Of a stretch of 64,000 nucleotides of DNA, positions 1 through 64,000 are shown piece by piece. The notes beneath the pieces were generated by a model that saw only the letters and a program-made list of their open reading frames with translations, was not told the origin of the DNA and ran no database searches. The position numbers and the translations under genes were made by a program. This stretch comes from an uncultured virus (IMG/VR IMGVR_UViG_3300042314_001037). Lineage: Duplodnaviria > Heunggongvirae > Uroviricota > Caudoviricetes. The stretch lies in the IMG/VR virus record IMGVR_UViG_3300042314_001037; one strand, written 5' to 3'. Positions within the stretch are counted from its first letter, which is position 1; each line of letters starts with the position of its first letter.

Positions 1-252
1 TGGACAAATAATTTTCAGGCTGATAAACCAAATATTGCAGACAGAGAAGATAAACATTTTTGGATTTTTGAGCATCCAGAATTAACCAAATGTCGTGATA
101 GTTTTTTAGATATGAATAGTCTATTTTTATCTCAATTAGATAAAAGATTGTATTTAGGAGTGGAAAGAAGCCAACGAGATTTTGGAAAAGTAAGAGGAAG
201 ATATCAACATTTATTTTCAAAGTGGCATTTTGTGAGATTAATAAATGAATAA
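1..252 (+). CDS. partial hypothetical protein (3' end only)
   Basis: Frame 1 is open from the window edge (WTNNFQADKP...WHFVRLINE*) and overlaps the start of the next ORF. Confidence 0.5.
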   Translation, partial: WTNNFQADKPNIADREDKHFWIFEHPELTKCRDSFLDMNSLFLSQLDKRLYLGVERSQRDFGKVRGRYQHLFSKWHFVRLINE

Positions 253-1486
253 TATTTTGTTGTTATGTCGCGGATATCATCATTTATCTACGATCTATGA
301 TTTAATAAATCAAGGTTATAATTTAGATATAATTGTTCCTAAAGATCATCCCGAATTTGATCTAATGAAGCCACATCTATCTAAATTTGATAACATATTT
401 GTTGTTGATACTACCGATCAATTTTTAAATTTACTTTCTCAATTATTAGAAACAAAAAAATATCAATATATCTATCCTACATTCCCCGATCATCATATGA
501 AATTAATTGCTGAAATAAACAGTAAATTTGATCTACCGGGAATTAAATTAAAATCATACGAAAAAATTAAAGAAAAAATAGTTTATTACAAAATATGGAA
601 AGATCTAAAGATCAATGTTCCTAAAATTTATCAAATTGTTAAAAATAAAAAAACATTAAACATTGTATCTTCAGATATTAAATTTCCATGTTTAGTAAAA
701 CCGTCAGGGGGAATGGCAAGTTTGGGGATAAAAATAATTTCTTCTAGAGAAAGTCTTGTAGATTTTTTTAAAGACGTCGATGTTAAAGTACACGATTATC
801 AAGAAAGCCATGGTGAAAAATTTAAAACTTTTGAATATTATTCGGCAGATAGTGATTACATAATTCAGGAATATATTGATGGACCAATAATCTCTGTGAT
901 TGGACACATACTTAATAAATCTCTTAGTTTAGATTTTTTTTATGATATAGAATCTAATTCATATCCCTATGCGGCTGAAACAGCATTAGTGTATCCGTCT
1001 AAATATTTTAACAGCGATTTTTATGAAAATATCAAAATTAAATTAGAAAAGTTTATTTCTTTAACTGAGTTAGATAATTGTCCGTTCATGCTAGATGTGA
1101 TATTAAAAGAGGGAAATATTTATTTCATTGATTTTGCAGCTCGAGTTTCCGTAGGATGCCATCTATTGCAATACTCTGGAGAAAATCACTATGCATCAAA
1201 GTTAGTTAACTCTATTCTTAAAAATAAAAATATGTTGTTAAACAAAAGCAAGTGTAGTATGAAAAGAGATTTAGGATTAAAACCGGGTCTCATTAAAAGC
1301 ATAGAGATTAAAAAAGACTTTCTTGCAGACTATATTAAATTACCAACTAATAATAAAGTTAATCTTCCAAGGAACGATTTAGCAATTAGCAATAACGGAT
1401 ATGTTTATATATCAGGTAGTGATCTTAACGATTTAAACGAAAAATATCAAAATTTAATTTCTTCTATAATTGTTAATTATACCTGA
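245..1486 (+). CDS. ATP-grasp domain ligase
   Basis: FPCLVKPSGGMASLGI, YIIQEYIDGP and YFIDFAAR motifs typical of ATP-grasp enzymes. Confidence 0.8.
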   Translation: MNNILLLCRGYHHLSTIYDLINQGYNLDIIVPKDHPEFDLMKPHLSKFDNIFVVDTTDQFLNLLSQLLETKKYQYIYPTFPDHHMKLIAEINSKFDLPGIKLKSYEKIKEKIVYYKIWKDLKINVPKIYQIVKNKKTLNIVSSDIKFPCLVKPSGGMASLGIKIISSRESLVDFFKDVDVKVHDYQESHGEKFKTFEYYSADSDYIIQEYIDGPIISVIGHILNKSLSLDFFYDIESNSYPYAAETALVYPSKYFNSDFYENIKIKLEKFISLTELDNCPFMLDVILKEGNIYFIDFAARVSVGCHLLQYSGENHYASKLVNSILKNKNMLLNKSKCSMKRDLGLKPGLIKSIEIKKDFLADYIKLPTNNKVNLPRNDLAISNNGYVYISGSDLNDLNEKYQNLISSIIVNYT

Positions 1487-2328
1487 CCAATGCTTTGATG
1501 TGCTGATCCGTTTAGAAGAATATCAAACGGATGTAATTTACCAAAGTGGGAATTTAATACAAAGCAATCTTCATTTTCTATATAATCAATCCAGGGCGTG
1601 AATCCTAATACTAAATGGGTTCTTTTTTTAGTAGATTTTTTTGTGGCATATACCCTATGTGGTAAATTTGTATCCCAAGTATATATTTTTCCTAGCTCTA
1701 AATGAGTCGGCAGCTTATTTTCGAGTTGGAATAGAAAAGAAGAATCAGTGTCGATAGGAATGTTGATCCTGAGATTTTCGAATATAGTTTCATCTTTGTG
1801 CCAAAGGAATTCTTCACCTACCCTATCATGCATGTCGGCATCTAACACAGCTATCCTACTTCGTGTAGGTGAAAGACGAAATTCACTGATAAAATTTTTA
1901 AGATTAGTTTGTGAGATGCATGGTGATAGTTTTCTAAATCCATAACTGTCAAAGTATGTATTTCTTGTAGAACGAAAATTTTCTGTACTGCCGTAATAAA
2001 ATTGATCCGGAGCGTTTACAGGTGTGCCTAGTGTATGTTGATTAGGATCAATTGTGTCTATTAGATCTGGGTTGTATACCATGCTGAGACCACCGTAGGC
2101 CTTACTTTGACCTTTGGTTGTTTGCCAACCTTTGGTTCCAAACGTTTCCAGTGCTGATAGGGTATCTTTTACAAGTGAAGGAATATCAATTTTGTGAGGC
2201 AATTCTATTATATCGTCTACTTTAGTTGATGTAGCAATATCATTTATTGCTGTATAGAAATCGCTCTGTTCGTATATCCACTGGAACAATGACAGGTGCG
2301 CAGGACAATCTTTTACGTAAAACTTCAT
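1477..2328 (-). CDS. Asp/Asn beta-hydroxylase-like 2OG-Fe(II) oxygenase
   Basis: WHKD...LRINIPI...WDTNLPHRV...RTHLVLG: HxD...H facial triad with a terminal Arg. Confidence 0.65.
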   Translation of the reverse strand: MKFYVKDCPAHLSLFQWIYEQSDFYTAINDIATSTKVDDIIELPHKIDIPSLVKDTLSALETFGTKGWQTTKGQSKAYGGLSMVYNPDLIDTIDPNQHTLGTPVNAPDQFYYGSTENFRSTRNTYFDSYGFRKLSPCISQTNLKNFISEFRLSPTRSRIAVLDADMHDRVGEEFLWHKDETIFENLRINIPIDTDSSFLFQLENKLPTHLELGKIYTWDTNLPHRVYATKKSTKKRTHLVLGFTPWIDYIENEDCFVLNSHFGKLHPFDILLNGSAHQSIGQV

Positions 2329-2951
2329 TAATTTGGTCCTTTAAAGAATCCAGCAGATATTGCTTCGGAAAAGACATTCCATTTGTCTTCATGGCTTATT
2401 GACGACAGTGCTACCATTTGATAACACGAATCGTCGTTCGAGTCTCCGCAGACATTGTATATATTTTCTAATATTTCAAAAGAATCAACTGAAACAGACG
2501 ATGCAAGTTTTGTTATTTCTTTAAAACTTTTCGAGTATTTTCCTTCTCTTGTGATCATAGCAACTTTTATTTTATTCTGTGAATTTAAAAATTCAAGCTG
2601 AGCGTTAAGTATAATTGGACTAAATCTAACAGCACTAGGGCCCCACTTGGTTAATCCGTTGCTTCTAAAATCTGGATGTATCCAAAATCTAGTTAATACT
2701 CTTGCAATTTTCTCTCCCCATTTGTGAGGAGAATATTCTATGGCACCAAAGGATACAATCTTATTTTCGTGTATCGCTGTCACAAAATAATAATATTGTG
2801 CAGGAGTTAGATTTACATAATTTTCATACAATGGATCTGCACAGCACCGAGATTTTATAGTTTCCATGCATTCATTCCACAAGTCCTCTCCGGGATTCGA
2901 TTTAAGCGATAGGGATTTTGGCATCATATAAATATATTTAATCGGAATCAT
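2328..2951 (-). CDS. GNAT-like acetyltransferase, putative
   Basis: RVLTRFWIHPDFRSNGL resembles GNAT motif A. Confidence 0.45.
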   Translation of the reverse strand: MIPIKYIYMMPKSLSLKSNPGEDLWNECMETIKSRCCADPLYENYVNLTPAQYYYFVTAIHENKIVSFGAIEYSPHKWGEKIARVLTRFWIHPDFRSNGLTKWGPSAVRFSPIILNAQLEFLNSQNKIKVAMITREGKYSKSFKEITKLASSVSVDSFEILENIYNVCGDSNDDSCYQMVALSSISHEDKWNVFSEAISAGFFKGPN

Positions 2952-2957
2952 CCCTCT

Positions 2958-3725
2958 ATGAAAAATTACAAATACCTGTTAACTACGTTTTTCCCTTTAC
3001 ACATACTATTGGTTTTGTTGTTTTTTTTCGTAGATTACAATTTTACCAGTCTATTGTATTTTCTAGCAGGCTATATTTTTATTGGTGGGTACGGAGTAGC
3101 AATAGGACTTCATAGATGGGCATCTCATAGATCGATCATTTTAAAATCATGGGCAGAGAATTTGATAATTTATGCCAGTGTGTTATCATGCCAGGGTCAT
3201 CCAATCTGGTGGGCCGCGGTACACCGAGGATATCATCATAGATTTGCCGATACAGAAAAAGACGAACATTCTCCAATTTTTGGAAGATGGCATGCTTTTG
3301 TGGGTTGGATTTTAAAACATGATCCTACCAATGTAAACTACAAGTTTGCTGTTGACCTAGTACGTGATAAAAAAATGGCATTCACAGCCAAGTATTATGA
3401 AGTAATTATTTTGTTATCGTGGATAGTTCTGGGATTGATTGATTTAAATTTATTATATTGGTTTGCTATTGTGCCAACAATTGTTGCATTTCATGGTGAG
3501 GGACTTATTAATACATTCTGTCATAGTGACAACGTTGGATATAGAAATTTTGAAACTAAAGATAAATCAAGAAATATCCCTATGTTAGGCTTAATGTTTT
3601 GGGGAAACGGATGGCATAATAATCATCATCAAATGCCGTCTAGTTTTGATTTTGGAAAATCTGTAAGCGGAAAAAAATGGGAGTTTGATGCATGTACTCT
3701 GTTAGCTCATCCGGTCAAAAAATAA
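2958..3725 (+). CDS. membrane fatty acid (delta-9-type) desaturase
   Basis: Three His boxes HRWASH, HRGYHH and HNNHH, plus hydrophobic segments. Confidence 0.88.
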   Translation: MKNYKYLLTTFFPLHILLVLLFFFVDYNFTSLLYFLAGYIFIGGYGVAIGLHRWASHRSIILKSWAENLIIYASVLSCQGHPIWWAAVHRGYHHRFADTEKDEHSPIFGRWHAFVGWILKHDPTNVNYKFAVDLVRDKKMAFTAKYYEVIILLSWIVLGLIDLNLLYWFAIVPTIVAFHGEGLINTFCHSDNVGYRNFETKDKSRNIPMLGLMFWGNGWHNNHHQMPSSFDFGKSVSGKKWEFDACTLLAHPVKK

Positions 3726-4624
3726 AATTTGAGATGGATCAAAATTTTAGATTTGGATACAATGGAAACCAGTACAATCTAAGACAACACCAATCAGACG
3801 CATTTCAATGTTGGTACTCTAAAGCAACTAGAACTCCTAGCTCGTTCAGAGATGAGTGTATCAATGTCTGTGAAATAATTAGCAATTACTCAAAAACTGT
3901 GAACAAACTTCCTTATGTGTTGTTAAGCGGAGGGGCTGATAGCGAAGTTGTGGTTAGAGCTTTCTTAGAATTAGGACAACCATTTAAGGTTATAACAAAT
4001 AGATTTAACAAAAATTTAAACTTACACGAAATAGAAGTGGTTGAAAAATTATCTAAAGAATTAAATTTTGAAGTTATCTATGTAGATATAGATGTACTAA
4101 CCTGGTTAGGTTCTCCGGAATCTCTAAGAATGGCAGAACAAGGAAAATGTTTCCAAGCGGAAATGTTGCCTACAATGAAATTAATGGATCATGTATATTT
4201 TAACCTAAATGGTATACCTGTTTTGGGGAATGGTGACTTTTATGCAAATAGATTAGATGGCGAATGGAAATACGTAGAATATGAATATATCTTATCTTGG
4301 TGTAGATACGCCATAGCAAACAACATGACAGCAGCTATTAATTTTTTTCAGATGACTCCTGAAATTGTGTTATCAGTTGGCTATGATCCTATTATGTTGG
4401 AATTATTTCAATCTCCACCAAGTGAAACTATAAACTCTAGATATGCCAAATATAGAATTTATCAAAAAAATTGGAATATAGAAATAAGGGAAAAATATCA
4501 TGGATGCGAATTAATCCAAGATTGTTGTGACCAAATACAGCAGAAGTTTTTATCAGCATATAAACCTTATACTGATAAATGGAAAATGCCTGTTGGTGAG
4601 TTTCTAAGAAGATTGGCGAAATAA
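3692..4624 (+). CDS. PP-loop (adenine nucleotide alpha hydrolase) family protein
   Basis: LLSGGADSE PP-loop motif; the true start may be a later Met. Confidence 0.6.
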   Translation: MYSVSSSGQKIKFEMDQNFRFGYNGNQYNLRQHQSDAFQCWYSKATRTPSSFRDECINVCEIISNYSKTVNKLPYVLLSGGADSEVVVRAFLELGQPFKVITNRFNKNLNLHEIEVVEKLSKELNFEVIYVDIDVLTWLGSPESLRMAEQGKCFQAEMLPTMKLMDHVYFNLNGIPVLGNGDFYANRLDGEWKYVEYEYILSWCRYAIANNMTAAINFFQMTPEIVLSVGYDPIMLELFQSPPSETINSRYAKYRIYQKNWNIEIREKYHGCELIQDCCDQIQQKFLSAYKPYTDKWKMPVGEFLRRLAK

Positions 4625-4666
4625 CATGTTTCAAGAACTTTTAGAAAAATTTTTAAGGATTAGTCA

Positions 4667-5371
4667 ATGAATAATATAGTGGTCCCCCCAGGTGTAAGTG
4701 GAAGAAGTCAATCTTATTCGCCTAATAACGTAAGCCTAGAGAATCTTACTAACGAAGTCAGCCTACTCAACTTAGGAGTTTTTGAACCGCTAAAATGGAA
4801 GATAGACTGCGGACAAGTTATGCAGGAGATTGCACAGTTTAAAGACGACTGGCAAGACTATCTTCCTAGAACAGACAGGCCTAATAACAGAAAATCTCTC
4901 ACCCTTACATGTTTGCCCGGCACAGATCATAAAACCAATCCTAGTCTAGCACAAGCATCATATGCAGCCAAACGCCGGCTGAGTGAGTTGGAGTTCAGTC
5001 AAAAGACTGTAGTCTACGATACCTGCCATAGTCTTAGACCTTTTTTAGATGAGTGGGATCAGTTGGGCAGGACATTTTTGATTCGGTCGGATACAGGGGG
5101 TTATTTTGTCCCCCATAGAGACCATCCGTCAATGCCTAGAGATGTTTTCCGTTTAATTGTGTTCTTAAACAATTGTGGACCATTGGACTATGATTGGTGG
5201 ATGGATGATCGAAAACTACAGATAGAACATGGCAGAGTCTATTATCTCAACACAAGGATGACACATCGCACTATTAGTTGGGTAGATAACAGTCTACATC
5301 TTATACTTAATGTAGCTATGACTACAGAGAATGTTGCCAAAGTAATTTCTAGTCTACAACATACTCACTAG
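4667..5371 (+). CDS. Asp/Asn beta-hydroxylase family oxygenase
   Basis: GGYFVPHRD...FRLIVFL...LNTRMTH...HLILNV. Confidence 0.7.
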   Translation: MNNIVVPPGVSGRSQSYSPNNVSLENLTNEVSLLNLGVFEPLKWKIDCGQVMQEIAQFKDDWQDYLPRTDRPNNRKSLTLTCLPGTDHKTNPSLAQASYAAKRRLSELEFSQKTVVYDTCHSLRPFLDEWDQLGRTFLIRSDTGGYFVPHRDHPSMPRDVFRLIVFLNNCGPLDYDWWMDDRKLQIEHGRVYYLNTRMTHRTISWVDNSLHLILNVAMTTENVAKVISSLQHTH

Positions 5372-5919
5372 TTTTTCCAAACAACATATTGGCTATATTT
5401 TTCTAGGCTTTTTTCTAATAGTTCTAGATGTCGTTCCTTATCTAACCAACCTCTTATATAGATCGTTGTTCGTTGTTTGTCTTCTTTAACTCTATGAATT
5501 GCAGAAGTAGAATTTAAAATATACGCACAAGGAATTTTAGGAACTCTAGTAGTAATCCACGATGTACCATCAAAAACTTCTAAACTATCAACTGCTCCTT
5601 TTACAATAAATCGATACCCTGCCGGTTCTGTATCTAGTATATGTTTATATTCTCCAGGAGCGAATTTCATTTCTGGATAAACATCTACGTGAGAATCTAC
5701 GGTCTGTTGTTGTATTTTATATTGTAAATTGGAAATCTTATCAAATGGTAATTGTTTAAGAACTTCATCAAAATTATTTTTTTTGATCGTTTCATCAGAA
5801 ATGAGAGTAGAATTCCAATAAGGATTATATTTAGATATGACGGGGGTTCCGTCCACTACAGAAAACTCTATATTATCTAATTCTATATCTAGGGGACAGA
5901 ATAAAATCTTATCTAACAT
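5368..5919 (-). CDS. hypothetical oxygenase-like (cupin) protein
   Basis: SHVD...IHRV...R pattern. Confidence 0.4.
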   Translation of the reverse strand: MLDKILFCPLDIELDNIEFSVVDGTPVISKYNPYWNSTLISDETIKKNNFDEVLKQLPFDKISNLQYKIQQQTVDSHVDVYPEMKFAPGEYKHILDTEPAGYRFIVKGAVDSLEVFDGTSWITTRVPKIPCAYILNSTSAIHRVKEDKQRTTIYIRGWLDKERHLELLEKSLEKYSQYVVWKN

Positions 5920-5959
5920 ATAAGATATTTAACCTTATACCTAACTGATAAAAAATTTG

Positions 5960-7744
5960 TTAATGTATAGCTGTCCAAGAACCGCCGGCCACAGCTTTTA
6001 TTTTTGCTGCTCCTGTGTCGTAGTACATCATACCGTTCACTCTGTTTCCTGATCCGCCAATAGCAGTATCGGCTGCTGTCTCGTCGGCATATGTAGGAAG
6101 CACAGGCATATTATTAAAAGTAGTTTTAGTTGTAGCAATTGTTAGTCTGCTAGCAGAGACTCCGCTGGTATTGCTGGTAAAAAATTCAAATCTACCAGGA
6201 ACTACTCCTGTGGAAACCGCACCATCAGTGACCACACGCATTTGAGCTACTCCGGTATTGTTTGTTCCGTCGTAACCAGCGAAGGCAAAGTCGAAGATTG
6301 GGTCTCCATTTTGAACCGCTAAAGGTGTCCCAGTTTGTCCAGGGAAACTTGGTACTCCTCTTGCCCTAACTAAGATAATGTTGCTGGCGTTTACAGCACT
6401 GTTATGCCCAGAAAAAATCTGTAAAGGTCCATCAGAAACGTCGTCAGCGAAAAGAAAAAGATTTCCAGCTTCGGTAAAGCGGCCTGCTTCTAGTTCATTC
6501 CCTGCAGTATTTGTAACTAAAAATCTCAAGGATGAGGGCATTACGCCAGAGGATACTGTGCCAGTAACTCTTGCTTGAATTGATGCCGCTGAGATAGTGT
6601 TTGTGCCGTCATAACCATTAAACTGAATGCTTCCTACTCTATCGTTATTGATTAATGATAAAGGAGTATCAATTGTTCCTCTAGATCTTCTTATAACTAA
6701 TCTAGCGGCTTGATCATCTTCATGAGCAGCAGTGATCGCAAGAGGAAAACTTAGGTAATTCGTAGATTGAAAGTCGCCTCCATCTACTACCCTCAGAGTG
6801 CCCTCAACCCGTGCGTTAGTTTGGAATGTAATCGGAGTGTCGCAAATGATAGCACTTGAATCTGCAGATGAAATCAAATTGGTTATTATATTTCCAGTTA
6901 CATTACCTAATAAATTGCCAGTAAATCCACCTGCCGCAGTAATTGACCGTGTGCTAGCATTCAGCATTAATGTGCTATCATCTCCTACAATATTAATATT
7001 GTAGTTCATACCAGCTTCAATTCCTGAACCAGCACCAATTGCAACTCCGTTTATAGTAGATCCTGCAGGCAAATTCACTGCTGAGCCGATGGTTAAGCTG
7101 GCTGCATTGACTGCTTTTGTTCTAGCATTGATAATAACTGTGCTATCATCGCCTACTAGATTGATGTTGTAATTCATTCCGGATTCAATTGCAGCACCTA
7201 GAACAATTCCGTTTACAGTAGATCCCGCAGGTAAATTAACAGACGAGCCTGTGGATGTGATAGTAGCACTACCAAGTATAATACTAGATCCGCTTAGATA
7301 TAGATCTCTGAATCTAAAGGATGAGCTACCTAAATCGTAGGCAATGTTTGTAGACGGAATAACGTGTCCTTTGACTGTTCCGTTTAAATTAACAGCACCT
7401 GTTAGTGCGTTTAACAACAGCGTAGAATCGTTGGCATAGTGTGACCCAATAAATCCATCAGCAGTTAATGTTCCATTAAATGTGGAAAGATCAAATGTGG
7501 AATTTATTCTACCTAATGTATCATCATAGGTAAAAGTAATGTTTTGGTGGGTGCCGTTAATCAGCATTGAGGATGCAATATCTTGTACATCTTCTGTGAC
7601 TAGGGTACCTGCGGGCAATCCGCCGGCAGTGGTACCGTTTCCAATATACAGTGAACTTGTTGAGGTATCCCAAACAAGTTCGCCCACAACTGGGGTATAA
7701 CTCATTCGATCTGCAGTCGGTCCACGTCTGATTTGTAAGGCCAT
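5960..7744 (-). CDS. tail fibre / virion structural protein with internal duplications
   Basis: MALQIRRG...GELVWDT...LYIGNG N-terminus typical of phage fibres; YDLGSSSFRFRDLYLSG motif; Gly/Thr/Ser-rich with repeated blocks. Confidence 0.65.
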   Translation of the reverse strand: MALQIRRGPTADRMSYTPVVGELVWDTSTSSLYIGNGTTAGGLPAGTLVTEDVQDIASSMLINGTHQNITFTYDDTLGRINSTFDLSTFNGTLTADGFIGSHYANDSTLLLNALTGAVNLNGTVKGHVIPSTNIAYDLGSSSFRFRDLYLSGSSIILGSATITSTGSSVNLPAGSTVNGIVLGAAIESGMNYNINLVGDDSTVIINARTKAVNAASLTIGSAVNLPAGSTINGVAIGAGSGIEAGMNYNINIVGDDSTLMLNASTRSITAAGGFTGNLLGNVTGNIITNLISSADSSAIICDTPITFQTNARVEGTLRVVDGGDFQSTNYLSFPLAITAAHEDDQAARLVIRRSRGTIDTPLSLINNDRVGSIQFNGYDGTNTISAASIQARVTGTVSSGVMPSSLRFLVTNTAGNELEAGRFTEAGNLFLFADDVSDGPLQIFSGHNSAVNASNIILVRARGVPSFPGQTGTPLAVQNGDPIFDFAFAGYDGTNNTGVAQMRVVTDGAVSTGVVPGRFEFFTSNTSGVSASRLTIATTKTTFNNMPVLPTYADETAADTAIGGSGNRVNGMMYYDTGAAKIKAVAGGSWTAIH

Positions 7745-7804
7745 ATTAATAACTCCGGGGCAATGTTAGTCTAGTATTTATGCCACTGTATCAGAACCTC
7801 GAAC

Positions 7805-7837
7805 CAAAAAAAATAGAGCTCCGAAGAGCCCTATTTT
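7805..7837. terminator. intrinsic terminator hairpin
   Basis: aaaatagagctc-cgaa-gagccctatttt flanked by A/T runs. Confidence 0.6.
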
Positions 7838-7852
7838 AAACTGCACAGTTTA

Positions 7853-8455
7853 TTACATTGTAGGTCCGTTGCCGTTCTTAAAACCTACTGATCCGCCTTC
7901 TGCTTCGATGCGCTTTAACACATCTTCAAACAAGATAGGAGCAAAGTCCGGAGTTTGTTCTACACAAACACAATGATATCTAGGATCAATCTCATCACTG
8001 TATAAGATTTCTCCTGTTTTAACATCAACTCCACGGGCCTTACGCACTCGATTTGAGTGTAAATGTCCGTGAATGTTAACTCCAAAACGACCCATCGAAT
8101 CCGAGTGTAACGGGATATGGCTTAAGATCATGCCGTTCATAACATGGTATGCACGTAATTCTCTAAAGTACATTCTATACTCGTCATCGCGGAAGATGTC
8201 GTGATTACCGCGGATTAATACCTTGTCACCGTTTAACCTACGTAACGTTCCTAACGCTTTGCGGTTAATAACAACATCACCTAAGTGGTAGACCTTGTCA
8301 GTGGGTTTTACCCGTTCGTTCCACGCCTTAACCATAGCTTCGTCCATTTCATCTGGATCCGTCCACGGTCTTAATTTTTCACCATCGTTGCGTGTGAAGC
8401 GGCATACACCTGTGTGTCCAAAGTGCGTGTCGCTTACTAAGAATACACTTGGCAT
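7853..8455 (-). CDS. calcineurin-like metallophosphoesterase
   Basis: SDTHFGH, HLGDV, RGNHD and HGHLH motifs. Confidence 0.9.
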   Translation of the reverse strand: MPSVFLVSDTHFGHTGVCRFTRNDGEKLRPWTDPDEMDEAMVKAWNERVKPTDKVYHLGDVVINRKALGTLRRLNGDKVLIRGNHDIFRDDEYRMYFRELRAYHVMNGMILSHIPLHSDSMGRFGVNIHGHLHSNRVRKARGVDVKTGEILYSDEIDPRYHCVCVEQTPDFAPILFEDVLKRIEAEGGSVGFKNGNGPTM

Positions 8456-8468
8456 ATCTGCCTCCTTG

Positions 8469-8642
8469 TTAGTAAGTTTCTTTTACAATATCAAATTTTT
8501 CTGCAGGCCATTTAGCTTTGAACTCATCTGTCTTAATGTAGTCGTTGTATGCTTTAGCATCAAAGAACACCTTGTGAAATGCTGTTGTAAATGTACCTTT
8601 TGGGTTTATAGTCAAATAAACCGATTTTGCTTTGCCTGCCAT
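8469..8642 (-). CDS. small hypothetical phage protein
   Basis: MAGKAKSVY start with AAGGA SD, just downstream of a sigma70 promoter. Confidence 0.6.
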   Translation of the reverse strand: MAGKAKSVYLTINPKGTFTTAFHKVFFDAKAYNDYIKTDEFKAKWPAEKFDIVKETY

Positions 8643-8667
8643 ATAATCCTTTACTGTGTAAGTATAT

Positions 8668-8696
8668 ATTATACAGTCAAAACAAAGCCCTGTCAA
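8668..8696 (-). promoter_or_regulatory. sigma70-type promoter
   Basis: TTGACA-17-TATAAT exact consensus. Confidence 0.75.
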
Positions 8697-8733
8697 ACAA
8701 AATCAACAGGGCCAATTTGTTGAATTTCTTTTA

Positions 8734-8952
8734 TTACAATCTATAAGAGACTCGGCCTTTGGTCATGTCATAGGGGCTAACTTCCACCTTGACACGATCG
8801 CCTAGAATGATACGAATTTTGTGTTGCTTGAGTCTGCCACTAGTATAGCACAATAAGACATTGGGTAGATTGTCTACTTTTACCTTAAACATATTACCGG
8901 GCAAGACTTCTTCTACAACGCCTGTTAATTCGATTATATCTTCTTTGGCCAT
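8734..8952 (-). CDS. infA: translation initiation factor IF-1
   Basis: MAKEDIIELTGVVEEVLPGNMFKV...IRIILGDRVKVEVSPYDMTKGRVSYR. Confidence 0.95.
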   Translation of the reverse strand: MAKEDIIELTGVVEEVLPGNMFKVKVDNLPNVLLCYTSGRLKQHKIRIILGDRVKVEVSPYDMTKGRVSYRL

Positions 8953-8959
8953 CTAGTTT

Positions 8960-9184
8960 TTATCTTTCCTTTTTAACGCGGCCAATTCGGCTCGCTTTGT
9001 TCCAATCGTATTTAACGCCATCTGGACACTTACCATCTTTGATGCTGTCTACACCAAATACTCCTACGATTTCAAATTCGCCACCTTGGATGGTAACGAA
9101 CACATTTAATTCTTTGGCAAATGCCATTGCTAAATCCAAATTAGCAAACTCCGTTGAGCTTTGTTTTTCTATTACTTTGTACAT
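8960..9184 (-). CDS. hypothetical phage protein
   Basis: Start trimmed to MYKVIEK because the longer ORF runs through tRNA genes; promoter at 9191-9219. Confidence 0.6.
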   Translation of the reverse strand: MYKVIEKQSSTEFANLDLAMAFAKELNVFVTIQGGEFEIVGVFGVDSIKDGKCPDGVKYDWNKASRIGRVKKER

Positions 9185-9190
9185 ACGACT

Positions 9191-9219
9191 ATTATACTGT
9201 CTTTCTTTCAATTTGTCAA
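9191..9219 (-). promoter_or_regulatory. sigma70-type promoter
   Basis: TTGACA-17-TATAAT. Confidence 0.7.
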
Positions 9220-9220
9220 G

Positions 9221-9294
9221 TGGTGCTCTAGCCAAGAATTGAACTTGGAATTCAGTCTTACCAAGACTGTGTAATACCATTTTACTACAAGAGC
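9221..9294 (-). tRNA. tRNA-Thr(GGT)
   Basis: Cloverleaf, anticodon arm CAGTC-TTGGTAA-GACTG, encoded CCA. Confidence 0.9.
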
Positions 9295-9295
9295 G

Positions 9296-9370
9296 TGGTC
9301 CGGCCAGCAGGAATCGAACCCACATTCAAGAGGTAGAAGCTCTTTGTATTATCCATTATACTATGGCCGG
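9296..9370 (-). tRNA. tRNA-Arg(TCT)
   Basis: AAGAG-CTTCTAC-CTCTT, GGTTCGATTCC, CCA. Confidence 0.92.
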
Positions 9371-9375
9371 AAATT

Positions 9376-9449
9376 TGGAGCGGGATAGGAGAATCGAACT
9401 CCTGACTAAACCTTGGCAAGGTTTCGTTTGACCATTAAACTAATCCCGC
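9376..9449 (-). tRNA. tRNA-Gly(GCC)
   Basis: GCGGGAT acceptor, loop TTGCCAA, TCCA end. Confidence 0.92.
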
Positions 9450-9450
9450 A

Positions 9451-10023
9451 TTAAACATATTCTATATCTGCTGCCAATATAAAACGATACTGATTGCTTT
9501 GTACAACACCCGGCCTGTGCCACTGATCACTGGGATAGATCAACCATGCGTATTCACTAGGTTTTACAAACAACTTGCCGTCACCTGCTGGCCCGTTAGG
9601 AGCCATTTCTGTACCACAGTAATCGTAATCTTTAACATCATCGGGTATGTGCAGATACAAAACACCACTCAACATTTTGGCAGTGTCATGAGTAGGATGC
9701 CAGTGATGATGCCACAGATTTTCACGATCCTCGGCACTCTCAAGATTGGTCATAAACGACCAAGCCATCATGTTATTAACTTTTACTTCACGTCCTAGGT
9801 ACATGAATACACTGAACAAAAAACTCATACGATACTTTAACCATACAGCTTCGGGTCTAGCAAATATATTTTCTTTAGTTTGATATTTGGGACTATTAGT
9901 AAAGTAATTCCCGTCAGCAATGATTGCTTTTATAATGCCTATGGCTTCTTCATTGTCAGATTGTGTAATTACTGAACTGAAATTAAACTTGCGAAATACT
10001 TCGTTTTGATCTATTACTTTCAT
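9451..10023 (-). CDS. putative 2OG-Fe(II) oxygenase
   Basis: WHHHWH...LSGVLYL...IYPSDQWHRP...RFILAAD. Confidence 0.65.
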   Translation of the reverse strand: MKVIDQNEVFRKFNFSSVITQSDNEEAIGIIKAIIADGNYFTNSPKYQTKENIFARPEAVWLKYRMSFLFSVFMYLGREVKVNNMMAWSFMTNLESAEDRENLWHHHWHPTHDTAKMLSGVLYLHIPDDVKDYDYCGTEMAPNGPAGDGKLFVKPSEYAWLIYPSDQWHRPGVVQSNQYRFILAADIEYV

Positions 10024-10031
10024 TATATCCT

Positions 10032-10105
10032 TGGAGCGGAGTGAGAGAATCGAACTCTCGACCGAAGATTGGAAATCTGCTGTTTTACCATTAAACTAAC
10101 CCCGC
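10032..10105 (-). tRNA. tRNA-Gly(TCC)
   Basis: Loop TTTCCAA, TCCA end. Confidence 0.92.
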
Positions 10106-10122
10106 ATACTATTATTTAACAA

Positions 10123-10311
10123 TCAAGTTTCGTGATCCTCTGGAGGATTGGCCAAAGGTGAAGTTGAAGGTTTTTTCTTAGACCATGATGAATAACTGGC
10201 TCCTTCTTCTCTGCTGCTGACATTTCTTTCGATCTGTTGTATCACACCACCCTTGGCCAGGAACTCTGCCATGGCTGTGGCTGTAGCTGCTTCGTATTCG
10301 TCTTTAGTCAT
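10123..10311 (-). CDS. small hypothetical phage protein
   Basis: ORF with GAG SD; AEFLAKGGVIQQI motif. Confidence 0.55.
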   Translation of the reverse strand: MTKDEYEAATATAMAEFLAKGGVIQQIERNVSSREEGASYSSWSKKKPSTSPLANPPEDHET

Positions 10312-10331
10312 TGTTTTCTCTTTTTAAAAAA

Positions 10332-10408
10332 TGGTCGGAGTACAAGGATTCGAACCTTGGACCCCCTGGTCCCAAACCAGGTGCGCTACCAGACTGCGCC
10401 ACACTCCG
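10332..10408 (-). tRNA. tRNA-Pro(TGG)
   Basis: CGGAGTG acceptor, loop TTTGGGA, CCA. Confidence 0.93.
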
Positions 10409-10557
10409 AAATTAACTTGGTATCATATGAGGAACATATGGTACTGCTCTGGGACCGTGTCTCTGTTGTAATAACATACGTGCTTCCTCTGCCGAATTAG
10501 CACCCACACGATCCTTAAATTCTTTGCCGTCTACTCTAATTGTTGCTTCGTATAATT

Positions 10558-11310
10558 TCATTTGAATCCAAACGGACATTTTGATGCGGGCATTGAAGTT
10601 AATAATGATCTATGTTGCCCTCCCCACATAGATTTTTGAGTAAACTCTTTTGAAATCTTTTCGTACTCGTTAGCATCAACTTCATGATGTTTTAATTCTA
10701 CTTCACGTTCAGTTAACGGGATAAGCTGTACCAACGGATCACCTGCATTAACCGTTAGTGTAGTTCCCTTTTTCACAAAAATATTCACATGTGTATTATG
10801 CTGTGCTTTAAAATCTAATATTCCCGATAACGCATGGTAGTTAGCATGTCTATCTGTATTGTGATAGGTACATTGATTCCAGGCAAATTTAACACCAGTT
10901 TTTTCTTTGATTAACCAAGGACTAGAAATTTTCACATGCTGGTATCCCTTGTACAATTCTTCCCAATACATAAAGGGAGGATGGGGATTGGCATCTAGGC
11001 CGCCCATAGGATCATGTTTAAAAAATAATCCGTCCTTCATCATTTCAATTTTAAAATCTGTCCAACTAGGTAGTATAAATCCAGAGGTAAACAAATTGAC
11101 CATACCAACACATCTCTTGGCTGTTGGTATTGGAATTAATTCCTTGCTTCTAGGATCCTGCAGTGATTTTACATCAACCATAGGTGGCAATTGTTTCCAC
11201 TCTGCGGGAACAAATTTATGAGCATGATCAATTTTGAACAGATTCTGCACAACTGGATTATCTATAAAACAATCTACAATTATCTTTTTTCTTCGAAATA
11301 AAAACATCAT
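10558..11310 (-). CDS. hypothetical protein
   Basis: 250-aa ORF ending CPFGFK; no motif I can assign with confidence. Confidence 0.6.
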   Translation of the reverse strand: MMFLFRRKKIIVDCFIDNPVVQNLFKIDHAHKFVPAEWKQLPPMVDVKSLQDPRSKELIPIPTAKRCVGMVNLFTSGFILPSWTDFKIEMMKDGLFFKHDPMGGLDANPHPPFMYWEELYKGYQHVKISSPWLIKEKTGVKFAWNQCTYHNTDRHANYHALSGILDFKAQHNTHVNIFVKKGTTLTVNAGDPLVQLIPLTEREVELKHHEVDANEYEKISKEFTQKSMWGGQHRSLLTSMPASKCPFGFK

Positions 11311-11320
11311 GTCCTCAAAT

Positions 11321-11396
11321 TGGTTGCGGGAGTCGGAGTCGAACCGACGATCTGAAGCTTATGAGACTTCCGAGATACCACCTTCTCCATCCCGCG
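11321..11396 (-). tRNA. initiator-type tRNA-fMet(CAT)
   Basis: C1xA72 mismatch, A11-U24, loop CTCATAA, ACCA end; atypical anticodon stem. Confidence 0.85.
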
Positions 11397-11401
11397 ATAA
11401 T

Positions 11402-11610
11402 TAGTGCCTAGCTACTCCCACCACAGGAGCCCTAGACTGAGCGGTTACTCTGTCCATAACATTTATTCTTATGGGAAGGTGTTAAACCTCACCTAATGCG
11501 TCTCCGGATTCCCTACACAGGATCGGAAGGCCTTTGCACTACAAACCTAGCACTCTTTATGGTGACTGCCCCACCCCCTTTGTATAACGGGCAAGGGCGC
11601 CCGGGGTCTG
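11402..11610 (-). ncRNA. candidate structured RNA(s) within the tRNA array
   Basis: Terminal stem AGTGCTAG/CTAGGCACT closing several hairpins; upstream GC-rich hairpin ending GTCACCA. Confidence 0.45.
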
Positions 11611-12186
11611 TTAGATCAAGCCTTCAGCTTGCAGTGTTGCTACAACATCATCACTGAGTGGAATTTCAGTTTTGATATTTAACTCAAGAACTTCATCATT
11701 GAGTTTTTGTTTCTGCTTCTTGAGATTTTGGATCTCTGCCTTGGCTTGATCAATTTGATCTCGTCCAACAACACTGGTAGATACCGTGTCGTCACGGCCG
11801 TACAAACTTGCACGGCTTTCTTCTTTGCGGCTGCGGATCTTGTCCAACTTGCCGTTGACCACAGCCAAGTCACTCACTGGATTCAATGTGGCTATTTCAG
11901 TCAACTGTGTGACACGCTTGTCAATGAACGCAGCCTTGGCCAATGACAGGTCAATTCCGCAATTTGCGTTGGCTGTACCAACCAGTCCGCGAATGTTGTA
12001 CAAGGCCAACAACAGCTTTTGTCGGCGACCATCATTTGTGATCAAAAGGTTATTGGCCTTTTGAATCTCATCTTGTGCGTTCTGGAACTCGTTGATCTCA
12101 ATGCTGGTATCAATCTTAATACCCTTGATTGCTTCATTGATCGAATTCTGAACTGCGTTTGCCTTACGTAGGGAAATGTTCATCAC
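11611..12186 (-). CDS. coiled-coil hypothetical protein
   Basis: 191-aa ORF with heptad-rich segments. Confidence 0.7.
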   Translation of the reverse strand: MMNISLRKANAVQNSINEAIKGIKIDTSIEINEFQNAQDEIQKANNLLITNDGRRQKLLLALYNIRGLVGTANANCGIDLSLAKAAFIDKRVTQLTEIATLNPVSDLAVVNGKLDKIRSRKEESRASLYGRDDTVSTSVVGRDQIDQAKAEIQNLKKQKQKLNDEVLELNIKTEIPLSDDVVATLQAEGLI

Positions 12187-12412
12187 GTTGTCCTTTCTTC
12201 TTTGTTTTAACAGTTTTTAAAAAATCAAGTCTAGTATACTTGCCCTGTTCGATTTCGTTTAGAGCAGTAACAATAAATCCATGACTACCTTTATCAACTC
12301 TAGGAGCATGACCGTTTTTCAACTCTCGAGCTCGTTGACTTGCAGCCAATACCATTTCAAATCTATCGCCGTATGCTGCCACTGCGTCTTCTGATGAAAG
12401 TTGTTTGTTCAT
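12164..12412 (-). CDS. rpoZ: RNA polymerase omega subunit homologue
   Basis: DRFEMVLAASQRARELKNG...VTALNEIEQG matches the omega signature. Confidence 0.8.
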   Translation of the reverse strand: MNKQLSSEDAVAAYGDRFEMVLAASQRARELKNGHAPRVDKGSHGFIVTALNEIEQGKYTRLDFLKTVKTKKKGQRDEHFPT

Positions 12413-12429
12413 ATATTCCTTTAGGTTAA

Positions 12430-12690
12430 AAATAACGGGTCAACGAAAGGTCAAGTAATAGACCGGACAATATACAATGAAGAGTTGTAGTCTTCGTTGA
12501 CAATGTGCAAAATACAATACACAGAGGTCCATATATTTCCGATTAACAAATGACATTCTATTAGGGATCGGATCACATAAACACGGCCATTGTTCAGATG
12601 GTTGTAAGTTTGGAGTAAGCATGAAGCTCACACCTTTGTGTCTATTCTCATCTACCCTTCGCTTTACCGGTCATGTATTGCTACACAACA
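12430..12690 (-). ncRNA. long structured 5' leader / candidate ncRNA upstream of rpoZ
   Basis: About 270 nt between a consensus promoter and the rpoZ SD; GACCGG/CCGGTC and GTCAACGAA/TTCGTTGAC pairings. Confidence 0.4.
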
Positions 12691-12695
12691 AAACT

Positions 12696-12724
12696 ATTAT
12701 AGCACTCTTTAGACTAAATGTCAA
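12696..12724 (-). promoter_or_regulatory. sigma70-type promoter
   Basis: TTGACA-17-TATAAT. Confidence 0.75.
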
Positions 12725-13338
12725 GTCTTTTTTGCCACTAATTTCACATCCCAAGCCAAAATTGTTCTGTGGCCCTTGCCTTTCCACGGATACACAGTGT
12801 GTGGAATATAGCTGGGAAATATGATCATCTTCATGGGATTTGGGGTAAACCGCCATTGATCTACAAAAACAAAATGTGCAGGGTTTCTTACCACCGGCAA
12901 TCTAAACTCAATCACAGCATCCGATATGTTGTCTGTGAGATCAAGATCAGGAACATCAATGTAGATGTTGCCGCTGATATGTGCTTCATGATTGTGCATG
13001 GCCTGATAGTCGCCTGCAGTCTGACGTATAGTCCATGCTGAAACCAACATGGGTTGAAATGCTGACAGATCGTTGCGACCGCTTTGTTTGATCTGCGCAT
13101 CCATGTATTCCTGGCACTGCGCTTCTACATAGCGTTTGATATGCCCTGTGTCTAGATTGAATTGATTTGGCAAGAGTTGAATCTGCTGTCCGCCACGTAT
13201 GCTAATAGCAGGATTACCCTCATCATTGAGTTCTGTCTTGGTATGTGCAGTATCTACTAGACTTTTCAAATTGGTGAATACATCCGCCGGCACATCGGCC
13301 ACAGCCATCACAGTTGGATTAAAATATGCAAATTTCAT
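12721..13338 (-). CDS. putative 2OG-Fe(II) oxygenase
   Basis: MHNHEAHISGNIYI...IIFPSYIPHTVYP...RTILAWD. Confidence 0.75.
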   Translation of the reverse strand: MKFAYFNPTVMAVADVPADVFTNLKSLVDTAHTKTELNDEGNPAISIRGGQQIQLLPNQFNLDTGHIKRYVEAQCQEYMDAQIKQSGRNDLSAFQPMLVSAWTIRQTAGDYQAMHNHEAHISGNIYIDVPDLDLTDNISDAVIEFRLPVVRNPAHFVFVDQWRFTPNPMKMIIFPSYIPHTVYPWKGKGHRTILAWDVKLVAKKT

Positions 13339-13352
13339 ATGTACCTAAAAAA

Positions 13353-13426
13353 TGGTGCCCCTTGACAGAATCGAACTGCCGTAACCTGATTACAAAACAG
13401 GTGTAATACCATTATACTAAAGGGGC
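13353..13426 (-). tRNA. tRNA-Thr(TGT)
   Basis: Loop TTTGTAA, CCA. Confidence 0.92.
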
Positions 13427-13443
13427 AATACTTACTTAAAACT

Positions 13444-13518
13444 TGGTGGACCGTCCCGGGATCGAACCGGGGATTGAAGCTTGCAAAGCTACTGTGTTCC
13501 CATCTATACCAACAGCCC
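13444..13518 (-). tRNA. tRNA-Ala(TGC)
   Basis: G3:U70 pair, loop TTTGCAA, CCA. Confidence 0.92.
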
Positions 13519-13524
13519 AATATT

Positions 13525-13674
13525 TTACTTACCTTCGTTGAGTTTATACTCTTGAAGTTTTTCTTTAAATGCTTGTTCGGTTAGTCCGTGCCAACCGATG
13601 CACTTACCAGTAGGCGAACGACCGCAACCACACTTACCAACCTGATCTGCATTTTCTTTAACTCGAACTTGCAT
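13525..13674 (-). CDS. CDGSH-type iron-sulfur small protein
   Basis: CGCGRSPTGKCIGWH resembles the CDGSH C-x-C-x2-S-x3-P-x-C-D-G-x-H motif; start trimmed to MQVRV. Confidence 0.6.
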   Translation of the reverse strand: MQVRVKENADQVGKCGCGRSPTGKCIGWHGLTEQAFKEKLQEYKLNEGK

Positions 13675-13675
13675 G

Positions 13676-13888
13676 TTAGCCTCCACTGGATACTGTTCCG
13701 GATGCATGAGTGGTAAAATTACCACCTCCCTGTTTGCGTGGTTCACGTTTTGGCACCACGGCAGCACATAGTTCAGCATCAATCATAGCACGTTTCCATT
13801 CACCTCGTTTGTGCGGATCTAGAACTCTACTCATTGCTAGACTTGCTTTAGTCAAAGCACTCATTCTATAATTTGGACCTGGTTTCAT
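13676..13888 (-). CDS. hypothetical phage protein
   Basis: ATG with AAGGA SD. Confidence 0.6.
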   Translation of the reverse strand: MKPGPNYRMSALTKASLAMSRVLDPHKRGEWKRAMIDAELCAAVVPKREPRKQGGGNFTTHASGTVSSGG

Positions 13889-13909
13889 TGTATTTCCTTT
13901 ATTAAAATC

Positions 13910-14109
13910 TGGTTGCTCTGCATCCCCCGGCGGTAATTATAGTACAGAAAGATATGACGCTATCATACCCCTCACTCGTACCTTCCACCCGCTTCCCGAC
14001 AGGGACCGTTCTCGCATTGCTAGCGGCCTTTGGGTTTAAAGACTACCACCCGTAGTTGTCACACTACTTCTCATCGTGTGGGTCACACTATCCGAAGACA
14101 CTCGGAACG
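13910..14109 (-). ncRNA. candidate ~200-nt multi-stem RNA with a 3' CCA
   Basis: 5' and 3' ends pair; at least 5 internal hairpins; ends CAGAGCAACCA; lies directly after tRNA-Ser. Confidence 0.55.
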
Positions 14110-14112
14110 TTA

Positions 14113-14200
14113 TGGCGGAGCATGTAGGAATCGAACCTACTCACCCATTACTGAATGACAGATTAGCAATCTGTTGCCTTAACCGGTCGGCCAATGCTCC
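14113..14200 (-). tRNA. tRNA-Ser(GCT)
   Basis: Long variable arm, loop TTGCTAA, GCCA end. Confidence 0.92.
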
Positions 14201-14208
14201 GTGTTGCT

Positions 14209-14284
14209 TGGTGGGTTCTGCCAGGGTCGAACTGACGACATTCTGCGTGTAAGGCAGACGCTCTACCAACTGAGCTAAGAACCC
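14209..14284 (-). tRNA. tRNA-Val(TAC)
   Basis: Loop CTTACAC, CCA. Confidence 0.93.
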
Positions 14285-14291
14285 TAAACTA

Positions 14292-14375
14292 TGGTGCGCA
14301 AGGAGAGACTCGAACTCTCAATCCTTTCGGCACTGGCTTCTAAGACCAGCGTGTATACCATTCCACCACTTGCGC
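14292..14375 (-). tRNA. tRNA-Leu(TAG)
   Basis: Loop CTTAGAA, variable arm, CCA. Confidence 0.93.
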
Positions 14376-14397
14376 AAATTTCTAACTAATAATATAC

Positions 14398-14426
14398 ATT
14401 ATATAGTCTAATCACCTGTGTGTCAA
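14398..14426 (-). promoter_or_regulatory. internal sigma70-type promoter in the tRNA array
   Basis: TTGACA-17-TATAAT. Confidence 0.75.
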
Positions 14427-14456
14427 CAACTTTATGAAAAAACTTATAAAATAATT

Positions 14457-14548
14457 TGGTACCAGCGGAGGGAATCGAACCCTCTCAAGAACGCTAATCT
14501 GGCGCTAAAAGGTTTATAAAACCTCTCTGACTACCAAGTCTCGCTGGC
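14457..14548 (-). tRNA. non-canonical tRNA with TAT (Ile, AUA-reading) anticodon
   Basis: 7-bp acceptor, 1-nt linker, D arm GACT-TGGT-AGTC, AGAGGT-TTTATAA-ACCTTT, long variable arm, normal T arm, ACCA. Confidence 0.75.
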
Positions 14549-14555
14549 ATTTATT

Positions 14556-14639
14556 TGGTATGAGCGGAGGGACTTGAACCCTCAATCCCGAAGGCGGCAG
14601 ATTTTAAGTCTGCTGTGTATACCATTCCACCACGCTCAC
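14556..14639 (-). tRNA. tRNA-Leu(TAA)
   Basis: Loop CTTAAAA, variable arm, CCA. Confidence 0.92.
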
Positions 14640-14645
14640 ATATCT

Positions 14646-14721
14646 TGGTGCCGCCTCTAGGGATCGAACCTAGTTCCTCGGTTCTTCAAACCGGTGCTAT
14701 GACCACATCAGCTAAAGCGGC
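14646..14721 (-). tRNA. tRNA-Phe(GAA)
   Basis: Loop TTGAAGA, CCA. Confidence 0.9.
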
Positions 14722-14723
14722 AT

Positions 14724-14797
14724 TGGGGTGAAGGGGAGAATCGAACTCTCTCTTACTGTTTCACAGACAGCCGTGCAGCCACTACACTACCAACACC
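14724..14797 (-). tRNA. tRNA-His(GTG)
   Basis: G-1:C73, loop CTGTGAA; two U-U mismatches in the acceptor stem. Confidence 0.82.
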
Positions 14798-14960
14798 ATT
14801 AACTTTTTCTAACACATCCTTACGCATAAGGAACTGTCGTTGATTGTCAGGGCGATGAACCAAGAGATACTCAACGCCATCTATATTCTGAGTTTGACGA
14901 GAATCTTCACAGACTACTCGTTCGTTGTTTAAACGATTTTTAAAAGTAATAGGTTTCATT
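14753..14960 (-). CDS. small hypothetical protein (3' end overlaps tRNA-His)
   Basis: MKPITFKNR start with GGAG SD. Confidence 0.5.
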
Positions 14961-15029
14961 TTATATCTCCTTGTTATGGCCAATCCTTGCACTTTGCTTG
15001 GATCTTACGTAATAGAATTTTACTAATTT

Positions 15030-15103
15030 TGGTATCGCTGCCACGAGTTGAACGTGGACTTAGACCTTCGCAGGGTCTTGTGATATCTTTTCACTACAGC
15101 GAT
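15030..15103 (-). tRNA. tRNA-Arg(GCG)
   Basis: AGACC-CTGCGAA-GGTCT, ACCA; D loop lacks the GG. Confidence 0.8.
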
Positions 15104-15114
15104 AAAATAAATAC

Positions 15115-15789
15115 TTGATGTTAGACATCTTTTTAAATCGACGAACACAGCGAGCATTTACTAATGACGCTATACCTCAAGAGCATATTGACTCAATACT
15201 AACAGCTGGTTGTTCAGCCCCTAGTAAGCAACGTGCATATCCTTGGCGTGTTATTGCATTAACTCAAAGCCACAAAGCTCTTGAATTAAAAAATAAACTG
15301 TTCTTAGACAGTTTCATTAACATGCCAATTCGTAAACATTTACTAACAGCCCAATCACCTTTACTGTTAGCATGGATAGGAGTTCCTATCTTAGACAACT
15401 TTGACCTAGGTCTTGTTTCTAATGGTACTACAGTACGTGAACAAGGAATAAATGTATCTTCTAGATCTGCTGATCCTAAAACACAATATACTGTTCGAAC
15501 ACGTTCTGAAAAAGATACAATGATTGCTGCTAGTTTTTCTATGATACAAGCAGAATCTCTAGGATATCGTACTGCCTTTACATCATGCTTTTTCGAAGAC
15601 CAAGCTCACAAGATTTTAGGTCTTGCAGAAAATGAATGGCCCATTGTGTTTCTATCTGTTGGCCAACCCAATGACTCTCGAGTAAGAGAAACGGTAAACA
15701 ACGGACCAACAACAGTTGGGTTTTCTGATCCACGTCCTTTTCCAGAGCCACCTAAGTTAACTCCTGCTGAACTATCTACTATTATCTAG
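15115..15789 (+). CDS. nitroreductase family protein
   Basis: NRRTQRAF...APSKQRAYPWRVI...AESLGYRTAF...FLSVG. Confidence 0.85.
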   Translation: MMLDIFLNRRTQRAFTNDAIPQEHIDSILTAGCSAPSKQRAYPWRVIALTQSHKALELKNKLFLDSFINMPIRKHLLTAQSPLLLAWIGVPILDNFDLGLVSNGTTVREQGINVSSRSADPKTQYTVRTRSEKDTMIAASFSMIQAESLGYRTAFTSCFFEDQAHKILGLAENEWPIVFLSVGQPNDSRVRETVNNGPTTVGFSDPRPFPEPPKLTPAELSTII

Positions 15790-15790
15790 T

Positions 15791-15865
15791 TGGCCGGTCC
15801 TGCAGGAATCGAACCCACACCGCTTGGTTCGAAGCCAAGCATTCTATCCATTGAACTAAGGACCG
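15791..15865 (-). tRNA. tRNA-Arg(TCG)
   Basis: CTTGG-CTTCGAA-CCAAG, GCCA. Confidence 0.92.
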
Positions 15866-15873
15866 TTATTTTT

Positions 15874-15947
15874 TGGCAGAGGGTAAAGGAATCGAACCTT
15901 TAATAGCGGAATCAAAATCCGCGGTTATACCATTTAACTAACCCCCA
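15874..15947 (-). tRNA. tRNA-Gln(TTG)
   Basis: Loop TTTTGAT, GCCA. Confidence 0.9.
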
Positions 15948-15953
15948 ACAACT

Positions 15954-16029
15954 TGGTGGTAATAGTTGGACTCGAACCAACGATAGGCTGCGTATGAAGC
16001 AACTGCATTAGCCACTATGCTATATTACC
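15954..16029 (-). tRNA. tRNA with CAT anticodon (elongator Met; Ile2 not excluded)
   Basis: G1-C72 paired, loop TTCATAC, ACCA. Confidence 0.85.
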
Positions 16030-16115
16030 ATATAAAAACACACTCAAGTCCGCGGCACGGAAGGCACTATACCCGCGATGGTCTATGACCAGGCCTAATG
16101 TGTTTTTATATGGTA
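16026..16115 (-). ncRNA. hairpin-closed spacer element between tRNA-Lys and tRNA-Met
   Basis: 17-bp inverted repeat TACCATATAAAAACACA/TGTGTTTTTATATGGTA around a GC-rich core. Confidence 0.45.
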
Positions 16116-16184
16116 GGGGTGCTCGGGAACGATCCGAGTTTTACTGGTTAAAAGCCAGTTACTTCACCTTAAAGTTTCACCCCC
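16111..16184 (-). tRNA. tRNA-Lys(TTT)
   Basis: Loop CTTTTAA; variant T loop ATCGTTC; CCA. Confidence 0.85.
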
Positions 16185-16235
16185 GTTATCTTATCACTCT
16201 TGTCACTAGTCATGACAGATCTCCTTTTAAAAAAT

Positions 16236-16310
16236 TGGTAGCCTATCTTGGGAACGATCCAAGGACCCCCGCCTTATCAAGACGGTGCTCTACCACTGAG
16301 CTAATAGGCT
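16236..16310 (-). tRNA. tRNA-Ile(GAT)
   Basis: Loop TTGATAA; variant T loop ATCGTTC; CCA. Confidence 0.88.
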
Positions 16311-16316
16311 GTATTA

Positions 16317-16427
16317 GGCGGACGAATCATTATCACTGCCACGCCCAGGTCATTCGGCAGGGGTACGCCACTTGGCGGTTAGGAAAGGTAACCCGTGTGC
16401 ATCTAACACTGCTCAAATGATTCGTCC
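16317..16427 (-). ncRNA. candidate tRNA-like small RNA
   Basis: Perfect 12-bp terminal stem GGACGAATCATT/AATGATTCGTCC followed by GCC; internal hairpins. Confidence 0.5.
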
Positions 16428-16432
16428 ATAGT

Positions 16433-16522
16433 TGGCGGAAGTAGTAGGATTCGAACCCACGGACCCTTTCGAGCCTTCAGTTTTCAAGACTGCTGCCTTA
16501 AGCCATGCTCAGCCATACTTCC
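16433..16522 (-). tRNA. tRNA-Ser(TGA)
   Basis: Loop CTTGAAA, long variable arm, GCCA. Confidence 0.92.
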
Positions 16523-16527
16523 ATGAT

Positions 16528-16608
16528 TGGTACCCCGGGCGGGAGTTGAACCCGCATTTAAATTTCTCTTTTTGAGAGAGACGACTTTGCCAATTTGTCT
16601 ACCGGGGC
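16528..16608 (-). tRNA. tRNA-Leu(CAA)
   Basis: TCTCT-CTCAAAA-AGAGA, short AT-rich variable region, CCA. Confidence 0.85.
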
Positions 16609-16658
16609 AAAAGAAAAACTCCACAGCATCGACTATGTCGAACGAGTGGAGCCATGTT

Positions 16659-16736
16659 TGGAGTGGCGGGTGAGATTTGAACTCACGATTTTACGGATTT
16701 GCAATCCGTTGCAATGGGCCTCTCTGCCACCGCCAC
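16659..16736 (-). tRNA. tRNA-Cys(GCA)
   Basis: Loop TTGCAAA, U73, CCA. Confidence 0.9.
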
Positions 16737-16743
16737 ATAAATT

Positions 16744-16818
16744 TGGAAGACCGTAGGGGAGTCGAACCCCTCTTACCAGGATGAAAACCTAGTGTCCTAA
16801 CCGATAGACGAACGGTCC
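16744..16818 (-). tRNA. tRNA-Glu(TTC)
   Basis: Loop TTTTCAT, CCA. Confidence 0.92.
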
Positions 16819-16826
16819 ATAAAACT

Positions 16827-16902
16827 TGGCGTACCCTCACGGCCTCGAACCGCGAACCTCTGGTTTTGGAGACCAGCGCTCTGCCAATTGAGCTAAGGAT
16901 AC
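16827..16902 (-). tRNA. tRNA-Trp(CCA)
   Basis: Loop CTCCAAA, GCCA. Confidence 0.92.
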
Positions 16903-16907
16903 ATTAT

Positions 16908-16984
16908 TGGCTCCCCGGGGAAGGCTCGAACTTCCGACATCGGCATTAACAGTGCCGCGCAACTACCAACTGTGCTACCGAGGA
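16908..16984 (-). tRNA. tRNA-Asn(GTT)
   Basis: Loop CTGTTAA, GCCA. Confidence 0.92.
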
Positions 16985-16991
16985 ATAAACT

Positions 16992-17066
16992 TGGCGGTCT
17001 GTGGGGGAATCGAACCCCCGTAAGCGGATAGACAATCCGCAGTAATAACCTCTATACGAACAGACC
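16992..17066 (-). tRNA. tRNA-Asp(GTC)
   Basis: Loop TTGTCTA, GCCA. Confidence 0.92.
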
Positions 17067-17074
17067 TAAAATTG

Positions 17075-17269
17075 TTAAGCAACGCCGCGGAACGTGACAC
17101 GGCACCGTTCTTGGCCACCATATTGGGCTTCTGCTATACGCACAGCATCTCCGGATGTCTGGGCATTTACTACAGTTTCAAATTGTCGAAGGCTCTCAGT
17201 TTGAAAAGCACCGCTGGTACCTTCACCTGCATACGAACCCACTTCAACATAAACACGATACGATTGCAT
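17075..17269 (-). CDS. small hypothetical protein with its own promoter
   Basis: MQSYRVYVEV start, AAGGA SD, promoter TTGACT-17-TATACT at 17300-17328. Confidence 0.6.
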   Translation of the reverse strand: MQSYRVYVEVGSYAGEGTSGAFQTESLRQFETVVNAQTSGDAVRIAEAQYGGQERCRVTFRGVA

Positions 17270-17337
17270 TTGATTTCCTTTTAAGTTCACAGTATTAATA
17301 GTATAACACCAATCCAAAAAAAAGTCAACCATTCGTT

Positions 17338-17426
17338 TGGTGGACGAGGTAGGAGTCGAACCTACAATGTTTCTTATGTGGCGGATTTACAGTCCGTTGC
17401 CTTCAACCAATTCAGCGCACTCGTCC
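17338..17426 (-). tRNA. tRNA-Tyr(GTA)
   Basis: Loop CTGTAAA, long variable arm, CCA. Confidence 0.92.
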
Positions 17427-17432
17427 AAAATT

Positions 17433-17640
17433 GTTTACACTCTCCGCTATGCTTTTAGACACCGTTCAAAGGTGAATGAAGAGTGTATATTAAAACGTAC
17501 TCGGCTCGTGGCCTTGTCCCCTAAACATTCTAGTTTTGGAGTACGCTTTAATATAACTAGTATTTTTTTATCCACACAAGGATAAGCCATCCACTAGTCC
17601 GCCCGTTCGCAGCATGTTTTGAGTGCGCTGCCCGGGCCTC
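17433..17640 (-). ncRNA. chain of four stem-loop modules ahead of the first tRNA
   Basis: GCCCG/CGGGC, ACTAGT/ACTAGT, ATATTAAAGCGTACTC/GAGTACGTTTTAATAT and TACACTC/GAGTGTA stems. Confidence 0.4.
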
Positions 17641-17667
17641 GTTCCCGTAATCTATTGCACTTTTGCG

Positions 17668-17829
17668 TTATTCAGCAAGTTTTTGAAACTGCCTTTCTCG
17701 CTCTTCTAGTTGATCTAGCATGTTATTTCTTGCAAACTTTTGCCAGATAAGTTTCCTTGTCTGTTCTGCCGTTAGCACAAAATTCTCGCTATGTTCAACT
17801 TCGTAGTTTTTATCTATCTCTAATTCCAT
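17668..17829 (-). CDS. 53-aa hypothetical protein, first gene after the attenuator
   Basis: MELEIDKNYEVEHSENFVLTAEQTRKLIWQKFARNNMLDQLEERERQFQKLAE*, AAGGA SD; below the ORF-track length cutoff. Confidence 0.55.
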   Translation of the reverse strand: MELEIDKNYEVEHSENFVLTAEQTRKLIWQKFARNNMLDQLEERERQFQKLAE

Positions 17830-17841
17830 TTTTCCTTGCGG

Positions 17842-17877
17842 AAAACAAAAAACCCCAGGGTTTTAATCCTAGGGTCC
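17842..17877 (-). terminator. intrinsic terminator of the putative attenuator
   Basis: GGACCCTAGG-ATTAAAAC-CCTGGGGTTT followed by TTTGTTTT. Confidence 0.8.
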
Positions 17878-17927
17878 TTTGAAGTTTAAGTGTATTTTGA
17901 GTTTACACTAACATCTCCACGGACCCC
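17872..17927 (-). promoter_or_regulatory. antiterminator hairpin overlapping the leader stop codon and the 5' arm of the terminator
   Basis: GGGTCC/GGACCC, TGGAG/CTTCA and AGTGTA/TACACT nested pairings. Confidence 0.7.
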
Positions 17928-18046
17928 GGCTCTAGCTCTGGTGTACGATCATATGATAGACTATTAATCGCTAACCAGCAAGAGGCCATCACGCCTACCT
18001 GCTTAGGTATCGAATTAAAATGACTAAAAGATGATCTGAGTTTCAT
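17903..18046 (-). CDS. 47-aa leader peptide containing all 20 amino acids
   Basis: MKLRSSFSHFNSIPKQVGVMASCWLAINSLSYDRTPELEPGSVEMLV*, AAGGA SD upstream, about 50 nt after a consensus promoter. Confidence 0.7.
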   Translation of the reverse strand: MKLRSSFSHFNSIPKQVGVMASCWLAINSLSYDRTPELEPGSVEMLV

Positions 18047-18103
18047 TTGCTTTCTTTTCCTTTCTTTTCCTTTTATAGACAACACCTTGCTGTCTATGTT
18101 TTA

Positions 18104-18218
18104 ATTATACAGTTATTTAGTCTCTGTGTCAACCTTTATTTGCATTTTAGGCAAAATAAATTTTGACGCCTTCCTAACCAACTGTATGTATTATATTGTC
18201 TTTTTATTTATGTGTCAA
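18104..18218 (-). promoter_or_regulatory. tandem sigma70 promoters heading the tRNA array
   Basis: Two exact TTGACA-17-TATAAT: -35/-10 at 18213-18218/18190-18195 and at 18127-18132/18104-18109. Confidence 0.8.
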
Positions 18219-18256
18219 TAGAAATACGGTCACATTATGTGGCTTTTTTGCCACAT

Positions 18257-18511
18257 TTAATCAAATGTTGATTCGCCGCTGATTAGAATGTGTTTGCCAA
18301 TTTCAAAAAGACCCACGCTGCCGGGCAGGTCCATTGCAGCCACATGTATCTGGCACTCTCCACTATTGTCAATTGAGCAGGCAACGAATTCTTTTATGAC
18401 ACCTTGGTCAATTGACTGCCTGATAAAGTCAACCACCTCCAGCATGGCTTTTTTTTGCTCTTCTTCTTGAATCTGTTCTTTGCGTCTGCTGTTAATGCTT
18501 ACGACTTCCAT
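18257..18511 (-). CDS. hypothetical protein
   Basis: 84-aa ORF directly after clpP. Confidence 0.6.
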   Translation of the reverse strand: MEVVSINSRRKEQIQEEEQKKAMLEVVDFIRQSIDQGVIKEFVACSIDNSGECQIHVAAMDLPGSVGLFEIGKHILISGESTFD

Positions 18512-18521
18512 ATTTGACCTT

Positions 18522-19109
18522 TTATATTAAATGATCGGCAATGCCGAGTTCGATGGCTTCTTGTGCTGTTAGATAAACATCACTGGCTGGCAACAGTTTT
18601 GTTTTAATTCTTGATGGGGCTAATCCGGTTGCGTTCTTAAGTATGTCAACCATCTTCTTGTTTAACATCTCATTCTCTTTCATTTCTGCTTTTAGGTCGT
18701 GAAACTTGGCGTCAGTTCCGCCGGAGAATTGATGACACATAATACCTGTGTTGGCTGCAATGTGTCTTTCTCCATGATCGCCACTGGTAAAAATCAAAAA
18801 TGCAGCACTCATAACACTGCCTATACCCACAGTGCGAACAATGTGTTTGCTGTTTCGCATGATGTCAATGAGAGCAAATGCCTGGTAAAGATCTCCGCCC
18901 GATGAATTAACATACAGAGTAAGAACTTTTTCTTTAGCTTCTAGATTTTCGTAGACCAACCATTTGATGCATTCGTTGACGTTTTCTTCGGTAATTTCGC
19001 CGGTTAGAAAATGAACCGAATTTTCCAGTAATTTTATGCCAATACGATCGCTGGCGTTAAATTCGTCTATTTTTTTCACTGCTGCCCCTTGCGTACTATT
19101 ACTTATCAT
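18522..19109 (-). CDS. clpP: ClpP-like protease subunit
   Basis: LYVNSSGGD, GSVMSAA (catalytic Ser), IMCHQ (His), DVYLTAQEAIELGIADH. Confidence 0.85.
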   Translation of the reverse strand: MISNSTQGAAVKKIDEFNASDRIGIKLLENSVHFLTGEITEENVNECIKWLVYENLEAKEKVLTLYVNSSGGDLYQAFALIDIMRNSKHIVRTVGIGSVMSAAFLIFTSGDHGERHIAANTGIMCHQFSGGTDAKFHDLKAEMKENEMLNKKMVDILKNATGLAPSRIKTKLLPASDVYLTAQEAIELGIADHLI

Positions 19110-19126
19110 ATCTAGTAATTATACTA

Positions 19127-19507
19127 TCAGTTAATAGAGAATACACCTACAGCCCAGCCAATAATAACGATATAGGTCAAATAATGGAGAGCTTGATCTA
19201 GCCCAAACCAAACCCAAAATGTGCGATCTGCAGGAGTCAGCCCTTGATTCAACTGTTGTTTTGCCCAATCGATATGATAGTGTGCTACCATGTCAAATAG
19301 TGCGGCAAAAACTGCCATTGTGCCTAAAAATGGCAACAAAATAACCCAAGTCCAAACTCCGTGCATAGTGGCGTGATGTACCCCACCCTCTGCACCGTAG
19401 ATGCCCTTTTGTTCTAGCATATAGGGAAATTGCAGTAGAAAATCACATATAAAATGTTTAATGCCAAAGAGAGCCAAAAGCAGTATAATCAGCTGTATTT
19501 CAGTCAT
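19127..19507 (-). CDS. DUF3307-like membrane protein
   Basis: KHFICDFLLQ...HYHIDWAK...GLDQALH. Confidence 0.7.
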   Translation of the reverse strand: MTEIQLIILLLALFGIKHFICDFLLQFPYMLEQKGIYGAEGGVHHATMHGVWTWVILLPFLGTMAVFAALFDMVAHYHIDWAKQQLNQGLTPADRTFWVWFGLDQALHYLTYIVIIGWAVGVFSIN

Positions 19508-22500
19508 ACAACTTTGCCCAATCCTAACCAAATAAGTTGATCTAATTCTGTTTGATAATCTTGTCCTAGTCTACGTTTTTCATAGATCGCTCGTAGTACA
19601 TCTGTCCCATCACCGTAGTTCATAACACCTGAGCCACGTGACTCCAATTCTTCAATTAGATCATCGGTGTCAAAGTCACTTAAATCAACATCTACTTCGA
19701 CTTCTTTATACATAGTTTTATACATTATACAAAATCCTTAAACATCTGCTTACGGCCATCTTCGCCAATATGCAGATCAAACAGATCTTTTACTGTGGTC
19801 AGCATGGCGCAGGCCAACATGAGCTGATCATGTCTGTCGTCACACATCATGATCTGACGATCAATGGGTTCCATTAGTTCTATCATTCGTTCTTTTATAG
19901 GATCATTCATTTTTTTCCTTGGTAAGTTCGCACATCAATTGAAAGTGATCGTAGGCTTTGCGTACACTTTCGTGTTGCATCAGTTTGTCTGCTTCCTCTT
20001 GCATGGCCTTAACACCAGCTTCCGCATGATCTCTGTAACTACCATAGGTCAACGGACATAATTCATCTCCAAACTCTTTGGCTAGCTTCTCCCAGGCTTT
20101 CTTTTGTCCGGGAGTAATAGGAGTTCTCTGTGGCTTCATTTCGCTGGCTTTGGATATGGCTCGACAGATGGCATCTTCAGCCACACGGCCTGCCGCAATC
20201 ATGGCAGCATAGTTAGGATCAATATTAAAACAGCGAGACTGCCCTCCGGGGTAAGACATAACCAAGTGAGTACCTTTTGTAAAGCTATCCAACAGGTCAT
20301 TATCATACTCTGCCACAGGGACATAACGTCTTCCAAGTTTTTCATAATAGATCTTTTTAGTCATACTGTATTAGACGAAATCGTATGAGCGTTCAAAAAT
20401 AGGGCCATCACAAATATACAACTCGCCATCAATGCCACGCATTAGGTAGTCACCGGGCTTGCCCTGTTTGTAATTGCCTTCCAGTGTGTTAACACGAAAT
20501 TCCTCATCAATTTTTTTAGCATGAACAACAATAGGACGCTTAACACAGGCACCCATGTCCGCTACTTGTTCAAATGTATCAAATGTTTTCATAATTAATG
20601 TACCGCCTCTTTTGCGTCTACTTCACACTCAACGACCCAATTGTTAAATTCTGTAAACTTGTTTACATTGACTCCGAGTCCTACAGCTTCATTTACAAAA
20701 TGTTGTAGGAGTGAATTGTAGAGTTCATCTGGCATTGTGTTTTTATCAAATTTAATTTTCATATGTTTTCCAAGTGTTTGTTTCGTTGTCCCAATGTCGT
20801 CGATCGTAAAAATTAAAATGAATGTTATAGCCTAGCAGGCCCAAAGATAATTCAAATCCTGCATGGTCTTGTCTAACAGTAAAGTTAAATTCAAACTCAA
20901 CTAGACCGCCTGATAGATACTGTTCTATCTCCCAGCATTTATTTTCAGTAAGCTGTCCGTTGATGTTGCTAAGATAGTAAAATCTTGATCGACGCCACGG
21001 ATTATCTATACTAAAATTTATGTGTATCATTCTGGTAGTGGTCTAAATCTAGATAAAAAACTTTCTCGATAACAACTGTATTCTCTATTTTTGCTTTCTG
21101 GCAAATGATCATTGATGTAGTGAATCCAAGTATGATTTTCTACTTCCACAATCTGTATTACCCTAAAAATCTTACCGTTGCCGCCATCCCATTTACTGCC
21201 TTCTTTGATTATTGTCATGTTTTATCCTTTCCAATTTTCTTTTACATCCTCTGGAACTTGTACAGTCATATGTAGCATGAATCTGTAGGCTTCCCATGCT
21301 GTTTTGGCTGCATGGTTATTGGCCATGTTAGTAGGGAATAGGTCGGCCCAAATTGCGCCTTCGGGAATACGAAAAGCACGAATATCTTGTAGACGAGGTT
21401 GAAACACCTTGCCTTCGTTGTACAATCGCATGCCTACTTCCATACACTGCTCTTCGTCTAGTCCTTCTAGATAATCATGACGATACATATAATCTTGAAT
21501 GCAGAATTTAACGGTTTCTATATCGCGAAGTGCAGTACCCGAAATGATCCAAGCAACATCGTCATAACTCACTTCACCATTGACAATGTCTCGAATACAT
21601 CGTCCAAAACTGAAACCTATTTTCATTTTTGTGTTCTCTGTAGTTCTTGCAGAAGTTCGTTCATCATTTTAAATTGCGATTGTATCTGTTTTTTAAGTTC
21701 TTCGGGACTCTGAGTGGGCAAACACTCTGCTGAGTACTGTGCTGATTTTGACATCATCGCACGTTGTTGCAGGCAAGCAGTGAGATCGTTGTAAGACACC
21801 AACGGTGTAATAGCACCCAGATTAGTAATTAGTACCAATTGATATAACATGCCAACTCCTAGTAATTAACGATATGTATATTATAACACCATACTGCTCA
21901 CAAGTCAACCCCAACGCAACATAAAGAGTACAGCATCTTTGGAATCTTCAAAAAGAAATTCTGCACCGTTTCGTTCAAACTGGCCCTTACAATTATCCGA
22001 TAACCAATTGGTGATATCTATGGCATGATTGTTGTCCGTTAGTCGACTGATTTTAAATCGAGTCCAACCAATGCCTTCAAACAGACCCCAAAGTACCTCT
22101 CGATCTATTTCTCTAGCCATTTCACTAGCGGCCTTATTGGCAATTTCTTCTTCTAGTGTCATGCCCATTTCATTGCAAACATAGTTGCATCCTGTTCATT
22201 TTGAAAATACCAAGCACGACCGGTTGGGTGTGCAAGATCACGGAATTTGTTTTGACAATTCTCTAAACACCATGTGAGTTTTTCTGCAAAGTCATCATCT
22301 CGTAACACTATAGCATGATAGGTACCTAATAGTGTCATTAGCTTATCGTCTACTTTGAGATGTTCTTCTGCCCGTTGAGCCCTCATAATAGTTGGAGTTG
22401 GATCCGGATCTATCATTTACCGTGTCTCAACAACCATTCTGTTAGCCTGGCACCCTGTAATTTGGCACGGACTTGATACTTGTAACCACGATCAAAGTGA

Positions 22501-24798
22501 TCTACCATTCTATGCCATACAGGAGTTTCGACTGCATGTTCCATTATCCATTTGCCTTGTTCGCTCTGTTGCCAGTCCCAAAGCGGTTGGGCAGCATATA
22601 GGTCTGGGTCTTCTACATCTCCCATTGTAAATGTATATACTATGATTTCTTTGGTTTCTTCTACACGATCATCTATTATCATATACTGATATATAGTCTT
22701 AGTGGGTCGGTCGCCAAGAAAAATGTATTCATGCCCCCACTGATCAGTTTCCCATTTGAATTTCATTTTAGACATTGCCTCTGCCCCCAAATTTCAGCAT
22801 GAACATCATGGCATCACGTTCATCTGTAAACTGAAAGTACAAGGCATGATAGTGCTCTTCACGCCATAGTTCTTTACAGTTGTTTATACACCACACAGCC
22901 ATTTCTTCAACCTGGGCAACAGTTATCTGATTGAAGTTTACTCTATAGGGAAACACAGCTCTAGCCCTAGTGCTGAGAACTTCATTAATTGTACCTACTC
23001 TAGTCTTGGCCATTACCATATTTTAACAGGAACATTGTGCGTTTTTGATCATCATAAAAATCCAATCGAACAGTATGCTGTGATTTTTTGCCTTCATACC
23101 ATCCTAACTCTACTACCGGCCACCATTCACCGCCCTCTGGAGGTCTAACATATTCCGTATCCTTTACGTATTCTCTATGATCACGTAGTGTGAAACCTAA
23201 GACATCTTTCATCTTTGTTCGTGAAAGATACACAGAGGGCTTTTCACGTTGTTTAATACGCTCGAGCACACTGGTCCATTGACCAGGAGTCATCACAATT
23301 GGCTTACTCATTTAACCACTTTTGTATAATGGTGTTAGCTTCTTTTAGGTCTCGAGTATTCCAAAGACGGTATTCTTCGTTGTGCCCGCGATCTCCATCA
23401 TTGAGATAGATTTTACCAATCTCTGGAAAATAATTCAAGAACGCCTGCCCAAGTCGATAGTGAGGATTACGCATGAATTCCATAATCCAATGCTGTTCAA
23501 ATTCCTTGTAGCGTTCTTTTGAAATCACATCCACATCAACTGGAATACAGTTGCCTCAACGTCTTCTTTAATGTAGATGGTCCACATAGGATCGCCGCTG
23601 TTAAAACGATGACACATATCCGCAGTCGGACAGACTCTCTTCATCCATTCTTCAAATGCTCGATCATCCTCGGGATATACCCAACAGTACCAACCGCGAG
23701 GAGGAGGATCTAAAATCAATTCTTTAATAGGATGCCCGGCATTAGGGGAAGTTTTACCATCTTCAAACCTCCAATGATGCACACTGACTTTCACGACCAG
23801 GTCCTGTGTTTTTCAGCCACCCATTCGTTGCCGTCATATTCCGCAATTTCCCATTCAACATCACCAGGTACCTCAACAATTTTTAGATTGGCGTGGTCTC
23901 CGTTTGCTGCCATGCCTAGGTCTCTCACAATCTTTACAAGATAAGGATCGTCTCTAGGAATCTCTCGTCCGTACCATTTTGGATCAGTTATACCTGCCAT
24001 CTGTTTGTATTCTTTTTCAGCACGGCCGCTGAGTCCAAATCCACCATAGCAGGTATTGATAACAATAAATTGAATACCCCTGAGAGTTTTAATCAGTTGT
24101 TCGTGTGTCATAGTTTCTCTCCGCAATGTGGACATAGTTTGGTTGTAGCATTACGCATTTCTTTTAGTGTCTTGTTTAGTTTACGAGAATCAGCAATAAT
24201 CCTGCGTATACTCTTACGATCCCTATCGTGTTTGGCCTTGCCCAATTCTTCTTTAAGGTGTAGCTTCATTTTCTGAAGACGGCCTTCAAAGATTTCAATA
24301 AAGCCTGTTATGCCCGGGCTTTTGTCTGCAGGTGTACCACTCATTCTTCTAATCCTATTGCACGTCTAAAATGTTGTTCCAGTGTAGTTTCAGCCATTCG
24401 AGTCTGGTGAAAGGATTCTACACACCGTTCTATGATCAGTTGCGCAAACAGATCTAACCCTTCTTGATCAGGATTAAAATCTATACCTGCACATTGTTTA
24501 AGTTCTTTAAGTCTAGTGTTCATTTTCCGCTCTTGTATTTTAGTGTAAACATTACTGCATCCTTTTCGTCATGGAACCAGTAGGCAGCAATTTCATCCCA
24601 CTGATAACCTACATCGCTGACATCAGTGACGTCAAACCAAACATAACTTTTACAATGTGCTAGACACCATTTTTTGATTTTCCAGAAAGGCTCTCCTGCT
24701 TGCTCGCAATCAACGTCTGTGATAAGCACCTGATGACATTGTTCCAGAACATCATCAGGTGGCTTAAACTTCTTCCATTCTTCTGAATAGGCGTACAT
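19504..24798 (-). other. run of about 20 short, overlapping hypothetical phage ORFs
   Basis: Consecutive 60-150 aa ORFs with ATGA-type overlaps; includes a GKPGDYL-motif protein (20371-20592) and a paralogous family (see findings). Confidence 0.7.
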
Positions 24799-25649
24799 TA
24801 AACTTCCAATACAATGTTGGGATTCCAGCCAGTATCTTCAGTATAGCCATCGCTTTCGTACCCCCTAGGATTACAAACTACACGAGTACTGCCTAACACA
24901 TAATCAAACGGATGATGAGTATGTCCGTGAGTCCAAAGTTTAATCTGTGGATGATCAAGAATAAAATCACTTAGGTCGCTGTGATAGCCACCGTTCATGA
25001 TGTAGTCATGTGCATACTGCGGATGACAACTCATATGGCTAGGAGTGTGATGTCCTACCACAACAAACTTTTGCTCTTGAGGATAGCCGTCCATTACAGT
25101 CTTAAAATATTGCAGTGTTTTGCGATGACGATCTGCAATGTCAGCAGGCTTGAGAGCTCGGTAGCCGGATTGATCATGTCGAATAATTCTAAAATCGTTC
25201 ATCATGTCCGCAAGCGCATGAAGTGTAAATGGGTCATGCTTGTTGCAGTCAGTCCAAAGTGTTGCACCCATAAACACAATGTCGTTGATTACCTTGGTGT
25301 CATTTTCCAAGAAATAGATATTGGGATACTTGGCACATTCTTCACGCAGATGATCAATGCTGGCAAAGAATTTACCGTGGTAGAACTCGTGATTACCTGC
25401 AACATAAATCACATGCGGAAATTGAAAACTACAACGCTTTAAGAAATCACGGAATCGCTGAGCCTTAAGCTGTCTGCTGCCTAACATTTCAAGCATGGCC
25501 GCAGTTCTAACATTTTCGTCCTGATGGTCGTGGAGATCTTGGGCAACCATAATATCGCCGCTCAAAATTAGTAGATCGTAATCAGCATCGTTAGGGATCA
25601 TAATGTCCGAGAACTCTAAGTGCAGGTCTGAAACCAATTTAATTTTCAT
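24798..25649 (-). CDS. metallophosphoesterase
   Basis: SDLHLEF, LSGDI, AGNHEFY and HGHTH motifs; promoter TTGACA-17-TATAAT at 25674-25702. Confidence 0.9.
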   Translation of the reverse strand: MKIKLVSDLHLEFSDIMIPNDADYDLLILSGDIMVAQDLHDHQDENVRTAAMLEMLGSRQLKAQRFRDFLKRCSFQFPHVIYVAGNHEFYHGKFFASIDHLREECAKYPNIYFLENDTKVINDIVFMGATLWTDCNKHDPFTLHALADMMNDFRIIRHDQSGYRALKPADIADRHRKTLQYFKTVMDGYPQEQKFVVVGHHTPSHMSCHPQYAHDYIMNGGYHSDLSDFILDHPQIKLWTHGHTHHPFDYVLGSTRVVCNPRGYESDGYTEDTGWNPNIVLEV

Positions 25650-25736
25650 GGTATTTTCCGATAATGTACATATATTATAGCATCAGTTTAAAACCCTGTC
25701 AATCGGTTAAATACTCATATAACCGGGAGCGAACCG

Positions 25737-26018
25737 ATGGGCGACATTTTCAAGATTATAGGCGATCTGGGCATGCCAGTAGCCGCTGCACTAGCAGGTG
25801 GGTATTTTGTATACTTAACCATTAAGCTATTGCTACAGGGCGTACTTGGCTCTATCAACGGCATGAAGGGCATTATTATTGCTCTAGACAATCGTGTCAA
25901 AACCATGAATCACGATGTAATACGTATTGATACTATTGTATCCAATGCACTAGGTCTACGGCCTGATGCAGATCGTATTGCCCGAGCCGATGGAAAGAAT
26001 GATGCTCGTAGAGATTAA
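25737..26018 (+). CDS. small membrane protein (N-terminal TM + coiled coil)
   Basis: LGMPVAAALAGGYFVYL hydrophobic helix; paralogue of 26715-27047. Confidence 0.65.
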   Translation: MGDIFKIIGDLGMPVAAALAGGYFVYLTIKLLLQGVLGSINGMKGIIIALDNRVKTMNHDVIRIDTIVSNALGLRPDADRIARADGKNDARRD

Positions 26019-26714
26019 TTTCGTTCTAGATCTAAAACTGATCGCATATTTTTTATTAAGTTTTGGATTTGGCATAGCATTCTATTATATATTTTATAGC
26101 GATAATTCAGACTCTAAATTAGATCGTATGAAACATGATCTAGCAGTAAGGAAAGAATGGTTTCGAATGGTGCGCGAGCAAAAGGCTACAAACCCAAAAT
26201 GGCCAGCAGAGTGGGCGAGGAGAGATTGATGTTGCATTTTGACTATTCGTGGGATCTAAGTCCAAATGGAATAATATTGGATAACGAACTTAACGTAGAT
26301 AAGCTAGGATGGAAAGGCGGAGACTATTTCCAGCTAGTTAACATTGACGGAAGATGCTATCTTAAAAAAGTAGACCCGTTGGTAAAATTTTTAAAGGACG
26401 GTGAAAATGGACAAGTGGACTAACTGGTATGACAGTTTGCCTGAACATACTAGAGAATATTTAAAAAATCAACCGTTGTGGCATGATATTGATCTTGTTA
26501 AGGCAGGACTAGTAGGATTCGTAATAGGATTGATATTTGGGTTAACAGTTTAATCAACAAATAGGAGCGAACTATGTTGTTTGAAGCATTTCTAGTGTTT
26601 TGGATGCTAGAGGTTTTAGTTCTAGCATCAGTAGCAGTTTGGTATTATTACGAGCCCGCAGAAAAAGAAAAGAAAATCTGGGACCCTTGGGGAATCTGGA
26701 AGGAGGTAAAATAA

Positions 26715-27047
26715 ATGGATATAGTTGAACTTGTAAACAAATATGGTTTTCCAATTGTCATGGCAGTGGGAATGGGCTTTATCATCAAGTATGTTTGGGA
26801 ATGGGCCACGAAAGAAGTCAAGCCCGTTATCAGCGAAGCTAACACCGTTCTTATCGCCCTAATCGATCGTATACGTATGTTGGACAACGATTTGATTCGA
26901 CTAAATCAAAAGGTCAATACAGTATTACACCTACGAGGCAAGACAATTGAGTTTGAACGTGTAGAAGCAGAAACAGAAATTAACAAGATTACACAATCTA
27001 AAAAGAAATCTGAGGACGATAAGTCAGCCGCAGCAGGCGAAAGTTAA
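26715..27047 (+). CDS. small membrane protein (N-terminal TM + coiled coil)
   Basis: YGFPIVMAVGMGFII helix; LIDRIRMLDNDLIRL; GGAGG SD. Confidence 0.7.
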   Translation: MDIVELVNKYGFPIVMAVGMGFIIKYVWEWATKEVKPVISEANTVLIALIDRIRMLDNDLIRLNQKVNTVLHLRGKTIEFERVEAETEINKITQSKKKSEDDKSAAAGES

Positions 27048-27220
27048 TTTGTAGGAGGAGCGATTATGGTAAATGCAATTGCCTCGCTATTACTAGCAGG
27101 CATGTTATCAAACGAGCCTCGGTGTGTCAAATGGACATGGACTGGCGATGTATACAATCGCAAAGTGGTATGCCTGGAATGGTCTAAACCTCCACCTAAA
27201 GATAAGGCACCCAAGAAAAC

Positions 27221-27703
27221 ATGATTGATCCTATCACACTTGGTATTGCCTTCACGGCCGCACAACAGTCAGTGAGCTATATTAAAAAGGCCATTGCTCT
27301 GGGCAAAGATGTCAACAGTCTCTATGGACAGTTTGCCAAGTTCTTTGAAAACAGCGATAAGATTCACAGTGCTAATGTAGAGGCACAAACTAGCAAAAAG
27401 ATTCTCACAGACGGTCAGATTAGAGCCATGTCAGTTCAGATTGCCATGCAGAGCAAGGCCTTGCGTGACACTGAAAAAGAATTGAAAGAAATGTTGATAT
27501 GGTCAGGTAACAAAGATGTTTGGGACGAGATGATGGCCGAGCGTGTGCGTATGTATAAAGAACGTGCTAAACTAGAAGCAGACATAAAAAATGCCAAAAT
27601 ACAAGCACAGTCTGACATGATAGACAGAGTACTTATAGGTACAAGTTTTATGGCAATAGCGGTCCCTACGGTGATGTTTACTTTTGCTATGATAGTTAGA
27701 TAA
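27221..27703 (+). CDS. hypothetical membrane-anchored coiled-coil protein
   Basis: MIDPITL start and C-terminal TM helix. Confidence 0.65.
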   Translation: MIDPITLGIAFTAAQQSVSYIKKAIALGKDVNSLYGQFAKFFENSDKIHSANVEAQTSKKILTDGQIRAMSVQIAMQSKALRDTEKELKEMLIWSGNKDVWDEMMAERVRMYKERAKLEADIKNAKIQAQSDMIDRVLIGTSFMAIAVPTVMFTFAMIVR

Positions 27704-27705
27704 GA

Positions 27706-29748
27706 TTACTTCTCGTGAGCAACAAACTCGCCGTTCCAGTTGTCGCCTAGATCTTGCAGTTTCATAAAGTCGCAACGCTCGATCCAGATTTTGTAGTACT
27801 TGTCCATTTGTCCACCAAAGTTGCCCTTTAGCTTTGCACACATAGCGGCAGCTTCGTCAAACTTTTTCTGTCGGTACAAGTCATGCATCACTTCGTGTGC
27901 TATCTTATCTCTAGTGTAGTCTGCACCCTTAGTACGTAATACTGTATAGATCAAGTCTGCCACAGTTTTTCCTTTAGGCTGTAAGTTATCTATCATTAGA
28001 TAAAAGAAGTCGTCTTTGGTACGATTGTATGTTTCAGCACCAATAATACATAGTACACCATAGGCCTTACAACGTGCTTCTAGTCGTGCCGCGGTTGACA
28101 CCATATCACCTAAGATGTCATAACCGTGTCTGTCAGTTGATCCCATCTCGCCAATAAAGCCAATACCAGTATTGCAACCCCAACCCATTGCGGCAGGTGG
28201 TAATCCTTGTGCTTCCATCAGTTTTGTGTATTCGTCAACAGCATCCAGCATCTCTAGGCCAACAGCAACAATAGTTCTAGCATGATTGGTGTCTTCGATA
28301 GGAGCACCATGTATGTGCATACTCGCATCACCTACATACTTTAATATCATGCCGTTGTTGTTCATGATAGGACGACTGATAGCATCCATGTAGCCGTTCA
28401 TATACTTGCCTAGTCCGCCTACATCATCACCATAGTGTTCACCAATAGGAGTAAAGCCACGCAGGTCACTGAACATAACTGATACATCTTTGCGTACACC
28501 ACGCTTGATTAAGTCTGGATCTTTTTGTAGTAGCTCTACAACTTCTTTAGAGCAATAACCCGCAAACTGTTTCTTTATGGCCTGCTTCTGTAAGAACTCG
28601 CTTACAAATTTAACGCCATAAGTATGAAGAGCAACGATAACAAGCCCAAACGTGATTGCAGTCGCATCTGATAGGATGAGCCAATTACTGAAAGCGTACA
28701 TAGTACCAGGAACGACGGCACCAACAATAACCACAGCAGAACCAATTCCAACATAAGTCCACCTCGATAAGAAAATTAACAATATGCCGAATACTAGTAA
28801 TGCTAGGATTTCAACTCCGTCGGCATAGTCGGGACGTTGAATTACCACTCCGTTGATCATAGTTGCCATTGCTGCCGCTTGTACATCCTGCGGCCACACT
28901 GCACCTTTAGCTGTAGGCAAAGGATTAGCAATGCCTGCGGCTGTTGGACCTACTATAACTATAGCACCATTAAAGTTTTTGGGCAAGTCCAAAAGACTCG
29001 CCTGTTGGTTTTCTTGACTCCAATCGATCCATACACGACCTAACGCATCTGTTGTAATAGGACCAAACTTGGGTATGCGCATTTTCTCAACACCATTTTC
29101 ATTGAGCTTGACTTGGAAGGTTGAATCACCAGCTGCGACTCTAAGTGCTTCCATAGACATACTGGGATATAATTTACCATCAACGGATACAACTAGGGGC
29201 AGTCGTCGATTAACACCGTCTACTTCTGGCAGTGTACTAACGATACCAATGCCTGCTGCTGCATTTTCTAACTGAGGTACATTGGCAATAAGTCCCGGGT
29301 ATTGTACAATTTGATCCTGCCACTCTGGACCTAGTACAGCACTACCTGGATTGCGAGGAGAGTTCTTAGTTTTTTGTGATGGTACGCTGCCCATTACAAC
29401 TGGATATTGTTTTAGGGCCGTTGCGAGAACAGCATCGCCACCAGTGCGATCAGGCTCAGCCATGATAACATTGAGCACAACAAGGCCAGCACCACGATCA
29501 TAAAGATCTTTAATAATTTTTGCATACTCTGCCCTTGGTAAAGGCCACTGGCCATATTTGTCCAATGCTGCTTCATCTATGTTTACCGTATAGATGTTAT
29601 TGGCAGTTGGAGTTTTATTAGTAATCAGTGTGTCAAAGTAGCGTAGTCTTACACTTTCTACAAAGACAGGATCGGCGATTCTTATACTTACAATAAGTGC
29701 CAATGTTAATAGGGCAGTCCAAGGACTAGTTAGGATTTTTTTCAGCAT
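27706..29748 (-). CDS. CHASE2-domain class III adenylate/guanylate cyclase
   Basis: VNIDEAALDKYGQWPLPR CHASE2 motif, three TM helices, VMFSDLRGFT, KYVGDA, YDILGDMVSTAARLE. Confidence 0.92.
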   Translation of the reverse strand: MLKKILTSPWTALLTLALIVSIRIADPVFVESVRLRYFDTLITNKTPTANNIYTVNIDEAALDKYGQWPLPRAEYAKIIKDLYDRGAGLVVLNVIMAEPDRTGGDAVLATALKQYPVVMGSVPSQKTKNSPRNPGSAVLGPEWQDQIVQYPGLIANVPQLENAAAGIGIVSTLPEVDGVNRRLPLVVSVDGKLYPSMSMEALRVAAGDSTFQVKLNENGVEKMRIPKFGPITTDALGRVWIDWSQENQQASLLDLPKNFNGAIVIVGPTAAGIANPLPTAKGAVWPQDVQAAAMATMINGVVIQRPDYADGVEILALLVFGILLIFLSRWTYVGIGSAVVIVGAVVPGTMYAFSNWLILSDATAITFGLVIVALHTYGVKFVSEFLQKQAIKKQFAGYCSKEVVELLQKDPDLIKRGVRKDVSVMFSDLRGFTPIGEHYGDDVGGLGKYMNGYMDAISRPIMNNNGMILKYVGDASMHIHGAPIEDTNHARTIVAVGLEMLDAVDEYTKLMEAQGLPPAAMGWGCNTGIGFIGEMGSTDRHGYDILGDMVSTAARLEARCKAYGVLCIIGAETYNRTKDDFFYLMIDNLQPKGKTVADLIYTVLRTKGADYTRDKIAHEVMHDLYRQKKFDEAAAMCAKLKGNFGGQMDKYYKIWIERCDFMKLQDLGDNWNGEFVAHEK

Positions 29749-29765
29749 GAAATATTTATGCTGTT

Positions 29766-31421
29766 TTATTGTCCCTGTGTCACAGTAATTTTAGCACAAC
29801 CGCCTACAGTGGTGCAGTTGTGAGTGATTGAATAGTAGTTTTGAGTACTGCCACTTTGTGTTAGACTTAGATCAGTAGGTGTACCGCTTAGATTAACTTT
29901 GGCCATATGACTGGCGCTGCCTTGTTGCAGTACGTCGACATTCTTATTACCGCCACTTAGTGTGATTTCAGCATAGTGACTGCCGCCGTCTTTTTGTTGT
30001 ACCAGCAAACTATTGTTATTGCCGCTGACATCAGCAAATATTCCTTTAGTACCACCAGTACTGGTCTGTTGTAGATCTACTAAGTTAAAATTACCCACAA
30101 CTCTCAAGTCAACATAATTTGCCTGTGTTGTAGCATTTCCTGTTTGTGCGATATTAATATCATTGCTTAGACCATTGCCGTAATATTCGACATAATTATT
30201 TTTAGTCCCGCTTTGATTTACTTCAACTACGTTTTGTGTGCCGATCTGTTCTATGTGTACTTGGCTATCGGCAGTTGTTCTATTAACGAATGTTAAAACT
30301 TTAGCCGTGTTTGTTGTGTTAGCATTAAATGCGGCTGCTGATCCACCGCAACATAACGTATTTGCGGCGGCGGTTGTTGGATCAACAATAGTATTGCTAG
30401 TTGCTGTACTTGTGGTTGTACTATTAGCATCATAGAAATAGGTAATCTCTGCAATTTGTACGCTATTACCAGCATTGTTTTTAATAGAAGGGAATATCAT
30501 AAAATAATAAACATAGGCCGTAGAGTTAGTTACTGCGATATCGCTACTAACACTAAATCTATTATCGGACAAAGATAGTGCGCCTTGTTGAATTAATGTC
30601 CATGTTGATCCGTCATTTGATCCGTAGAGTTTATAACTTGTTGGATCTCGCTCTACAGCATCATTAGCTGTAGTTAATTTAAAACTAGTAACAACTCGCC
30701 CAGCATTTAATTGGATAGTAACTCCAGCATTTTGTTTATCGAAGTTTAAGTACTTGGTATAGGGATTGTTATCAAACGCATTAGTAGGACCTTCATTGCT
30801 TGGACTATTATTGCTAGTTGGTATTGCTCTGGTAACATACACACCAGAACTGTTATTGTAAATTGCGGTAGGCGCAGGTGGCGGCGGCGCCGCATTACTA
30901 GGAGTAGATGTAGCAGTCTGCCCTGAACTTAACGGTACTGTAGAATACGTGGCGTTAGCGTATGTATCGGCCTGTTGTATAGTCGGATTAAGTGCGCCAG
31001 TCCACGATACTCCGCTGGTAGTTGACATACCCGAGCTGCCACTGAATAGCTGTCCTGTATTGTTGTCATTGCCTACAAAGAAGAAATAATCTGGACCCAT
31101 GTTGACAATTTTACCTGTGCCTATAGTACCAGCTAGTGTGCCGTTGCTGTTGTAAACTTTGCCTTCGTAGGGATAGCTGGCATTCCCTGTCAACCCAAAT
31201 TGTACATACTGTCCTGACTGCCAACTCCAAGTTCCATTGAACCATGGTATTTTGTACATAGTACCAGGTTGCTTACTGTAAATTTGGCAGGTTGTTGTAT
31301 TCAAACAGGCACTGACATTCCATTGGCTGTCTGCAATTTGGTATCGTCCAAACTTTATATCTGTTAGGGCGCCAAATGCGTTAGAGCAGAATAATAACAA
31401 TAAAAAAATTATTCGTTTCAT
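29766..31421 (-). CDS. secreted protein with discoidin/F5-8-like domain and C-terminal curlin-like repeats
   Basis: Signal peptide; NAFDNNPYTKY...TTANDAVERDPTSYKLYGSNDG...VQIAEI; repeated Q-x-G-x-x-N units. Confidence 0.7.
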   Translation of the reverse strand: MKRIIFLLLLFCSNAFGALTDIKFGRYQIADSQWNVSACLNTTTCQIYSKQPGTMYKIPWFNGTWSWQSGQYVQFGLTGNASYPYEGKVYNSNGTLAGTIGTGKIVNMGPDYFFFVGNDNNTGQLFSGSSGMSTTSGVSWTGALNPTIQQADTYANATYSTVPLSSGQTATSTPSNAAPPPPAPTAIYNNSSGVYVTRAIPTSNNSPSNEGPTNAFDNNPYTKYLNFDKQNAGVTIQLNAGRVVTSFKLTTANDAVERDPTSYKLYGSNDGSTWTLIQQGALSLSDNRFSVSSDIAVTNSTAYVYYFMIFPSIKNNAGNSVQIAEITYFYDANSTTTSTATSNTIVDPTTAAANTLCCGGSAAAFNANTTNTAKVLTFVNRTTADSQVHIEQIGTQNVVEVNQSGTKNNYVEYYGNGLSNDINIAQTGNATTQANYVDLRVVGNFNLVDLQQTSTGGTKGIFADVSGNNNSLLVQQKDGGSHYAEITLSGGNKNVDVLQQGSASHMAKVNLSGTPTDLSLTQSGSTQNYYSITHNCTTVGGCAKITVTQGQ

Positions 31422-32512
31422 GGACGTCTTAACACTCCAGTCTTTTGTACAATGTTTACTACATTACCGCCTGGATCTCCGCTACCAACAAACGTAAACG
31501 CATATTGATCATTGTGGCTTATAGACACAAATGTGTTTGAATCATAGCCTGTGGTTTTAACTTCAGCATAATGATCTGTATTACTTCTATAGGCTGTACC
31601 TTTGCCTTTACTTTGTATATCAGGAGAGTCGTTCTTTTCCCATGCCACGCAAACAGTAGTACTTGGATTACATCCTTTCTTACCATCAGAAAATGTATCT
31701 GGCAATAGTACAGGGTCGCTTTTTTCGTTGGCTTTTTCAACACGCATAGCTATTTGTCGTTGGGCGTCTGCCTCGAGTTCTTCTAATTCAGTATCACGTT
31801 TTGATCTGCCGGCATCTTTAATTGCCTGCAAGACTTCTTGAGGCTTAACAATGATTAAGTTATTACCTATCTTGCCTTCAACGGTATTGACAATAACTGG
31901 GGAAGTTGGCATCATTGAAGCACTGGTGACATAGGTAGCTTCGAATGCCTTGTCTAAGGTCACTGATCCAATGCCTGTAGTCACTGTGATACTGCCAACC
32001 TTACATCGTTGTTCATCTAGTTCAAATTGTTTAACGTCTTTTTCGTCTTTACAACTAGGAACCAGCATGATAAGACTTTGCCCAGTTTCATCCACAGTCA
32101 TAGTGAAATCAGTGCCACGCACTGCTACTGTAGCTGTTGGAGTTTTGATGTTTACCTGTTGCGGATTATTTTTAGCAATTTGTCCGCTAGCGTATCGGAC
32201 AGTGCCCATACCAACTTTGAGCGCGAGCTTGCCTGCATCTGATTTCTTAGGATCGAAAACAAAATCGTCGATAAGCAATCTGCTGTTTTCTGTAACTTTG
32301 ACTTTGGTATCATCTTTGAATGTTATATTACTTACACAAGCACCGGTTGTATAAGTGTCCATGCTTTCAATTTCAGCACCCTTAACTCCTGACATCTTTT
32401 TCTTATTGCGTTCAACTTCACAGGCTGTGCCTTTGTTTTCTGAAACCGTGCCAATGCCAGCCCAAGAAGGGCTGGCCACTGTTAGCAGTAGGGCTAACAA
32501 CAAGACACGCAT
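31418..32512 (-). CDS. FecR-domain periplasmic protein
   Basis: Signal peptide; ITFKDDTKVKVTENSRLLID...IKTPTATVAVRGTDF. Confidence 0.85.
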   Translation of the reverse strand: MRVLLLALLLTVASPSWAGIGTVSENKGTACEVERNKKKMSGVKGAEIESMDTYTTGACVSNITFKDDTKVKVTENSRLLIDDFVFDPKKSDAGKLALKVGMGTVRYASGQIAKNNPQQVNIKTPTATVAVRGTDFTMTVDETGQSLIMLVPSCKDEKDVKQFELDEQRCKVGSITVTTGIGSVTLDKAFEATYVTSASMMPTSPVIVNTVEGKIGNNLIIVKPQEVLQAIKDAGRSKRDTELEELEADAQRQIAMRVEKANEKSDPVLLPDTFSDGKKGCNPSTTVCVAWEKNDSPDIQSKGKGTAYRSNTDHYAEVKTTGYDSNTFVSISHNDQYAFTFVGSGDPGGNVVNIVQKTGVLRRP

Positions 32513-32514
32513 AA

Positions 32515-33330
32515 TTATCTCGCAATCGCTGTGGCTGGAGATACAATAGCTGAACTACTTGTACGAACTGTGATAGTGTTGTTGCTACCCTGTGTTTGTA
32601 TATTAACTGTGGTATCGTTGGTGCCTTGTTGCTGTGTGGTGATGCTGTTGTAGTCGCCTGTGGTCATCATAGCAAGAACATGTCCGTTAGCACCCGCTGC
32701 ATCTAATTGCTGGATGTTGAACACGTTAGCGTTTCCATTAGCTACATTTGATACACTACCTCTGCTGCTTAACAAACTACTAGTAACTTGGTTATTATCT
32801 CCATCCAAAACTGTGTTAGTAGTAATATTGCTACCAACTAGATCTTGTAGAATCATATTGTTATTACCGATAATTTGTTCTGTAATAACGTTTTGGCTGT
32901 TTGTAGCGTTGTTGGTATTGCCAATAGTTAATCTAGTTTGATTACCATTGCCTAACATATTAGTAGTGTAGCTGTTATTACTTCCACGAATATTGTATTG
33001 GCTACTGTTAGCATTTCCTGTTTGTGTAATGTCAACTATGTTTGTGCTTCCGGTAATAGTTCCATAGTTAGTAGCACTCGGTGCGTCTGGAGTCAGTGTA
33101 GTAATACCTGTTCCTGCTACTGTCGTTGCTACAGTTGTAGTAACGCCGCCAACATTGTTAGTCCCGCCAACTTGTTCAATTGTGATAGTATTGCTACTAC
33201 CCACTTGTTCGATATAAACCTTGTTAGGACCTGTTGCTGTCTGAGCACCACTTATGGTGGCAAAGCTCATCAGCATCACTGTGAGTAATTTTCTCGACAA
33301 CCCACAACCGCCTGTCATTGTTTGTTTCAT
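32515..33330 (-). CDS. curlin-like (CsgA/CsgB-type) repeat protein
   Basis: Signal peptide followed by repeated IEQVGSSN/ITQTGNAN/TQQQGTND/IQTQGSNN units. Confidence 0.7.
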   Translation of the reverse strand: MKQTMTGGCGLSRKLLTVMLMSFATISGAQTATGPNKVYIEQVGSSNTITIEQVGGTNNVGGVTTTVATTVAGTGITTLTPDAPSATNYGTITGSTNIVDITQTGNANSSQYNIRGSNNSYTTNMLGNGNQTRLTIGNTNNATNSQNVITEQIIGNNNMILQDLVGSNITTNTVLDGDNNQVTSSLLSSRGSVSNVANGNANVFNIQQLDAAGANGHVLAMMTTGDYNSITTQQQGTNDTTVNIQTQGSNNTITVRTSSSAIVSPATAIAR

Positions 33331-33473
33331 TTTTTTAAAATGTCAGTTTATTGTTTGCTGACAAGTTCCTGGTCATTGACCTATAATTATACCACTTCTC
33401 TAATCTACTCCTCTCCGTAGACTTACTTCTTGTAATTTTATTTAATCTCTGTACTCTAGAAATTAAATGCCGC

Positions 33474-33521
33474 TGTTAAAATTTCAACATGTTAAAATTT
33501 CAACATGTTAAAATTCCAACA
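33474..33521. repeat. 3 x 16-bp near-palindromic tandem repeat
   Basis: TGTTAAAATTTCAACA twice, then TGTTAAAATTCCAACA. Confidence 0.9.
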
Positions 33522-33524
33522 CCA

Positions 33525-34760
33525 TTAAGGTTTGTTAACCAGTACATCCTTATTAACAAATCCTTTTCGTTTTTGTGAGTCACTGACTGCTACCCAATCA
33601 CCCTCTTGTCCTATAATTGTAACTAAAGCACCTTTCTTAAACTGCCAAGTTTTTTGACTTGTTAGGTCGGGCTCTTTATAAATGTAAGAAGCTTCCTTTA
33701 AAATCATCTCACCTGAAAGTTTTTCAACCGGTACAACTTCTTTCTTTATTTCTGCGGGGGCACTGGATACGGCTTCGGTTTTGGTTTCGGGTTTGGCTTG
33801 TGATTGAACCACGACATCTTTCTTCTCCTCTACTACTGGTACTGATATTACTACTGGTGCAGGTATTACTACTGGTGCAGGTATTACTACTGGTGCAGGT
33901 ATCGCCGGAATAACGGCAACCGGAGAACTTACTTTATTGCTTTTAAATGCCCAGTGTCCTTTACGAGCACCTTCATTAATAGTTTGAATCACTGCTGCCT
34001 GTACAGCTACGTCGATTGCCTTGTTGATACTTTCATTTATGCTGCCGCCGATCTCACCCTCTAATGCATTTGCATTTGCACCTAAAGTTGTGCCATCTCC
34101 AACAAATCGCAATAATGTCACTTTGTCCATATAACTTAACACTGTTTTAGTTACTGTCACAGTTGTTAAAATTTCGCCTGTAGACACGCTCACTGTTCTT
34201 AAGGTAACTGTCACAGTGTCTGATTGGTATTGTGTGCTTGCCCCAATACCAAACAGTCTTACTCCACTACCGCCTGTTAGTGTATTGCTATCGTAGCCAA
34301 CAATGCCACCTTCCATGATGATCCCGGCAAACATCATTGGGGGCAACATCTTGGCATCACGGCCTTGGTATTGCTCACGCATTTGACGAATCATTTGACG
34401 TTCTTTGATCAAGTTCTCTAGGCCAACACGTTCTAGTACTGTGAACCAGCGTTGATCACCTACATCCTGTAGGGCCTTGATTAGATAGTTTTCAGCACCT
34501 TGTGTAACAGCTGAACTTAATGACGCAATCAGTGGCTGGCTTTTACGTTGCCCTGTTAGATCTCTAAATCCATACACTGCCACTGTTAACGGTCCGCCTT
34601 CTGGTGGTTGTAATTTATTAGAGTCTTTCTTTAGAAATTTACTAGACTCGACTTTCGGTTCGTCAAACTGGTTTCCAGTTATTTTTTCTTTGATAGCCGA
34701 ACTTGATGCGCACCCACTCAATACTGCTACAACGGCCAGGGATAATAGTGTTTGTTTCAT
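33525..34760 (-). CDS. csgG: curli secretion lipoprotein CsgG with Pro-rich linker and SH3-like C-terminus
   Basis: Lipobox LSGC; VAVYGFRDLTGQRK, SAVTQGA, WFTVLERVGLENLIKERQMIR, EGGIVGYDSN. Confidence 0.9.
   Translation of the reverse strand: MKQTLLSLAVVAVLSGCASSSAIKEKITGNQFDEPKVESSKFLKKDSNKLQPPEGGPLTVAVYGFRDLTGQRKSQPLIASLSSAVTQGAENYLIKALQDVGDQRWFTVLERVGLENLIKERQMIRQMREQYQGRDAKMLPPMMFAGIIMEGGIVGYDSNTLTGGSGVRLFGIGASTQYQSDTVTVTLRTVSVSTGEILTTVTVTKTVLSYMDKVTLLRFVGDGTTLGANANALEGEIGGSINESINKAIDVAVQAAVIQTINEGARKGHWAFKSNKVSSPVAVIPAIPAPVVIPAPVVIPAPVVISVPVVEEKKDVVVQSQAKPETKTEAVSSAPAEIKKEVVPVEKLSGEMILKEASYIYKEPDLTSQKTWQFKKGALVTIIGQEGDWVAVSDSQKRKGFVNKDVLVNKP
33849..33902 (-). repeat. 3 x 18-bp in-frame repeat (PAPVVI) in the CsgG linker
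   Basis: ttactactggtgcaggta three times. Confidence 0.85.
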
Positions 34761-34763
34761 GTA

Positions 34764-35246
34764 TTATCCTCCAAATCCAAATGTGCCACTTGGCACCTTC
34801 ATTTCTGTAAATTGTCTTGGATCTAATACATTTTCAATTCTAACAATAATAAATGTACCTTCTACTTTCCAGGTGATGTTATTACCGGCAACTTCCATTT
34901 GTCCGCAATTACCTGCACTGTTAGCAGTACACACTGGAACACCGTTAACACCAAACAAACTATCTGTAATCTGCTTGGCCAACTGTGAATAGATACGACT
35001 TTCTAAGTTTGCTTGAAACTTAGCCTGCGGAGTGTTTAATGCATCACTCTCTGCCTTTGCTTTAAGAGCATCAGCTGCTGCTTTATTTTTGTCTCTGGCC
35101 TGTGTCTCTAATTGATAGAGTGTTAGAACGTGAGAACTATATCCAATCCCTGAAAAGGATGGACTATTAAAATTGTGTTGTAATTCTGCACCATTGACTA
35201 CTGATGCTGTAGCCATTAATATGGTGGCTATTATAAACTTAACCAT
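34764..35246 (-). CDS. csgF: curli assembly protein CsgF
   Basis: Signal peptide; ELQHNFNSPSFSG, FQANLESRIYSQLAKQI; adjacent to csgG. Confidence 0.8.
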   Translation of the reverse strand: MVKFIIATILMATASVVNGAELQHNFNSPSFSGIGYSSHVLTLYQLETQARDKNKAAADALKAKAESDALNTPQAKFQANLESRIYSQLAKQITDSLFGVNGVPVCTANSAGNCGQMEVAGNNITWKVEGTFIIVRIENVLDPRQFTEMKVPSGTFGFGG

Positions 35247-35317
35247 CGATTCGCTCCCGGTTATACTTGTTATGTATATTTAGAGCAAAAACCGATTATA
35301 TTAAAATACTAGTTTAC

Positions 35318-36742
35318 TTAGGGGATTTTAAAACTAATTTTGCCAACTGGTCTACGAGTAGACATGTAGTTGTTGCCAGCGACCACTTTGATAATGCCGT
35401 CGAACACTGGCGGATAAATGACCTGGAAAGAGTTAAAGAATGCGCCACCACTACCTTTGGCAATTCTAGATTTTACCTGGATCATTGTTGATCTCTCAAG
35501 TACGGCTTTAAAGAAATCGCTCATACCTGGCATCTTGTTCAAATGATCTGCTACTAGTTCAGCGATACCTGCCAATGCGTGATATCCCATATCATATGCA
35601 GGGTCTTCAAACTTTGCACCTTTTCTTTTAAATGCCGACTGTACTCCGGGAGTAGTTGCCCACGGTAGTTGCGGATTATATTTAATTGCCTGGCCTAAAT
35701 TCTGTTGGACATTGGCCGCATCAGTACTGTCAATAAAGCCAAATTTTACTGCTAATTCTAATGGACCTGTAATTGCAGAGTTAGATGCAATTACGTTAAT
35801 AATTTTTAAAATCTCTTGATAGTTGGGCTTGTCTGTGACTTCTGAAAAACGTTCTGGATTTTCTTGAATATCTTTTAATAGCCCTGTGACTGCGGCAGCA
35901 GCACCACCTTTTTTATCTTTGCTACTTACTTTTAAAGAAGTAGTTTTGTTCAGTCTTAGATAACTGTCGTATAATAAATTTGATCCACCGCCTGGAAACA
36001 GTACAGATTTAATACCGTTCCAAGTTAGCCCAATAGGAGTTAATAATGCTGCTTCAGCTTCTCTATAACTACCGGTGACAAAATTACCGGTGACTAGTGC
36101 AATTGGTGCTGCACTTTCACCAAGATCAACTTCATAGGTTGTCATATATTGATCAGCACCCGGAACTGGAGTTGTTGAGTTGGTTAGTACATTTGTCAAC
36201 AGTTGACTAATCTGTTGATTAATCTCTGGAGATAGATCTTCTTTTTGTTTAATCTGCTTAGGCAGTGTTGCAACAGGAATATCAATGTCTGTAGCAAACA
36301 ACTTGTTGGGTTTAATATCAAACTGCGCACGTTCTGCAATTTTATTATCAGTTTGTGTGTAGCCAGTATCTCTTCCAAAATCTGCATTTGTCCATGCAAT
36401 TGGAAATGCTCCGGCTTTTTTTGTATTAGTAAATTTAACGAACGCAATTGATTTCTTGTTTTCGTCTTCCCATAGGGTAATTAATGCTGCTCCGGATTTT
36501 CCCTGCACTTTACTGTAATAATATACTGTGGGATTGCCCAGTGCTGCAAGAGCATCTTTTAAACCTTGTTCGAGATCAGTTTGAACTTCATATCTCAATT
36601 CAGTTTCAGGAATAACTGTTGTGCTAACTAGGTTAATTTTTTTACCATCTTTAGCAAACGTGATAGTTTTGCCCTGACTAACCTCTTGGGCACGACGGAT
36701 AATCCCGCCTTCTGATTCTGTAATTATTTCAAATGCTCTCAT
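35318..36742 (-). CDS. hypothetical phage protein
   Basis: 474-aa ORF preceded by a TAAATA motif. Confidence 0.7.
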   Translation of the reverse strand: MRAFEIITESEGGIIRRAQEVSQGKTITFAKDGKKINLVSTTVIPETELRYEVQTDLEQGLKDALAALGNPTVYYYSKVQGKSGAALITLWEDENKKSIAFVKFTNTKKAGAFPIAWTNADFGRDTGYTQTDNKIAERAQFDIKPNKLFATDIDIPVATLPKQIKQKEDLSPEINQQISQLLTNVLTNSTTPVPGADQYMTTYEVDLGESAAPIALVTGNFVTGSYREAEAALLTPIGLTWNGIKSVLFPGGGSNLLYDSYLRLNKTTSLKVSSKDKKGGAAAAVTGLLKDIQENPERFSEVTDKPNYQEILKIINVIASNSAITGPLELAVKFGFIDSTDAANVQQNLGQAIKYNPQLPWATTPGVQSAFKRKGAKFEDPAYDMGYHALAGIAELVADHLNKMPGMSDFFKAVLERSTMIQVKSRIAKGSGGAFFNSFQVIYPPVFDGIIKVVAGNNYMSTRRPVGKISFKIP

Positions 36743-36751
36743 AGCTAATAT

Positions 36752-37444
36752 TTAGCTGATTTCAGGGAACAGGCATTCTTGAATAAAATGTTTAACGTCC
36801 TCTTCTGAAAGCCCTAAACTAACCATTACACGTGGTGTATGCGGGTTCTGCTTTTGATTTTCGCAGTAGTAGTTCTGTGCCTCTGTAGTATCGTTAGCTG
36901 TATTATTGGTTTCTGCTACCGTGCTCAAATAGTGCTGTATGCCCTCTTTTGCCATGGCAATAATCTGTGCTAGTTCTTCTTCATCGCTAACGTTCCCAGC
37001 AGCTACCATACTAGGGCTAAAGATACGTTCTGCCCAATCTGGCAGTTTGCGAGTTTTATTCCACTCTAGCTTTTGTGCTTCTTCTGCAAACCAATCCATC
37101 ATAGCATGTTCTTTATCGCCGGCAGCTGAGTAATCATAGAAACACCCGGTGATCTTGTTCTTGCCTGCAATTACATCGAATCCAAAGATCGGTGCAGGAT
37201 TATGTGTATGCGGGAAGATGCAACAGTGCATCATCCAGAGTCCTTTGGTTTCTCTAGCATCCACAACATCAACGTGAGCCCTACGATAACTGCTACTGGT
37301 CCAAACACGATTAACCCAACCAGGGCTGTTGAAGCGATCCATACCCGTTTCATATACTTCCTTTCCGGTTTTGTTGAACTGTTCAATAAACAGCTCTTGC
37401 ACTTCAATGAGTGTTTGCCAGACTTTACTTGTTGATGTTTGCAA
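36752..37444 (-). CDS. ferredoxin-dependent bilin reductase (PcyA/PcyX-like)
   Basis: RRAHVDVVD...MMHCCIFP...PIFGFDVIAG, LPDWAERIFS, QNYYCENQKQNPHT. Confidence 0.85.
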   Translation of the reverse strand: MQTSTSKVWQTLIEVQELFIEQFNKTGKEVYETGMDRFNSPGWVNRVWTSSSYRRAHVDVVDARETKGLWMMHCCIFPHTHNPAPIFGFDVIAGKNKITGCFYDYSAAGDKEHAMMDWFAEEAQKLEWNKTRKLPDWAERIFSPSMVAAGNVSDEEELAQIIAMAKEGIQHYLSTVAETNNTANDTTEAQNYYCENQKQNPHTPRVMVSLGLSEEDVKHFIQECLFPEIS

Positions 37445-37976
37445 TTTCCATCATCTCTTTAAAAAATTGTGTAGCAAAATCAAAACAGACTTTTGCTTCG
37501 TCGGCCATGCTGTCGTCGATTTTTAAACGAACTGCTGCTTTTAGACTATCGGCATCTTCAAATTGATAGTACTTGCCAGCCCCGGGCACCTTTTTGGCAA
37601 TCATTTGTCCGCCAGCTAGATCGCCCATGTGTCGTACATAAAGGTGTGCCATTAGCAATTTAGGATCATCTTTAATTTTCATAATATGATCCATATACTC
37701 TTTTACCACTGCACACATTTTGGGTCTATCTTCTTCGTCTGATCCCCATAATTCCTCAAAGTCAGCTCTAATGGCCTTGGCCCGTAAGATTCCTGGCATG
37801 TCAGACAGCAGTCCATGCGGCATGGCACATACTTCTAACAGCTCATACATAGGAAATTGATTGTAGAGATATGTAGCGTACAGTTTGGGATCTATGGTTC
37901 CTGAAAACAGTATTTTTACAAACTCCTGTCTTTCTGCATTGGTGTGATTGTCTTTGGTTAATTCTCTTAGGCTCAT
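37425..37976 (-). CDS. heme oxygenase
   Basis: LRELTKDNHTNAE (proximal His), AHLYVRHMGDLAGGQMI, EAKVCFDF. Confidence 0.9.
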   Translation of the reverse strand: MSLRELTKDNHTNAERQEFVKILFSGTIDPKLYATYLYNQFPMYELLEVCAMPHGLLSDMPGILRAKAIRADFEELWGSDEEDRPKMCAVVKEYMDHIMKIKDDPKLLMAHLYVRHMGDLAGGQMIAKKVPGAGKYYQFEDADSLKAAVRLKIDDSMADEAKVCFDFATQFFKEMMEIANINK

Positions 37977-37989
37977 TATGACTCCGTAA

Positions 37990-38250
37990 TTATCTGAAAC
38001 GTAGTATCAGCATCACAAGATCCTGTTCACTGTTGAGCTTGAGAATATAATCGTTGACATTGAATCTTTGATACTGCCAACGTGTTCCCAATGGACCAAA
38101 AGCTGATTCTACAAATCGTATTATACTTAGTTTGCCGGACTTGCCACTGGCTTGAGAACTGGGACGCTGATCTCTAAAATGAACCCAATAACCGAATCTA
38201 CGTGCCCCTGTAAATTGATGTTTGATTAATCGCACATCGTCAAAGGTCAT
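37990..38250 (-). CDS. hypothetical protein
   Basis: 86-aa ORF; C-terminus resembles the paralogous F-x-D-x2-D-A family. Confidence 0.55.
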   Translation of the reverse strand: MTFDDVRLIKHQFTGARRFGYWVHFRDQRPSSQASGKSGKLSIIRFVESAFGPLGTRWQYQRFNVNDYILKLNSEQDLVMLILRFR

Positions 38251-38549
38251 TCTTCTTGTTCTAGTGTGATGCGCAATGGAAACCCATTACTTCGAGCCAG
38301 TTGAGTTGATTCTATGCCTTTGGTCTCGGCAATCTCATGAGTGTAGACTCCTGCCACAGCACTGCCAGAATTATGTATTTCCAGAGTGATATCTTTGGCT
38401 GCACTTACACTGTGTTTAAATATGTCAGTTAACAATTCTATCACAAACTCCATAGGAGTCTTTTCATCGTTGAGCACGATTACTTTCCACATTTTAGGTG
38501 GCTGTAAACTTGTTATAATTTTTTCTTCTATTTGAATTTCAGTGGTCAT
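38247..38549 (-). CDS. clpS: ClpS adaptor
   Basis: PPKMWKVIVLNDEKTPMEFVIELL...EIHNSGSAVAGVYTHEIAETK...GFPLRITLE. Confidence 0.92.
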   Translation of the reverse strand: MTTEIQIEEKIITSLQPPKMWKVIVLNDEKTPMEFVIELLTDIFKHSVSAAKDITLEIHNSGSAVAGVYTHEIAETKGIESTQLARSNGFPLRITLEQEE

Positions 38550-38590
38550 TTTTATTTCTCCAACTGGGGGATTTCTCCCCCATTGATTGA

Positions 38591-39037
38591 TTATTTAACT
38601 TCCACAATGTCAATCACACGTGGCTTTTCAGACTCGGGAATATTGCGGATCAATTTCACAATCAGCATGCCATTGCGGATTTCTGCACCTGCAACTTCCA
38701 TGTGTTCAGCAAGTGGAAACTCACGAACAAAGTCGCGGGTGGCTAGACCACGATGCAAGTAAACAATTTCCGGATTCTCATGGCGAACAGATTCTGCTCC
38801 TTCGCCTTTTACTGTAAGCACATTAGCTTCTACAGTTACGGAAATTTCCGATTTTTCAAATCCTGTCACAGCAATTTGAATCTCATACTGATTCTCACCA
38901 GTCTTGAGTATATTGTGCGGAGGATAGTTGTTGGACACACTGTTGGAAAATCTACGTTCCATTTGGTCGAACATGGTGTCAAAACCAATCAGTGCTCTAT
39001 TAATAGCTTCAATTCTTTGTAATGCGTTATTGTTCAT
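38591..39037 (-). CDS. small heat shock protein (Hsp20/IbpA-like)
   Basis: NYPPHNI...YLHRGLATRDFVREFPLAE...NGMLIVKL; start trimmed to MNNNALQ (GGAG SD). Confidence 0.92.
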   Translation of the reverse strand: MNNNALQRIEAINRALIGFDTMFDQMERRFSNSVSNNYPPHNILKTGENQYEIQIAVTGFEKSEISVTVEANVLTVKGEGAESVRHENPEIVYLHRGLATRDFVREFPLAEHMEVAGAEIRNGMLIVKLIRNIPESEKPRVIDIVEVK

Positions 39038-39093
39038 AATAGTCTCCTTATAAAGTAAGAACAATGGGGACCCCGAAGGTGCCCCCAAGACAA

Positions 39094-40995
39094 TTAGCTA
39101 GACTTAGTTTCTGTAAACGTAGCGTCTACCACATTGTCATCTGCTTTGGCTTCTGGTTGAGGCGCCTGAGCTGCCTGTTCCTTGGCCTGCTTTTTCTCCA
39201 ACAATGTTTTCATTGCCGGAAAAACTTTTTCGAGTTCAGCTTTAATTTTATCAGCGTCATCTTCTTTCATAGCGTCTTCGACTGATTTAACTGCTGTCTC
39301 GATTTCTGTCTTTTCTGTATCAGTTAATTCATCTTTAAATTCTTCAAGATCTTTTTTAACTTCATGTACAGTTGCTTCAGCTTGGTTGCGAGCATCAATT
39401 AATGTTCGAGCTTTTTGATCACTCTCTGCATTTTCTTCAGCTTCACGTACCATGCGTTCAATTTCTTCTTTGCTTAGACCGCTATCTGATTTAATAGTGA
39501 TCTTGTTTTCTTTGCCTGTGCTCTTGTCCTTGGCCGAGATATTCATGATACCGTTAGCATCAATATCAAATGTAACTTCGATTTGCGGCTGTCCACGACG
39601 TTGCGGTTGAATACCTTCAAGATTGAATTCACCTAGCAATTTGTTGTATTGTACTAGATCACGCTCACCTTGGAATACCTTGATAGTCACCGCAGGTTGA
39701 TTGTCTTCTGCTGTTGAGAATGTCTGCTGTCCCTTAGTCGGAATGGTTGTGTTCTTTTGAATAACCTTTGCAAACACACCGCCCATTGTTTCAATACCCA
39801 AACTCAGTGGAGTCACATCTAGCAACAACACATCAGTACGATCGCCACCGAGAACAGCACCTTGTACTGCGGCACCTGCGGCAACAGCTTCGTCTGGATT
39901 AACATCCTTACGTGGTGCCTTGCCAAATAATTTTTCAACGGCTTCTTGTACCTTTGGCATACGTGTCATACCACCAACAAGAATAACTTCATCGATGTCA
40001 GCGGCTGTGACACCTGCATCTTTCATGGCAACTTTACATGGCTCAATTGAGCGAGTGATTAACTCGTCAACAAGCTGTTCTAACTTGCTACGGCTAATAG
40101 TGATATTCATGTGCTTAGGGCCACTTGCGTCTGCTGTGATGTATGGCAAATTAACACTTGTGCTTGCAGAGCTAGACAATTCAATTTTTGCCTTCTCAGC
40201 AGATTCTTTTAAACGCTGTAGAGCAAGTACATCTTTGGTTAGATCAACACCTTGATCCTTGCGGAATTCTTCAACCAAGTAATCCATAATACGTTGGTCA
40301 AAGTCTTCACCGCCAAGGAATGTATCGCCGTTTGTGCTCAATACTTCGATCTGCTTGTCTCCATCTACGTTGGCTATTTCGATGATCGAAACATCGAATG
40401 TACCGCCACCAAGATCGTAAACAGCAATTTTCCTATCTCTTTTATCAGCTTTATCAACGCCATAAGCAAGAGCTGCCGCAGTAGGCTCGTTAATAATACG
40501 GAGTACCTCCAGGCCTGCGATTTGTCCAGCGTCTTTAGTAGCTTGTCTTTGGCTGTCGTTAAAGTACGCAGGAACTGTGATAACTGCTTGAGTAACTTCA
40601 TGACCTAGATAATCCTCCGCTGTCTTTTTCATCTTACGCAAAACTTCTGCTGAGATTTGTGGAGGCGCCAACTCTTGACCATTAGCACGAACCCATGCAT
40701 CGCCATTCTTGGCTTCCATGATTTCGTAGGGCATAAGGTTGATGTCCTTTTGAACAGCTTCCTCTTTAAACTTGCGTCCAATCAAACGCTTTGAAGCATA
40801 GATTGTATTTTTGGGGTTAGTAACTGATTGACGTTTTGCTGAAGCACCTACGAGAATTTCATCTTTGCCGTAGGCAACGATTGAAGGTGTTGTTCTAGCA
40901 CCTTCTGCATTTTCAATTACTTTGGGGATGCCGTTTTCAATAACAGCTACACATGAGTTTGTGGTACCTAAATCGATACCGATGATCTTAGACAT
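39094..40995 (-). CDS. dnaK: chaperone DnaK (Hsp70)
   Basis: [35 protein letters not shown]. Confidence 0.98.
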
Positions 40996-41083
40996 AATTA
41001 TCTCCTTTTAAAGTAAGATCTAGATTGTGAGCACTATGCTCTATAAACCGCCCGCTTTGGTGCAGCTTACGATTTTATTTATA

Positions 41084-41368
41084 TCAAATATTCTCTAAAT
41101 TCTGAATATTTGACCATTTTTTTAGTTTTTCACGTTTAGCTTCAGCTGCACGGTCGATATTTGTCCAGCTTACAATATCCATGTTGTGCAAGATATCAAT
41201 CATGGTTATCATATCGCCTAGCTCTTCTTCCAGATGTTGCCTATTGGTTTTAGGTTTTCCTGGTTTAAAATTGTCTAGTCCGAAGCGGCTGATTTTACTT
41301 ACCGCTTGAATTACTTCAGCACATTCTTCTTGGAGAATGTCCATTACTTCTTTGGTTTGACTGTCCAT
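41084..41368 (-). CDS. MazG-like nucleotide pyrophosphohydrolase
   Basis: EECAEVIQAVSK...LEEELGD. Confidence 0.75.
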   Translation of the reverse strand: MDSQTKEVMDILQEECAEVIQAVSKISRFGLDNFKPGKPKTNRQHLEEELGDMITMIDILHNMDIVSWTNIDRAAEAKREKLKKWSNIQNLENI

Positions 41369-41371
41369 ATA

Positions 41372-41953
41372 TTACCTTTGATTTGCAAATGGTGCGATAT
41401 AGTTACCGTCGCTCATTGTACTGGTCCGCAGAGCTTTGTAGACATTTTGCACACCTACTGCTTGATTCCACGCATCTTCGAGAGCATGATGTTTTAGCAC
41501 TGGAGGACGGTTGGGATTGATACCTACATCGAAAATTGTGCGAGTGTCGCGAACTTCCCAGAAGCTCCAAGGAATAGCTTTGCCGATCTTACGAAAATAC
41601 CATTCTAGAATAGTAACATCAAAGCCAGCACCGTGACTCCATACTCTTTTGCCGCCCCAACAAAACTTGTACAGTTGTGTCATTGCTTCTTCAATAGAGA
41701 CTCTGTTTGCAGGATCAAATGCTTCGTTCTGAGCTTCCTGTGATTGTGAAGCCCACCAATCTAAGGTAGCCTGCGAAACCGTAGCACCAATCCGATCACA
41801 ACTATCAACATCAACACGGACATAAAATTTCTCACATTTTTTTTCGTTTACATCATCACCAAATGGATCAAATTTAACTGCACCAATGGTTAAGATTGTT
41901 GCTGTGGGGAGAACGTCTAGCGTCTCCAAGTCGATCATAATATCTGTGTTCAT
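41372..41953 (-). CDS. DEDDh 3'-5' exonuclease
   Basis: IMIDLETL, WSHGAGFD, RDTRT, HHALEDA; promoter TTGACA-17-TATAAT at 41960-41988. Confidence 0.85.
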   Translation of the reverse strand: MNTDIMIDLETLDVLPTATILTIGAVKFDPFGDDVNEKKCEKFYVRVDVDSCDRIGATVSQATLDWWASQSQEAQNEAFDPANRVSIEEAMTQLYKFCWGGKRVWSHGAGFDVTILEWYFRKIGKAIPWSFWEVRDTRTIFDVGINPNRPPVLKHHALEDAWNQAVGVQNVYKALRTSTMSDGNYIAPFANQR

Positions 41954-41992
41954 ACAGTTATTATACTACCTTTCTGACAGAATGTCAATAGA

Positions 41993-42229
41993 TTAAAACA
42001 TTTTTTTAGGTAATTCGTTTTCACGCAGTTTCTTGCGCCATCTAGCCACTGCTGCACCTTTGAGGCGTTTGCGCATGGTTGTGGGTTTTTCGTAAAACTC
42101 TTTTTGTCTCAGTTCATCGAGAATACCACTTTCTTCGACTTTCTTTTTGAATCGGCGGAGAGCCTGATTGATATTTTCGCCTTCTTTGAGAACTACGGTT
42201 CTCCCTAGAGTAACTCTTGATTTATTCAT
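41993..42229 (-). CDS. rpsU: ribosomal protein bS21
   Basis: ENINQALRRFKKKVEESGILDELRQKEFYEKPT. Confidence 0.92.
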   Translation of the reverse strand: MNKSRVTLGRTVVLKEGENINQALRRFKKKVEESGILDELRQKEFYEKPTTMRKRLKGAAVARWRKKLRENELPKKMF

Positions 42230-42605
42230 AATTGTTTATGGTTAGGTTAAGTAAAGATTCACAATCCTCACTAGCATATATAGCCTTTGCATTAGCACGT
42301 GATAAATTTCTTAGGTTGCCAAAGTAGTGTGAATTTTTTTGAGCGCAGATGTATCCTATAACAAGACTGTTTGCGCTATCTGCGTTGAATATGATGAGAT
42401 CGCTCTTGGATTTTTTGTCCAGCAGCCAATCCGTGTCGTGATCAGATGACCAAAGATAGGTAATGATATCATGCTGTGATTTTAGATTCAACAAACTATC
42501 TGAAATGATTTTGGTCTGTTCAGCATTGAGATCTACCAACAACAATCTAAAACCATCAATCAATACATCGTCAGGAGCAGTGACTACAACTACCTTGGCT
42601 GTCAT
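42222..42605 (-). CDS. hypothetical protein
   Basis: 127-aa ORF overlapping both neighbours. Confidence 0.6.
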   Translation of the reverse strand: MTAKVVVVTAPDDVLIDGFRLLLVDLNAEQTKIISDSLLNLKSQHDIITYLWSSDHDTDWLLDKKSKSDLIIFNADSANSLVIGYICAQKNSHYFGNLRNLSRANAKAIYASEDCESLLNLTINNYE

Positions 42606-43996
42606 CCTTGTCCTTTGACTTGTTTGACCTTTTGCCAGATCGTAGATTCATTCTGCTCGGCATTTTGAATATAGCCCACTAGCTTTCCTGAATCTTGCGA
42701 ATCTGTTGACCCTGTTCCCGTTCCATCCATGCTGTTATCTTTTTTTTTAGTTTCTTCAACTTGTTCTAGAGCCCATTTCGCTGCTTCTTCTGCGGCTTCA
42801 TTGTCTGTAAAGTCGGGGGCAGCTTTTAGGTACTCTTCCCAAGGAAGACGATCAATCAAACCATTTTCTAAAAGACGTCTGTGTCTTTTCAAAGAATCGT
42901 CCGGATGATCGTGTTTCCAATTTCGCTTGGCTTCTCTAATCTCAACTGTGTCATTTTCGTCGTAGTCGTCATCCTCTTCATGCAGTTCCTCAGACGCCGT
43001 TATATCACCTCCTAGTGCGGTCGGCTGTGTTGTGAAAGAATCTACGACAGGTGCTGTGTGTGTTGTTTGTATATATGCGGCTGCGGGAAACGGCCATAAA
43101 TTTGTGGCTGGTGGTATAAAAGGTTCTGATCTTGGAGTAATTTCTTCATTGGTTGGAGGACCATCTTTGTTATCTGTTGGTATGGAATTTTCTAGAGATT
43201 CCTTGTGGTCTTCTTCGGCTCTGCGAAACCATTGAAAACTATATTGGCTGGCCAACAGCAGTATCACTGCCAAAGGATCAAATACTGAAACAATGATAAT
43301 AATTACCCAAGTCACCGCTTTTTCTAATAGGTTGGCATCGGGATTGCTGCCATACACAAAGGCAGCTATGTATTTGATGGGACCAACTTCAGCTTCAACC
43401 TTGCGTATTTCGGCCGCAATTGGAGCACGTTCTTCATTAAGAGTGGCAATGGCCTTTTGCGATTTAGTTATGTCAGAATTTATCTGGGCTCTTTCTTTGG
43501 CCTGGCGTTGACGCATGGTATTGGCATTGACAGCCCCTTGATCAGTTTTACTGCGAGCAATGGTTTCATCAATGGTGGCATCCATTTGTTTCAGGGCCTT
43601 GCGACCAGCTTCGATGTTTTCGCGTTCAGTTTTTATTTTTTCGTCATAGATAGCAATTTTGCTCTGAACATCTCCGGACACTAATGTTTGATCACTGTGT
43701 GCCTTTGATAGAAAACCAAAGATGCCCATGGAGGTAATTACCATAAGGATGGCAATGGCAACTATGAGATAACTTCTAATGTAAATAGGGGCTCTATCCC
43801 AATTGATTTTTAACCATACAGTGGCAATTAATTTGCTGACTTCTAGCACTACACCCATAACAATAATAGGGATAGCAGCGGCTGCGAAAATGCTAACGAG
43901 ACCCGCTACGCTGTACCAAATGGCCACTGCAGAAATGGTTAACCCGCTGAACAGGGCCAGCCAGGCAATAATTTTATCGCTGAGATTTATTTTCAT
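42602..43996 (-). CDS. multi-TM coiled-coil membrane protein
   Basis: Three N-terminal TM helices, coiled coil, EVGPIKY, TM with FDPLA, acidic tail. Confidence 0.7.
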   Translation of the reverse strand: MKINLSDKIIAWLALFSGLTISAVAIWYSVAGLVSIFAAAAIPIIVMGVVLEVSKLIATVWLKINWDRAPIYIRSYLIVAIAILMVITSMGIFGFLSKAHSDQTLVSGDVQSKIAIYDEKIKTERENIEAGRKALKQMDATIDETIARSKTDQGAVNANTMRQRQAKERAQINSDITKSQKAIATLNEERAPIAAEIRKVEAEVGPIKYIAAFVYGSNPDANLLEKAVTWVIIIIVSVFDPLAVILLLASQYSFQWFRRAEEDHKESLENSIPTDNKDGPPTNEEITPRSEPFIPPATNLWPFPAAAYIQTTHTAPVVDSFTTQPTALGGDITASEELHEEDDDYDENDTVEIREAKRNWKHDHPDDSLKRHRRLLENGLIDRLPWEEYLKAAPDFTDNEAAEEAAKWALEQVEETKKKDNSMDGTGTGSTDSQDSGKLVGYIQNAEQNESTIWQKVKQVKGQG

Positions 43997-44005
43997 GTGT
44001 AATAT

Positions 44006-44473
44006 TTATTCCCTTATCCAACGCCAATTACTGCTCGCATTTGAGAAACAGGCTGTGCTACTCAATGTTCTCTGCACACCATAAGCTATGGCCTGCACAT
44101 GCATCCTCCTACAATATCCCGATCCAGTGGGCCATGTCATCACAGGCACTGCAACACCACTAGCATCACGTTTGTACCATTCAACAGCCTGTCCATTTTC
44201 GGCAAACATCACGGCATGATACAGCGCCTGGGTGTAAGAATCTTTTTGATCATTGTCCAAAGTTTTGAACCATCCAAAAGATATTTGCGCAACTTCATTA
44301 ATAAACGAACCTGAGCGATATTCGAAAAATCTAGGATTACTGATGTCATTAGCCAATGCTGGACTAGTTACGACCAGTATTAACAATTTCCCAGCCACCA
44401 TCCATTTTTTGACAACTGACGCCTTTGCGTTGAACATCTCTTCCTCCAATCTGCATCCAATAAGTAAATTCAC
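44006..44473 (-). CDS. 17-kDa surface-antigen-like secreted protein
   Basis: ENGQAVEW...GYCRR...TAC...WRW pattern; the true start is probably MVAGKLL. Confidence 0.55.
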   Translation of the reverse strand: MNLLIGCRLEEEMFNAKASVVKKWMVAGKLLILVVTSPALANDISNPRFFEYRSGSFINEVAQISFGWFKTLDNDQKDSYTQALYHAVMFAENGQAVEWYKRDASGVAVPVMTWPTGSGYCRRMHVQAIAYGVQRTLSSTACFSNASSNWRWIRE

Positions 44474-44699
44474 CGCAGTTAGTTGACATACCTAACCTTG
44501 CCGTGGTAATTCGTTTGATATCGTCGTCTGTGCATTCTAACACAGTCTTGCTATCTACTGTTTCTTTGTTATGAGTAGTAATAGTTTGACTAGTATGACA
44601 GTACTGCGGTTTCTGAGCAACAACTTTTGATGCAGATCCGCAGCCTGTTAGCGCCAATAATGCCAGTGCAGGAACTACTGTAATGACCAGAGCCTTCAT
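44364..44699 (-). CDS. lipoprotein
   Basis: Lipobox LALTGC. Confidence 0.65.
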   Translation of the reverse strand: MKALVITVVPALALLALTGCGSASKVVAQKPQYCHTSQTITTHNKETVDSKTVLECTDDDIKRITTARLGMSTNCGEFTYWMQIGGRDVQRKGVSCQKMDGGWEIVNTGRN

Positions 44700-45178
44700 T
44701 ATTGAGCTCGCTTGGTCTGAGCTTCAGCGATCAATTGATCGAATGTAGCCTTCTTCATCTCAAGACGAACAAAAGTATAATGTTTTCCGGCCATAGTAAA
44801 GTGTCCGCGTTCACTTTTCACATGACGGCGGATGGCGGTGTCTTCTACCTTGTAGGTAATCTTGGTACGAGTTGTTTTCTTGTCGTTGACAATGTCAATA
44901 GATGTTTCGCTATTAACTGTACCATTGATACGTTTTGCAAAGTTGTTCATTGCAATCGCATCCATTTGTTCTTCTGCTGCCTGAGCGTAATTACTGTCTC
45001 CTGCACCGCAGGCATAGACATAATCTTCACTCCACCAGAACCAACCTTTAACGCCTTCCTGTGCGCAACTTTGATACCAACCAGGTTGAGCAAATGTCTT
45101 GCGCTCTGGAATATCTTTCATTGACGAACAGCCTGTAATAGCTGTTGCAAGTAAGCCTACTAGAATTGCCTTTTTCAT
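44699..45178 (-). CDS. lipoprotein (LPP20-like)
   Basis: MKKAILVGLLATAITGC lipobox; start trimmed. Confidence 0.65.
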   Translation of the reverse strand: MKKAILVGLLATAITGCSSMKDIPERKTFAQPGWYQSCAQEGVKGWFWWSEDYVYACGAGDSNYAQAAEEQMDAIAMNNFAKRINGTVNSETSIDIVNDKKTTRTKITYKVEDTAIRRHVKSERGHFTMAGKHYTFVRLEMKKATFDQLIAEAQTKRAQ

Positions 45179-45258
45179 CGTGTACCTTTCTGTGTGTGTT
45201 AACGATATAATAAGTATAGCACCACGGCTGCTCAATGTCAACCGGGTGCTTAACCAAT

Positions 45259-45639
45259 TTATTTGAAGAAGATTAGCGCCATCATTACTGCTTGGACAAT
45301 AAATCCAAATCCAATAGTGACTACGTTGAGCATGTCTTTTTGCACTGTGGCTTTGACAAATAACAGGGTTAGGCCGCCCCAGCATAACAACACAAGATCC
45401 ACTGCGGGCATCTTGTCAGTTAACCCACTCATTACAGCGAACAGACTAGGAACAGTGGCAGCGTGTAGTACAATGACTGCTAGCCAACCAAATGTCTCTG
45501 CCGAAATGTGGCTGACTTTGGCGGTAGCCCAGGTTTTGAACTCTTGAAGATTTTCAAAATGAGGCAGCGGATTAAATTTGTTGAAGTCTACCATTTTATT
45601 TCTTTCCTCTGTAAAAGATATGATTGCCGATTGTTCCAA
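45259..45639 (-). CDS. small multi-TM membrane protein
   Basis: Three hydrophobic helices; follows the SleB gene. Confidence 0.6.
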   Translation of the reverse strand: MEQSAIISFTEERNKMVDFNKFNPLPHFENLQEFKTWATAKVSHISAETFGWLAVIVLHAATVPSLFAVMSGLTDKMPAVDLVLLCWGGLTLLFVKATVQKDMLNVVTIGFGFIVQAVMMALIFFK

Positions 45640-46141
45640 TTTTTTCTAGATTCCATTGCGGATTGACATAGTTAGCATGATAATACAATGCTTCTTTCAT
45701 TACGTCAAGTCTGAAACCTTCCAATAATACCTTTTTAGCCACAGCCATACTTTCGTTGTAAGCCGATTGGTTAATAGGTCTAGCTTTGTGCGCAGTGTCA
45801 CAATACCATGAGAATTGGCAAATGACTCTGTCTATCACTACTGACTTTTGAAAAACAACTGCACAGACATCTTTTGGGAACGAGGGATGAGACGCCCTGT
45901 TCATGGTGACCTGTGCCACTGCTACTTTGCCTTCAAAGTTTTCGTGTCCTGCTTCGCGATAGATATTCATCGCTAGGCATTCTAGTTGTCGTTCTCTAGT
46001 TTTAATTGACACAATGTCGGGCGATGATAACATCTGACCCTCACGTAGCTTTTCCATTTTGGCAAAAGTTACATTCTGCACCAATAGGCATACTACAATT
46101 AAACCTATAACATAGGTGGTAAATCTAATAAATTTTTCCAT
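45596..46141 (-). CDS. SleB-like cell wall hydrolase (Hydrolase_2)
   Basis: CLAMNIYREAGHE...AVAQVTMNR...VCAVVFQ...QFSW...YYHANYVNPQW...IGNHIFY; N-terminal TM. Confidence 0.9.
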   Translation of the reverse strand: MEKFIRFTTYVIGLIVVCLLVQNVTFAKMEKLREGQMLSSPDIVSIKTRERQLECLAMNIYREAGHENFEGKVAVAQVTMNRASHPSFPKDVCAVVFQKSVVIDRVICQFSWYCDTAHKARPINQSAYNESMAVAKKVLLEGFRLDVMKEALYYHANYVNPQWNLEKIGTIGNHIFYRGKK

Positions 46142-46144
46142 AAG

Positions 46145-46400
46145 TCCTCCTTTGACTTGGTGTAATCCAAAGTTCAGATTACATTACATAAAGGGAGTTA
46201 ACTTCACGAGGCTCTGAAAGAACCCTACTTTCGTGTAGTTGTCTCCATTAGCCACTAAGTTCATAACTCTTAGTACCTTTGGCGACCCTTGGCATCCCGA
46301 AAATACGGGTTTCTCATTGGCCAAGACCCGCGGGCTAAACTTCCATGCTTTTGACATTTTCATCTAACCAACTATCTTAGTTTCTTTGCGAAACGTTTAA
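46145..46400 (-). promoter_or_regulatory. candidate structured cis-regulatory RNA upstream of the SleB gene
   Basis: Several nested hairpins in a ~250-nt non-coding leader. Confidence 0.45.
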
Positions 46401-46441
46401 TATATACCTCATACTTGCGTTATCTCCCGAGAAACTGGTGA

Positions 46442-46837
46442 TTATCGACGCATTTTGGAGATATCTTGTGCTTCTTCATCACTGAACACAGGCACAGCGT
46501 TGCTCTTGTGCATTGTCGCAATGCCTTTGACTTTGGTTCCAGTGTAGATTGGACTGGCTTTTAACACAGCATTGCCGCCGGTATCCACACTTTTGATATG
46601 TGCAGTGGTATTGCGGCCCTCAGGAATCTTCAGTGAGTATGATTTGCTCAAAGATTCTGCCGCCAGCCCACGAGTTCGTTTCTTATCTTCAATCTCTACA
46701 GCCCATTTCTTCTGTAGTTCTTTCCACGATTCGTTCAATTCACGGGCCTTTCTTGCGTGTTCTGCTGATGCAAACTTTTGCTTGCCTTTGGGTTTGCCAG
46801 TGGTACTAAGCCACGGACCTTCTAGATGCATTGTCAA
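46442..46837 (-). CDS. conserved phage hypothetical protein
   Basis: YTGTKVKGIATMHKSNAVPVF motif; promoter TTGACA-17-TATACT upstream. Confidence 0.7.
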   Translation of the reverse strand: MTMHLEGPWLSTTGKPKGKQKFASAEHARKARELNESWKELQKKWAVEIEDKKRTRGLAAESLSKSYSLKIPEGRNTTAHIKSVDTGGNAVLKASPIYTGTKVKGIATMHKSNAVPVFSDEEAQDISKMRR

Positions 46838-46935
46838 AAGAAACCTCCAAACTTGTTAAACTATACGACTAGTATAGCATCTAGTTTAGAGGTTGTCAAC
46901 TGCCTACAATTCAATTTATTGCAAAGAATAACGCC

Positions 46936-47304
46936 TTATGGAAACCTCTTGCTGAATATCTCACTCTGCTCTGCAGTCAAGGCAATTTCATATTGGTAGT
47001 CTGGATGATCAATTCCTAGATAAGGTTGTCCACCAATTTGCCATAAACGAGCTTCGTGTTGCGCCAGTCTCCAACTGACGTGATTGTCAGCTTTGTTCCT
47101 GTTTGGCATGTCTTCGGGATAATTGCCGTTGCCGGTCCGACACCGAAGTTTTGGTCCGGTATCTACTTTGAAATAGAGCTGGTTGGCTATATCGTCAAGC
47201 ACTGGCATGGCAGTGATACTGGCAGTAATGCCGATTCCCATATCATTTGCCGGCTCTTCAAATGCCAATGTTAAATCTGGCCCTAGTTTAATTTCTATAA
47301 TCAT
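46936..47304 (-). CDS. hypothetical protein
   Basis: 122-aa ORF with AAGGA SD. Confidence 0.55.
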   Translation of the reverse strand: MIIEIKLGPDLTLAFEEPANDMGIGITASITAMPVLDDIANQLYFKVDTGPKLRCRTGNGNYPEDMPNRNKADNHVSWRLAQHEARLWQIGGQPYLGIDHPDYQYEIALTAEQSEIFSKRFP

Positions 47305-47348
47305 GATATTCCTTGTGTTTTACTTAGCTGTATTGTGTTCGACAGATT

Positions 47349-47768
47349 TTATTTTATCTGTTCTGCTAGTTGTTTATATCCAGCCCAACTTGGATGTATG
47401 CCGTCTGGTTGCAATTTGGTAATTGGCAACACAGTATCGCCGTATTTGTTAGCAATTTCTTTTATTGTTAGTTGAATATAGTTTATATTAACTTGACTTG
47501 CTTTAAGATTGCCAGCTGGCAAAATCCAAAACACACGTTTGCCTTTTATTTTGTCACGCATCTTTAACAACTCTGCTTCTGTATGTATATGTTTATGATC
47601 ATTACTTCCTAAACTTATAATAACGGTATTGGCGGTTAAATCATTTTTTAGATAATCACGATTCCACTGCCAAGTATTGATTCCTCCCTTGCCTACAAGA
47701 GTACATTCTTTGGCAAACATGTGTGTGCCCACTGCTATACTATCACCTACAATCAAACACTCTAACAT
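47349..47768 (-). CDS. SGNH/GDSL hydrolase
   Basis: IVGDSIAVG, SLGSND, DGIHP. Confidence 0.8.
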   Translation of the reverse strand: MLECLIVGDSIAVGTHMFAKECTLVGKGGINTWQWNRDYLKNDLTANTVIISLGSNDHKHIHTEAELLKMRDKIKGKRVFWILPAGNLKASQVNINYIQLTIKEIANKYGDTVLPITKLQPDGIHPSWAGYKQLAEQIK

Positions 47769-47832
47769 AATTTCTCCAAAAGAAAAGCGATTACTGCTAT
47801 AATACAGTAATCGCTAACTCTTGTCAACTAGT

Positions 47833-48351
47833 TTAGCTGTTTAACACTTTTGCCACCGAATTCATCACACTGGCAATGCGGCCAATATCACGAAGCTGTT
47901 CTACAGTGTAGCCTTCTTGCTTGAGCGTTTCGTAATGTGCCTTAACACAGAAGTGGCACTTGCCTACAATACTTGCGGCCAAACTAAATGCCTCAAAGTT
48001 GCTCTTGGTTGTTCCACCGTGACTGGCAATGGCATTCATGCGTAACTGTGCTGGCAGGCCTTTTAGAGCAGGATCATCGGCCATCTCAACGTAGGGATAC
48101 CAGACGTTGTTCTGTGCCATAATGCTCGCCGCTGTCATTGCTGACTCTGCGTGTACTGGCGCATCTGCTAACAATATGCTTAACACCTTACCGTTGCCAG
48201 TTGCGGCGAGTGCGGCCACGGCACAACCCATAGCAACATCAGCATCCAATGTACTACGCACAAACACAGCGTCAATATTTAACTTGGTGTCTTTTGCGTA
48301 GTCTGGCAATGCGCCTTTTACTGTTTCAATAAAACTCATTTTCGTCCCCAT
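47833..48351 (-). CDS. ahpD: alkyl hydroperoxide reductase AhpD
   Basis: LPDYAKDTKLN, MAQNNVWY, ASIVGKCHFCVKAH. Confidence 0.9.
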   Translation of the reverse strand: MGTKMSFIETVKGALPDYAKDTKLNIDAVFVRSTLDADVAMGCAVAALAATGNGKVLSILLADAPVHAESAMTAASIMAQNNVWYPYVEMADDPALKGLPAQLRMNAIASHGGTTKSNFEAFSLAASIVGKCHFCVKAHYETLKQEGYTVEQLRDIGRIASVMNSVAKVLNS

Positions 48352-48536
48352 TTAATACGTGCCCAAAGTCTATCATACAAATAGTATGATGTCATCCAGA
48401 CACAATTTATAATGATTGTAGGAACAAGGGCCTGTGTTAAACTTTGTCCTGTTACCAACAACATCACATAGGTTGAGCATAAGACCCAAATCCTATAGAT
48501 GATGGTCTTGACCAAGGTCCTTGTCCTAGTTTCCAT
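48336..48536 (-). CDS. DUF2061-like small membrane protein
   Basis: RTLVKTIIYR...YYLYDRLWARIKWG. Confidence 0.65.
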   Translation of the reverse strand: METRTRTLVKTIIYRIWVLCSTYVMLLVTGQSLTQALVPTIIINCVWMTSYYLYDRLWARIKWGRK

Positions 48537-49075
48537 TAAAGTGTTTCGCCGCCAACTGTACGGTTACAAGCGCAAAGCTCACCGGTTTGTAGCGCATCCA
48601 ACACACGCAGAGTTTCTTCTGGGCTACGACCAACGTTCAAGTTGTTGACAGTAACGTGTTGAATAACGTTGTCTGGATCAACAATGAATGTTGCGCGAAG
48701 TGCGGCACCAGCAGGTGCATAGAATACGCCCAACTGTTCAATCAAGCTCAACTCACCACGTTGTGTGTCGGCAAACTGATTGTGTGTGATCTTCTTCAAA
48801 TCAGCGTGAGCTGTTTGCCAGCTAACTTTACAGAACTCGTTGTCTGTCGAACCTGTGAGCAATACAGCATCACGATCAGCAAAGTCGCCTGTCAATTTGT
48901 CGTAGGCTACGATTTCTGTTGGGCATACAAATGTAAAGTCTTTTGGATAGTAAACGATTACTTTCCACTTGCCTTCAAATGACTTCTCTGTAATGTCAAA
49001 GAAAGCGTCTTCTGGTTGTCCTGGCTTGACGCCGGTGACTGTGAATTTTTCTAATTTGTGTCCGACTGTTTTCAT
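48536..49075 (-). CDS. ahpC: peroxiredoxin AhpC
   Basis: YPKDFTFVCPTEI, RATFIVDP, GELCAC. Confidence 0.93.
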   Translation of the reverse strand: MKTVGHKLEKFTVTGVKPGQPEDAFFDITEKSFEGKWKVIVYYPKDFTFVCPTEIVAYDKLTGDFADRDAVLLTGSTDNEFCKVSWQTAHADLKKITHNQFADTQRGELSLIEQLGVFYAPAGAALRATFIVDPDNVIQHVTVNNLNVGRSPEETLRVLDALQTGELCACNRTVGGETL

Positions 49076-49250
49076 ATCTTCTCCTTGTGTGTGATAAAAA
49101 CTCAGTGTTTGTACTGATATTATATTGTACGTTTATTTAACCTATAGGTCAAGCAATTTTAATAGTTTTTTCAATAATTATTTTAATGACGCTAATAGAA
49201 AAAATTAATAAAGAAAAGGCTCCGAAGAGCCTGTCTTGGCGTGTAATTAA

Positions 49251-50147
49251 TTATACAACAGGAGTATATTCAATGCCGGTTGTGGCTAAACCGACCAACC
49301 CAATAGTTGTTTCAAAAGCTGCTAACTCACTTGCGGCAACCAAAACATCAGCTTGTGACAGGTTATTGTTAGTCATCCATACTGTGTAGTCTGTAACCTG
49401 TGTCAATGCAGCATCAGTGCCAAATACGTTTTTGTAAACGTGCTTGATGAAAGTTTCATTGCCAACCCCACCTGCGTCTGTTTTGTAAACGTCTGTGTTT
49501 AATAGGGCTTCTGCCAATTGTTTGTTGGTCCAACCTTTGTCGGCTAGATCAATGCCAATGCCTTTGTATGCGTTAGTAACATCAGCAGTACCAAGTGCGG
49601 CTGCTAGTAATGAGTATACATCACCTGCACGACCTGCGGCATCATAGGCAATAGCTTTGTCTGTGAATACAACACGCTCGTGATCAGCAAGATTAAATTC
49701 CATGTTAGATATCAAGGTACTTGCCAAGGTTACTTTACTAGCAGTTTTAGTTGTTGTGAACTCTGTGCTTGCGCCTCCCATTGTGTAAGTGTCAATACCT
49801 GTAGTACCGGTAACATCAACTGTAATATCAACTGTGCCGTCGCCAGCACGACCTGTACCTACTACACCGAACGTAGCAATTTTACCAGCAGTGCCAACTG
49901 TAGCAACAGTAACGATCAAGTTGTTAGCTGCCGCTCCGCCTAGTGCCGTACCAGCAAGAGTGATTGTGTCACCAGCAAGGTATCCCGATCCTGCACTGGC
50001 TACTAGACTGTCTAGAACAACAGAGTATACTCCGTCTGTTTTAGTAACATCAAAAGCAGCACCTGTTCCGGTTCCGCCTGTTAGGCCTGTAACATTTTGA
50101 TAGGTTGCGTTAATCGGTTTGTCTTTGATTGTAATTGTTGTTGTCAT
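49251..50147 (-). CDS. Thr/Gly-rich protein with DUF4214/S-layer-like C-terminus
   Basis: ERVVFTDKAIAYD...NETFIKHVYKNVFG...QADVLVAASE. Confidence 0.55.
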   Translation of the reverse strand: MTTTITIKDKPINATYQNVTGLTGGTGTGAAFDVTKTDGVYSVVLDSLVASAGSGYLAGDTITLAGTALGGAAANNLIVTVATVGTAGKIATFGVVGTGRAGDGTVDITVDVTGTTGIDTYTMGGASTEFTTTKTASKVTLASTLISNMEFNLADHERVVFTDKAIAYDAAGRAGDVYSLLAAALGTADVTNAYKGIGIDLADKGWTNKQLAEALLNTDVYKTDAGGVGNETFIKHVYKNVFGTDAALTQVTDYTVWMTNNNLSQADVLVAASELAAFETTIGLVGLATTGIEYTPVV

Positions 50148-50253
50148 AATTTTTCCTTTTTAAATAATATGATCCTACCATTATACGTGAACTTTCAAAC
50201 AAAACATGTGCGTACACGCACAACTTCGAGACGATAATTTGGAAATATTGCCA

Positions 50254-50278
50254 AAAAGAAACCCGCCGAAGCGGGTTC
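50254..50278 (-). terminator. intrinsic terminator after tmRNA
   Basis: GAACCCGC-TTCG-GCGGGTTTCTTTTT. Confidence 0.8.
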
Positions 50279-50279
50279 T

Positions 50280-50640
50280 GCTATTTTGGATGACAAGGTA
50301 TAACTACCTCGGACCGCTGTTTTTTAGGCAGCTAGAGCAACTTTGCTTTTGCCGGAAACAGTGTTTCCAGTGAAGCTCATTGCGCTGAAGTCGAATGTAT
50401 CTGCGTTTGCATTTACGTTTTTTGTATTTTACGTGACCCCACGTGTTGATCTTTATCCTATCTCACCCTGTCGAAACCATGGCAGGCCCATCATAAAAGG
50501 ACTAGAGCAAATACTACGATAACAACAATAAAGCCAACTAGAGCACTATATTCGTTATCCATACTAATCTCCTTTATGGTGGACCTGGCGGGAGTCGAAC
50601 CCGCGTCCAGAATGCCTTACTTTAAGACTTCTACAACAAT
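50280..50640 (-). ncRNA. ssrA: two-piece (circularly permuted) tmRNA
   Basis: The acceptor piece (GACGCGGGTTCGACTCCCGCCAGGTCCACCA, ends 50577) precedes the coding piece (starts GGGCCTG at 50489); G3:U70; tag ANADTFDFSAMSFTGNTVSGKSKVALAA* at 50410-50324. Confidence 0.9.
50491..50562 (-). CDS. 23-aa hydrophobic peptide inside the tmRNA intervening segment
   Basis: AAGGAG SD, then MDNEYSALVGFIVVIVVFALVLL*. Confidence 0.5.
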   Translation of the reverse strand: MDNEYSALVGFIVVIVVFALVLL

Positions 50641-50643
50641 TTT

Positions 50644-50847
50644 TTAGGCAGCTTGAATATTACTAGCCTGCTCGCCTTTTTGACCCTGAGTCACTTCAAA
50701 CCTTACACTTTGTCCTTCTTGTAGGCTCTTGAAGCCACTCGAATTAATCTGTGAAAAGTGAGCAAATAAGTCTGCGCCACCATCGTCCGGAGTAATGAAT
50801 CCAAAACCTTTGGCGTCGTTAAACCATTTTACTTTTCCTGTTACCAT
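50644..50847 (-). CDS. cspA: cold shock protein
   Basis: [29 protein letters not shown]. Confidence 0.95.
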
Positions 50848-50894
50848 TTTACTATTTTCCTTGTTTGTAAATTTATGCTGTCTGTGTGAGTTAT

Positions 50895-51143
50895 TTATGA
50901 ACTTTTATCCATAATCTTTAGATTAAGCAACATGTTTTCAACTGTTAGTTTAGTAATAGTTGCCAACATTATCAGTTTGTCATCATCAGTATACACTTCT
51001 TTGTCAAACATGTCAAGTATACTTGTGCCAATCATTCTAAATGCCTGTTCTTGCCCAACAGCAAGTTTACCCCAATCTGCGGGATCGCCAGCTTCTACTT
51101 CTGCGGCAATTTCTACCAATTGGTCTAGTGTTATTTTTTTCAT
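50895..51143 (-). CDS. hypothetical protein
   Basis: 82-aa ORF overlapping the upstream gene. Confidence 0.6.
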
Positions 51144-51787
51144 AGTGTTATTTGTCCAGTTCCAAATCCCATATGTCCTCTAGCAAAACAATTAAATGCT
51201 AGACTGTATCTAGTGTCTGTTGAATCACTTGCGGGAACTGTATGTTCTAGATGGGAAGGGAACAACAAGAGATCTCCAGTTCTCGGATAAATGGTATGTG
51301 TGCTTGAGTTATACTCGTTCACATGAGTTTTTTTAAACGTGGGCGTTGTTGTTGAGTGAAACAGGTTCACATGCGACCATGCCTGTTCAAACACAATTGG
51401 AGCAGTGGTGGCTGTTGTTTCTATATAGTAGACTCCACTGATCATAGAATTTTTATGATTATGTTTAATCACAAGTTCATCATTTAGATATCGATTGGCC
51501 CAGCTGGTTGATATATCAAATTTTATACCATCGTCGACGCCCAACGATTGATGCACAAAATAATCAATTGCGTCTGTTATCTGTTTACGCAAATTCTTGA
51601 GTTGAGGTTTGTCTAGAATGTACATGCCTTTTGATCCCTCATCGAGATCTTCGTCAGTGCCATCGTGGCCGGTTCGTTGATAAGGATACTCAAGATTTTT
51701 TAACCAAGTTTTGGTAATGATATTGAGATTGCCTAGATGTGTTTGAAACAAAGGTATTGCAAACAATGGCGTTATTCTATGTTGCAT
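51140..51787 (-). CDS. putative 2OG-Fe(II) oxygenase
   Basis: HNHKNSMISGVYY...LLLFPSHLEHTV...RYSLAFN. Confidence 0.8.
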   Translation of the reverse strand: MQHRITPLFAIPLFQTHLGNLNIITKTWLKNLEYPYQRTGHDGTDEDLDEGSKGMYILDKPQLKNLRKQITDAIDYFVHQSLGVDDGIKFDISTSWANRYLNDELVIKHNHKNSMISGVYYIETTATTAPIVFEQAWSHVNLFHSTTTPTFKKTHVNEYNSSTHTIYPRTGDLLLFPSHLEHTVPASDSTDTRYSLAFNCFARGHMGFGTGQITL

Positions 51788-52438
51788 TTAAACAGTTAGG
51801 GTATTGATTACACCACCGGCTGTGCCTCGGGGGAATAGGTTAAAGGCCAAACTGTATCGTATCTTTGACGATTGATTTTCCTCAACCGAATGAGTCATCA
51901 TGGATGGGAACATGATTAGGTCATTTTTGGCAGGATACAAACCCCAAGCATCGGCATTGAAGAAATTCAGCTTGGCATCGTTACCGTGGTCTTGATAATT
52001 GAAGTCCACTCTCACAGTTTCGGTCCATAGGTTATAGTTGCCCTTGTCTTTGTGACATACAAATGCACCAGTATCAACGCCTGTGTCTATGTAATAAACA
52101 CCACTGATAAGGCTGTTGCCATGATAGTGTTGTCCAGAGTAGTCGCCTGTGTAATGACGATTCACCCAACTGTTCTCCATGCGAAAATCCATGTTGCGTT
52201 TTACGTCTAAGACTGTGTAGATAAAATTATCTGCCGCTTTCATAATTTTAGCTTTCAACGGAGCAAGTTCTGGAGTATCTAAAATATACTTGTTCACTGT
52301 ATAGTCACCGTTGTCGGCGGCCATGCGTTCATATTCTTGATTTTCAATGAATTCGCGCATGCCTTTATCCAATGACCCAATGTTGGTCTGGTACAAAGGC
52401 ACGCCAAACAGTGGAGTGACCTTATAGGTAGGTGTCAT
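51788..52438 (-). CDS. putative 2OG-Fe(II) oxygenase (tandem paralogue)
   Basis: HYHGNSLISGVYY...LIMFPSMMTHSV...RYSLAFN. Confidence 0.8.
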   Translation of the reverse strand: MTPTYKVTPLFGVPLYQTNIGSLDKGMREFIENQEYERMAADNGDYTVNKYILDTPELAPLKAKIMKAADNFIYTVLDVKRNMDFRMENSWVNRHYTGDYSGQHYHGNSLISGVYYIDTGVDTGAFVCHKDKGNYNLWTETVRVDFNYQDHGNDAKLNFFNADAWGLYPAKNDLIMFPSMMTHSVEENQSSKIRYSLAFNLFPRGTAGGVINTLTV

Positions 52439-52875
52439 TTAATCCATCCAATTTTTTTACCTTGTGCTTTTCTGTTGTCATATTCTTCAACTGAGCTGGG
52501 GAATCTCCAAGCCCATATGGCCACCAGCATCATAAACACTGCTGTGTATATTATACCACGAACTGGGACTGCTGTCAACCACATGGTGATCAAACTGGTT
52601 GTCATCATGAACAACATGAAGTATTTCATCTTCTGTGGGAACACACGCTTTTCACCCCAGTTAGTAAGGAACGGTCCAAACAGTTTGTGATTGTAAATCC
52701 AGGCATGCATCTTGGGACTACCTTTGGCAAAGCAATAGGCCGCAAACACCACAAAGATTGAGTAGGGGATACCTGGTGTAACTAATCCAACATAGGCCAT
52801 TCCCAAACTAAGGAAACCTAATATTTTCCATAAGAATTTTTTCATGCTATTCCTTAACAGGTCTAAATATTCCAA
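52435..52875 (-). CDS. YbaN/DUF454 membrane protein
   Basis: GLVTPGIPYSIFVVFAAYCFAKGSPKMHAWIYNHKLFGPFL. Confidence 0.8.
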   Translation of the reverse strand: MEYLDLLRNSMKKFLWKILGFLSLGMAYVGLVTPGIPYSIFVVFAAYCFAKGSPKMHAWIYNHKLFGPFLTNWGEKRVFPQKMKYFMLFMMTTSLITMWLTAVPVRGIIYTAVFMMLVAIWAWRFPSSVEEYDNRKAQGKKIGWIK

Positions 52876-53809
52876 TTAAGGAATTGTCGCCGGGTGTTCG
52901 ATACCCGCTTGGCCAAGATCTTGTCACAGACCCGCTCGAGGGATTATTAACATTTTTTGCTTTAGTGCTTTGATTACCACCAACAAAAGAGTATGTTCCG
53001 CTACTGGCAGTATAGATAAAATTCACATGACCATAACTCCATAAAGCTATGTCTCCAGGCTGTCCTTGATTAAGTGGGATCTTAACGGCTTTATATGCAG
53101 CAGCTTTATCCCTAATATCAAAAGCCCAGGCAGTTTGCACAAATCTGTAGCCGCATCGTTTCAACACCCAATTTACATAACCCATACACCAAGCAGTTTG
53201 GTCAGTAAGCCAAGCACCAGTCTGTGGATATCCAAGTTCTTTCCATATACCAGTGATCCTAGAATTACTGGCGCGGCCGCCCATTCCTGTCTCTTCCCAA
53301 ATCCCCTTGCCGGCTTCGTCGAGATTCTGCGACAGCAATGAAGGAATGTCACTGGCTAGTACCACATCAGTGTCAATTAAACTCTCACCGTCTGCTCCTT
53401 GTGGAGTACCCGGAAAGTTTTGTTTAACCTGGTCGTTAGATGCAACATTGTAAGCACCGGGATTAGCCACATATGCACTTGTTTGTCTGTTAATGGCTGC
53501 TTGTGTTGCTGGAGCAATTACTACAGGAGGGACTACAAAGGATGCAAATGTTCCGGAGAACACATTTCCGCTGCCAGTAGCAGGATGGCCACAGGTTGCC
53601 GCATCACCTTCTCTACATATTAGAATGCCGTTAGCATATACTGTACTACTAGATCCAGCCATTGTAGGGCTACTATGCGAACCACGACCGTGACCTGCTA
53701 CTGCATCTCCTAGTCTTGCAATTGGTGAACCATTTACAAAAACATTAGAAGAACCTGCTGCGATTGTTCCGCCGGCAATATCGGCGCCTTGTCTCGATAC
53801 TCCTGGCAT
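52847..53809 (-). CDS. PAAR-domain protein fused to a CHAP/NlpC-like peptidoglycan amidase
   Basis: N-terminal PIARLGD/ICREGD...CGH PAAR repeats; C-terminal TAWCMGYVNWVL...GHVNF...GGNQS. Confidence 0.78.
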   Translation of the reverse strand: MPGVSRQGADIAGGTIAAGSSNVFVNGSPIARLGDAVAGHGRGSHSSPTMAGSSSTVYANGILICREGDAATCGHPATGSGNVFSGTFASFVVPPVVIAPATQAAINRQTSAYVANPGAYNVASNDQVKQNFPGTPQGADGESLIDTDVVLASDIPSLLSQNLDEAGKGIWEETGMGGRASNSRITGIWKELGYPQTGAWLTDQTAWCMGYVNWVLKRCGYRFVQTAWAFDIRDKAAAYKAVKIPLNQGQPGDIALWSYGHVNFIYTASSGTYSFVGGNQSTKAKNVNNPSSGSVTRSWPSGYRTPGDNSLIGIFRPVKE

Positions 53810-53810
53810 A

Positions 53811-54191
53811 TTAAAAATCCTTGGGAATATTCTGTTTGATCTTTGCTATATAGTTGCCAAGATCATTTAGTGCTTTGCTAACTTCTTTGTCCGACGGCTG
53901 TTTATCACGAAAACTCAGCAGTTTGCCTTCTTCAATTAGACTTCTATATGAGGTGATGAATTGCACTAATTCATAAGGCCCAATAATATGGATACCAGGG
54001 CCTTCGCCAAGCTCACGCAATTTTTGCTGATGACCTTCGATTTCCCCTAATGTACTAGCTAAGGTAGTTGTTTGGGCAGCAATTATGGCCAACGAATTCT
54101 TAATATCAGTTGAATTCGTTGCAATTGTTCCTAATGCTGTAGCAATATCGGCATAGTAACTACTGTAATCAATTGGGTCTCCTGCGGCCAT
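53811..54191 (-). CDS. hypothetical protein
   Basis: 126-aa ORF. Confidence 0.6.
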   Translation of the reverse strand: MAAGDPIDYSSYYADIATALGTIATNSTDIKNSLAIIAAQTTTLASTLGEIEGHQQKLRELGEGPGIHIIGPYELVQFITSYRSLIEEGKLLSFRDKQPSDKEVSKALNDLGNYIAKIKQNIPKDF

Positions 54192-54194
54192 AGA

Positions 54195-54512
54195 TTAACC
54201 TTTGATAATACTACCAGCACTTACTGGCTGAATGCCTGTGGTCTGGAATACATACTGCTTGCCAACTTCCGGATCTGTTTCTGCCATGGTGATGATTGCA
54301 CTTGAATTAAATGTCAACTTGGCATCCGGATGAACTGTCATCAGTACTGGAGACATTGCTGGTCCTTTCTGTGTCATGGCCAACATTAAAGGACGATCTA
54401 GAGTGATAGTTCCCATTGTGTCTTCCACAAATTTGCCCATGACTTCTTCTCCAGTAATCAATTTAACTGAGATGATATCACCTGCTGCAAATTTTTGTTT
54501 ATTAAATAACAT
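54195..54512 (-). CDS. Sm-like-fold phage protein, putative
   Basis: GDIISVKLITGEEVMGKFVE pattern. Confidence 0.5.
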   Translation of the reverse strand: MLFNKQKFAAGDIISVKLITGEEVMGKFVEDTMGTITLDRPLMLAMTQKGPAMSPVLMTVHPDAKLTFNSSAIITMAETDPEVGKQYVFQTTGIQPVSAGSIIKG

Positions 54513-54526
54513 TTATATTTTCCTAA

Positions 54527-54775
54527 TTAGTATCCGCTACCGTTGAAACCAGTTTCATCGATATATTTTCTTAATTCTGTAAAGCCACCAATTACATTAC
54601 CATTGATGATAATTTGTGGTACTGTTCTAGCAGTTGGTACAGCTTCTAACAATTCTTCTCGAGTGTAACCGTCACCAATTTTACGTTCTTCAAATTTAAC
54701 ACCTTGCTGTGTCAACAATGCTTTTGCTTGATCACAATAAGGGCAATGGTACTTGCTCCAAACTATTACTTCCAT
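54527..54775 (-). CDS. glutaredoxin
   Basis: CPYC, TVPQI, IGGF. Confidence 0.93.
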   Translation of the reverse strand: MEVIVWSKYHCPYCDQAKALLTQQGVKFEERKIGDGYTREELLEAVPTARTVPQIIINGNVIGGFTELRKYIDETGFNGSGY

Positions 54776-54795
54776 GATGTGTCCTTTTAACTGTA

Positions 54796-55896
54796 TTATA
54801 TAGCCGGCAATTCAGCATAGTCAATATTTTCTCCCATGACGCCGATAACATAGTTTGTGCTTTCTGTTTCTTGTAGAGCACTTTGTTTCTTGCTGGTATC
54901 TGTGTGCTTGTTGAACCACGGAATTGGAGTTGATTTTGGTGCGGCCTGAAGATACTTGATACCAATATCTTTTAATGCGCCCACTGCGGTATAATCTACA
55001 AAATCTTTTAGGATGTTGGCATTGAGTCCAATAACAGGACCTAACTTGAACAAATAGGTGGCCCATTCTTTTTCTTCACGAATAACATCCATGTAAAGTT
55101 GATACACTTCTGCATGGCATTCTTCTCGAGCTTCGACAAATCGAGCATCCTCTTTGACCACTTGATTGATCATATAAGCAGTCCACCCTTTGTGTAAGAG
55201 TTCATCTTGCAAGATCAATTGAATGATGTTGCCATTACCCATAAAGATTTTATTCTCTACCATGGCCAAGCTGGTGGCAAAGCTAACCATAAAGCGGAAC
55301 GCTTCTAGCGCATAGCTGGCATGTAGTGCCAACCAAACAGCCTTAACGTGTTCTTTCTCAGTAACCTCTTGTCCAAGTTCTTTACGGCAGTTAATAACGT
55401 GTAGCTTGTCATAGTAGTTGCCTACCGAACTGGCCATGTCTACAATTTCTCGAGTGTCATGGATGGTGTTGAACACATCCTTGGGTACATTGTAAATGTT
55501 ACGAATAATATGGCTGTAACTCTTACTGTGAATATTTGTTTCAAAGAATCCCCAGTTGTACATAAGTGCTTCTACTTCAGGGAGACTACACACCGGAGTA
55601 AATACCTGTGTTGGTCCACGACCTTGCAAACTATCCAGTGCTGTTTGACGAAGTAGGTTGCTAGTGAAGATATGTTTGACAGCATCGCTGGCATCTTTAA
55701 AATCGTTCGAATCTTTAGTCAAACTAATCTCTTCTGGTTGCCAAAAGAATCCTCGGGCAGTTGAATCAAAGTCTGCAATCTTTTTATATTTTACTTCTTC
55801 AAAGCGTTGAATGGTCACTGGCCCTGCTGGATCCAGAAACATCTTGCGATTGAGATAGTCTGTTTTTGTGGTTAGGTTATATTGTTGTTTGCTCAT
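54796..55896 (-). CDS. nrdB: ribonucleotide reductase class Ia beta subunit
   Basis: FFWQPEEISL, FETNIHSKSY, EAFRFMVSF, DELLH. Confidence 0.95.
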   Translation of the reverse strand: MSKQQYNLTTKTDYLNRKMFLDPAGPVTIQRFEEVKYKKIADFDSTARGFFWQPEEISLTKDSNDFKDASDAVKHIFTSNLLRQTALDSLQGRGPTQVFTPVCSLPEVEALMYNWGFFETNIHSKSYSHIIRNIYNVPKDVFNTIHDTREIVDMASSVGNYYDKLHVINCRKELGQEVTEKEHVKAVWLALHASYALEAFRFMVSFATSLAMVENKIFMGNGNIIQLILQDELLHKGWTAYMINQVVKEDARFVEAREECHAEVYQLYMDVIREEKEWATYLFKLGPVIGLNANILKDFVDYTAVGALKDIGIKYLQAAPKSTPIPWFNKHTDTSKKQSALQETESTNYVIGVMGENIDYAELPAI

Positions 55897-58226
55897 AATT
55901 TACATGCCTCGCAGTCTTCGTCTTCGATTACTTCTCTTTCGTTATGGAACCCGTTGTAGTGTACTTCGGGAGTTGCTTCGGCCATTGCTTTGCTACCTGC
56001 CTTATTAATCAGGCTGTAGTAGAATGTTTTCAATCCCCACATGTGCGCCTGCATCAAATTTTTAGCAATCAATGTAGTAGGCACTTTACGATCTGCCCAG
56101 TGTGCTGGATTGTAGAATGTGTTAGTTGAAATTGATTGATCAACATAGGCAGCAAGAACTGCGGCTGTTTTCAAATAGCCATCACAGTCTTTCTGTTCCC
56201 ACATCATTTGATATTTGTTTTTTAGTTTATGGTATTCAGGAACAACCTGTACAAATGATCCTGCCTTTGATTCTTTAACTGATATTAGGCTCATGGGCAT
56301 TTCAATGCCATTGGTTGAGTTAATAACAACACTTGAACTTTCAACAGGGGCAATGGCCATCAATGTGGCATTACGCACACCGTACTGCTTCATATTACCA
56401 CGTAGTGTTTCCCAATCAAGTTCAGGAGCGAAGTCTGCCAGTTCATTAACACCCTTGGCACGAAGTTCCCAGGGAAAGACGCCTTGTCCATATCTAGTTT
56501 TATGACTCTCTGTACACGGGCCACGTTCTTTGGCTAATTCAACTGTGGCTTCTGTTAAGTAGAACGCTTGGTGCTCCATCCAGGTTTTAACATCCTGTAG
56601 TGCATCTTTCTCGCCATACTTGAGTCCACGCTTGGCATGCCAGTAGGCAAGATTTGTAACACCAATACCTAGTGGTTGTATCTCGTCGTTACTAAGTTTA
56701 CTCTGTATCGACAAGAAATCTTGATAGTCAAGAATGTTACACAGGCTACGCTGTAGAATCCTACAGGCTCTACGCATATCCTCTGGATTGCGGAACGATC
56801 CCCAGTTGATAGATCCCAGTGTACATAACGCTATGCGTCCACTATCGTCGTCTAATCGCTTAAATGAACGTGTGGGTAATAGGATCTCACAGCACAAGTT
56901 ACTTTGATAAATCGTATGGTACTCAGGATCAAAAGGTCCTTGGTTCATGACATTATCAATGAATACGAGATATATTCGACCCGTGTCTGTGCGCTCTTTT
57001 AGTATACCACTCTTGAACACTTCTTCGGCACTCATCGTTTTCTTACGGAGGCCTTTTTGTTTTTCGTACTTGACATAGAGTTCTTCAAACAACTCAGTGT
57101 CTTTGTAAAACGCTTCGTATAGGTCAGGTACTTCGTTGGGATCAAAGAAGGTTATGTCTTCTTTGTTTTTGAATCGTCTCCAGAAGAAGGCACTAAGCAC
57201 AACCCCATAATCCATATGACGGACTCGGGTTTCTTCTGTTCCTTGGTTGTTCTTAAGAACAATAAGATCATCAAACTGATGATGCCAAATAGGATAAAAA
57301 ACAGTAGCACTTGCATTACGAATACCTCCTTGACTGCAACTACGCAGGTCACCAAACCACTTCTTCAAGAAGGGTATCATACCTGTGTGCATAATCTCAC
57401 CACCACGGATGGGACTGCCTAATGGACGTAGTCGTCCAATTTCTAAACCAATGCCTGCACGTTTGCTGGCATACTTGGCCATCATTTCACCTGAAGCAAA
57501 AATACTATCCAAGTCATCATCACTGCGAATAAGTACGCACGAACTGAATTGTTTAGTAGGGGTACCGAGACCAGCAAGGACAGGAGTAGCAAGAGTAAAT
57601 AGACCATCGGAGGCTGCATTGTAGTATTCCTTGATATAACGCATACGTGATGCATTAGGTTCTTCTTTATGAAAAACAGTAGCGGCTGCAACCATATATC
57701 TAATTTGTGGAGTTTCGTATGTTTGTTTTGTACTACGATTTTTAACTAGATACTTTTCTATCAATTGCTCAATGGCAGCATATGAATATGTTTCATCCTT
57801 TTCATGATCCAACATGTCATTCATCTTGTTCCAGTCATCTTCTGTGTACCACACAAGTAGGTCTGGCGTGTACAGACCGGTGGCCACATTTGTCTTGACT
57901 ATTTCATATAGACTAGGGGGAGTGTAGCTACCGTAAACATCTTTACGCAACATGCTAACTCGCTGTTTGCCTGCTACATACTGATAATTGGTATGACCAA
58001 CGTCGGGATTGTTTTCAACGTCTATGAGATCCACAATGGCTCTTAGAGTGATTTCATCTACTTCTCTTGTGGTTATGCCGTCATAAAAATGTGGCTGTGC
58101 TTTGATCTCGATCATGCTTTGGCTAACATCTGCAATACCGCTACATACTTTTGCCACCTGTGCCTGCCATTTCTCAATGGTGAGTGGCTCTCGATCACCA
58201 TTTCTTTTGATTACTGTTATTTCCAT
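55893..58226 (-). CDS. nrdA: ribonucleotide reductase class Ia alpha subunit with ATP cone
   Basis: VIKRNG ATP cone, QFSSCVL, SNLCCEI, APVESSS, C-terminal CEACKL; no intein or intron seen. Confidence 0.97.
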   Translation of the reverse strand: MEITVIKRNGDREPLTIEKWQAQVAKVCSGIADVSQSMIEIKAQPHFYDGITTREVDEITLRAIVDLIDVENNPDVGHTNYQYVAGKQRVSMLRKDVYGSYTPPSLYEIVKTNVATGLYTPDLLVWYTEDDWNKMNDMLDHEKDETYSYAAIEQLIEKYLVKNRSTKQTYETPQIRYMVAAATVFHKEEPNASRMRYIKEYYNAASDGLFTLATPVLAGLGTPTKQFSSCVLIRSDDDLDSIFASGEMMAKYASKRAGIGLEIGRLRPLGSPIRGGEIMHTGMIPFLKKWFGDLRSCSQGGIRNASATVFYPIWHHQFDDLIVLKNNQGTEETRVRHMDYGVVLSAFFWRRFKNKEDITFFDPNEVPDLYEAFYKDTELFEELYVKYEKQKGLRKKTMSAEEVFKSGILKERTDTGRIYLVFIDNVMNQGPFDPEYHTIYQSNLCCEILLPTRSFKRLDDDSGRIALCTLGSINWGSFRNPEDMRRACRILQRSLCNILDYQDFLSIQSKLSNDEIQPLGIGVTNLAYWHAKRGLKYGEKDALQDVKTWMEHQAFYLTEATVELAKERGPCTESHKTRYGQGVFPWELRAKGVNELADFAPELDWETLRGNMKQYGVRNATLMAIAPVESSSVVINSTNGIEMPMSLISVKESKAGSFVQVVPEYHKLKNKYQMMWEQKDCDGYLKTAAVLAAYVDQSISTNTFYNPAHWADRKVPTTLIAKNLMQAHMWGLKTFYYSLINKAGSKAMAEATPEVHYNGFHNEREVIEDEDCEACKL

Positions 58227-58239
58227 CTATGTCTCTACT

Positions 58240-58674
58240 TTATTTGATATTTATTGGTAATGCCGAACTGGACCACACGATGTCGGTTTTGATTTCTTGT
58301 AACACATTAAGATCATGAGCTATCCTTGGTTCGTAGTTTAACACAGCGTTATCTGCTACTAGAAAGAATTTTGAATCGTGATCTTTGGGGAGCATAGACT
58401 TATGTATCTCACAAACGGTATCCATAAACCGCTGTGTTAATTTAATAGTATACAGCATGCCGAGACAAATAGCAAGATCATCTAGCTTGCCGTCGATAAC
58501 CAAATGCCAAGGGTCAGGCCAAGTGTTTGGTTGTTGGGGGTCTAAGAAAGGATTGACAAACGGAGCATGGCTCCAGAGTTCAGCAACATCACTTAATGGA
58601 GTGGCGCTGACTTCTAAACTATCTCTGAACTGCTTCCATTTAAATAATCTTTCGTTTCCGTAAAGATCAAACAC
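58240..58674 (-). CDS. hypothetical phage protein
   Basis: Probable GTG start overlapping the stop of the upstream gene; WPDPWHLV motif. Confidence 0.6.
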   Translation of the reverse strand: MFDLYGNERLFKWKQFRDSLEVSATPLSDVAELWSHAPFVNPFLDPQQPNTWPDPWHLVIDGKLDDLAICLGMLYTIKLTQRFMDTVCEIHKSMLPKDHDSKFFLVADNAVLNYEPRIAHDLNVLQEIKTDIVWSSSALPINIK

Positions 58675-60259
58675 CGTACGATATTGAATATGATATCGTT
58701 CCAGTTTGACCGGAAGACAGCGGATTTCGATATGACAACAACAGTGTTTCAATTCCACTGTCGCCATCGTTGTCTTTTAATTCTACATTAAAAACAAAAT
58801 CTGTCATAAGAATCCCCTCTGGTGTAGATGAACTGGGTGATGAATACACGTAGTTGTCGGAGAATGTAAATTCGCCTACTGACTCAGTGACCATTACCAC
58901 TATTTGTCCTGCTCGTGAATGATCGCCTAACTGTAAAACATAATCTATGTAGGTATATCTGTTGAATGCTGCAAATACTGACAGTGGTTTAAAACCGTCT
59001 GATAGATAGATTATTTCATAATTCATATCTATCAAACTGACCCTGGAGGCGTTTTCAACTTCTGTTATTGCAGGTCTAGTACTCACTGCGGTGAATCCTG
59101 CTGCTTGATGTCTGTTGCTGGTGCTGTCAATCACAGTATTGCCATTTTTCTCTCCAAACTTGACGATACTGGATGTTGGCGTGGCTGCGTTGTTGGTGTT
59201 GTTGCCGCAGTTGATGAATCTGGAACGTTGTATAACTGTGCCTGTACCATTGTCAGATATAAAGGCGTGTGCGGCAATTTCTTCAAACTCACAGTCAAAG
59301 ACACGCCATAGGTTTCCTTGGCCGGGTACACCGTTAATCACTATTGCGGTGTTGCAGACAAAAAATCTACAGCCGTCAAATTTCACGCTGGTATCAAAAC
59401 TTGGCGGAGCACTGGAATCTATGGTAATCTGATCAGATCTCACGGCCAACGGAGTTGATTGCCACACACAGTCTTTGAGCGTGATGTTGGTTACTTTAGT
59501 ACCATCAAGACTGTTTTCCCAGTACAATGATGGATTGGAGTTTTGAATATCACCAACGATAGGGTCTCCCAACACATAGCCGCTGGTCCATTTTACATTG
59601 GTGAACGCACTATCTGCTACTCCGGTTAATACCGTTTGACCTTGATTGTGATCAATTGTTAAATTACTGATATTGACATCGGTTGGTCTATTGCCACTGG
59701 TGAATTCTGCAACTTCTTGACCGTTAGCTGTGACAAATAAAATACTGTTGTTGCCTATCTGCAGAATAGCACCGTCTCTGGTTTCGCCTTGTATCTTTGC
59801 CGTGCTAGGAATTTTTAAGTTGCTGCTGAAAAAATATGTGCCGTTGGGGATCAGCAGAGTTTTTTTGAATCTAGGATCTATGTTTCTAAACAATTCATTC
59901 AAGGCATTTTGAAAAAATGGCACACAGTCTGTGCTGCCATCCGGTATGGCTCCAAAATCCAACACACTGACATATTCATCTAATTTGGTCTGAAGTGACC
60001 TGGCAACACTTTGCGCTATAGAAGGTTCAGATTCACTGAATCTATAACTGGCTGCAAGTTCTAATATGTTATCATGCTCGGTGAGCACTTTGGTATTGCC
60101 AACATAAGGGGCACCGTCAGCCACGCTGCCGTTACCTATGAACAGTTCCTGGGAATCTACTGCCCATGCAAATTCTGCCGCGCTCAGTTGAGGAACACCG
60201 ATTCCTGCATTTTTAAGGCCTCTTCTGACCTGGATTTTTGATATCTGGACAACAGCCAT
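58667..60259 (-). CDS. virion structural protein with pectate-lyase-like beta-helix
   Basis: MAVVQISKIQVRRG...ELFIGNG; VSVLDFGAIPDGSTD; LLIPNGTY. Confidence 0.7.
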   Translation of the reverse strand: MAVVQISKIQVRRGLKNAGIGVPQLSAAEFAWAVDSQELFIGNGSVADGAPYVGNTKVLTEHDNILELAASYRFSESEPSIAQSVARSLQTKLDEYVSVLDFGAIPDGSTDCVPFFQNALNELFRNIDPRFKKTLLIPNGTYFFSSNLKIPSTAKIQGETRDGAILQIGNNSILFVTANGQEVAEFTSGNRPTDVNISNLTIDHNQGQTVLTGVADSAFTNVKWTSGYVLGDPIVGDIQNSNPSLYWENSLDGTKVTNITLKDCVWQSTPLAVRSDQITIDSSAPPSFDTSVKFDGCRFFVCNTAIVINGVPGQGNLWRVFDCEFEEIAAHAFISDNGTGTVIQRSRFINCGNNTNNAATPTSSIVKFGEKNGNTVIDSTSNRHQAAGFTAVSTRPAITEVENASRVSLIDMNYEIIYLSDGFKPLSVFAAFNRYTYIDYVLQLGDHSRAGQIVVMVTESVGEFTFSDNYVYSSPSSSTPEGILMTDFVFNVELKDNDGDSGIETLLLSYRNPLSSGQTGTISYSISYGV

Positions 60260-60285
60260 AGTAGTAAATTCCCGTTATAGAGTAT

Positions 60286-60981
60286 TTATCTTCCTAGACT
60301 GTAGTATTCCTCTACCTTGTTTAACCAAGCGTCCTGCCATTTGTTGAAGTCTGCAGGCTCTAGAGTAAACTGTTGATATTCAAAAGCACGACTGCACATA
60401 AAGATAACACCCTTGCGAATATCTGTGCCGTAGACTTCATTATGTGCTAGTATATAGGCCATCAGTTGTAGATAGTAATCTTCCACCCACTCTGCTTTCT
60501 TGGGCTTGTTGGTCTGCTTGTAATCCATTACCGCAGGCTCGCCTTCGTGTATGCCCACTAGGTCAGTGGTGCCCGAGAATAGACCGGGAAAGTACAGGCT
60601 CTGTTCCATGGCCCATATTTCGTTTACCTTGCTTAGTCCGTTTTCAATAATCACATCAGCCATTTTATTGGCCTGTATGTGTACAGGATTATTTCCAGGT
60701 TGACGTTGCATGCCGCACACAAAACGTTCTAGATTGCCGTGCATGGCTGTGCCTACACCTGCGGCTTCTGTGGTAATTTGTTGTGCCTTGGCATGCCCAA
60801 TTCTATCACGCCATTCATTCAAATGGGTCATGTCTTTAGTAGCACCAAGTATAGTGGTCACTGATGGAAGGCTTTCGCCGTCCGGAGTAAGATATACTCG
60901 CTTGCGAGTAATTGGATCGTTGACCTGTTGACAGGGCTTATATTGAAATTTTTCTACAAAGGGAGGTGGAGATATAGTCAT
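60286..60981 (-). CDS. PD-(D/E)XK exonuclease
   Basis: PSVTTIL, GTAMH, GTTDLV...MDYKQT, YYLQLMAY. Confidence 0.85.
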   Translation of the reverse strand: MTISPPPFVEKFQYKPCQQVNDPITRKRVYLTPDGESLPSVTTILGATKDMTHLNEWRDRIGHAKAQQITTEAAGVGTAMHGNLERFVCGMQRQPGNNPVHIQANKMADVIIENGLSKVNEIWAMEQSLYFPGLFSGTTDLVGIHEGEPAVMDYKQTNKPKKAEWVEDYYLQLMAYILAHNEVYGTDIRKGVIFMCSRAFEYQQFTLEPADFNKWQDAWLNKVEEYYSLGR

Positions 60982-61013
60982 ACTGTATATATTACAGGAA
61001 AACTACGGGGACG

Positions 61014-61400
61014 TCAAGTCTGGGGTGTTGCTTGTGATTGTGCCAATTGTCCGGCCGCTGCTGATGCTGCTGTTTGGTCTACTGCTGTTTGACTATCTTC
61101 TGGGGATTTGGTTCCGTCACCTTTTGGCTCTTCGTCTGGTGCACCTGGTACGTTTAGTTCAATGCCGTCAGCGTTAAAATTCTTAACCATCTGCTGAATA
61201 GTTGGTATTGAATCGTACATGGCCTTGAATGTTTCGTAGTCTGCTGTTAGTTCAAATCCATTTGTGGCTAGAACTTTGTTGAGTCCATTCCAATTTAATT
61301 TAGCAGGCGCCTTCTTACTGGCGGCACGACCAATGTAATTACGAAGAACCATAACGAATCGATCACCTTCATCATCGCCGCTAAATTCAAAAAATCTCAT
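61014..61400 (-). CDS. hypothetical phage protein
   Basis: 128-aa ORF. Confidence 0.6.
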   Translation of the reverse strand: MRFFEFSGDDEGDRFVMVLRNYIGRAASKKAPAKLNWNGLNKVLATNGFELTADYETFKAMYDSIPTIQQMVKNFNADGIELNVPGAPDEEPKGDGTKSPEDSQTAVDQTAASAAAGQLAQSQATPQT

Positions 61401-61675
61401 TTTATAGCCGCCAACTGTTTTTGTAATTCAGCAAGTTCTTCTTGCTTTGATTTTATTTGATCTTGAATTTGTTTTTTTTGATTGGCGCGATCCAACGCCT
61501 GCTGTGCCATCATCTTTTGTTGCATCTGCGGATCTTGAGCAGGAGCAGCAGTAGGTGCAGGACCTGCTGCTGGTGCAGCACCTAACGGCGCTCCAGGGGT
61601 GCCAGGAGCAACCGTTGGGGCAAGTTCTCTAATTTTTAAGAAGTCGCCCTCGTTGGTGATGTCAAAAAATTTCAT
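61397..61675 (-). CDS. hypothetical Pro/Ala/Gln-rich protein
   Basis: 92-aa ORF overlapping both neighbours. Confidence 0.55.
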   Translation of the reverse strand: MKFFDITNEGDFLKIRELAPTVAPGTPGAPLGAAPAAGPAPTAAPAQDPQMQQKMMAQQALDRANQKKQIQDQIKSKQEELAELQKQLAAIK

Positions 61676-63213
61676 CCTGCCAATACTTTCATCAAACGGC
61701 TTTGACGATCAATGCTTTCACGCTGTTCACGTCCTGCATCACCTAGGCCCCCTGCTGCTGGTTCAGCTGCATCAAAGTCGTCACCTGCAACTTCGTCGCC
61801 CATATCCATTCCTGGCTCGGCATTCATGGCGTCTGGTTCTGCAGGAGCTGCCATGTCTGCACCTGGCTCGCCGCCTAGCATTTCAGCACTTTGTTCTTCG
61901 CCAGTAAGTGCTCTCACGCTGGAAGCTAGGGCCTCGCGAGTAGCTTTGAGATTTTCTAGTGCCGATTGGATAGCCGGAGCTGATGCAGATATAAACTGCT
62001 TGGCCTGCTCTTGTCCCATTTCGTCACGGATAGAATCGCCTAACTGTAATAGAGTATCGTTCTCCATACCAGAAAGTTCCTCGATCCAACGGCCAACTCT
62101 GTCAACCATTGTCTTTGCTGTGACAATCGCAGACGCTTGCTGGATTTCACCTTCTCTTAGATTACGCATATTATCTCCTGTATTTTTTGATTCTGTTTCA
62201 ATTGATTCTTTCATGTTGGCTTCAATCCATTGCATGACATCCCAAAGGTCATTGACCAGTTGATTAGGGCGGACTGGTTCGCCGCCACCACGTTCTGCCA
62301 TTTTAGATTGTGCTCTAATTGCCGCTAGTAAATTAATTGCATCTTCTGCATTATTAATATACGCTTCATTCTGTAGACTTTCGCCTTGATTAAAAGTTCC
62401 ATAGTCTTCATCGCCACCATGACCTGCTGATGCTAGGGCATATGCATCATCGGTGTCGCCGCCTTCGTCGTCTGATCCTTGTACAACATAACTAATTTCG
62501 GATTCTAGATCTTGAATATACGAATCTATATTGCGAAGTTCGCCGCCATCTTGATCGGAATAAGAATTCCAAATTTCATCGATGGCAGACTCAATATCAC
62601 CCTTGCTTAGAGCCGCCATAATTTTATCATAGTCGGGATCACCGTAGCCGCCAATTTCATTCATATCTTCGTCGAATTTCTTAAGAAGATCTACTACCGC
62701 TTGTTCGTCAAAGTTGCCACCTTCCGTCATACCTTCTTGTACTGGTTGGCCATTATCATATTGTCCAAATTGTCCAGCAGGGAAATCGCCTACTTCGTAA
62801 TCTTCCGGATTAGGTGATTCAGTGTCAATCCATGCCTGTGCTTCGTCTGGACTATTAAAAGGACCGTGGTATGGATCACGTTGGCCAGAACGTGGTCCCA
62901 AGAGCATTACATAGAACGCTTGTGCTTCTTCTAGTTGTGTGTTGTCAACAATAGGCTCATCACGCTCTGCAAGTTCTGCAACAATAGCATCGTGCATGAA
63001 CTGTGCCTGTGTTAGAGCATCGTTTTCCACCGTTTCGTTGAAGTTAGAACTGCTACGGGCCGTGTAGATCTGTGTGCGTAGTTTATTACGTGCATCTTCC
63101 AGCTGTTCAACACTGAATGTTTCTAAGTTTAGTTTACGCCCAAAAGTTTTAGACAACGATTCATTTAGTCTTTTAGATGATCTATTGAATGCAAAAAGGT
63201 CTGTTGTTTTCAT
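61672..63213 (-). CDS. acidic phage protein (possible head-associated/scaffold)
   Basis: Very acidic, low complexity; late-like TAAATA upstream. Confidence 0.55.
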   Translation of the reverse strand: MKTTDLFAFNRSSKRLNESLSKTFGRKLNLETFSVEQLEDARNKLRTQIYTARSSSNFNETVENDALTQAQFMHDAIVAELAERDEPIVDNTQLEEAQAFYVMLLGPRSGQRDPYHGPFNSPDEAQAWIDTESPNPEDYEVGDFPAGQFGQYDNGQPVQEGMTEGGNFDEQAVVDLLKKFDEDMNEIGGYGDPDYDKIMAALSKGDIESAIDEIWNSYSDQDGGELRNIDSYIQDLESEISYVVQGSDDEGGDTDDAYALASAGHGGDEDYGTFNQGESLQNEAYINNAEDAINLLAAIRAQSKMAERGGGEPVRPNQLVNDLWDVMQWIEANMKESIETESKNTGDNMRNLREGEIQQASAIVTAKTMVDRVGRWIEELSGMENDTLLQLGDSIRDEMGQEQAKQFISASAPAIQSALENLKATREALASSVRALTGEEQSAEMLGGEPGADMAAPAEPDAMNAEPGMDMGDEVAGDDFDAAEPAAGGLGDAGREQRESIDRQSRLMKVLAG

Positions 63214-63246
63214 ATTAGTTAAGGTCCAGAATGATAGTATATTTAT

Positions 63247-63687
63247 TCATATGCAGGTCAATCGCTGCACAATGTTTTTGGCATTTATAGCTCGATCTCT
63301 GCTTTCACAGTATCTAGCCCATAACATGTCTGCACGGTTGTGATCATGTTTGAGCTGTGCTTTTTGATATTGAGCACGAAGCATTTGACTGTCATGGTAC
63401 CAGCGGCCGTACTCCTGATCTGCCCTATGCAGCTTATCAGCGTGAATTGACAGTTTGTTTACAGCCAACATATTGGCCAATCGTATGGCTGCTGCATTTA
63501 GGTAAATGTCTTTGTAAAGCCAGGTGTCATTATATCTAAGGTGTTTGACAATGCCTTCGCTGACAATGAGTACATCGCCCACAAGGATTCCTTCTGCGAC
63601 TTTAACTGGGAGAATTTGATGTTTTTCAATTAATCTTTGTTGTGCAGAACTAACTACTTGCTCTAAGCGTTTAGAAATGTTAGTCAT
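63247..63687 (-). CDS. hypothetical protein
   Basis: 146-aa ORF. Confidence 0.6.
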   Translation of the reverse strand: MTNISKRLEQVVSSAQQRLIEKHQILPVKVAEGILVGDVLIVSEGIVKHLRYNDTWLYKDIYLNAAAIRLANMLAVNKLSIHADKLHRADQEYGRWYHDSQMLRAQYQKAQLKHDHNRADMLWARYCESRDRAINAKNIVQRLTCI

Positions 63688-63729
63688 AAAAAAAGGACCT
63701 ATGGCCCTTATTTAATTGTATTCAACCTG

Positions 63730-64000
63730 TCACTTGAACAAGCTGGCAAATGTTGCAGAGTGGCCGGATAAAAAGCCCAACACTGCTATGCCGCCTGCTG
63801 TCATATAGATCCATTTTTGTTTGAAACGTTCTAATTCTGTAATTTTACTGGCCAATTGACTATGTTGTTCACAGCTTGCTCCGTACATGTCATCTAATTT
63901 GGCCATGACACTGTCGCGAGTCTTGTCTAGACAGTCGTGCATGTCTTTGACATCAACCTTGATCTCGTCTAATTTTTCGTCTAGGTTTGCTACCTTGGTC
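63730..64000 (-). CDS. partial coiled-coil protein with C-terminal TM helix
   Basis: Frame open to the window edge; WIYMTAGGIAVLGFL. Confidence 0.55.
   Translation of the reverse strand, partial: TKVANLDEKLDEIKVDVKDMHDCLDKTRDSVMAKLDDMYGASCEQHSQLASKITELERFKQKWIYMTAGGIAVLGFLSGHSATFASLFK

Follow-up and report, generated by a model that had tools for sequence, protein, structure and literature searches.

A putative ribosome-mediated attenuator with an all-amino-acid leader at the head of a phage tRNA array

The tRNA operon of an uncultured giant freshwater phage is probably headed by a ribosome-mediated transcription attenuator, in which smooth translation of a leader ORF would lead to termination, and a stall at any of its codons would permit read-through; more than 100 diverged relatives share the element. 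This interpretation, put forward in an earlier sequence-only reading of the window (the whole stretch of 64,000 nucleotides analysed here), was supported by the retention of all 20 amino acids in 95 of 107 distinct homologous leaders, by covariation of the predicted antiterminator, and by tRNA arrays in 85/85 loci. The read-through response to stalling, the direction of the logic and the physiological trigger are what we infer.

Organization of the locus

The features of the locus, listed in the order of transcription with the internal promoters last, were as follows.

18190-18218, minus strand: promoter P1, TTGACA-17-TATAAT, 12/12 consensus match
18104-18132, minus strand: promoter P2, TTGACA-17-TATAAT, 12/12 consensus match
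18075-18097, minus strand: 5'-terminal hairpin, ATAGACA, 9-nt loop, TGTCTAT, read from the sequence
18047-18074, minus strand: translation initiation region, purine-rich with a weak distant AGGA, read from the sequence
17903-18046, minus strand: leader ORF, 47 codons plus TAA
17947-18036, minus strand: long hairpin H0 formed by the ORF body, predicted from MFE z-scores and chimeras
17868-17929, minus strand: putative antiterminator hairpin A, 5' arm formed by codons 40-47 plus the stop, 3' arm ending GGACCC(TAGG)
17842-17877, minus strand: intrinsic terminator, stem ACCCTAGG/CCTGGGGT of 8-10 pairs, U-tract tail TTTTTTGTTTT
17668-17829, minus strand: first ORF 3' of the terminator, 53 aa, no family, start 13 nt past the U-tract, SD AAGGA
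9221-17426, minus strand: array of 29 tRNA genes together serving all 20 amino acids, with ORFs and internal promoters among them
17300-17328, minus strand: internal promoter, 10/12 match
14398-14426, minus strand: internal promoter, 12/12 match
12696-12724, minus strand: internal promoter, 12/12 match
9191-9219, minus strand: internal promoter, 12/12 match, absent from the sequence-only reading

Homologous loci were collected via the neighbouring ClpP-like gene and via the terminator pattern, and the main comparison set comprised 107 distinct leaders of 35-51 aa with a median identity of 0.40. The two sigma-70 promoters, earlier described as perfect, matched the consensus at 12/12 positions each (18218-18190 and 18132-18104); their hexamers were kept across an 18-version alignment, and a promoter site of at least 10/12 was found no more than 260 nt 5' of the leader in 105/107 homologues, with a 12/12 site in 71. 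Transcription from P2 probably starts near position 18097. The 5' hairpin ATAGACA/TGTCTAT was present at 18097-18075, as had been claimed, and was found in relatives too, with variant stems; it may stabilise the RNA. As for the SD claimed before the leader ORF, the purine-rich stretch is there, but the signal is weak, since the nearest AGGA ends 11 nt 5' of the ATG in the window's version, which counts against the attenuator interpretation. In 17/107 relatives the leader ATG lies 4-15 nt past the -10 hexamer, so that those leaders would be leaderless or nearly so. The whole element is compact (~250 nt) and uses sigma-70 promoters and an intrinsic terminator.

In the proposed mechanism, host RNA polymerase would start at the two consensus promoters and transcribe the 47-codon ORF, whose last 7-8 codons, together with the stop and the next 30 nt, would fold into hairpin A, holding GGACCC, the start of the terminator 5' arm. 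An undelayed ribosome would run into the 5' arm as far as the stop at the apex and unwind hairpin A, upon which the terminator would form and transcription would end at 17842. A ribosome held at any of codons 2-37 would leave hairpin A closed, so that the terminator could not form and the polymerase would continue into a small ORF and then into the tRNA genes. Such a hold-up could arise when a tRNA is depleted, cleaved or left uncharged, the possible triggers being starvation, decay of host tRNAs during infection, and anticodon nucleases. Selection would keep one or a few codons for each amino acid, and for almost all decoding classes, in the leader ORF.

The tRNA array downstream of the element

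The 29 downstream tRNAs for all 20 amino acids were confirmed (17426-9221). In the 85 loci with at least 1.5 kb downstream, 4-23 same-strand tRNAs lay 3' of the leader in every case (85/85), the first at a median of 433 nt, and no tRNA was found 5' of the leader in 123/131 loci; across the loci compared, the element always heads a tRNA array. Leaders without a given amino acid were followed by arrays without that tRNA in 5/13 cases, versus 28/227 otherwise (p = 0.02, uncorrected). Three related phages (L050, L052 and L054) carry tRNAs after ClpP without such a leader, which counts against the attenuator interpretation.

The internal promoters at the three sites given previously were recovered, two as 12/12 matches (14426-14398 and 12724-12696) and one as a 10/12 match (17328-17300). 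No terminator was visible just 5' of the internal promoters, and the distal 11 tRNAs can be expressed independently from internal consensus promoters, a point that also counts against the attenuator interpretation.

Predicted structures of the leader RNA

The long hairpin with the stop codon at its apex was found where the sequence-only reading had placed it, GGGTCC (17926-17921) pairing with GGACCC (17877-17872) and the stop codon (17905-17903) lying at the apical loop, and the terminator does share the 3' arm of this hairpin, the nucleotides ACCC(C) of its own 5' arm being common to both structures. Hairpin A was predicted to fold in the pre-terminator RNA of all 107 versions, with GGACCC paired upstream (median -28 kcal/mol), and the terminator hairpin by itself had a median of -14.6 kcal/mol. 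The stop codon abutted the apical loop in 101/107, the last 7-8 codons forming the 5' arm.

RNAalifold, run on a MAFFT alignment of 106 sequences that were poorly aligned in the variable hairpin, returned the terminator alone and no covariation. Because of this poor alignment, and because GGACCC had been preset by the homologue search pattern, sequences were folded one by one, chimeras were tested, and variant arms were sought in a scan of their own. In the variant scan, a GGGTTC partner accompanied 13/19 terminators with the arm GAACCC; the inner stem of hairpin A had a native MFE of -9.3 kcal/mol, versus -6.4 kcal/mol for chimeras, and the upper stem was kept by compensating changes. The alternative pairing, whose persistence in homologues had been proposed as a test, is thus kept, and the comparisons show a hairpin A that covaries and that overlaps with the terminator.

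In constraint folding, the antiterminator was kept in the free RNA of 89/107 versions, so that any failure to translate would open the switch; placing a ribosome at the stop gave the terminator in 84/107 and still left the antiterminator in 23/107, the latter counting against the attenuator interpretation. Coverage is completed at a codon 5' of the hairpin A 5' arm, at a median distance of 12 nt (quartiles 10-12), and the reach of the ribosome ahead of the A site, as determined by toeprinting, is about that same distance. For a stall at this last sensor codon with 8 nt covered, the antiterminator was favoured in 58/95 full-length and 84/95 pre-terminator RNAs; with 12 nt covered ahead of the A site it was the MFE structure in only 22/95 full-length and 53/95 pre-terminator RNAs, which again counts against the interpretation. 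For stalls at the very end of the sensor region, the result of equilibrium folding thus depends on the footprint assumed, one of 12 nt not favouring the antiterminator.

The ORF body was itself predicted to form the long hairpin H0, whose MFE z-score against codon-order shuffles averaged -2.87 (below -2 in 81/107 leaders), with a native MFE of -29.7 versus -25.2 kcal/mol for chimeras and a helix covering at least 70% of the body in 100/107 leaders. This conserved hairpin falls outside the attenuator scheme and counts against it. Taken with the stable hairpin A and the 5'-terminal hairpin, it extends structure along nearly the whole RNA, as would be expected if the translated leader yielded a stable structured RNA acting in trans or as a processing signal (e.g. 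an RNase III site), with translation modulating that RNA and not tRNA read-through; attenuator-derived sRNAs such as rnTrpL are indeed known, from the available part of that literature. We regard this alternative as unlikely, though deserving some weight, since the covarying pairing is exactly the one that sequesters the terminator 5' arm, the all-20 property belongs to the code and not to the RNA, the strict placement at the head of tRNA arrays fits control in cis, and no Rfam family matches; a role in trans would moreover supplement attenuation, not replace it.

Amino acid coverage of the leaders

The 47-codon ORF at 18046-17903 was verified in its coordinates and in the codons quoted by the sequence-only reading: all 20 amino acids are complete at codon 37, with 31 distinct codons up to that point, the split families of Leu, Ser, Arg and Ile are each represented by both classes, and 29/32 decoding groups are covered. 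Judged within its own genome alone, this coverage is unusual, not extraordinary, as 6/1290 ATG-ORFs of at least 37 aa held all 20 amino acids within 37 codons, and 1.6% of the 47-aa windows of the genome's long ORFs held all 20; it is the persistence in homologues that places the coverage far beyond chance. A second all-20 ORF (~23644, 39 aa) was attributed to chance, as it lies in a coding context with no promoter, hairpin or terminator. The own-genome search revealed no further leaders or terminator motifs, the element being single-copy. The leader contains no codon runs, so that the regulatory runs of the classical trp/his/leu type are absent; with usually one codon per amino acid, sensitivity to mild starvation may be low, which counts against the attenuator interpretation.

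Among the 107 distinct homologous leaders, the 12 that did not hold all 20 amino acids held 18-19. Full coverage was also observed in 17/18 leaders of the set collected through the ClpP-like gene, for which the terminator was not used, and in 97/120 of the proteins listed when 5.8 billion proteins were searched independently; the remaining 23/120 listed proteins were short of 1-2 amino acids, 19 of them lacking Cys. Coverage is therefore not absolute, 1-2 amino acids being absent in 11-19% of leaders, and this counts against the attenuator interpretation, as does L067, whose homologous ORF has just 17 types of amino acid. A column-permutation null gave a fraction of 0.184 +/- 0.034 holding all 20 (maximum 0.299 in 2000 runs), and a tree-aware per-column simulation gave 0.186 +/- 0.071, the observed 0.888 being reached by 0/500 runs. 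The ORF just 3' of the terminator in the same phages, used as control, held all 20 in only 2/71. Persistence of coverage as the peptide drifts, a check proposed in the sequence-only reading, thus came out in favour of the claim; of the two comparative outcomes named there as refuting, loss of coverage and loss of the alternative pairing, neither was observed.

Coverage was kept while individual residues moved. Exactly one Cys was present in 91/107 leaders, scattered across 15 alignment columns; His was absent from none of the 107 and used 10 columns, Tyr used 13, and the positions of Cys, His, Tyr and Phe shifted between homologous leaders. At the codon level, leaders averaged 29.05/32 decoding groups, versus 26.81 after synonymous randomisation, and 103/107 exceeded their own expectation; both Ile classes were present in 93/107 leaders (55.8 expected), and both Arg classes likewise in 93/107 (68.1 expected). 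This relocation and the surplus of decoding groups show that selection acts on completeness itself. The start, stop position and frame of the leader were conserved, with indels in frame, and the alignments show that the ORF is under coding constraint and that its full coverage is actively maintained.

Coding constraint could also mark an ordinary small phage protein gene with strong early promoters and a normal terminator, whose peptide (with conserved W, DR and P) acts in trans, the stop hairpin being a 3' end structure. M1, G18, W24, D33 and R34 are invariant in 19 leader-peptide sequences, third-position changes are in excess (2631 vs 1771 and 1871), the family forms 388 protein clusters in public metagenomes, and the next ORF begins right past the U-tract, an arrangement seen in many phage operons whose terminators are leaky; the motif W...(Y/N)DRTPE, kept in much of the family, counts against the attenuator interpretation. 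Most of the invariant residues, however, have no second representative of their amino acid or codon class within the sensor region, so that selection for coverage alone would fix them. The leader-peptide alignment contained no conserved stretch of 7-10 columns, and AlphaFold2, run with 19 aligned sequences, returned a single low-confidence helix (pLDDT 59.4, pTM 0.24). An ordinary protein gene would leave unaccounted for the relocating set of 20 amino acids that the tree-aware null did not reproduce, as well as the very diverged ORFs at the same position, some of just 35 aa, which still hold 19-20 amino-acid types. In close leader pairs, non-synonymous exceeded synonymous codon differences (2535 vs 1475), and no Pfam or PHROG family matched, all of which makes a peptide gene of this kind rather improbable.

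We attach still less probability to a sensor responding generally to the rate of translation or the availability of ribosomes, comparable to the antibiotic-sensing leaders, in which completeness would be incidental to a long unbiased ORF. Its logic is shared with whiB7, which, in the available part of the published account, also responds to ribosome-targeting drugs, and the default of the free RNA to the antiterminator would suit it; an unbiased ORF of such length, however, holds all 20 amino acids in ~2% of cases, not 89%, and one would expect neither that single codons for Cys, His, Tyr and Phe change place nor that decoding groups are in excess. That a short ORF merely happened to hold all 20 amino acids beside a terminator, as the few complete ORFs of this genome, including the one near 23644 without regulatory context, might suggest, is refuted by the persistence of coverage in diverged homologues against nulls of ~0.19, and is hardly credible.

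Database and RNA library searches

Searches of 50,697 GenBank phage records by blastn with the 701-nt region and by tblastn with the peptide gave no useful match, and the cultured relatives of the neighbouring ClpP-like and RNR proteins were distant (at most 40% and 60% identity, respectively). Pfam and PHROGs yielded no family for the window's 47-aa peptide, and only chance-level matches for the alignment members. Over positions 17500-18400, no Rfam family, T-box included, came at or near its gathering score (best 23.9 bits vs a threshold of 54).

Relatives' leaders occur in RNA libraries. Twenty-four freshwater, lake or river RNA runs contained 8-19% of the sampled words, and Logan contigs of four RNA runs included pieces of relatives' leader, terminator, promoter region and tRNA-Tyr, for which DNA carry-over is possible. 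Two RNA-library contigs cross relatives' terminator, contigs as such carrying no 3'-end, level or strand information.

Significance

Interest in phage tRNA genes has grown because viral tRNAs can stand in for host tRNAs lost to decay in the course of infection or to cleavage by defence nucleases; to our knowledge, the control that phages exert over their own tRNA genes is essentially undescribed. The putative attenuator would provide a supply-on-demand control for a complete tRNA set, and it shows a new kind of coding-sequence selection, acting on the set of residues present and not on their order. More tentatively, and with rather less confidence than in attenuation as such, the codon-level pangram (~29/32 decoding classes) might let the phage monitor the entire tRNA pool in a closed loop: the replacement array would be opened whenever a single tRNA is absent, uncharged or cleaved by an anticodon nuclease of the host, and leader content would co-evolve with the supply from the array. 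In that case the element might be the first known instance of attenuation acting on tRNA genes, and might give the virus its own sensor for defences that target tRNAs. Because the element is ~250 nt long and relies on host sigma-70 promoters and an intrinsic terminator, ordinary laboratory systems should suffice for testing it directly; it could also find use as a general translational-stress reporter.

Comparison with known systems

The enterobacterial leader attenuators (trpL, hisL, leuL, thrL, ilvL, pheL, and pheM of pheST) resemble the phage element in having a translated leader and mutually exclusive antiterminator and terminator structures, with ribosome position deciding between them, and in relying on host RNA polymerase and coupled translation. 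They differ in carrying codon runs for one to three amino acids that match the biosynthetic or synthetase genes they control, whereas in the phage leader each amino acid occurs about once and the genes controlled would be those of tRNAs. Untranslated enterobacterial leaders terminate because of the 1:2 'protector' pairing, whereas the phage leader is predicted by folding to default to read-through (89/107). T-box riboswitches likewise sense the supply of charged tRNA through a choice between terminator and antiterminator, but they do so by direct binding of one particular uncharged tRNA, with no need of a leader peptide; they are also set apart by the lack of any Rfam family match at the phage locus.

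General slowing of leader translation turns a terminator off in the antibiotic-sensing attenuators as well, the leader of Tn916 tet(M) being one of them. Others are bmrB-bmrCD of B. subtilis (PMC4191407) and the leader preceding MexXY regulation (PMC13041342). According to the available parts of these sources, such leaders are short, depend on particular stalling contexts and control efflux or resistance genes, and selection for a complete set of amino acids is not reported there.

The sequence-only reading had claimed that no description of this design was known. In the literature searched, no published all-amino-acid leader design was found, and the design principle, a leader from which no amino acid and hardly any decoding class is missing, would be undescribed for any attenuator; the claim has nevertheless to be qualified, since the whiB7 uORF is a tested sensor of many amino acids that works through a diverse uORF. 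Going by the available part of the source (PMC10274678), this uORF attenuator of mycobacteria and other Actinobacteria (whiB7, or wblC) is the closest tested precedent: efficient translation leads to the terminator and stalling to the antiterminator, and the amino acids contained in the uORF set which starvations are sensed. The M. smegmatis uORF has every amino acid but Cys, and removal of its single Trp reduced the sensing of Trp (PMC10274678). Within the same limits, the two elements share a fairly long uORF of mixed composition before an intrinsic terminator and the same stall logic, and they differ in that whiB7 is cellular, has no sequence relationship to the viral element, and regulates the gene of a transcription factor involved in drug resistance and alanine metabolism, where the phage element precedes a 53-aa ORF and tRNAs. 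The whiB7 uORF, 25-40% alanine, often lacks several amino acids, as in M. tuberculosis, so that completeness is not conserved there (PMC10274678, in the part available); in the phage family no such Ala-rich uORF upstream of a WhiB regulator was found, Ala averages 2.49 per leader of ~47 aa, and completeness is conserved.

Organization of the leader region

The leader, a 47-codon ORF ahead of the phage tRNA array, belongs to a 353 kb record of an uncultured virus, whose minus strand was read from 18230 to 17840. The following features were located:

18218-18190, minus: promoter TTGACA-17-TATAAT, 12/12
18132-18104, minus: promoter TTGACA-17-TATAAT, 12/12
18097-18075, minus: 7-bp hairpin, from sequence the probable 5' end of the second transcript
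between the 5' hairpin and the ORF, minus: purine-rich stretch
18046-17903, minus: leader ORF, 47 codons
17926-17921 / 17877-17872, minus: GGGTCC/GGACCC pair at the base of hairpin A (the putative antiterminator), stop codon at the apex
beginning with the ACCC of the hairpin A 3' arm, minus: terminator stem ACCCTAGG/CCTGGGGT, then TTTTTTGTTTT
start 13 bases past the U-tract, minus: 53-aa ORF
first at 17426, minus: 29 tRNA genes, jointly serving all 20 amino acids

The promoters, 5' hairpin, ORF with its quoted codons, hairpin, terminator and 29 tRNAs were each present as a sequence-only reading had described them; the SD of that reading was poor, consisting only of a weak and distant AGGA in the purine-rich stretch. 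By codon 37, the end of the putative sensor region, the leader ORF has used 31 distinct codons and all 20 amino acid types, and 29 of the 32 decoding groups (codon classes) are represented, only ACY, CGR and GTY being absent. Upstream of the leader lie a ClpP-like protease (18522-19109, minus; PHROG head maturation / ATP-dependent protease, E 3e-27) and, further upstream, a membrane protein assigned to PHROG 2470 (19127-19531, minus).

The leader family

No GenBank phage matched the leader region. With the ClpP-like neighbor gene as bait, 80 IMG/VR loci were gathered and the leader was recognizable in 28, representing 18 distinct versions in which the ATG and stop position were conserved, every indel was in frame, and all 20 amino acids were kept in 17/18. 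A terminator-pattern scan added at least 120 stretches, giving at least 143 terminators over the gathered loci; an HMM-recognized family member preceded 131 of them, and 10 further terminators had ORFs at the same position that were too diverged for the HMM. Once two artefacts had been removed (a start mis-assigned by 2 aa and a 36-aa ORF truncated at a contig edge), the final set comprised 107 distinct peptides among the loci listed (35-51 aa, median pairwise identity 0.40). A profile search run independently on 5.8 billion proteins yielded 388 clusters, all unnamed or 'hypothetical' and none with a Pfam domain. Four related IMG/VR loci (L157, L185, L215 and L220) form a diverged sub-family of only 35-36 aa, which still carries 19-20 amino acid types; only a few bases separate the -10 hexamer from their ATG, which makes it likely that these ORFs are leaderless.

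Amino acid and codon coverage

Judged from this genome alone, coverage of all 20 amino acids was only mildly beyond chance, as 6 of its 1290 ATG-initiated ORFs with 37 aa or more complete the set within 37 codons. A second such ORF in the window (39 aa, about 23528-23644, minus) has a coding context and no promoter, hairpin or terminator, and is probably due to chance.

Among the 107 leaders, 95 contained 20 types, 10 contained 19 and two contained 18, a complete share of 0.888, and two 35-aa versions completed the set already at codon 30. Cys occurred exactly once in 91/107 leaders, yet over 15 alignment columns; His was absent from none and occupied 10 columns, and Tyr occupied 13. Column permutation (2000 runs) gave a complete share of 0.184 +/- 0.034 (maximum 0.299), and a tree-aware simulation that retained column composition, rate and phylogeny while making columns independent (500 runs) gave 0.186 +/- 0.071 (maximum 0.523), with no run at 0.888. 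As controls, the ORF right after the terminator (median 53 aa) was complete in 2/71 cases, with 16-17 types usual, and 1.6% of 47-aa windows from this genome's long ORFs were complete. In the independent profile search, 97 of the 120 proteins listed were complete and 22 had 19 types, 19 of these without Cys. The observed share, set against these nulls and controls, indicates that leader completeness is under active maintenance, though not absolute.

Coverage extended to codons: leaders contained a mean of 29.05/32 decoding groups, where redrawing their synonymous codons from this genome's usage gave 26.81, and 103/107 exceeded their own expectation. With kinship ignored, both classes of a split family were present in 93/107 leaders for Ile (ATY and ATA; 55.8 expected), Arg (68.1 expected) and Leu (70.8 expected), and in 106/107 for Ser (101.3 expected).

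Alternative RNA structures

In the RNA existing before the terminator 3' arm is made, GGACCC paired upstream with the 3' end of the ORF, forming hairpin A, in 107/107 leaders. Median predicted energies were -28 kcal/mol for hairpin A and -14.6 kcal/mol for the terminator hairpin alone. The median distance from the start of the hairpin A 5' arm to the stop is 21 nt, and in 101/107 leaders the stop codon adjoins the apical loop. Because the search pattern had fixed GGACCC, variant-flank terminators were scanned for separately, and all 19 hits carried GAACCC; its partner was GGGUUC in 13/19, a compensatory change from G-C to A-U in several peptide lineages, while three showed partial pairing and three were unrelated terminators. 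The apical helices of the upper stem took 46 distinct forms, with a native MFE of -9.3 vs -6.4 kcal/mol in inter-leader arm chimeras (kinship ignored), indicating that the upper stem is maintained by compensation.

When the 107 leaders were folded under constraint from the ATG to the end, the free RNA formed the antiterminator in 89 and the terminator in 18; blocking the ribosome site at the stop reversed this (23 and 84), and a ribosome at codon 15 gave 72 and 35. Between the coverage-completing codon and the hairpin A 5' arm, the median distance is 12 nt (quartiles 10-12). A ribosome reaches about 12 nt ahead of its A site in toeprints, so the sensor region is packed to the limit. With a ribosome stalled on the final sensor codon, GGACCC remained sequestered in 53/95 pre-terminator RNAs and 22/95 full-length MFEs with 12 nt covered, and in 84/95 and 58/95 with 8 nt covered; in these folding models, stalls at the downstream limit of the sensor region are the weak point of the attenuation model.

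The leader ORF body (18036-17947, minus) itself forms a conserved long hairpin, with a z-score of -2.87 against codon-order shuffles (below -2 in 81/107 leaders), a helix extending over 70% or more of its length in 100/107, and an MFE of -29.7 kcal/mol against -25.2 in chimeras; its N-terminal codons consequently covary with the conserved ...TATCATATGATCG... block. This hairpin could be a pause hairpin synchronizing ribosome and polymerase, an insulator of hairpin A, or a piece of stable RNA with its own role. Much of the family shares a conserved peptide motif, W...(Y/N)DRTPE. Most residues of this motif are the sole representatives of their amino acid or codon class within the sensor region, so that they would be fixed by coverage selection alone. 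A separate role of the peptide itself is possible; AlphaFold2 gave it no confident fold.

Association with tRNA arrays

All 85 leader loci whose sequence extended 1.5 kb or more downstream carried 4-23 same-strand tRNAs, the first a median of 433 nt (221-1006) past the terminator, and no tRNA was found upstream of the leader in 123/131 loci. ClpP loci without a leader mostly lacked same-strand tRNAs in the fetched flanks (41/52), indicating that the leader travels with the array and not with ClpP. L050, L052 and L054 had tRNAs after ClpP and no such ORF, and L067 had a homologous ORF of only 17 amino acid types.

For 12 leaders missing one or two amino acids, the tRNAs in as much as 20 kb of following sequence were compared with the leader content. 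The array also lacked the tRNA for 5/13 leader-missing amino acids (Phe three times, Lys and Val) and for 28/227 leader-present ones (one-sided Fisher p = 0.021, odds ratio 4.4, for related phages, within a 20-kb reach and with genes that ARAGORN may miss), which is suggestive only of leader content mirroring array content. The arrays of loci L221-L232 differ in the amino acids served, with 0-8 of 20 missing within 20 kb.

Of the 107 leaders, 105 were preceded by a promoter-like site matching 10/12 positions or more (perfect in 71), and the ATG lay 4-15 nt after the -10 hexamer in 17/107. Consensus 12/12 promoters recur throughout this phage region; three sigma-70 sites fall within the array or at its end:

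14426-14398, minus: internal promoter, 12/12
12724-12696, minus: internal promoter, 12/12
9219-9191, minus: internal promoter, 12/12

These three consensus sites can express distal genes independently. No terminator was visible ahead of the first two, and with this layout transcripts escaping the leader terminator would include 18 tRNAs upstream of the first strong internal promoter and might extend past it.

A tmRNA gene (50324-50671, minus) represents a second translation-support function beside the array. ARAGORN called a permuted tmRNA with a tag peptide, and Rfam scored tmRNA_permuted at 120.5 bits (threshold 47) and beta_tmRNA at 102 bits (threshold 84); this type hints at a betaproteobacterial host.

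Proposed mechanism and comparison with known systems

The analyses establish that the structures exist and exclude each other, that the ORF is under coding constraint and that its completeness is selected; that read-through responds to stalling is our inference. Host polymerase would start at the strong promoters with a ribosome following on the leader. A ribosome arriving in time at the last codons and stop would open hairpin A, freeing GGACCC, and the terminator would form and end transcription; with a ribosome delayed at any earlier codon, or never loaded, hairpin A would stay and polymerase would enter the tRNA operon. Ribosome-mediated attenuation of the tRNA operon is most likely how the element works, and every feature of such an attenuator that can be tested in sequence was found in it. 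The attenuator interpretation of the sequence-only reading gained support from the comparative tests it had named beforehand, as full coverage was retained in 95/107 homologous leaders while the peptide drifted to a median identity of 0.40, and the alternative pairing persisted with covariation (107/107 paired; GGGUUC/GAACCC in 13/19 variants). Because each amino acid is represented by roughly one codon, the strongest response of the element is expected when a tRNA is severely depleted.

No family in Rfam, Pfam or PHROG matched the element, and a search of full-text literature, largely outside subscription journals, found neither a description of an all-amino-acid leader nor attenuation control of phage tRNA genes. 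Codon runs define the classical amino acid operon leaders, and the phage leader, having none, falls outside them. Its proposed control logic is the same as that of the whiB7 uORF, for which experiments have shown that efficient translation leads to termination and that the amino acid content determines the starvations it responds to, even at the level of one Trp codon (PMC10274678). The phage leader lacks both Ala enrichment and a WhiB gene, and is therefore not of the whiB7 type.
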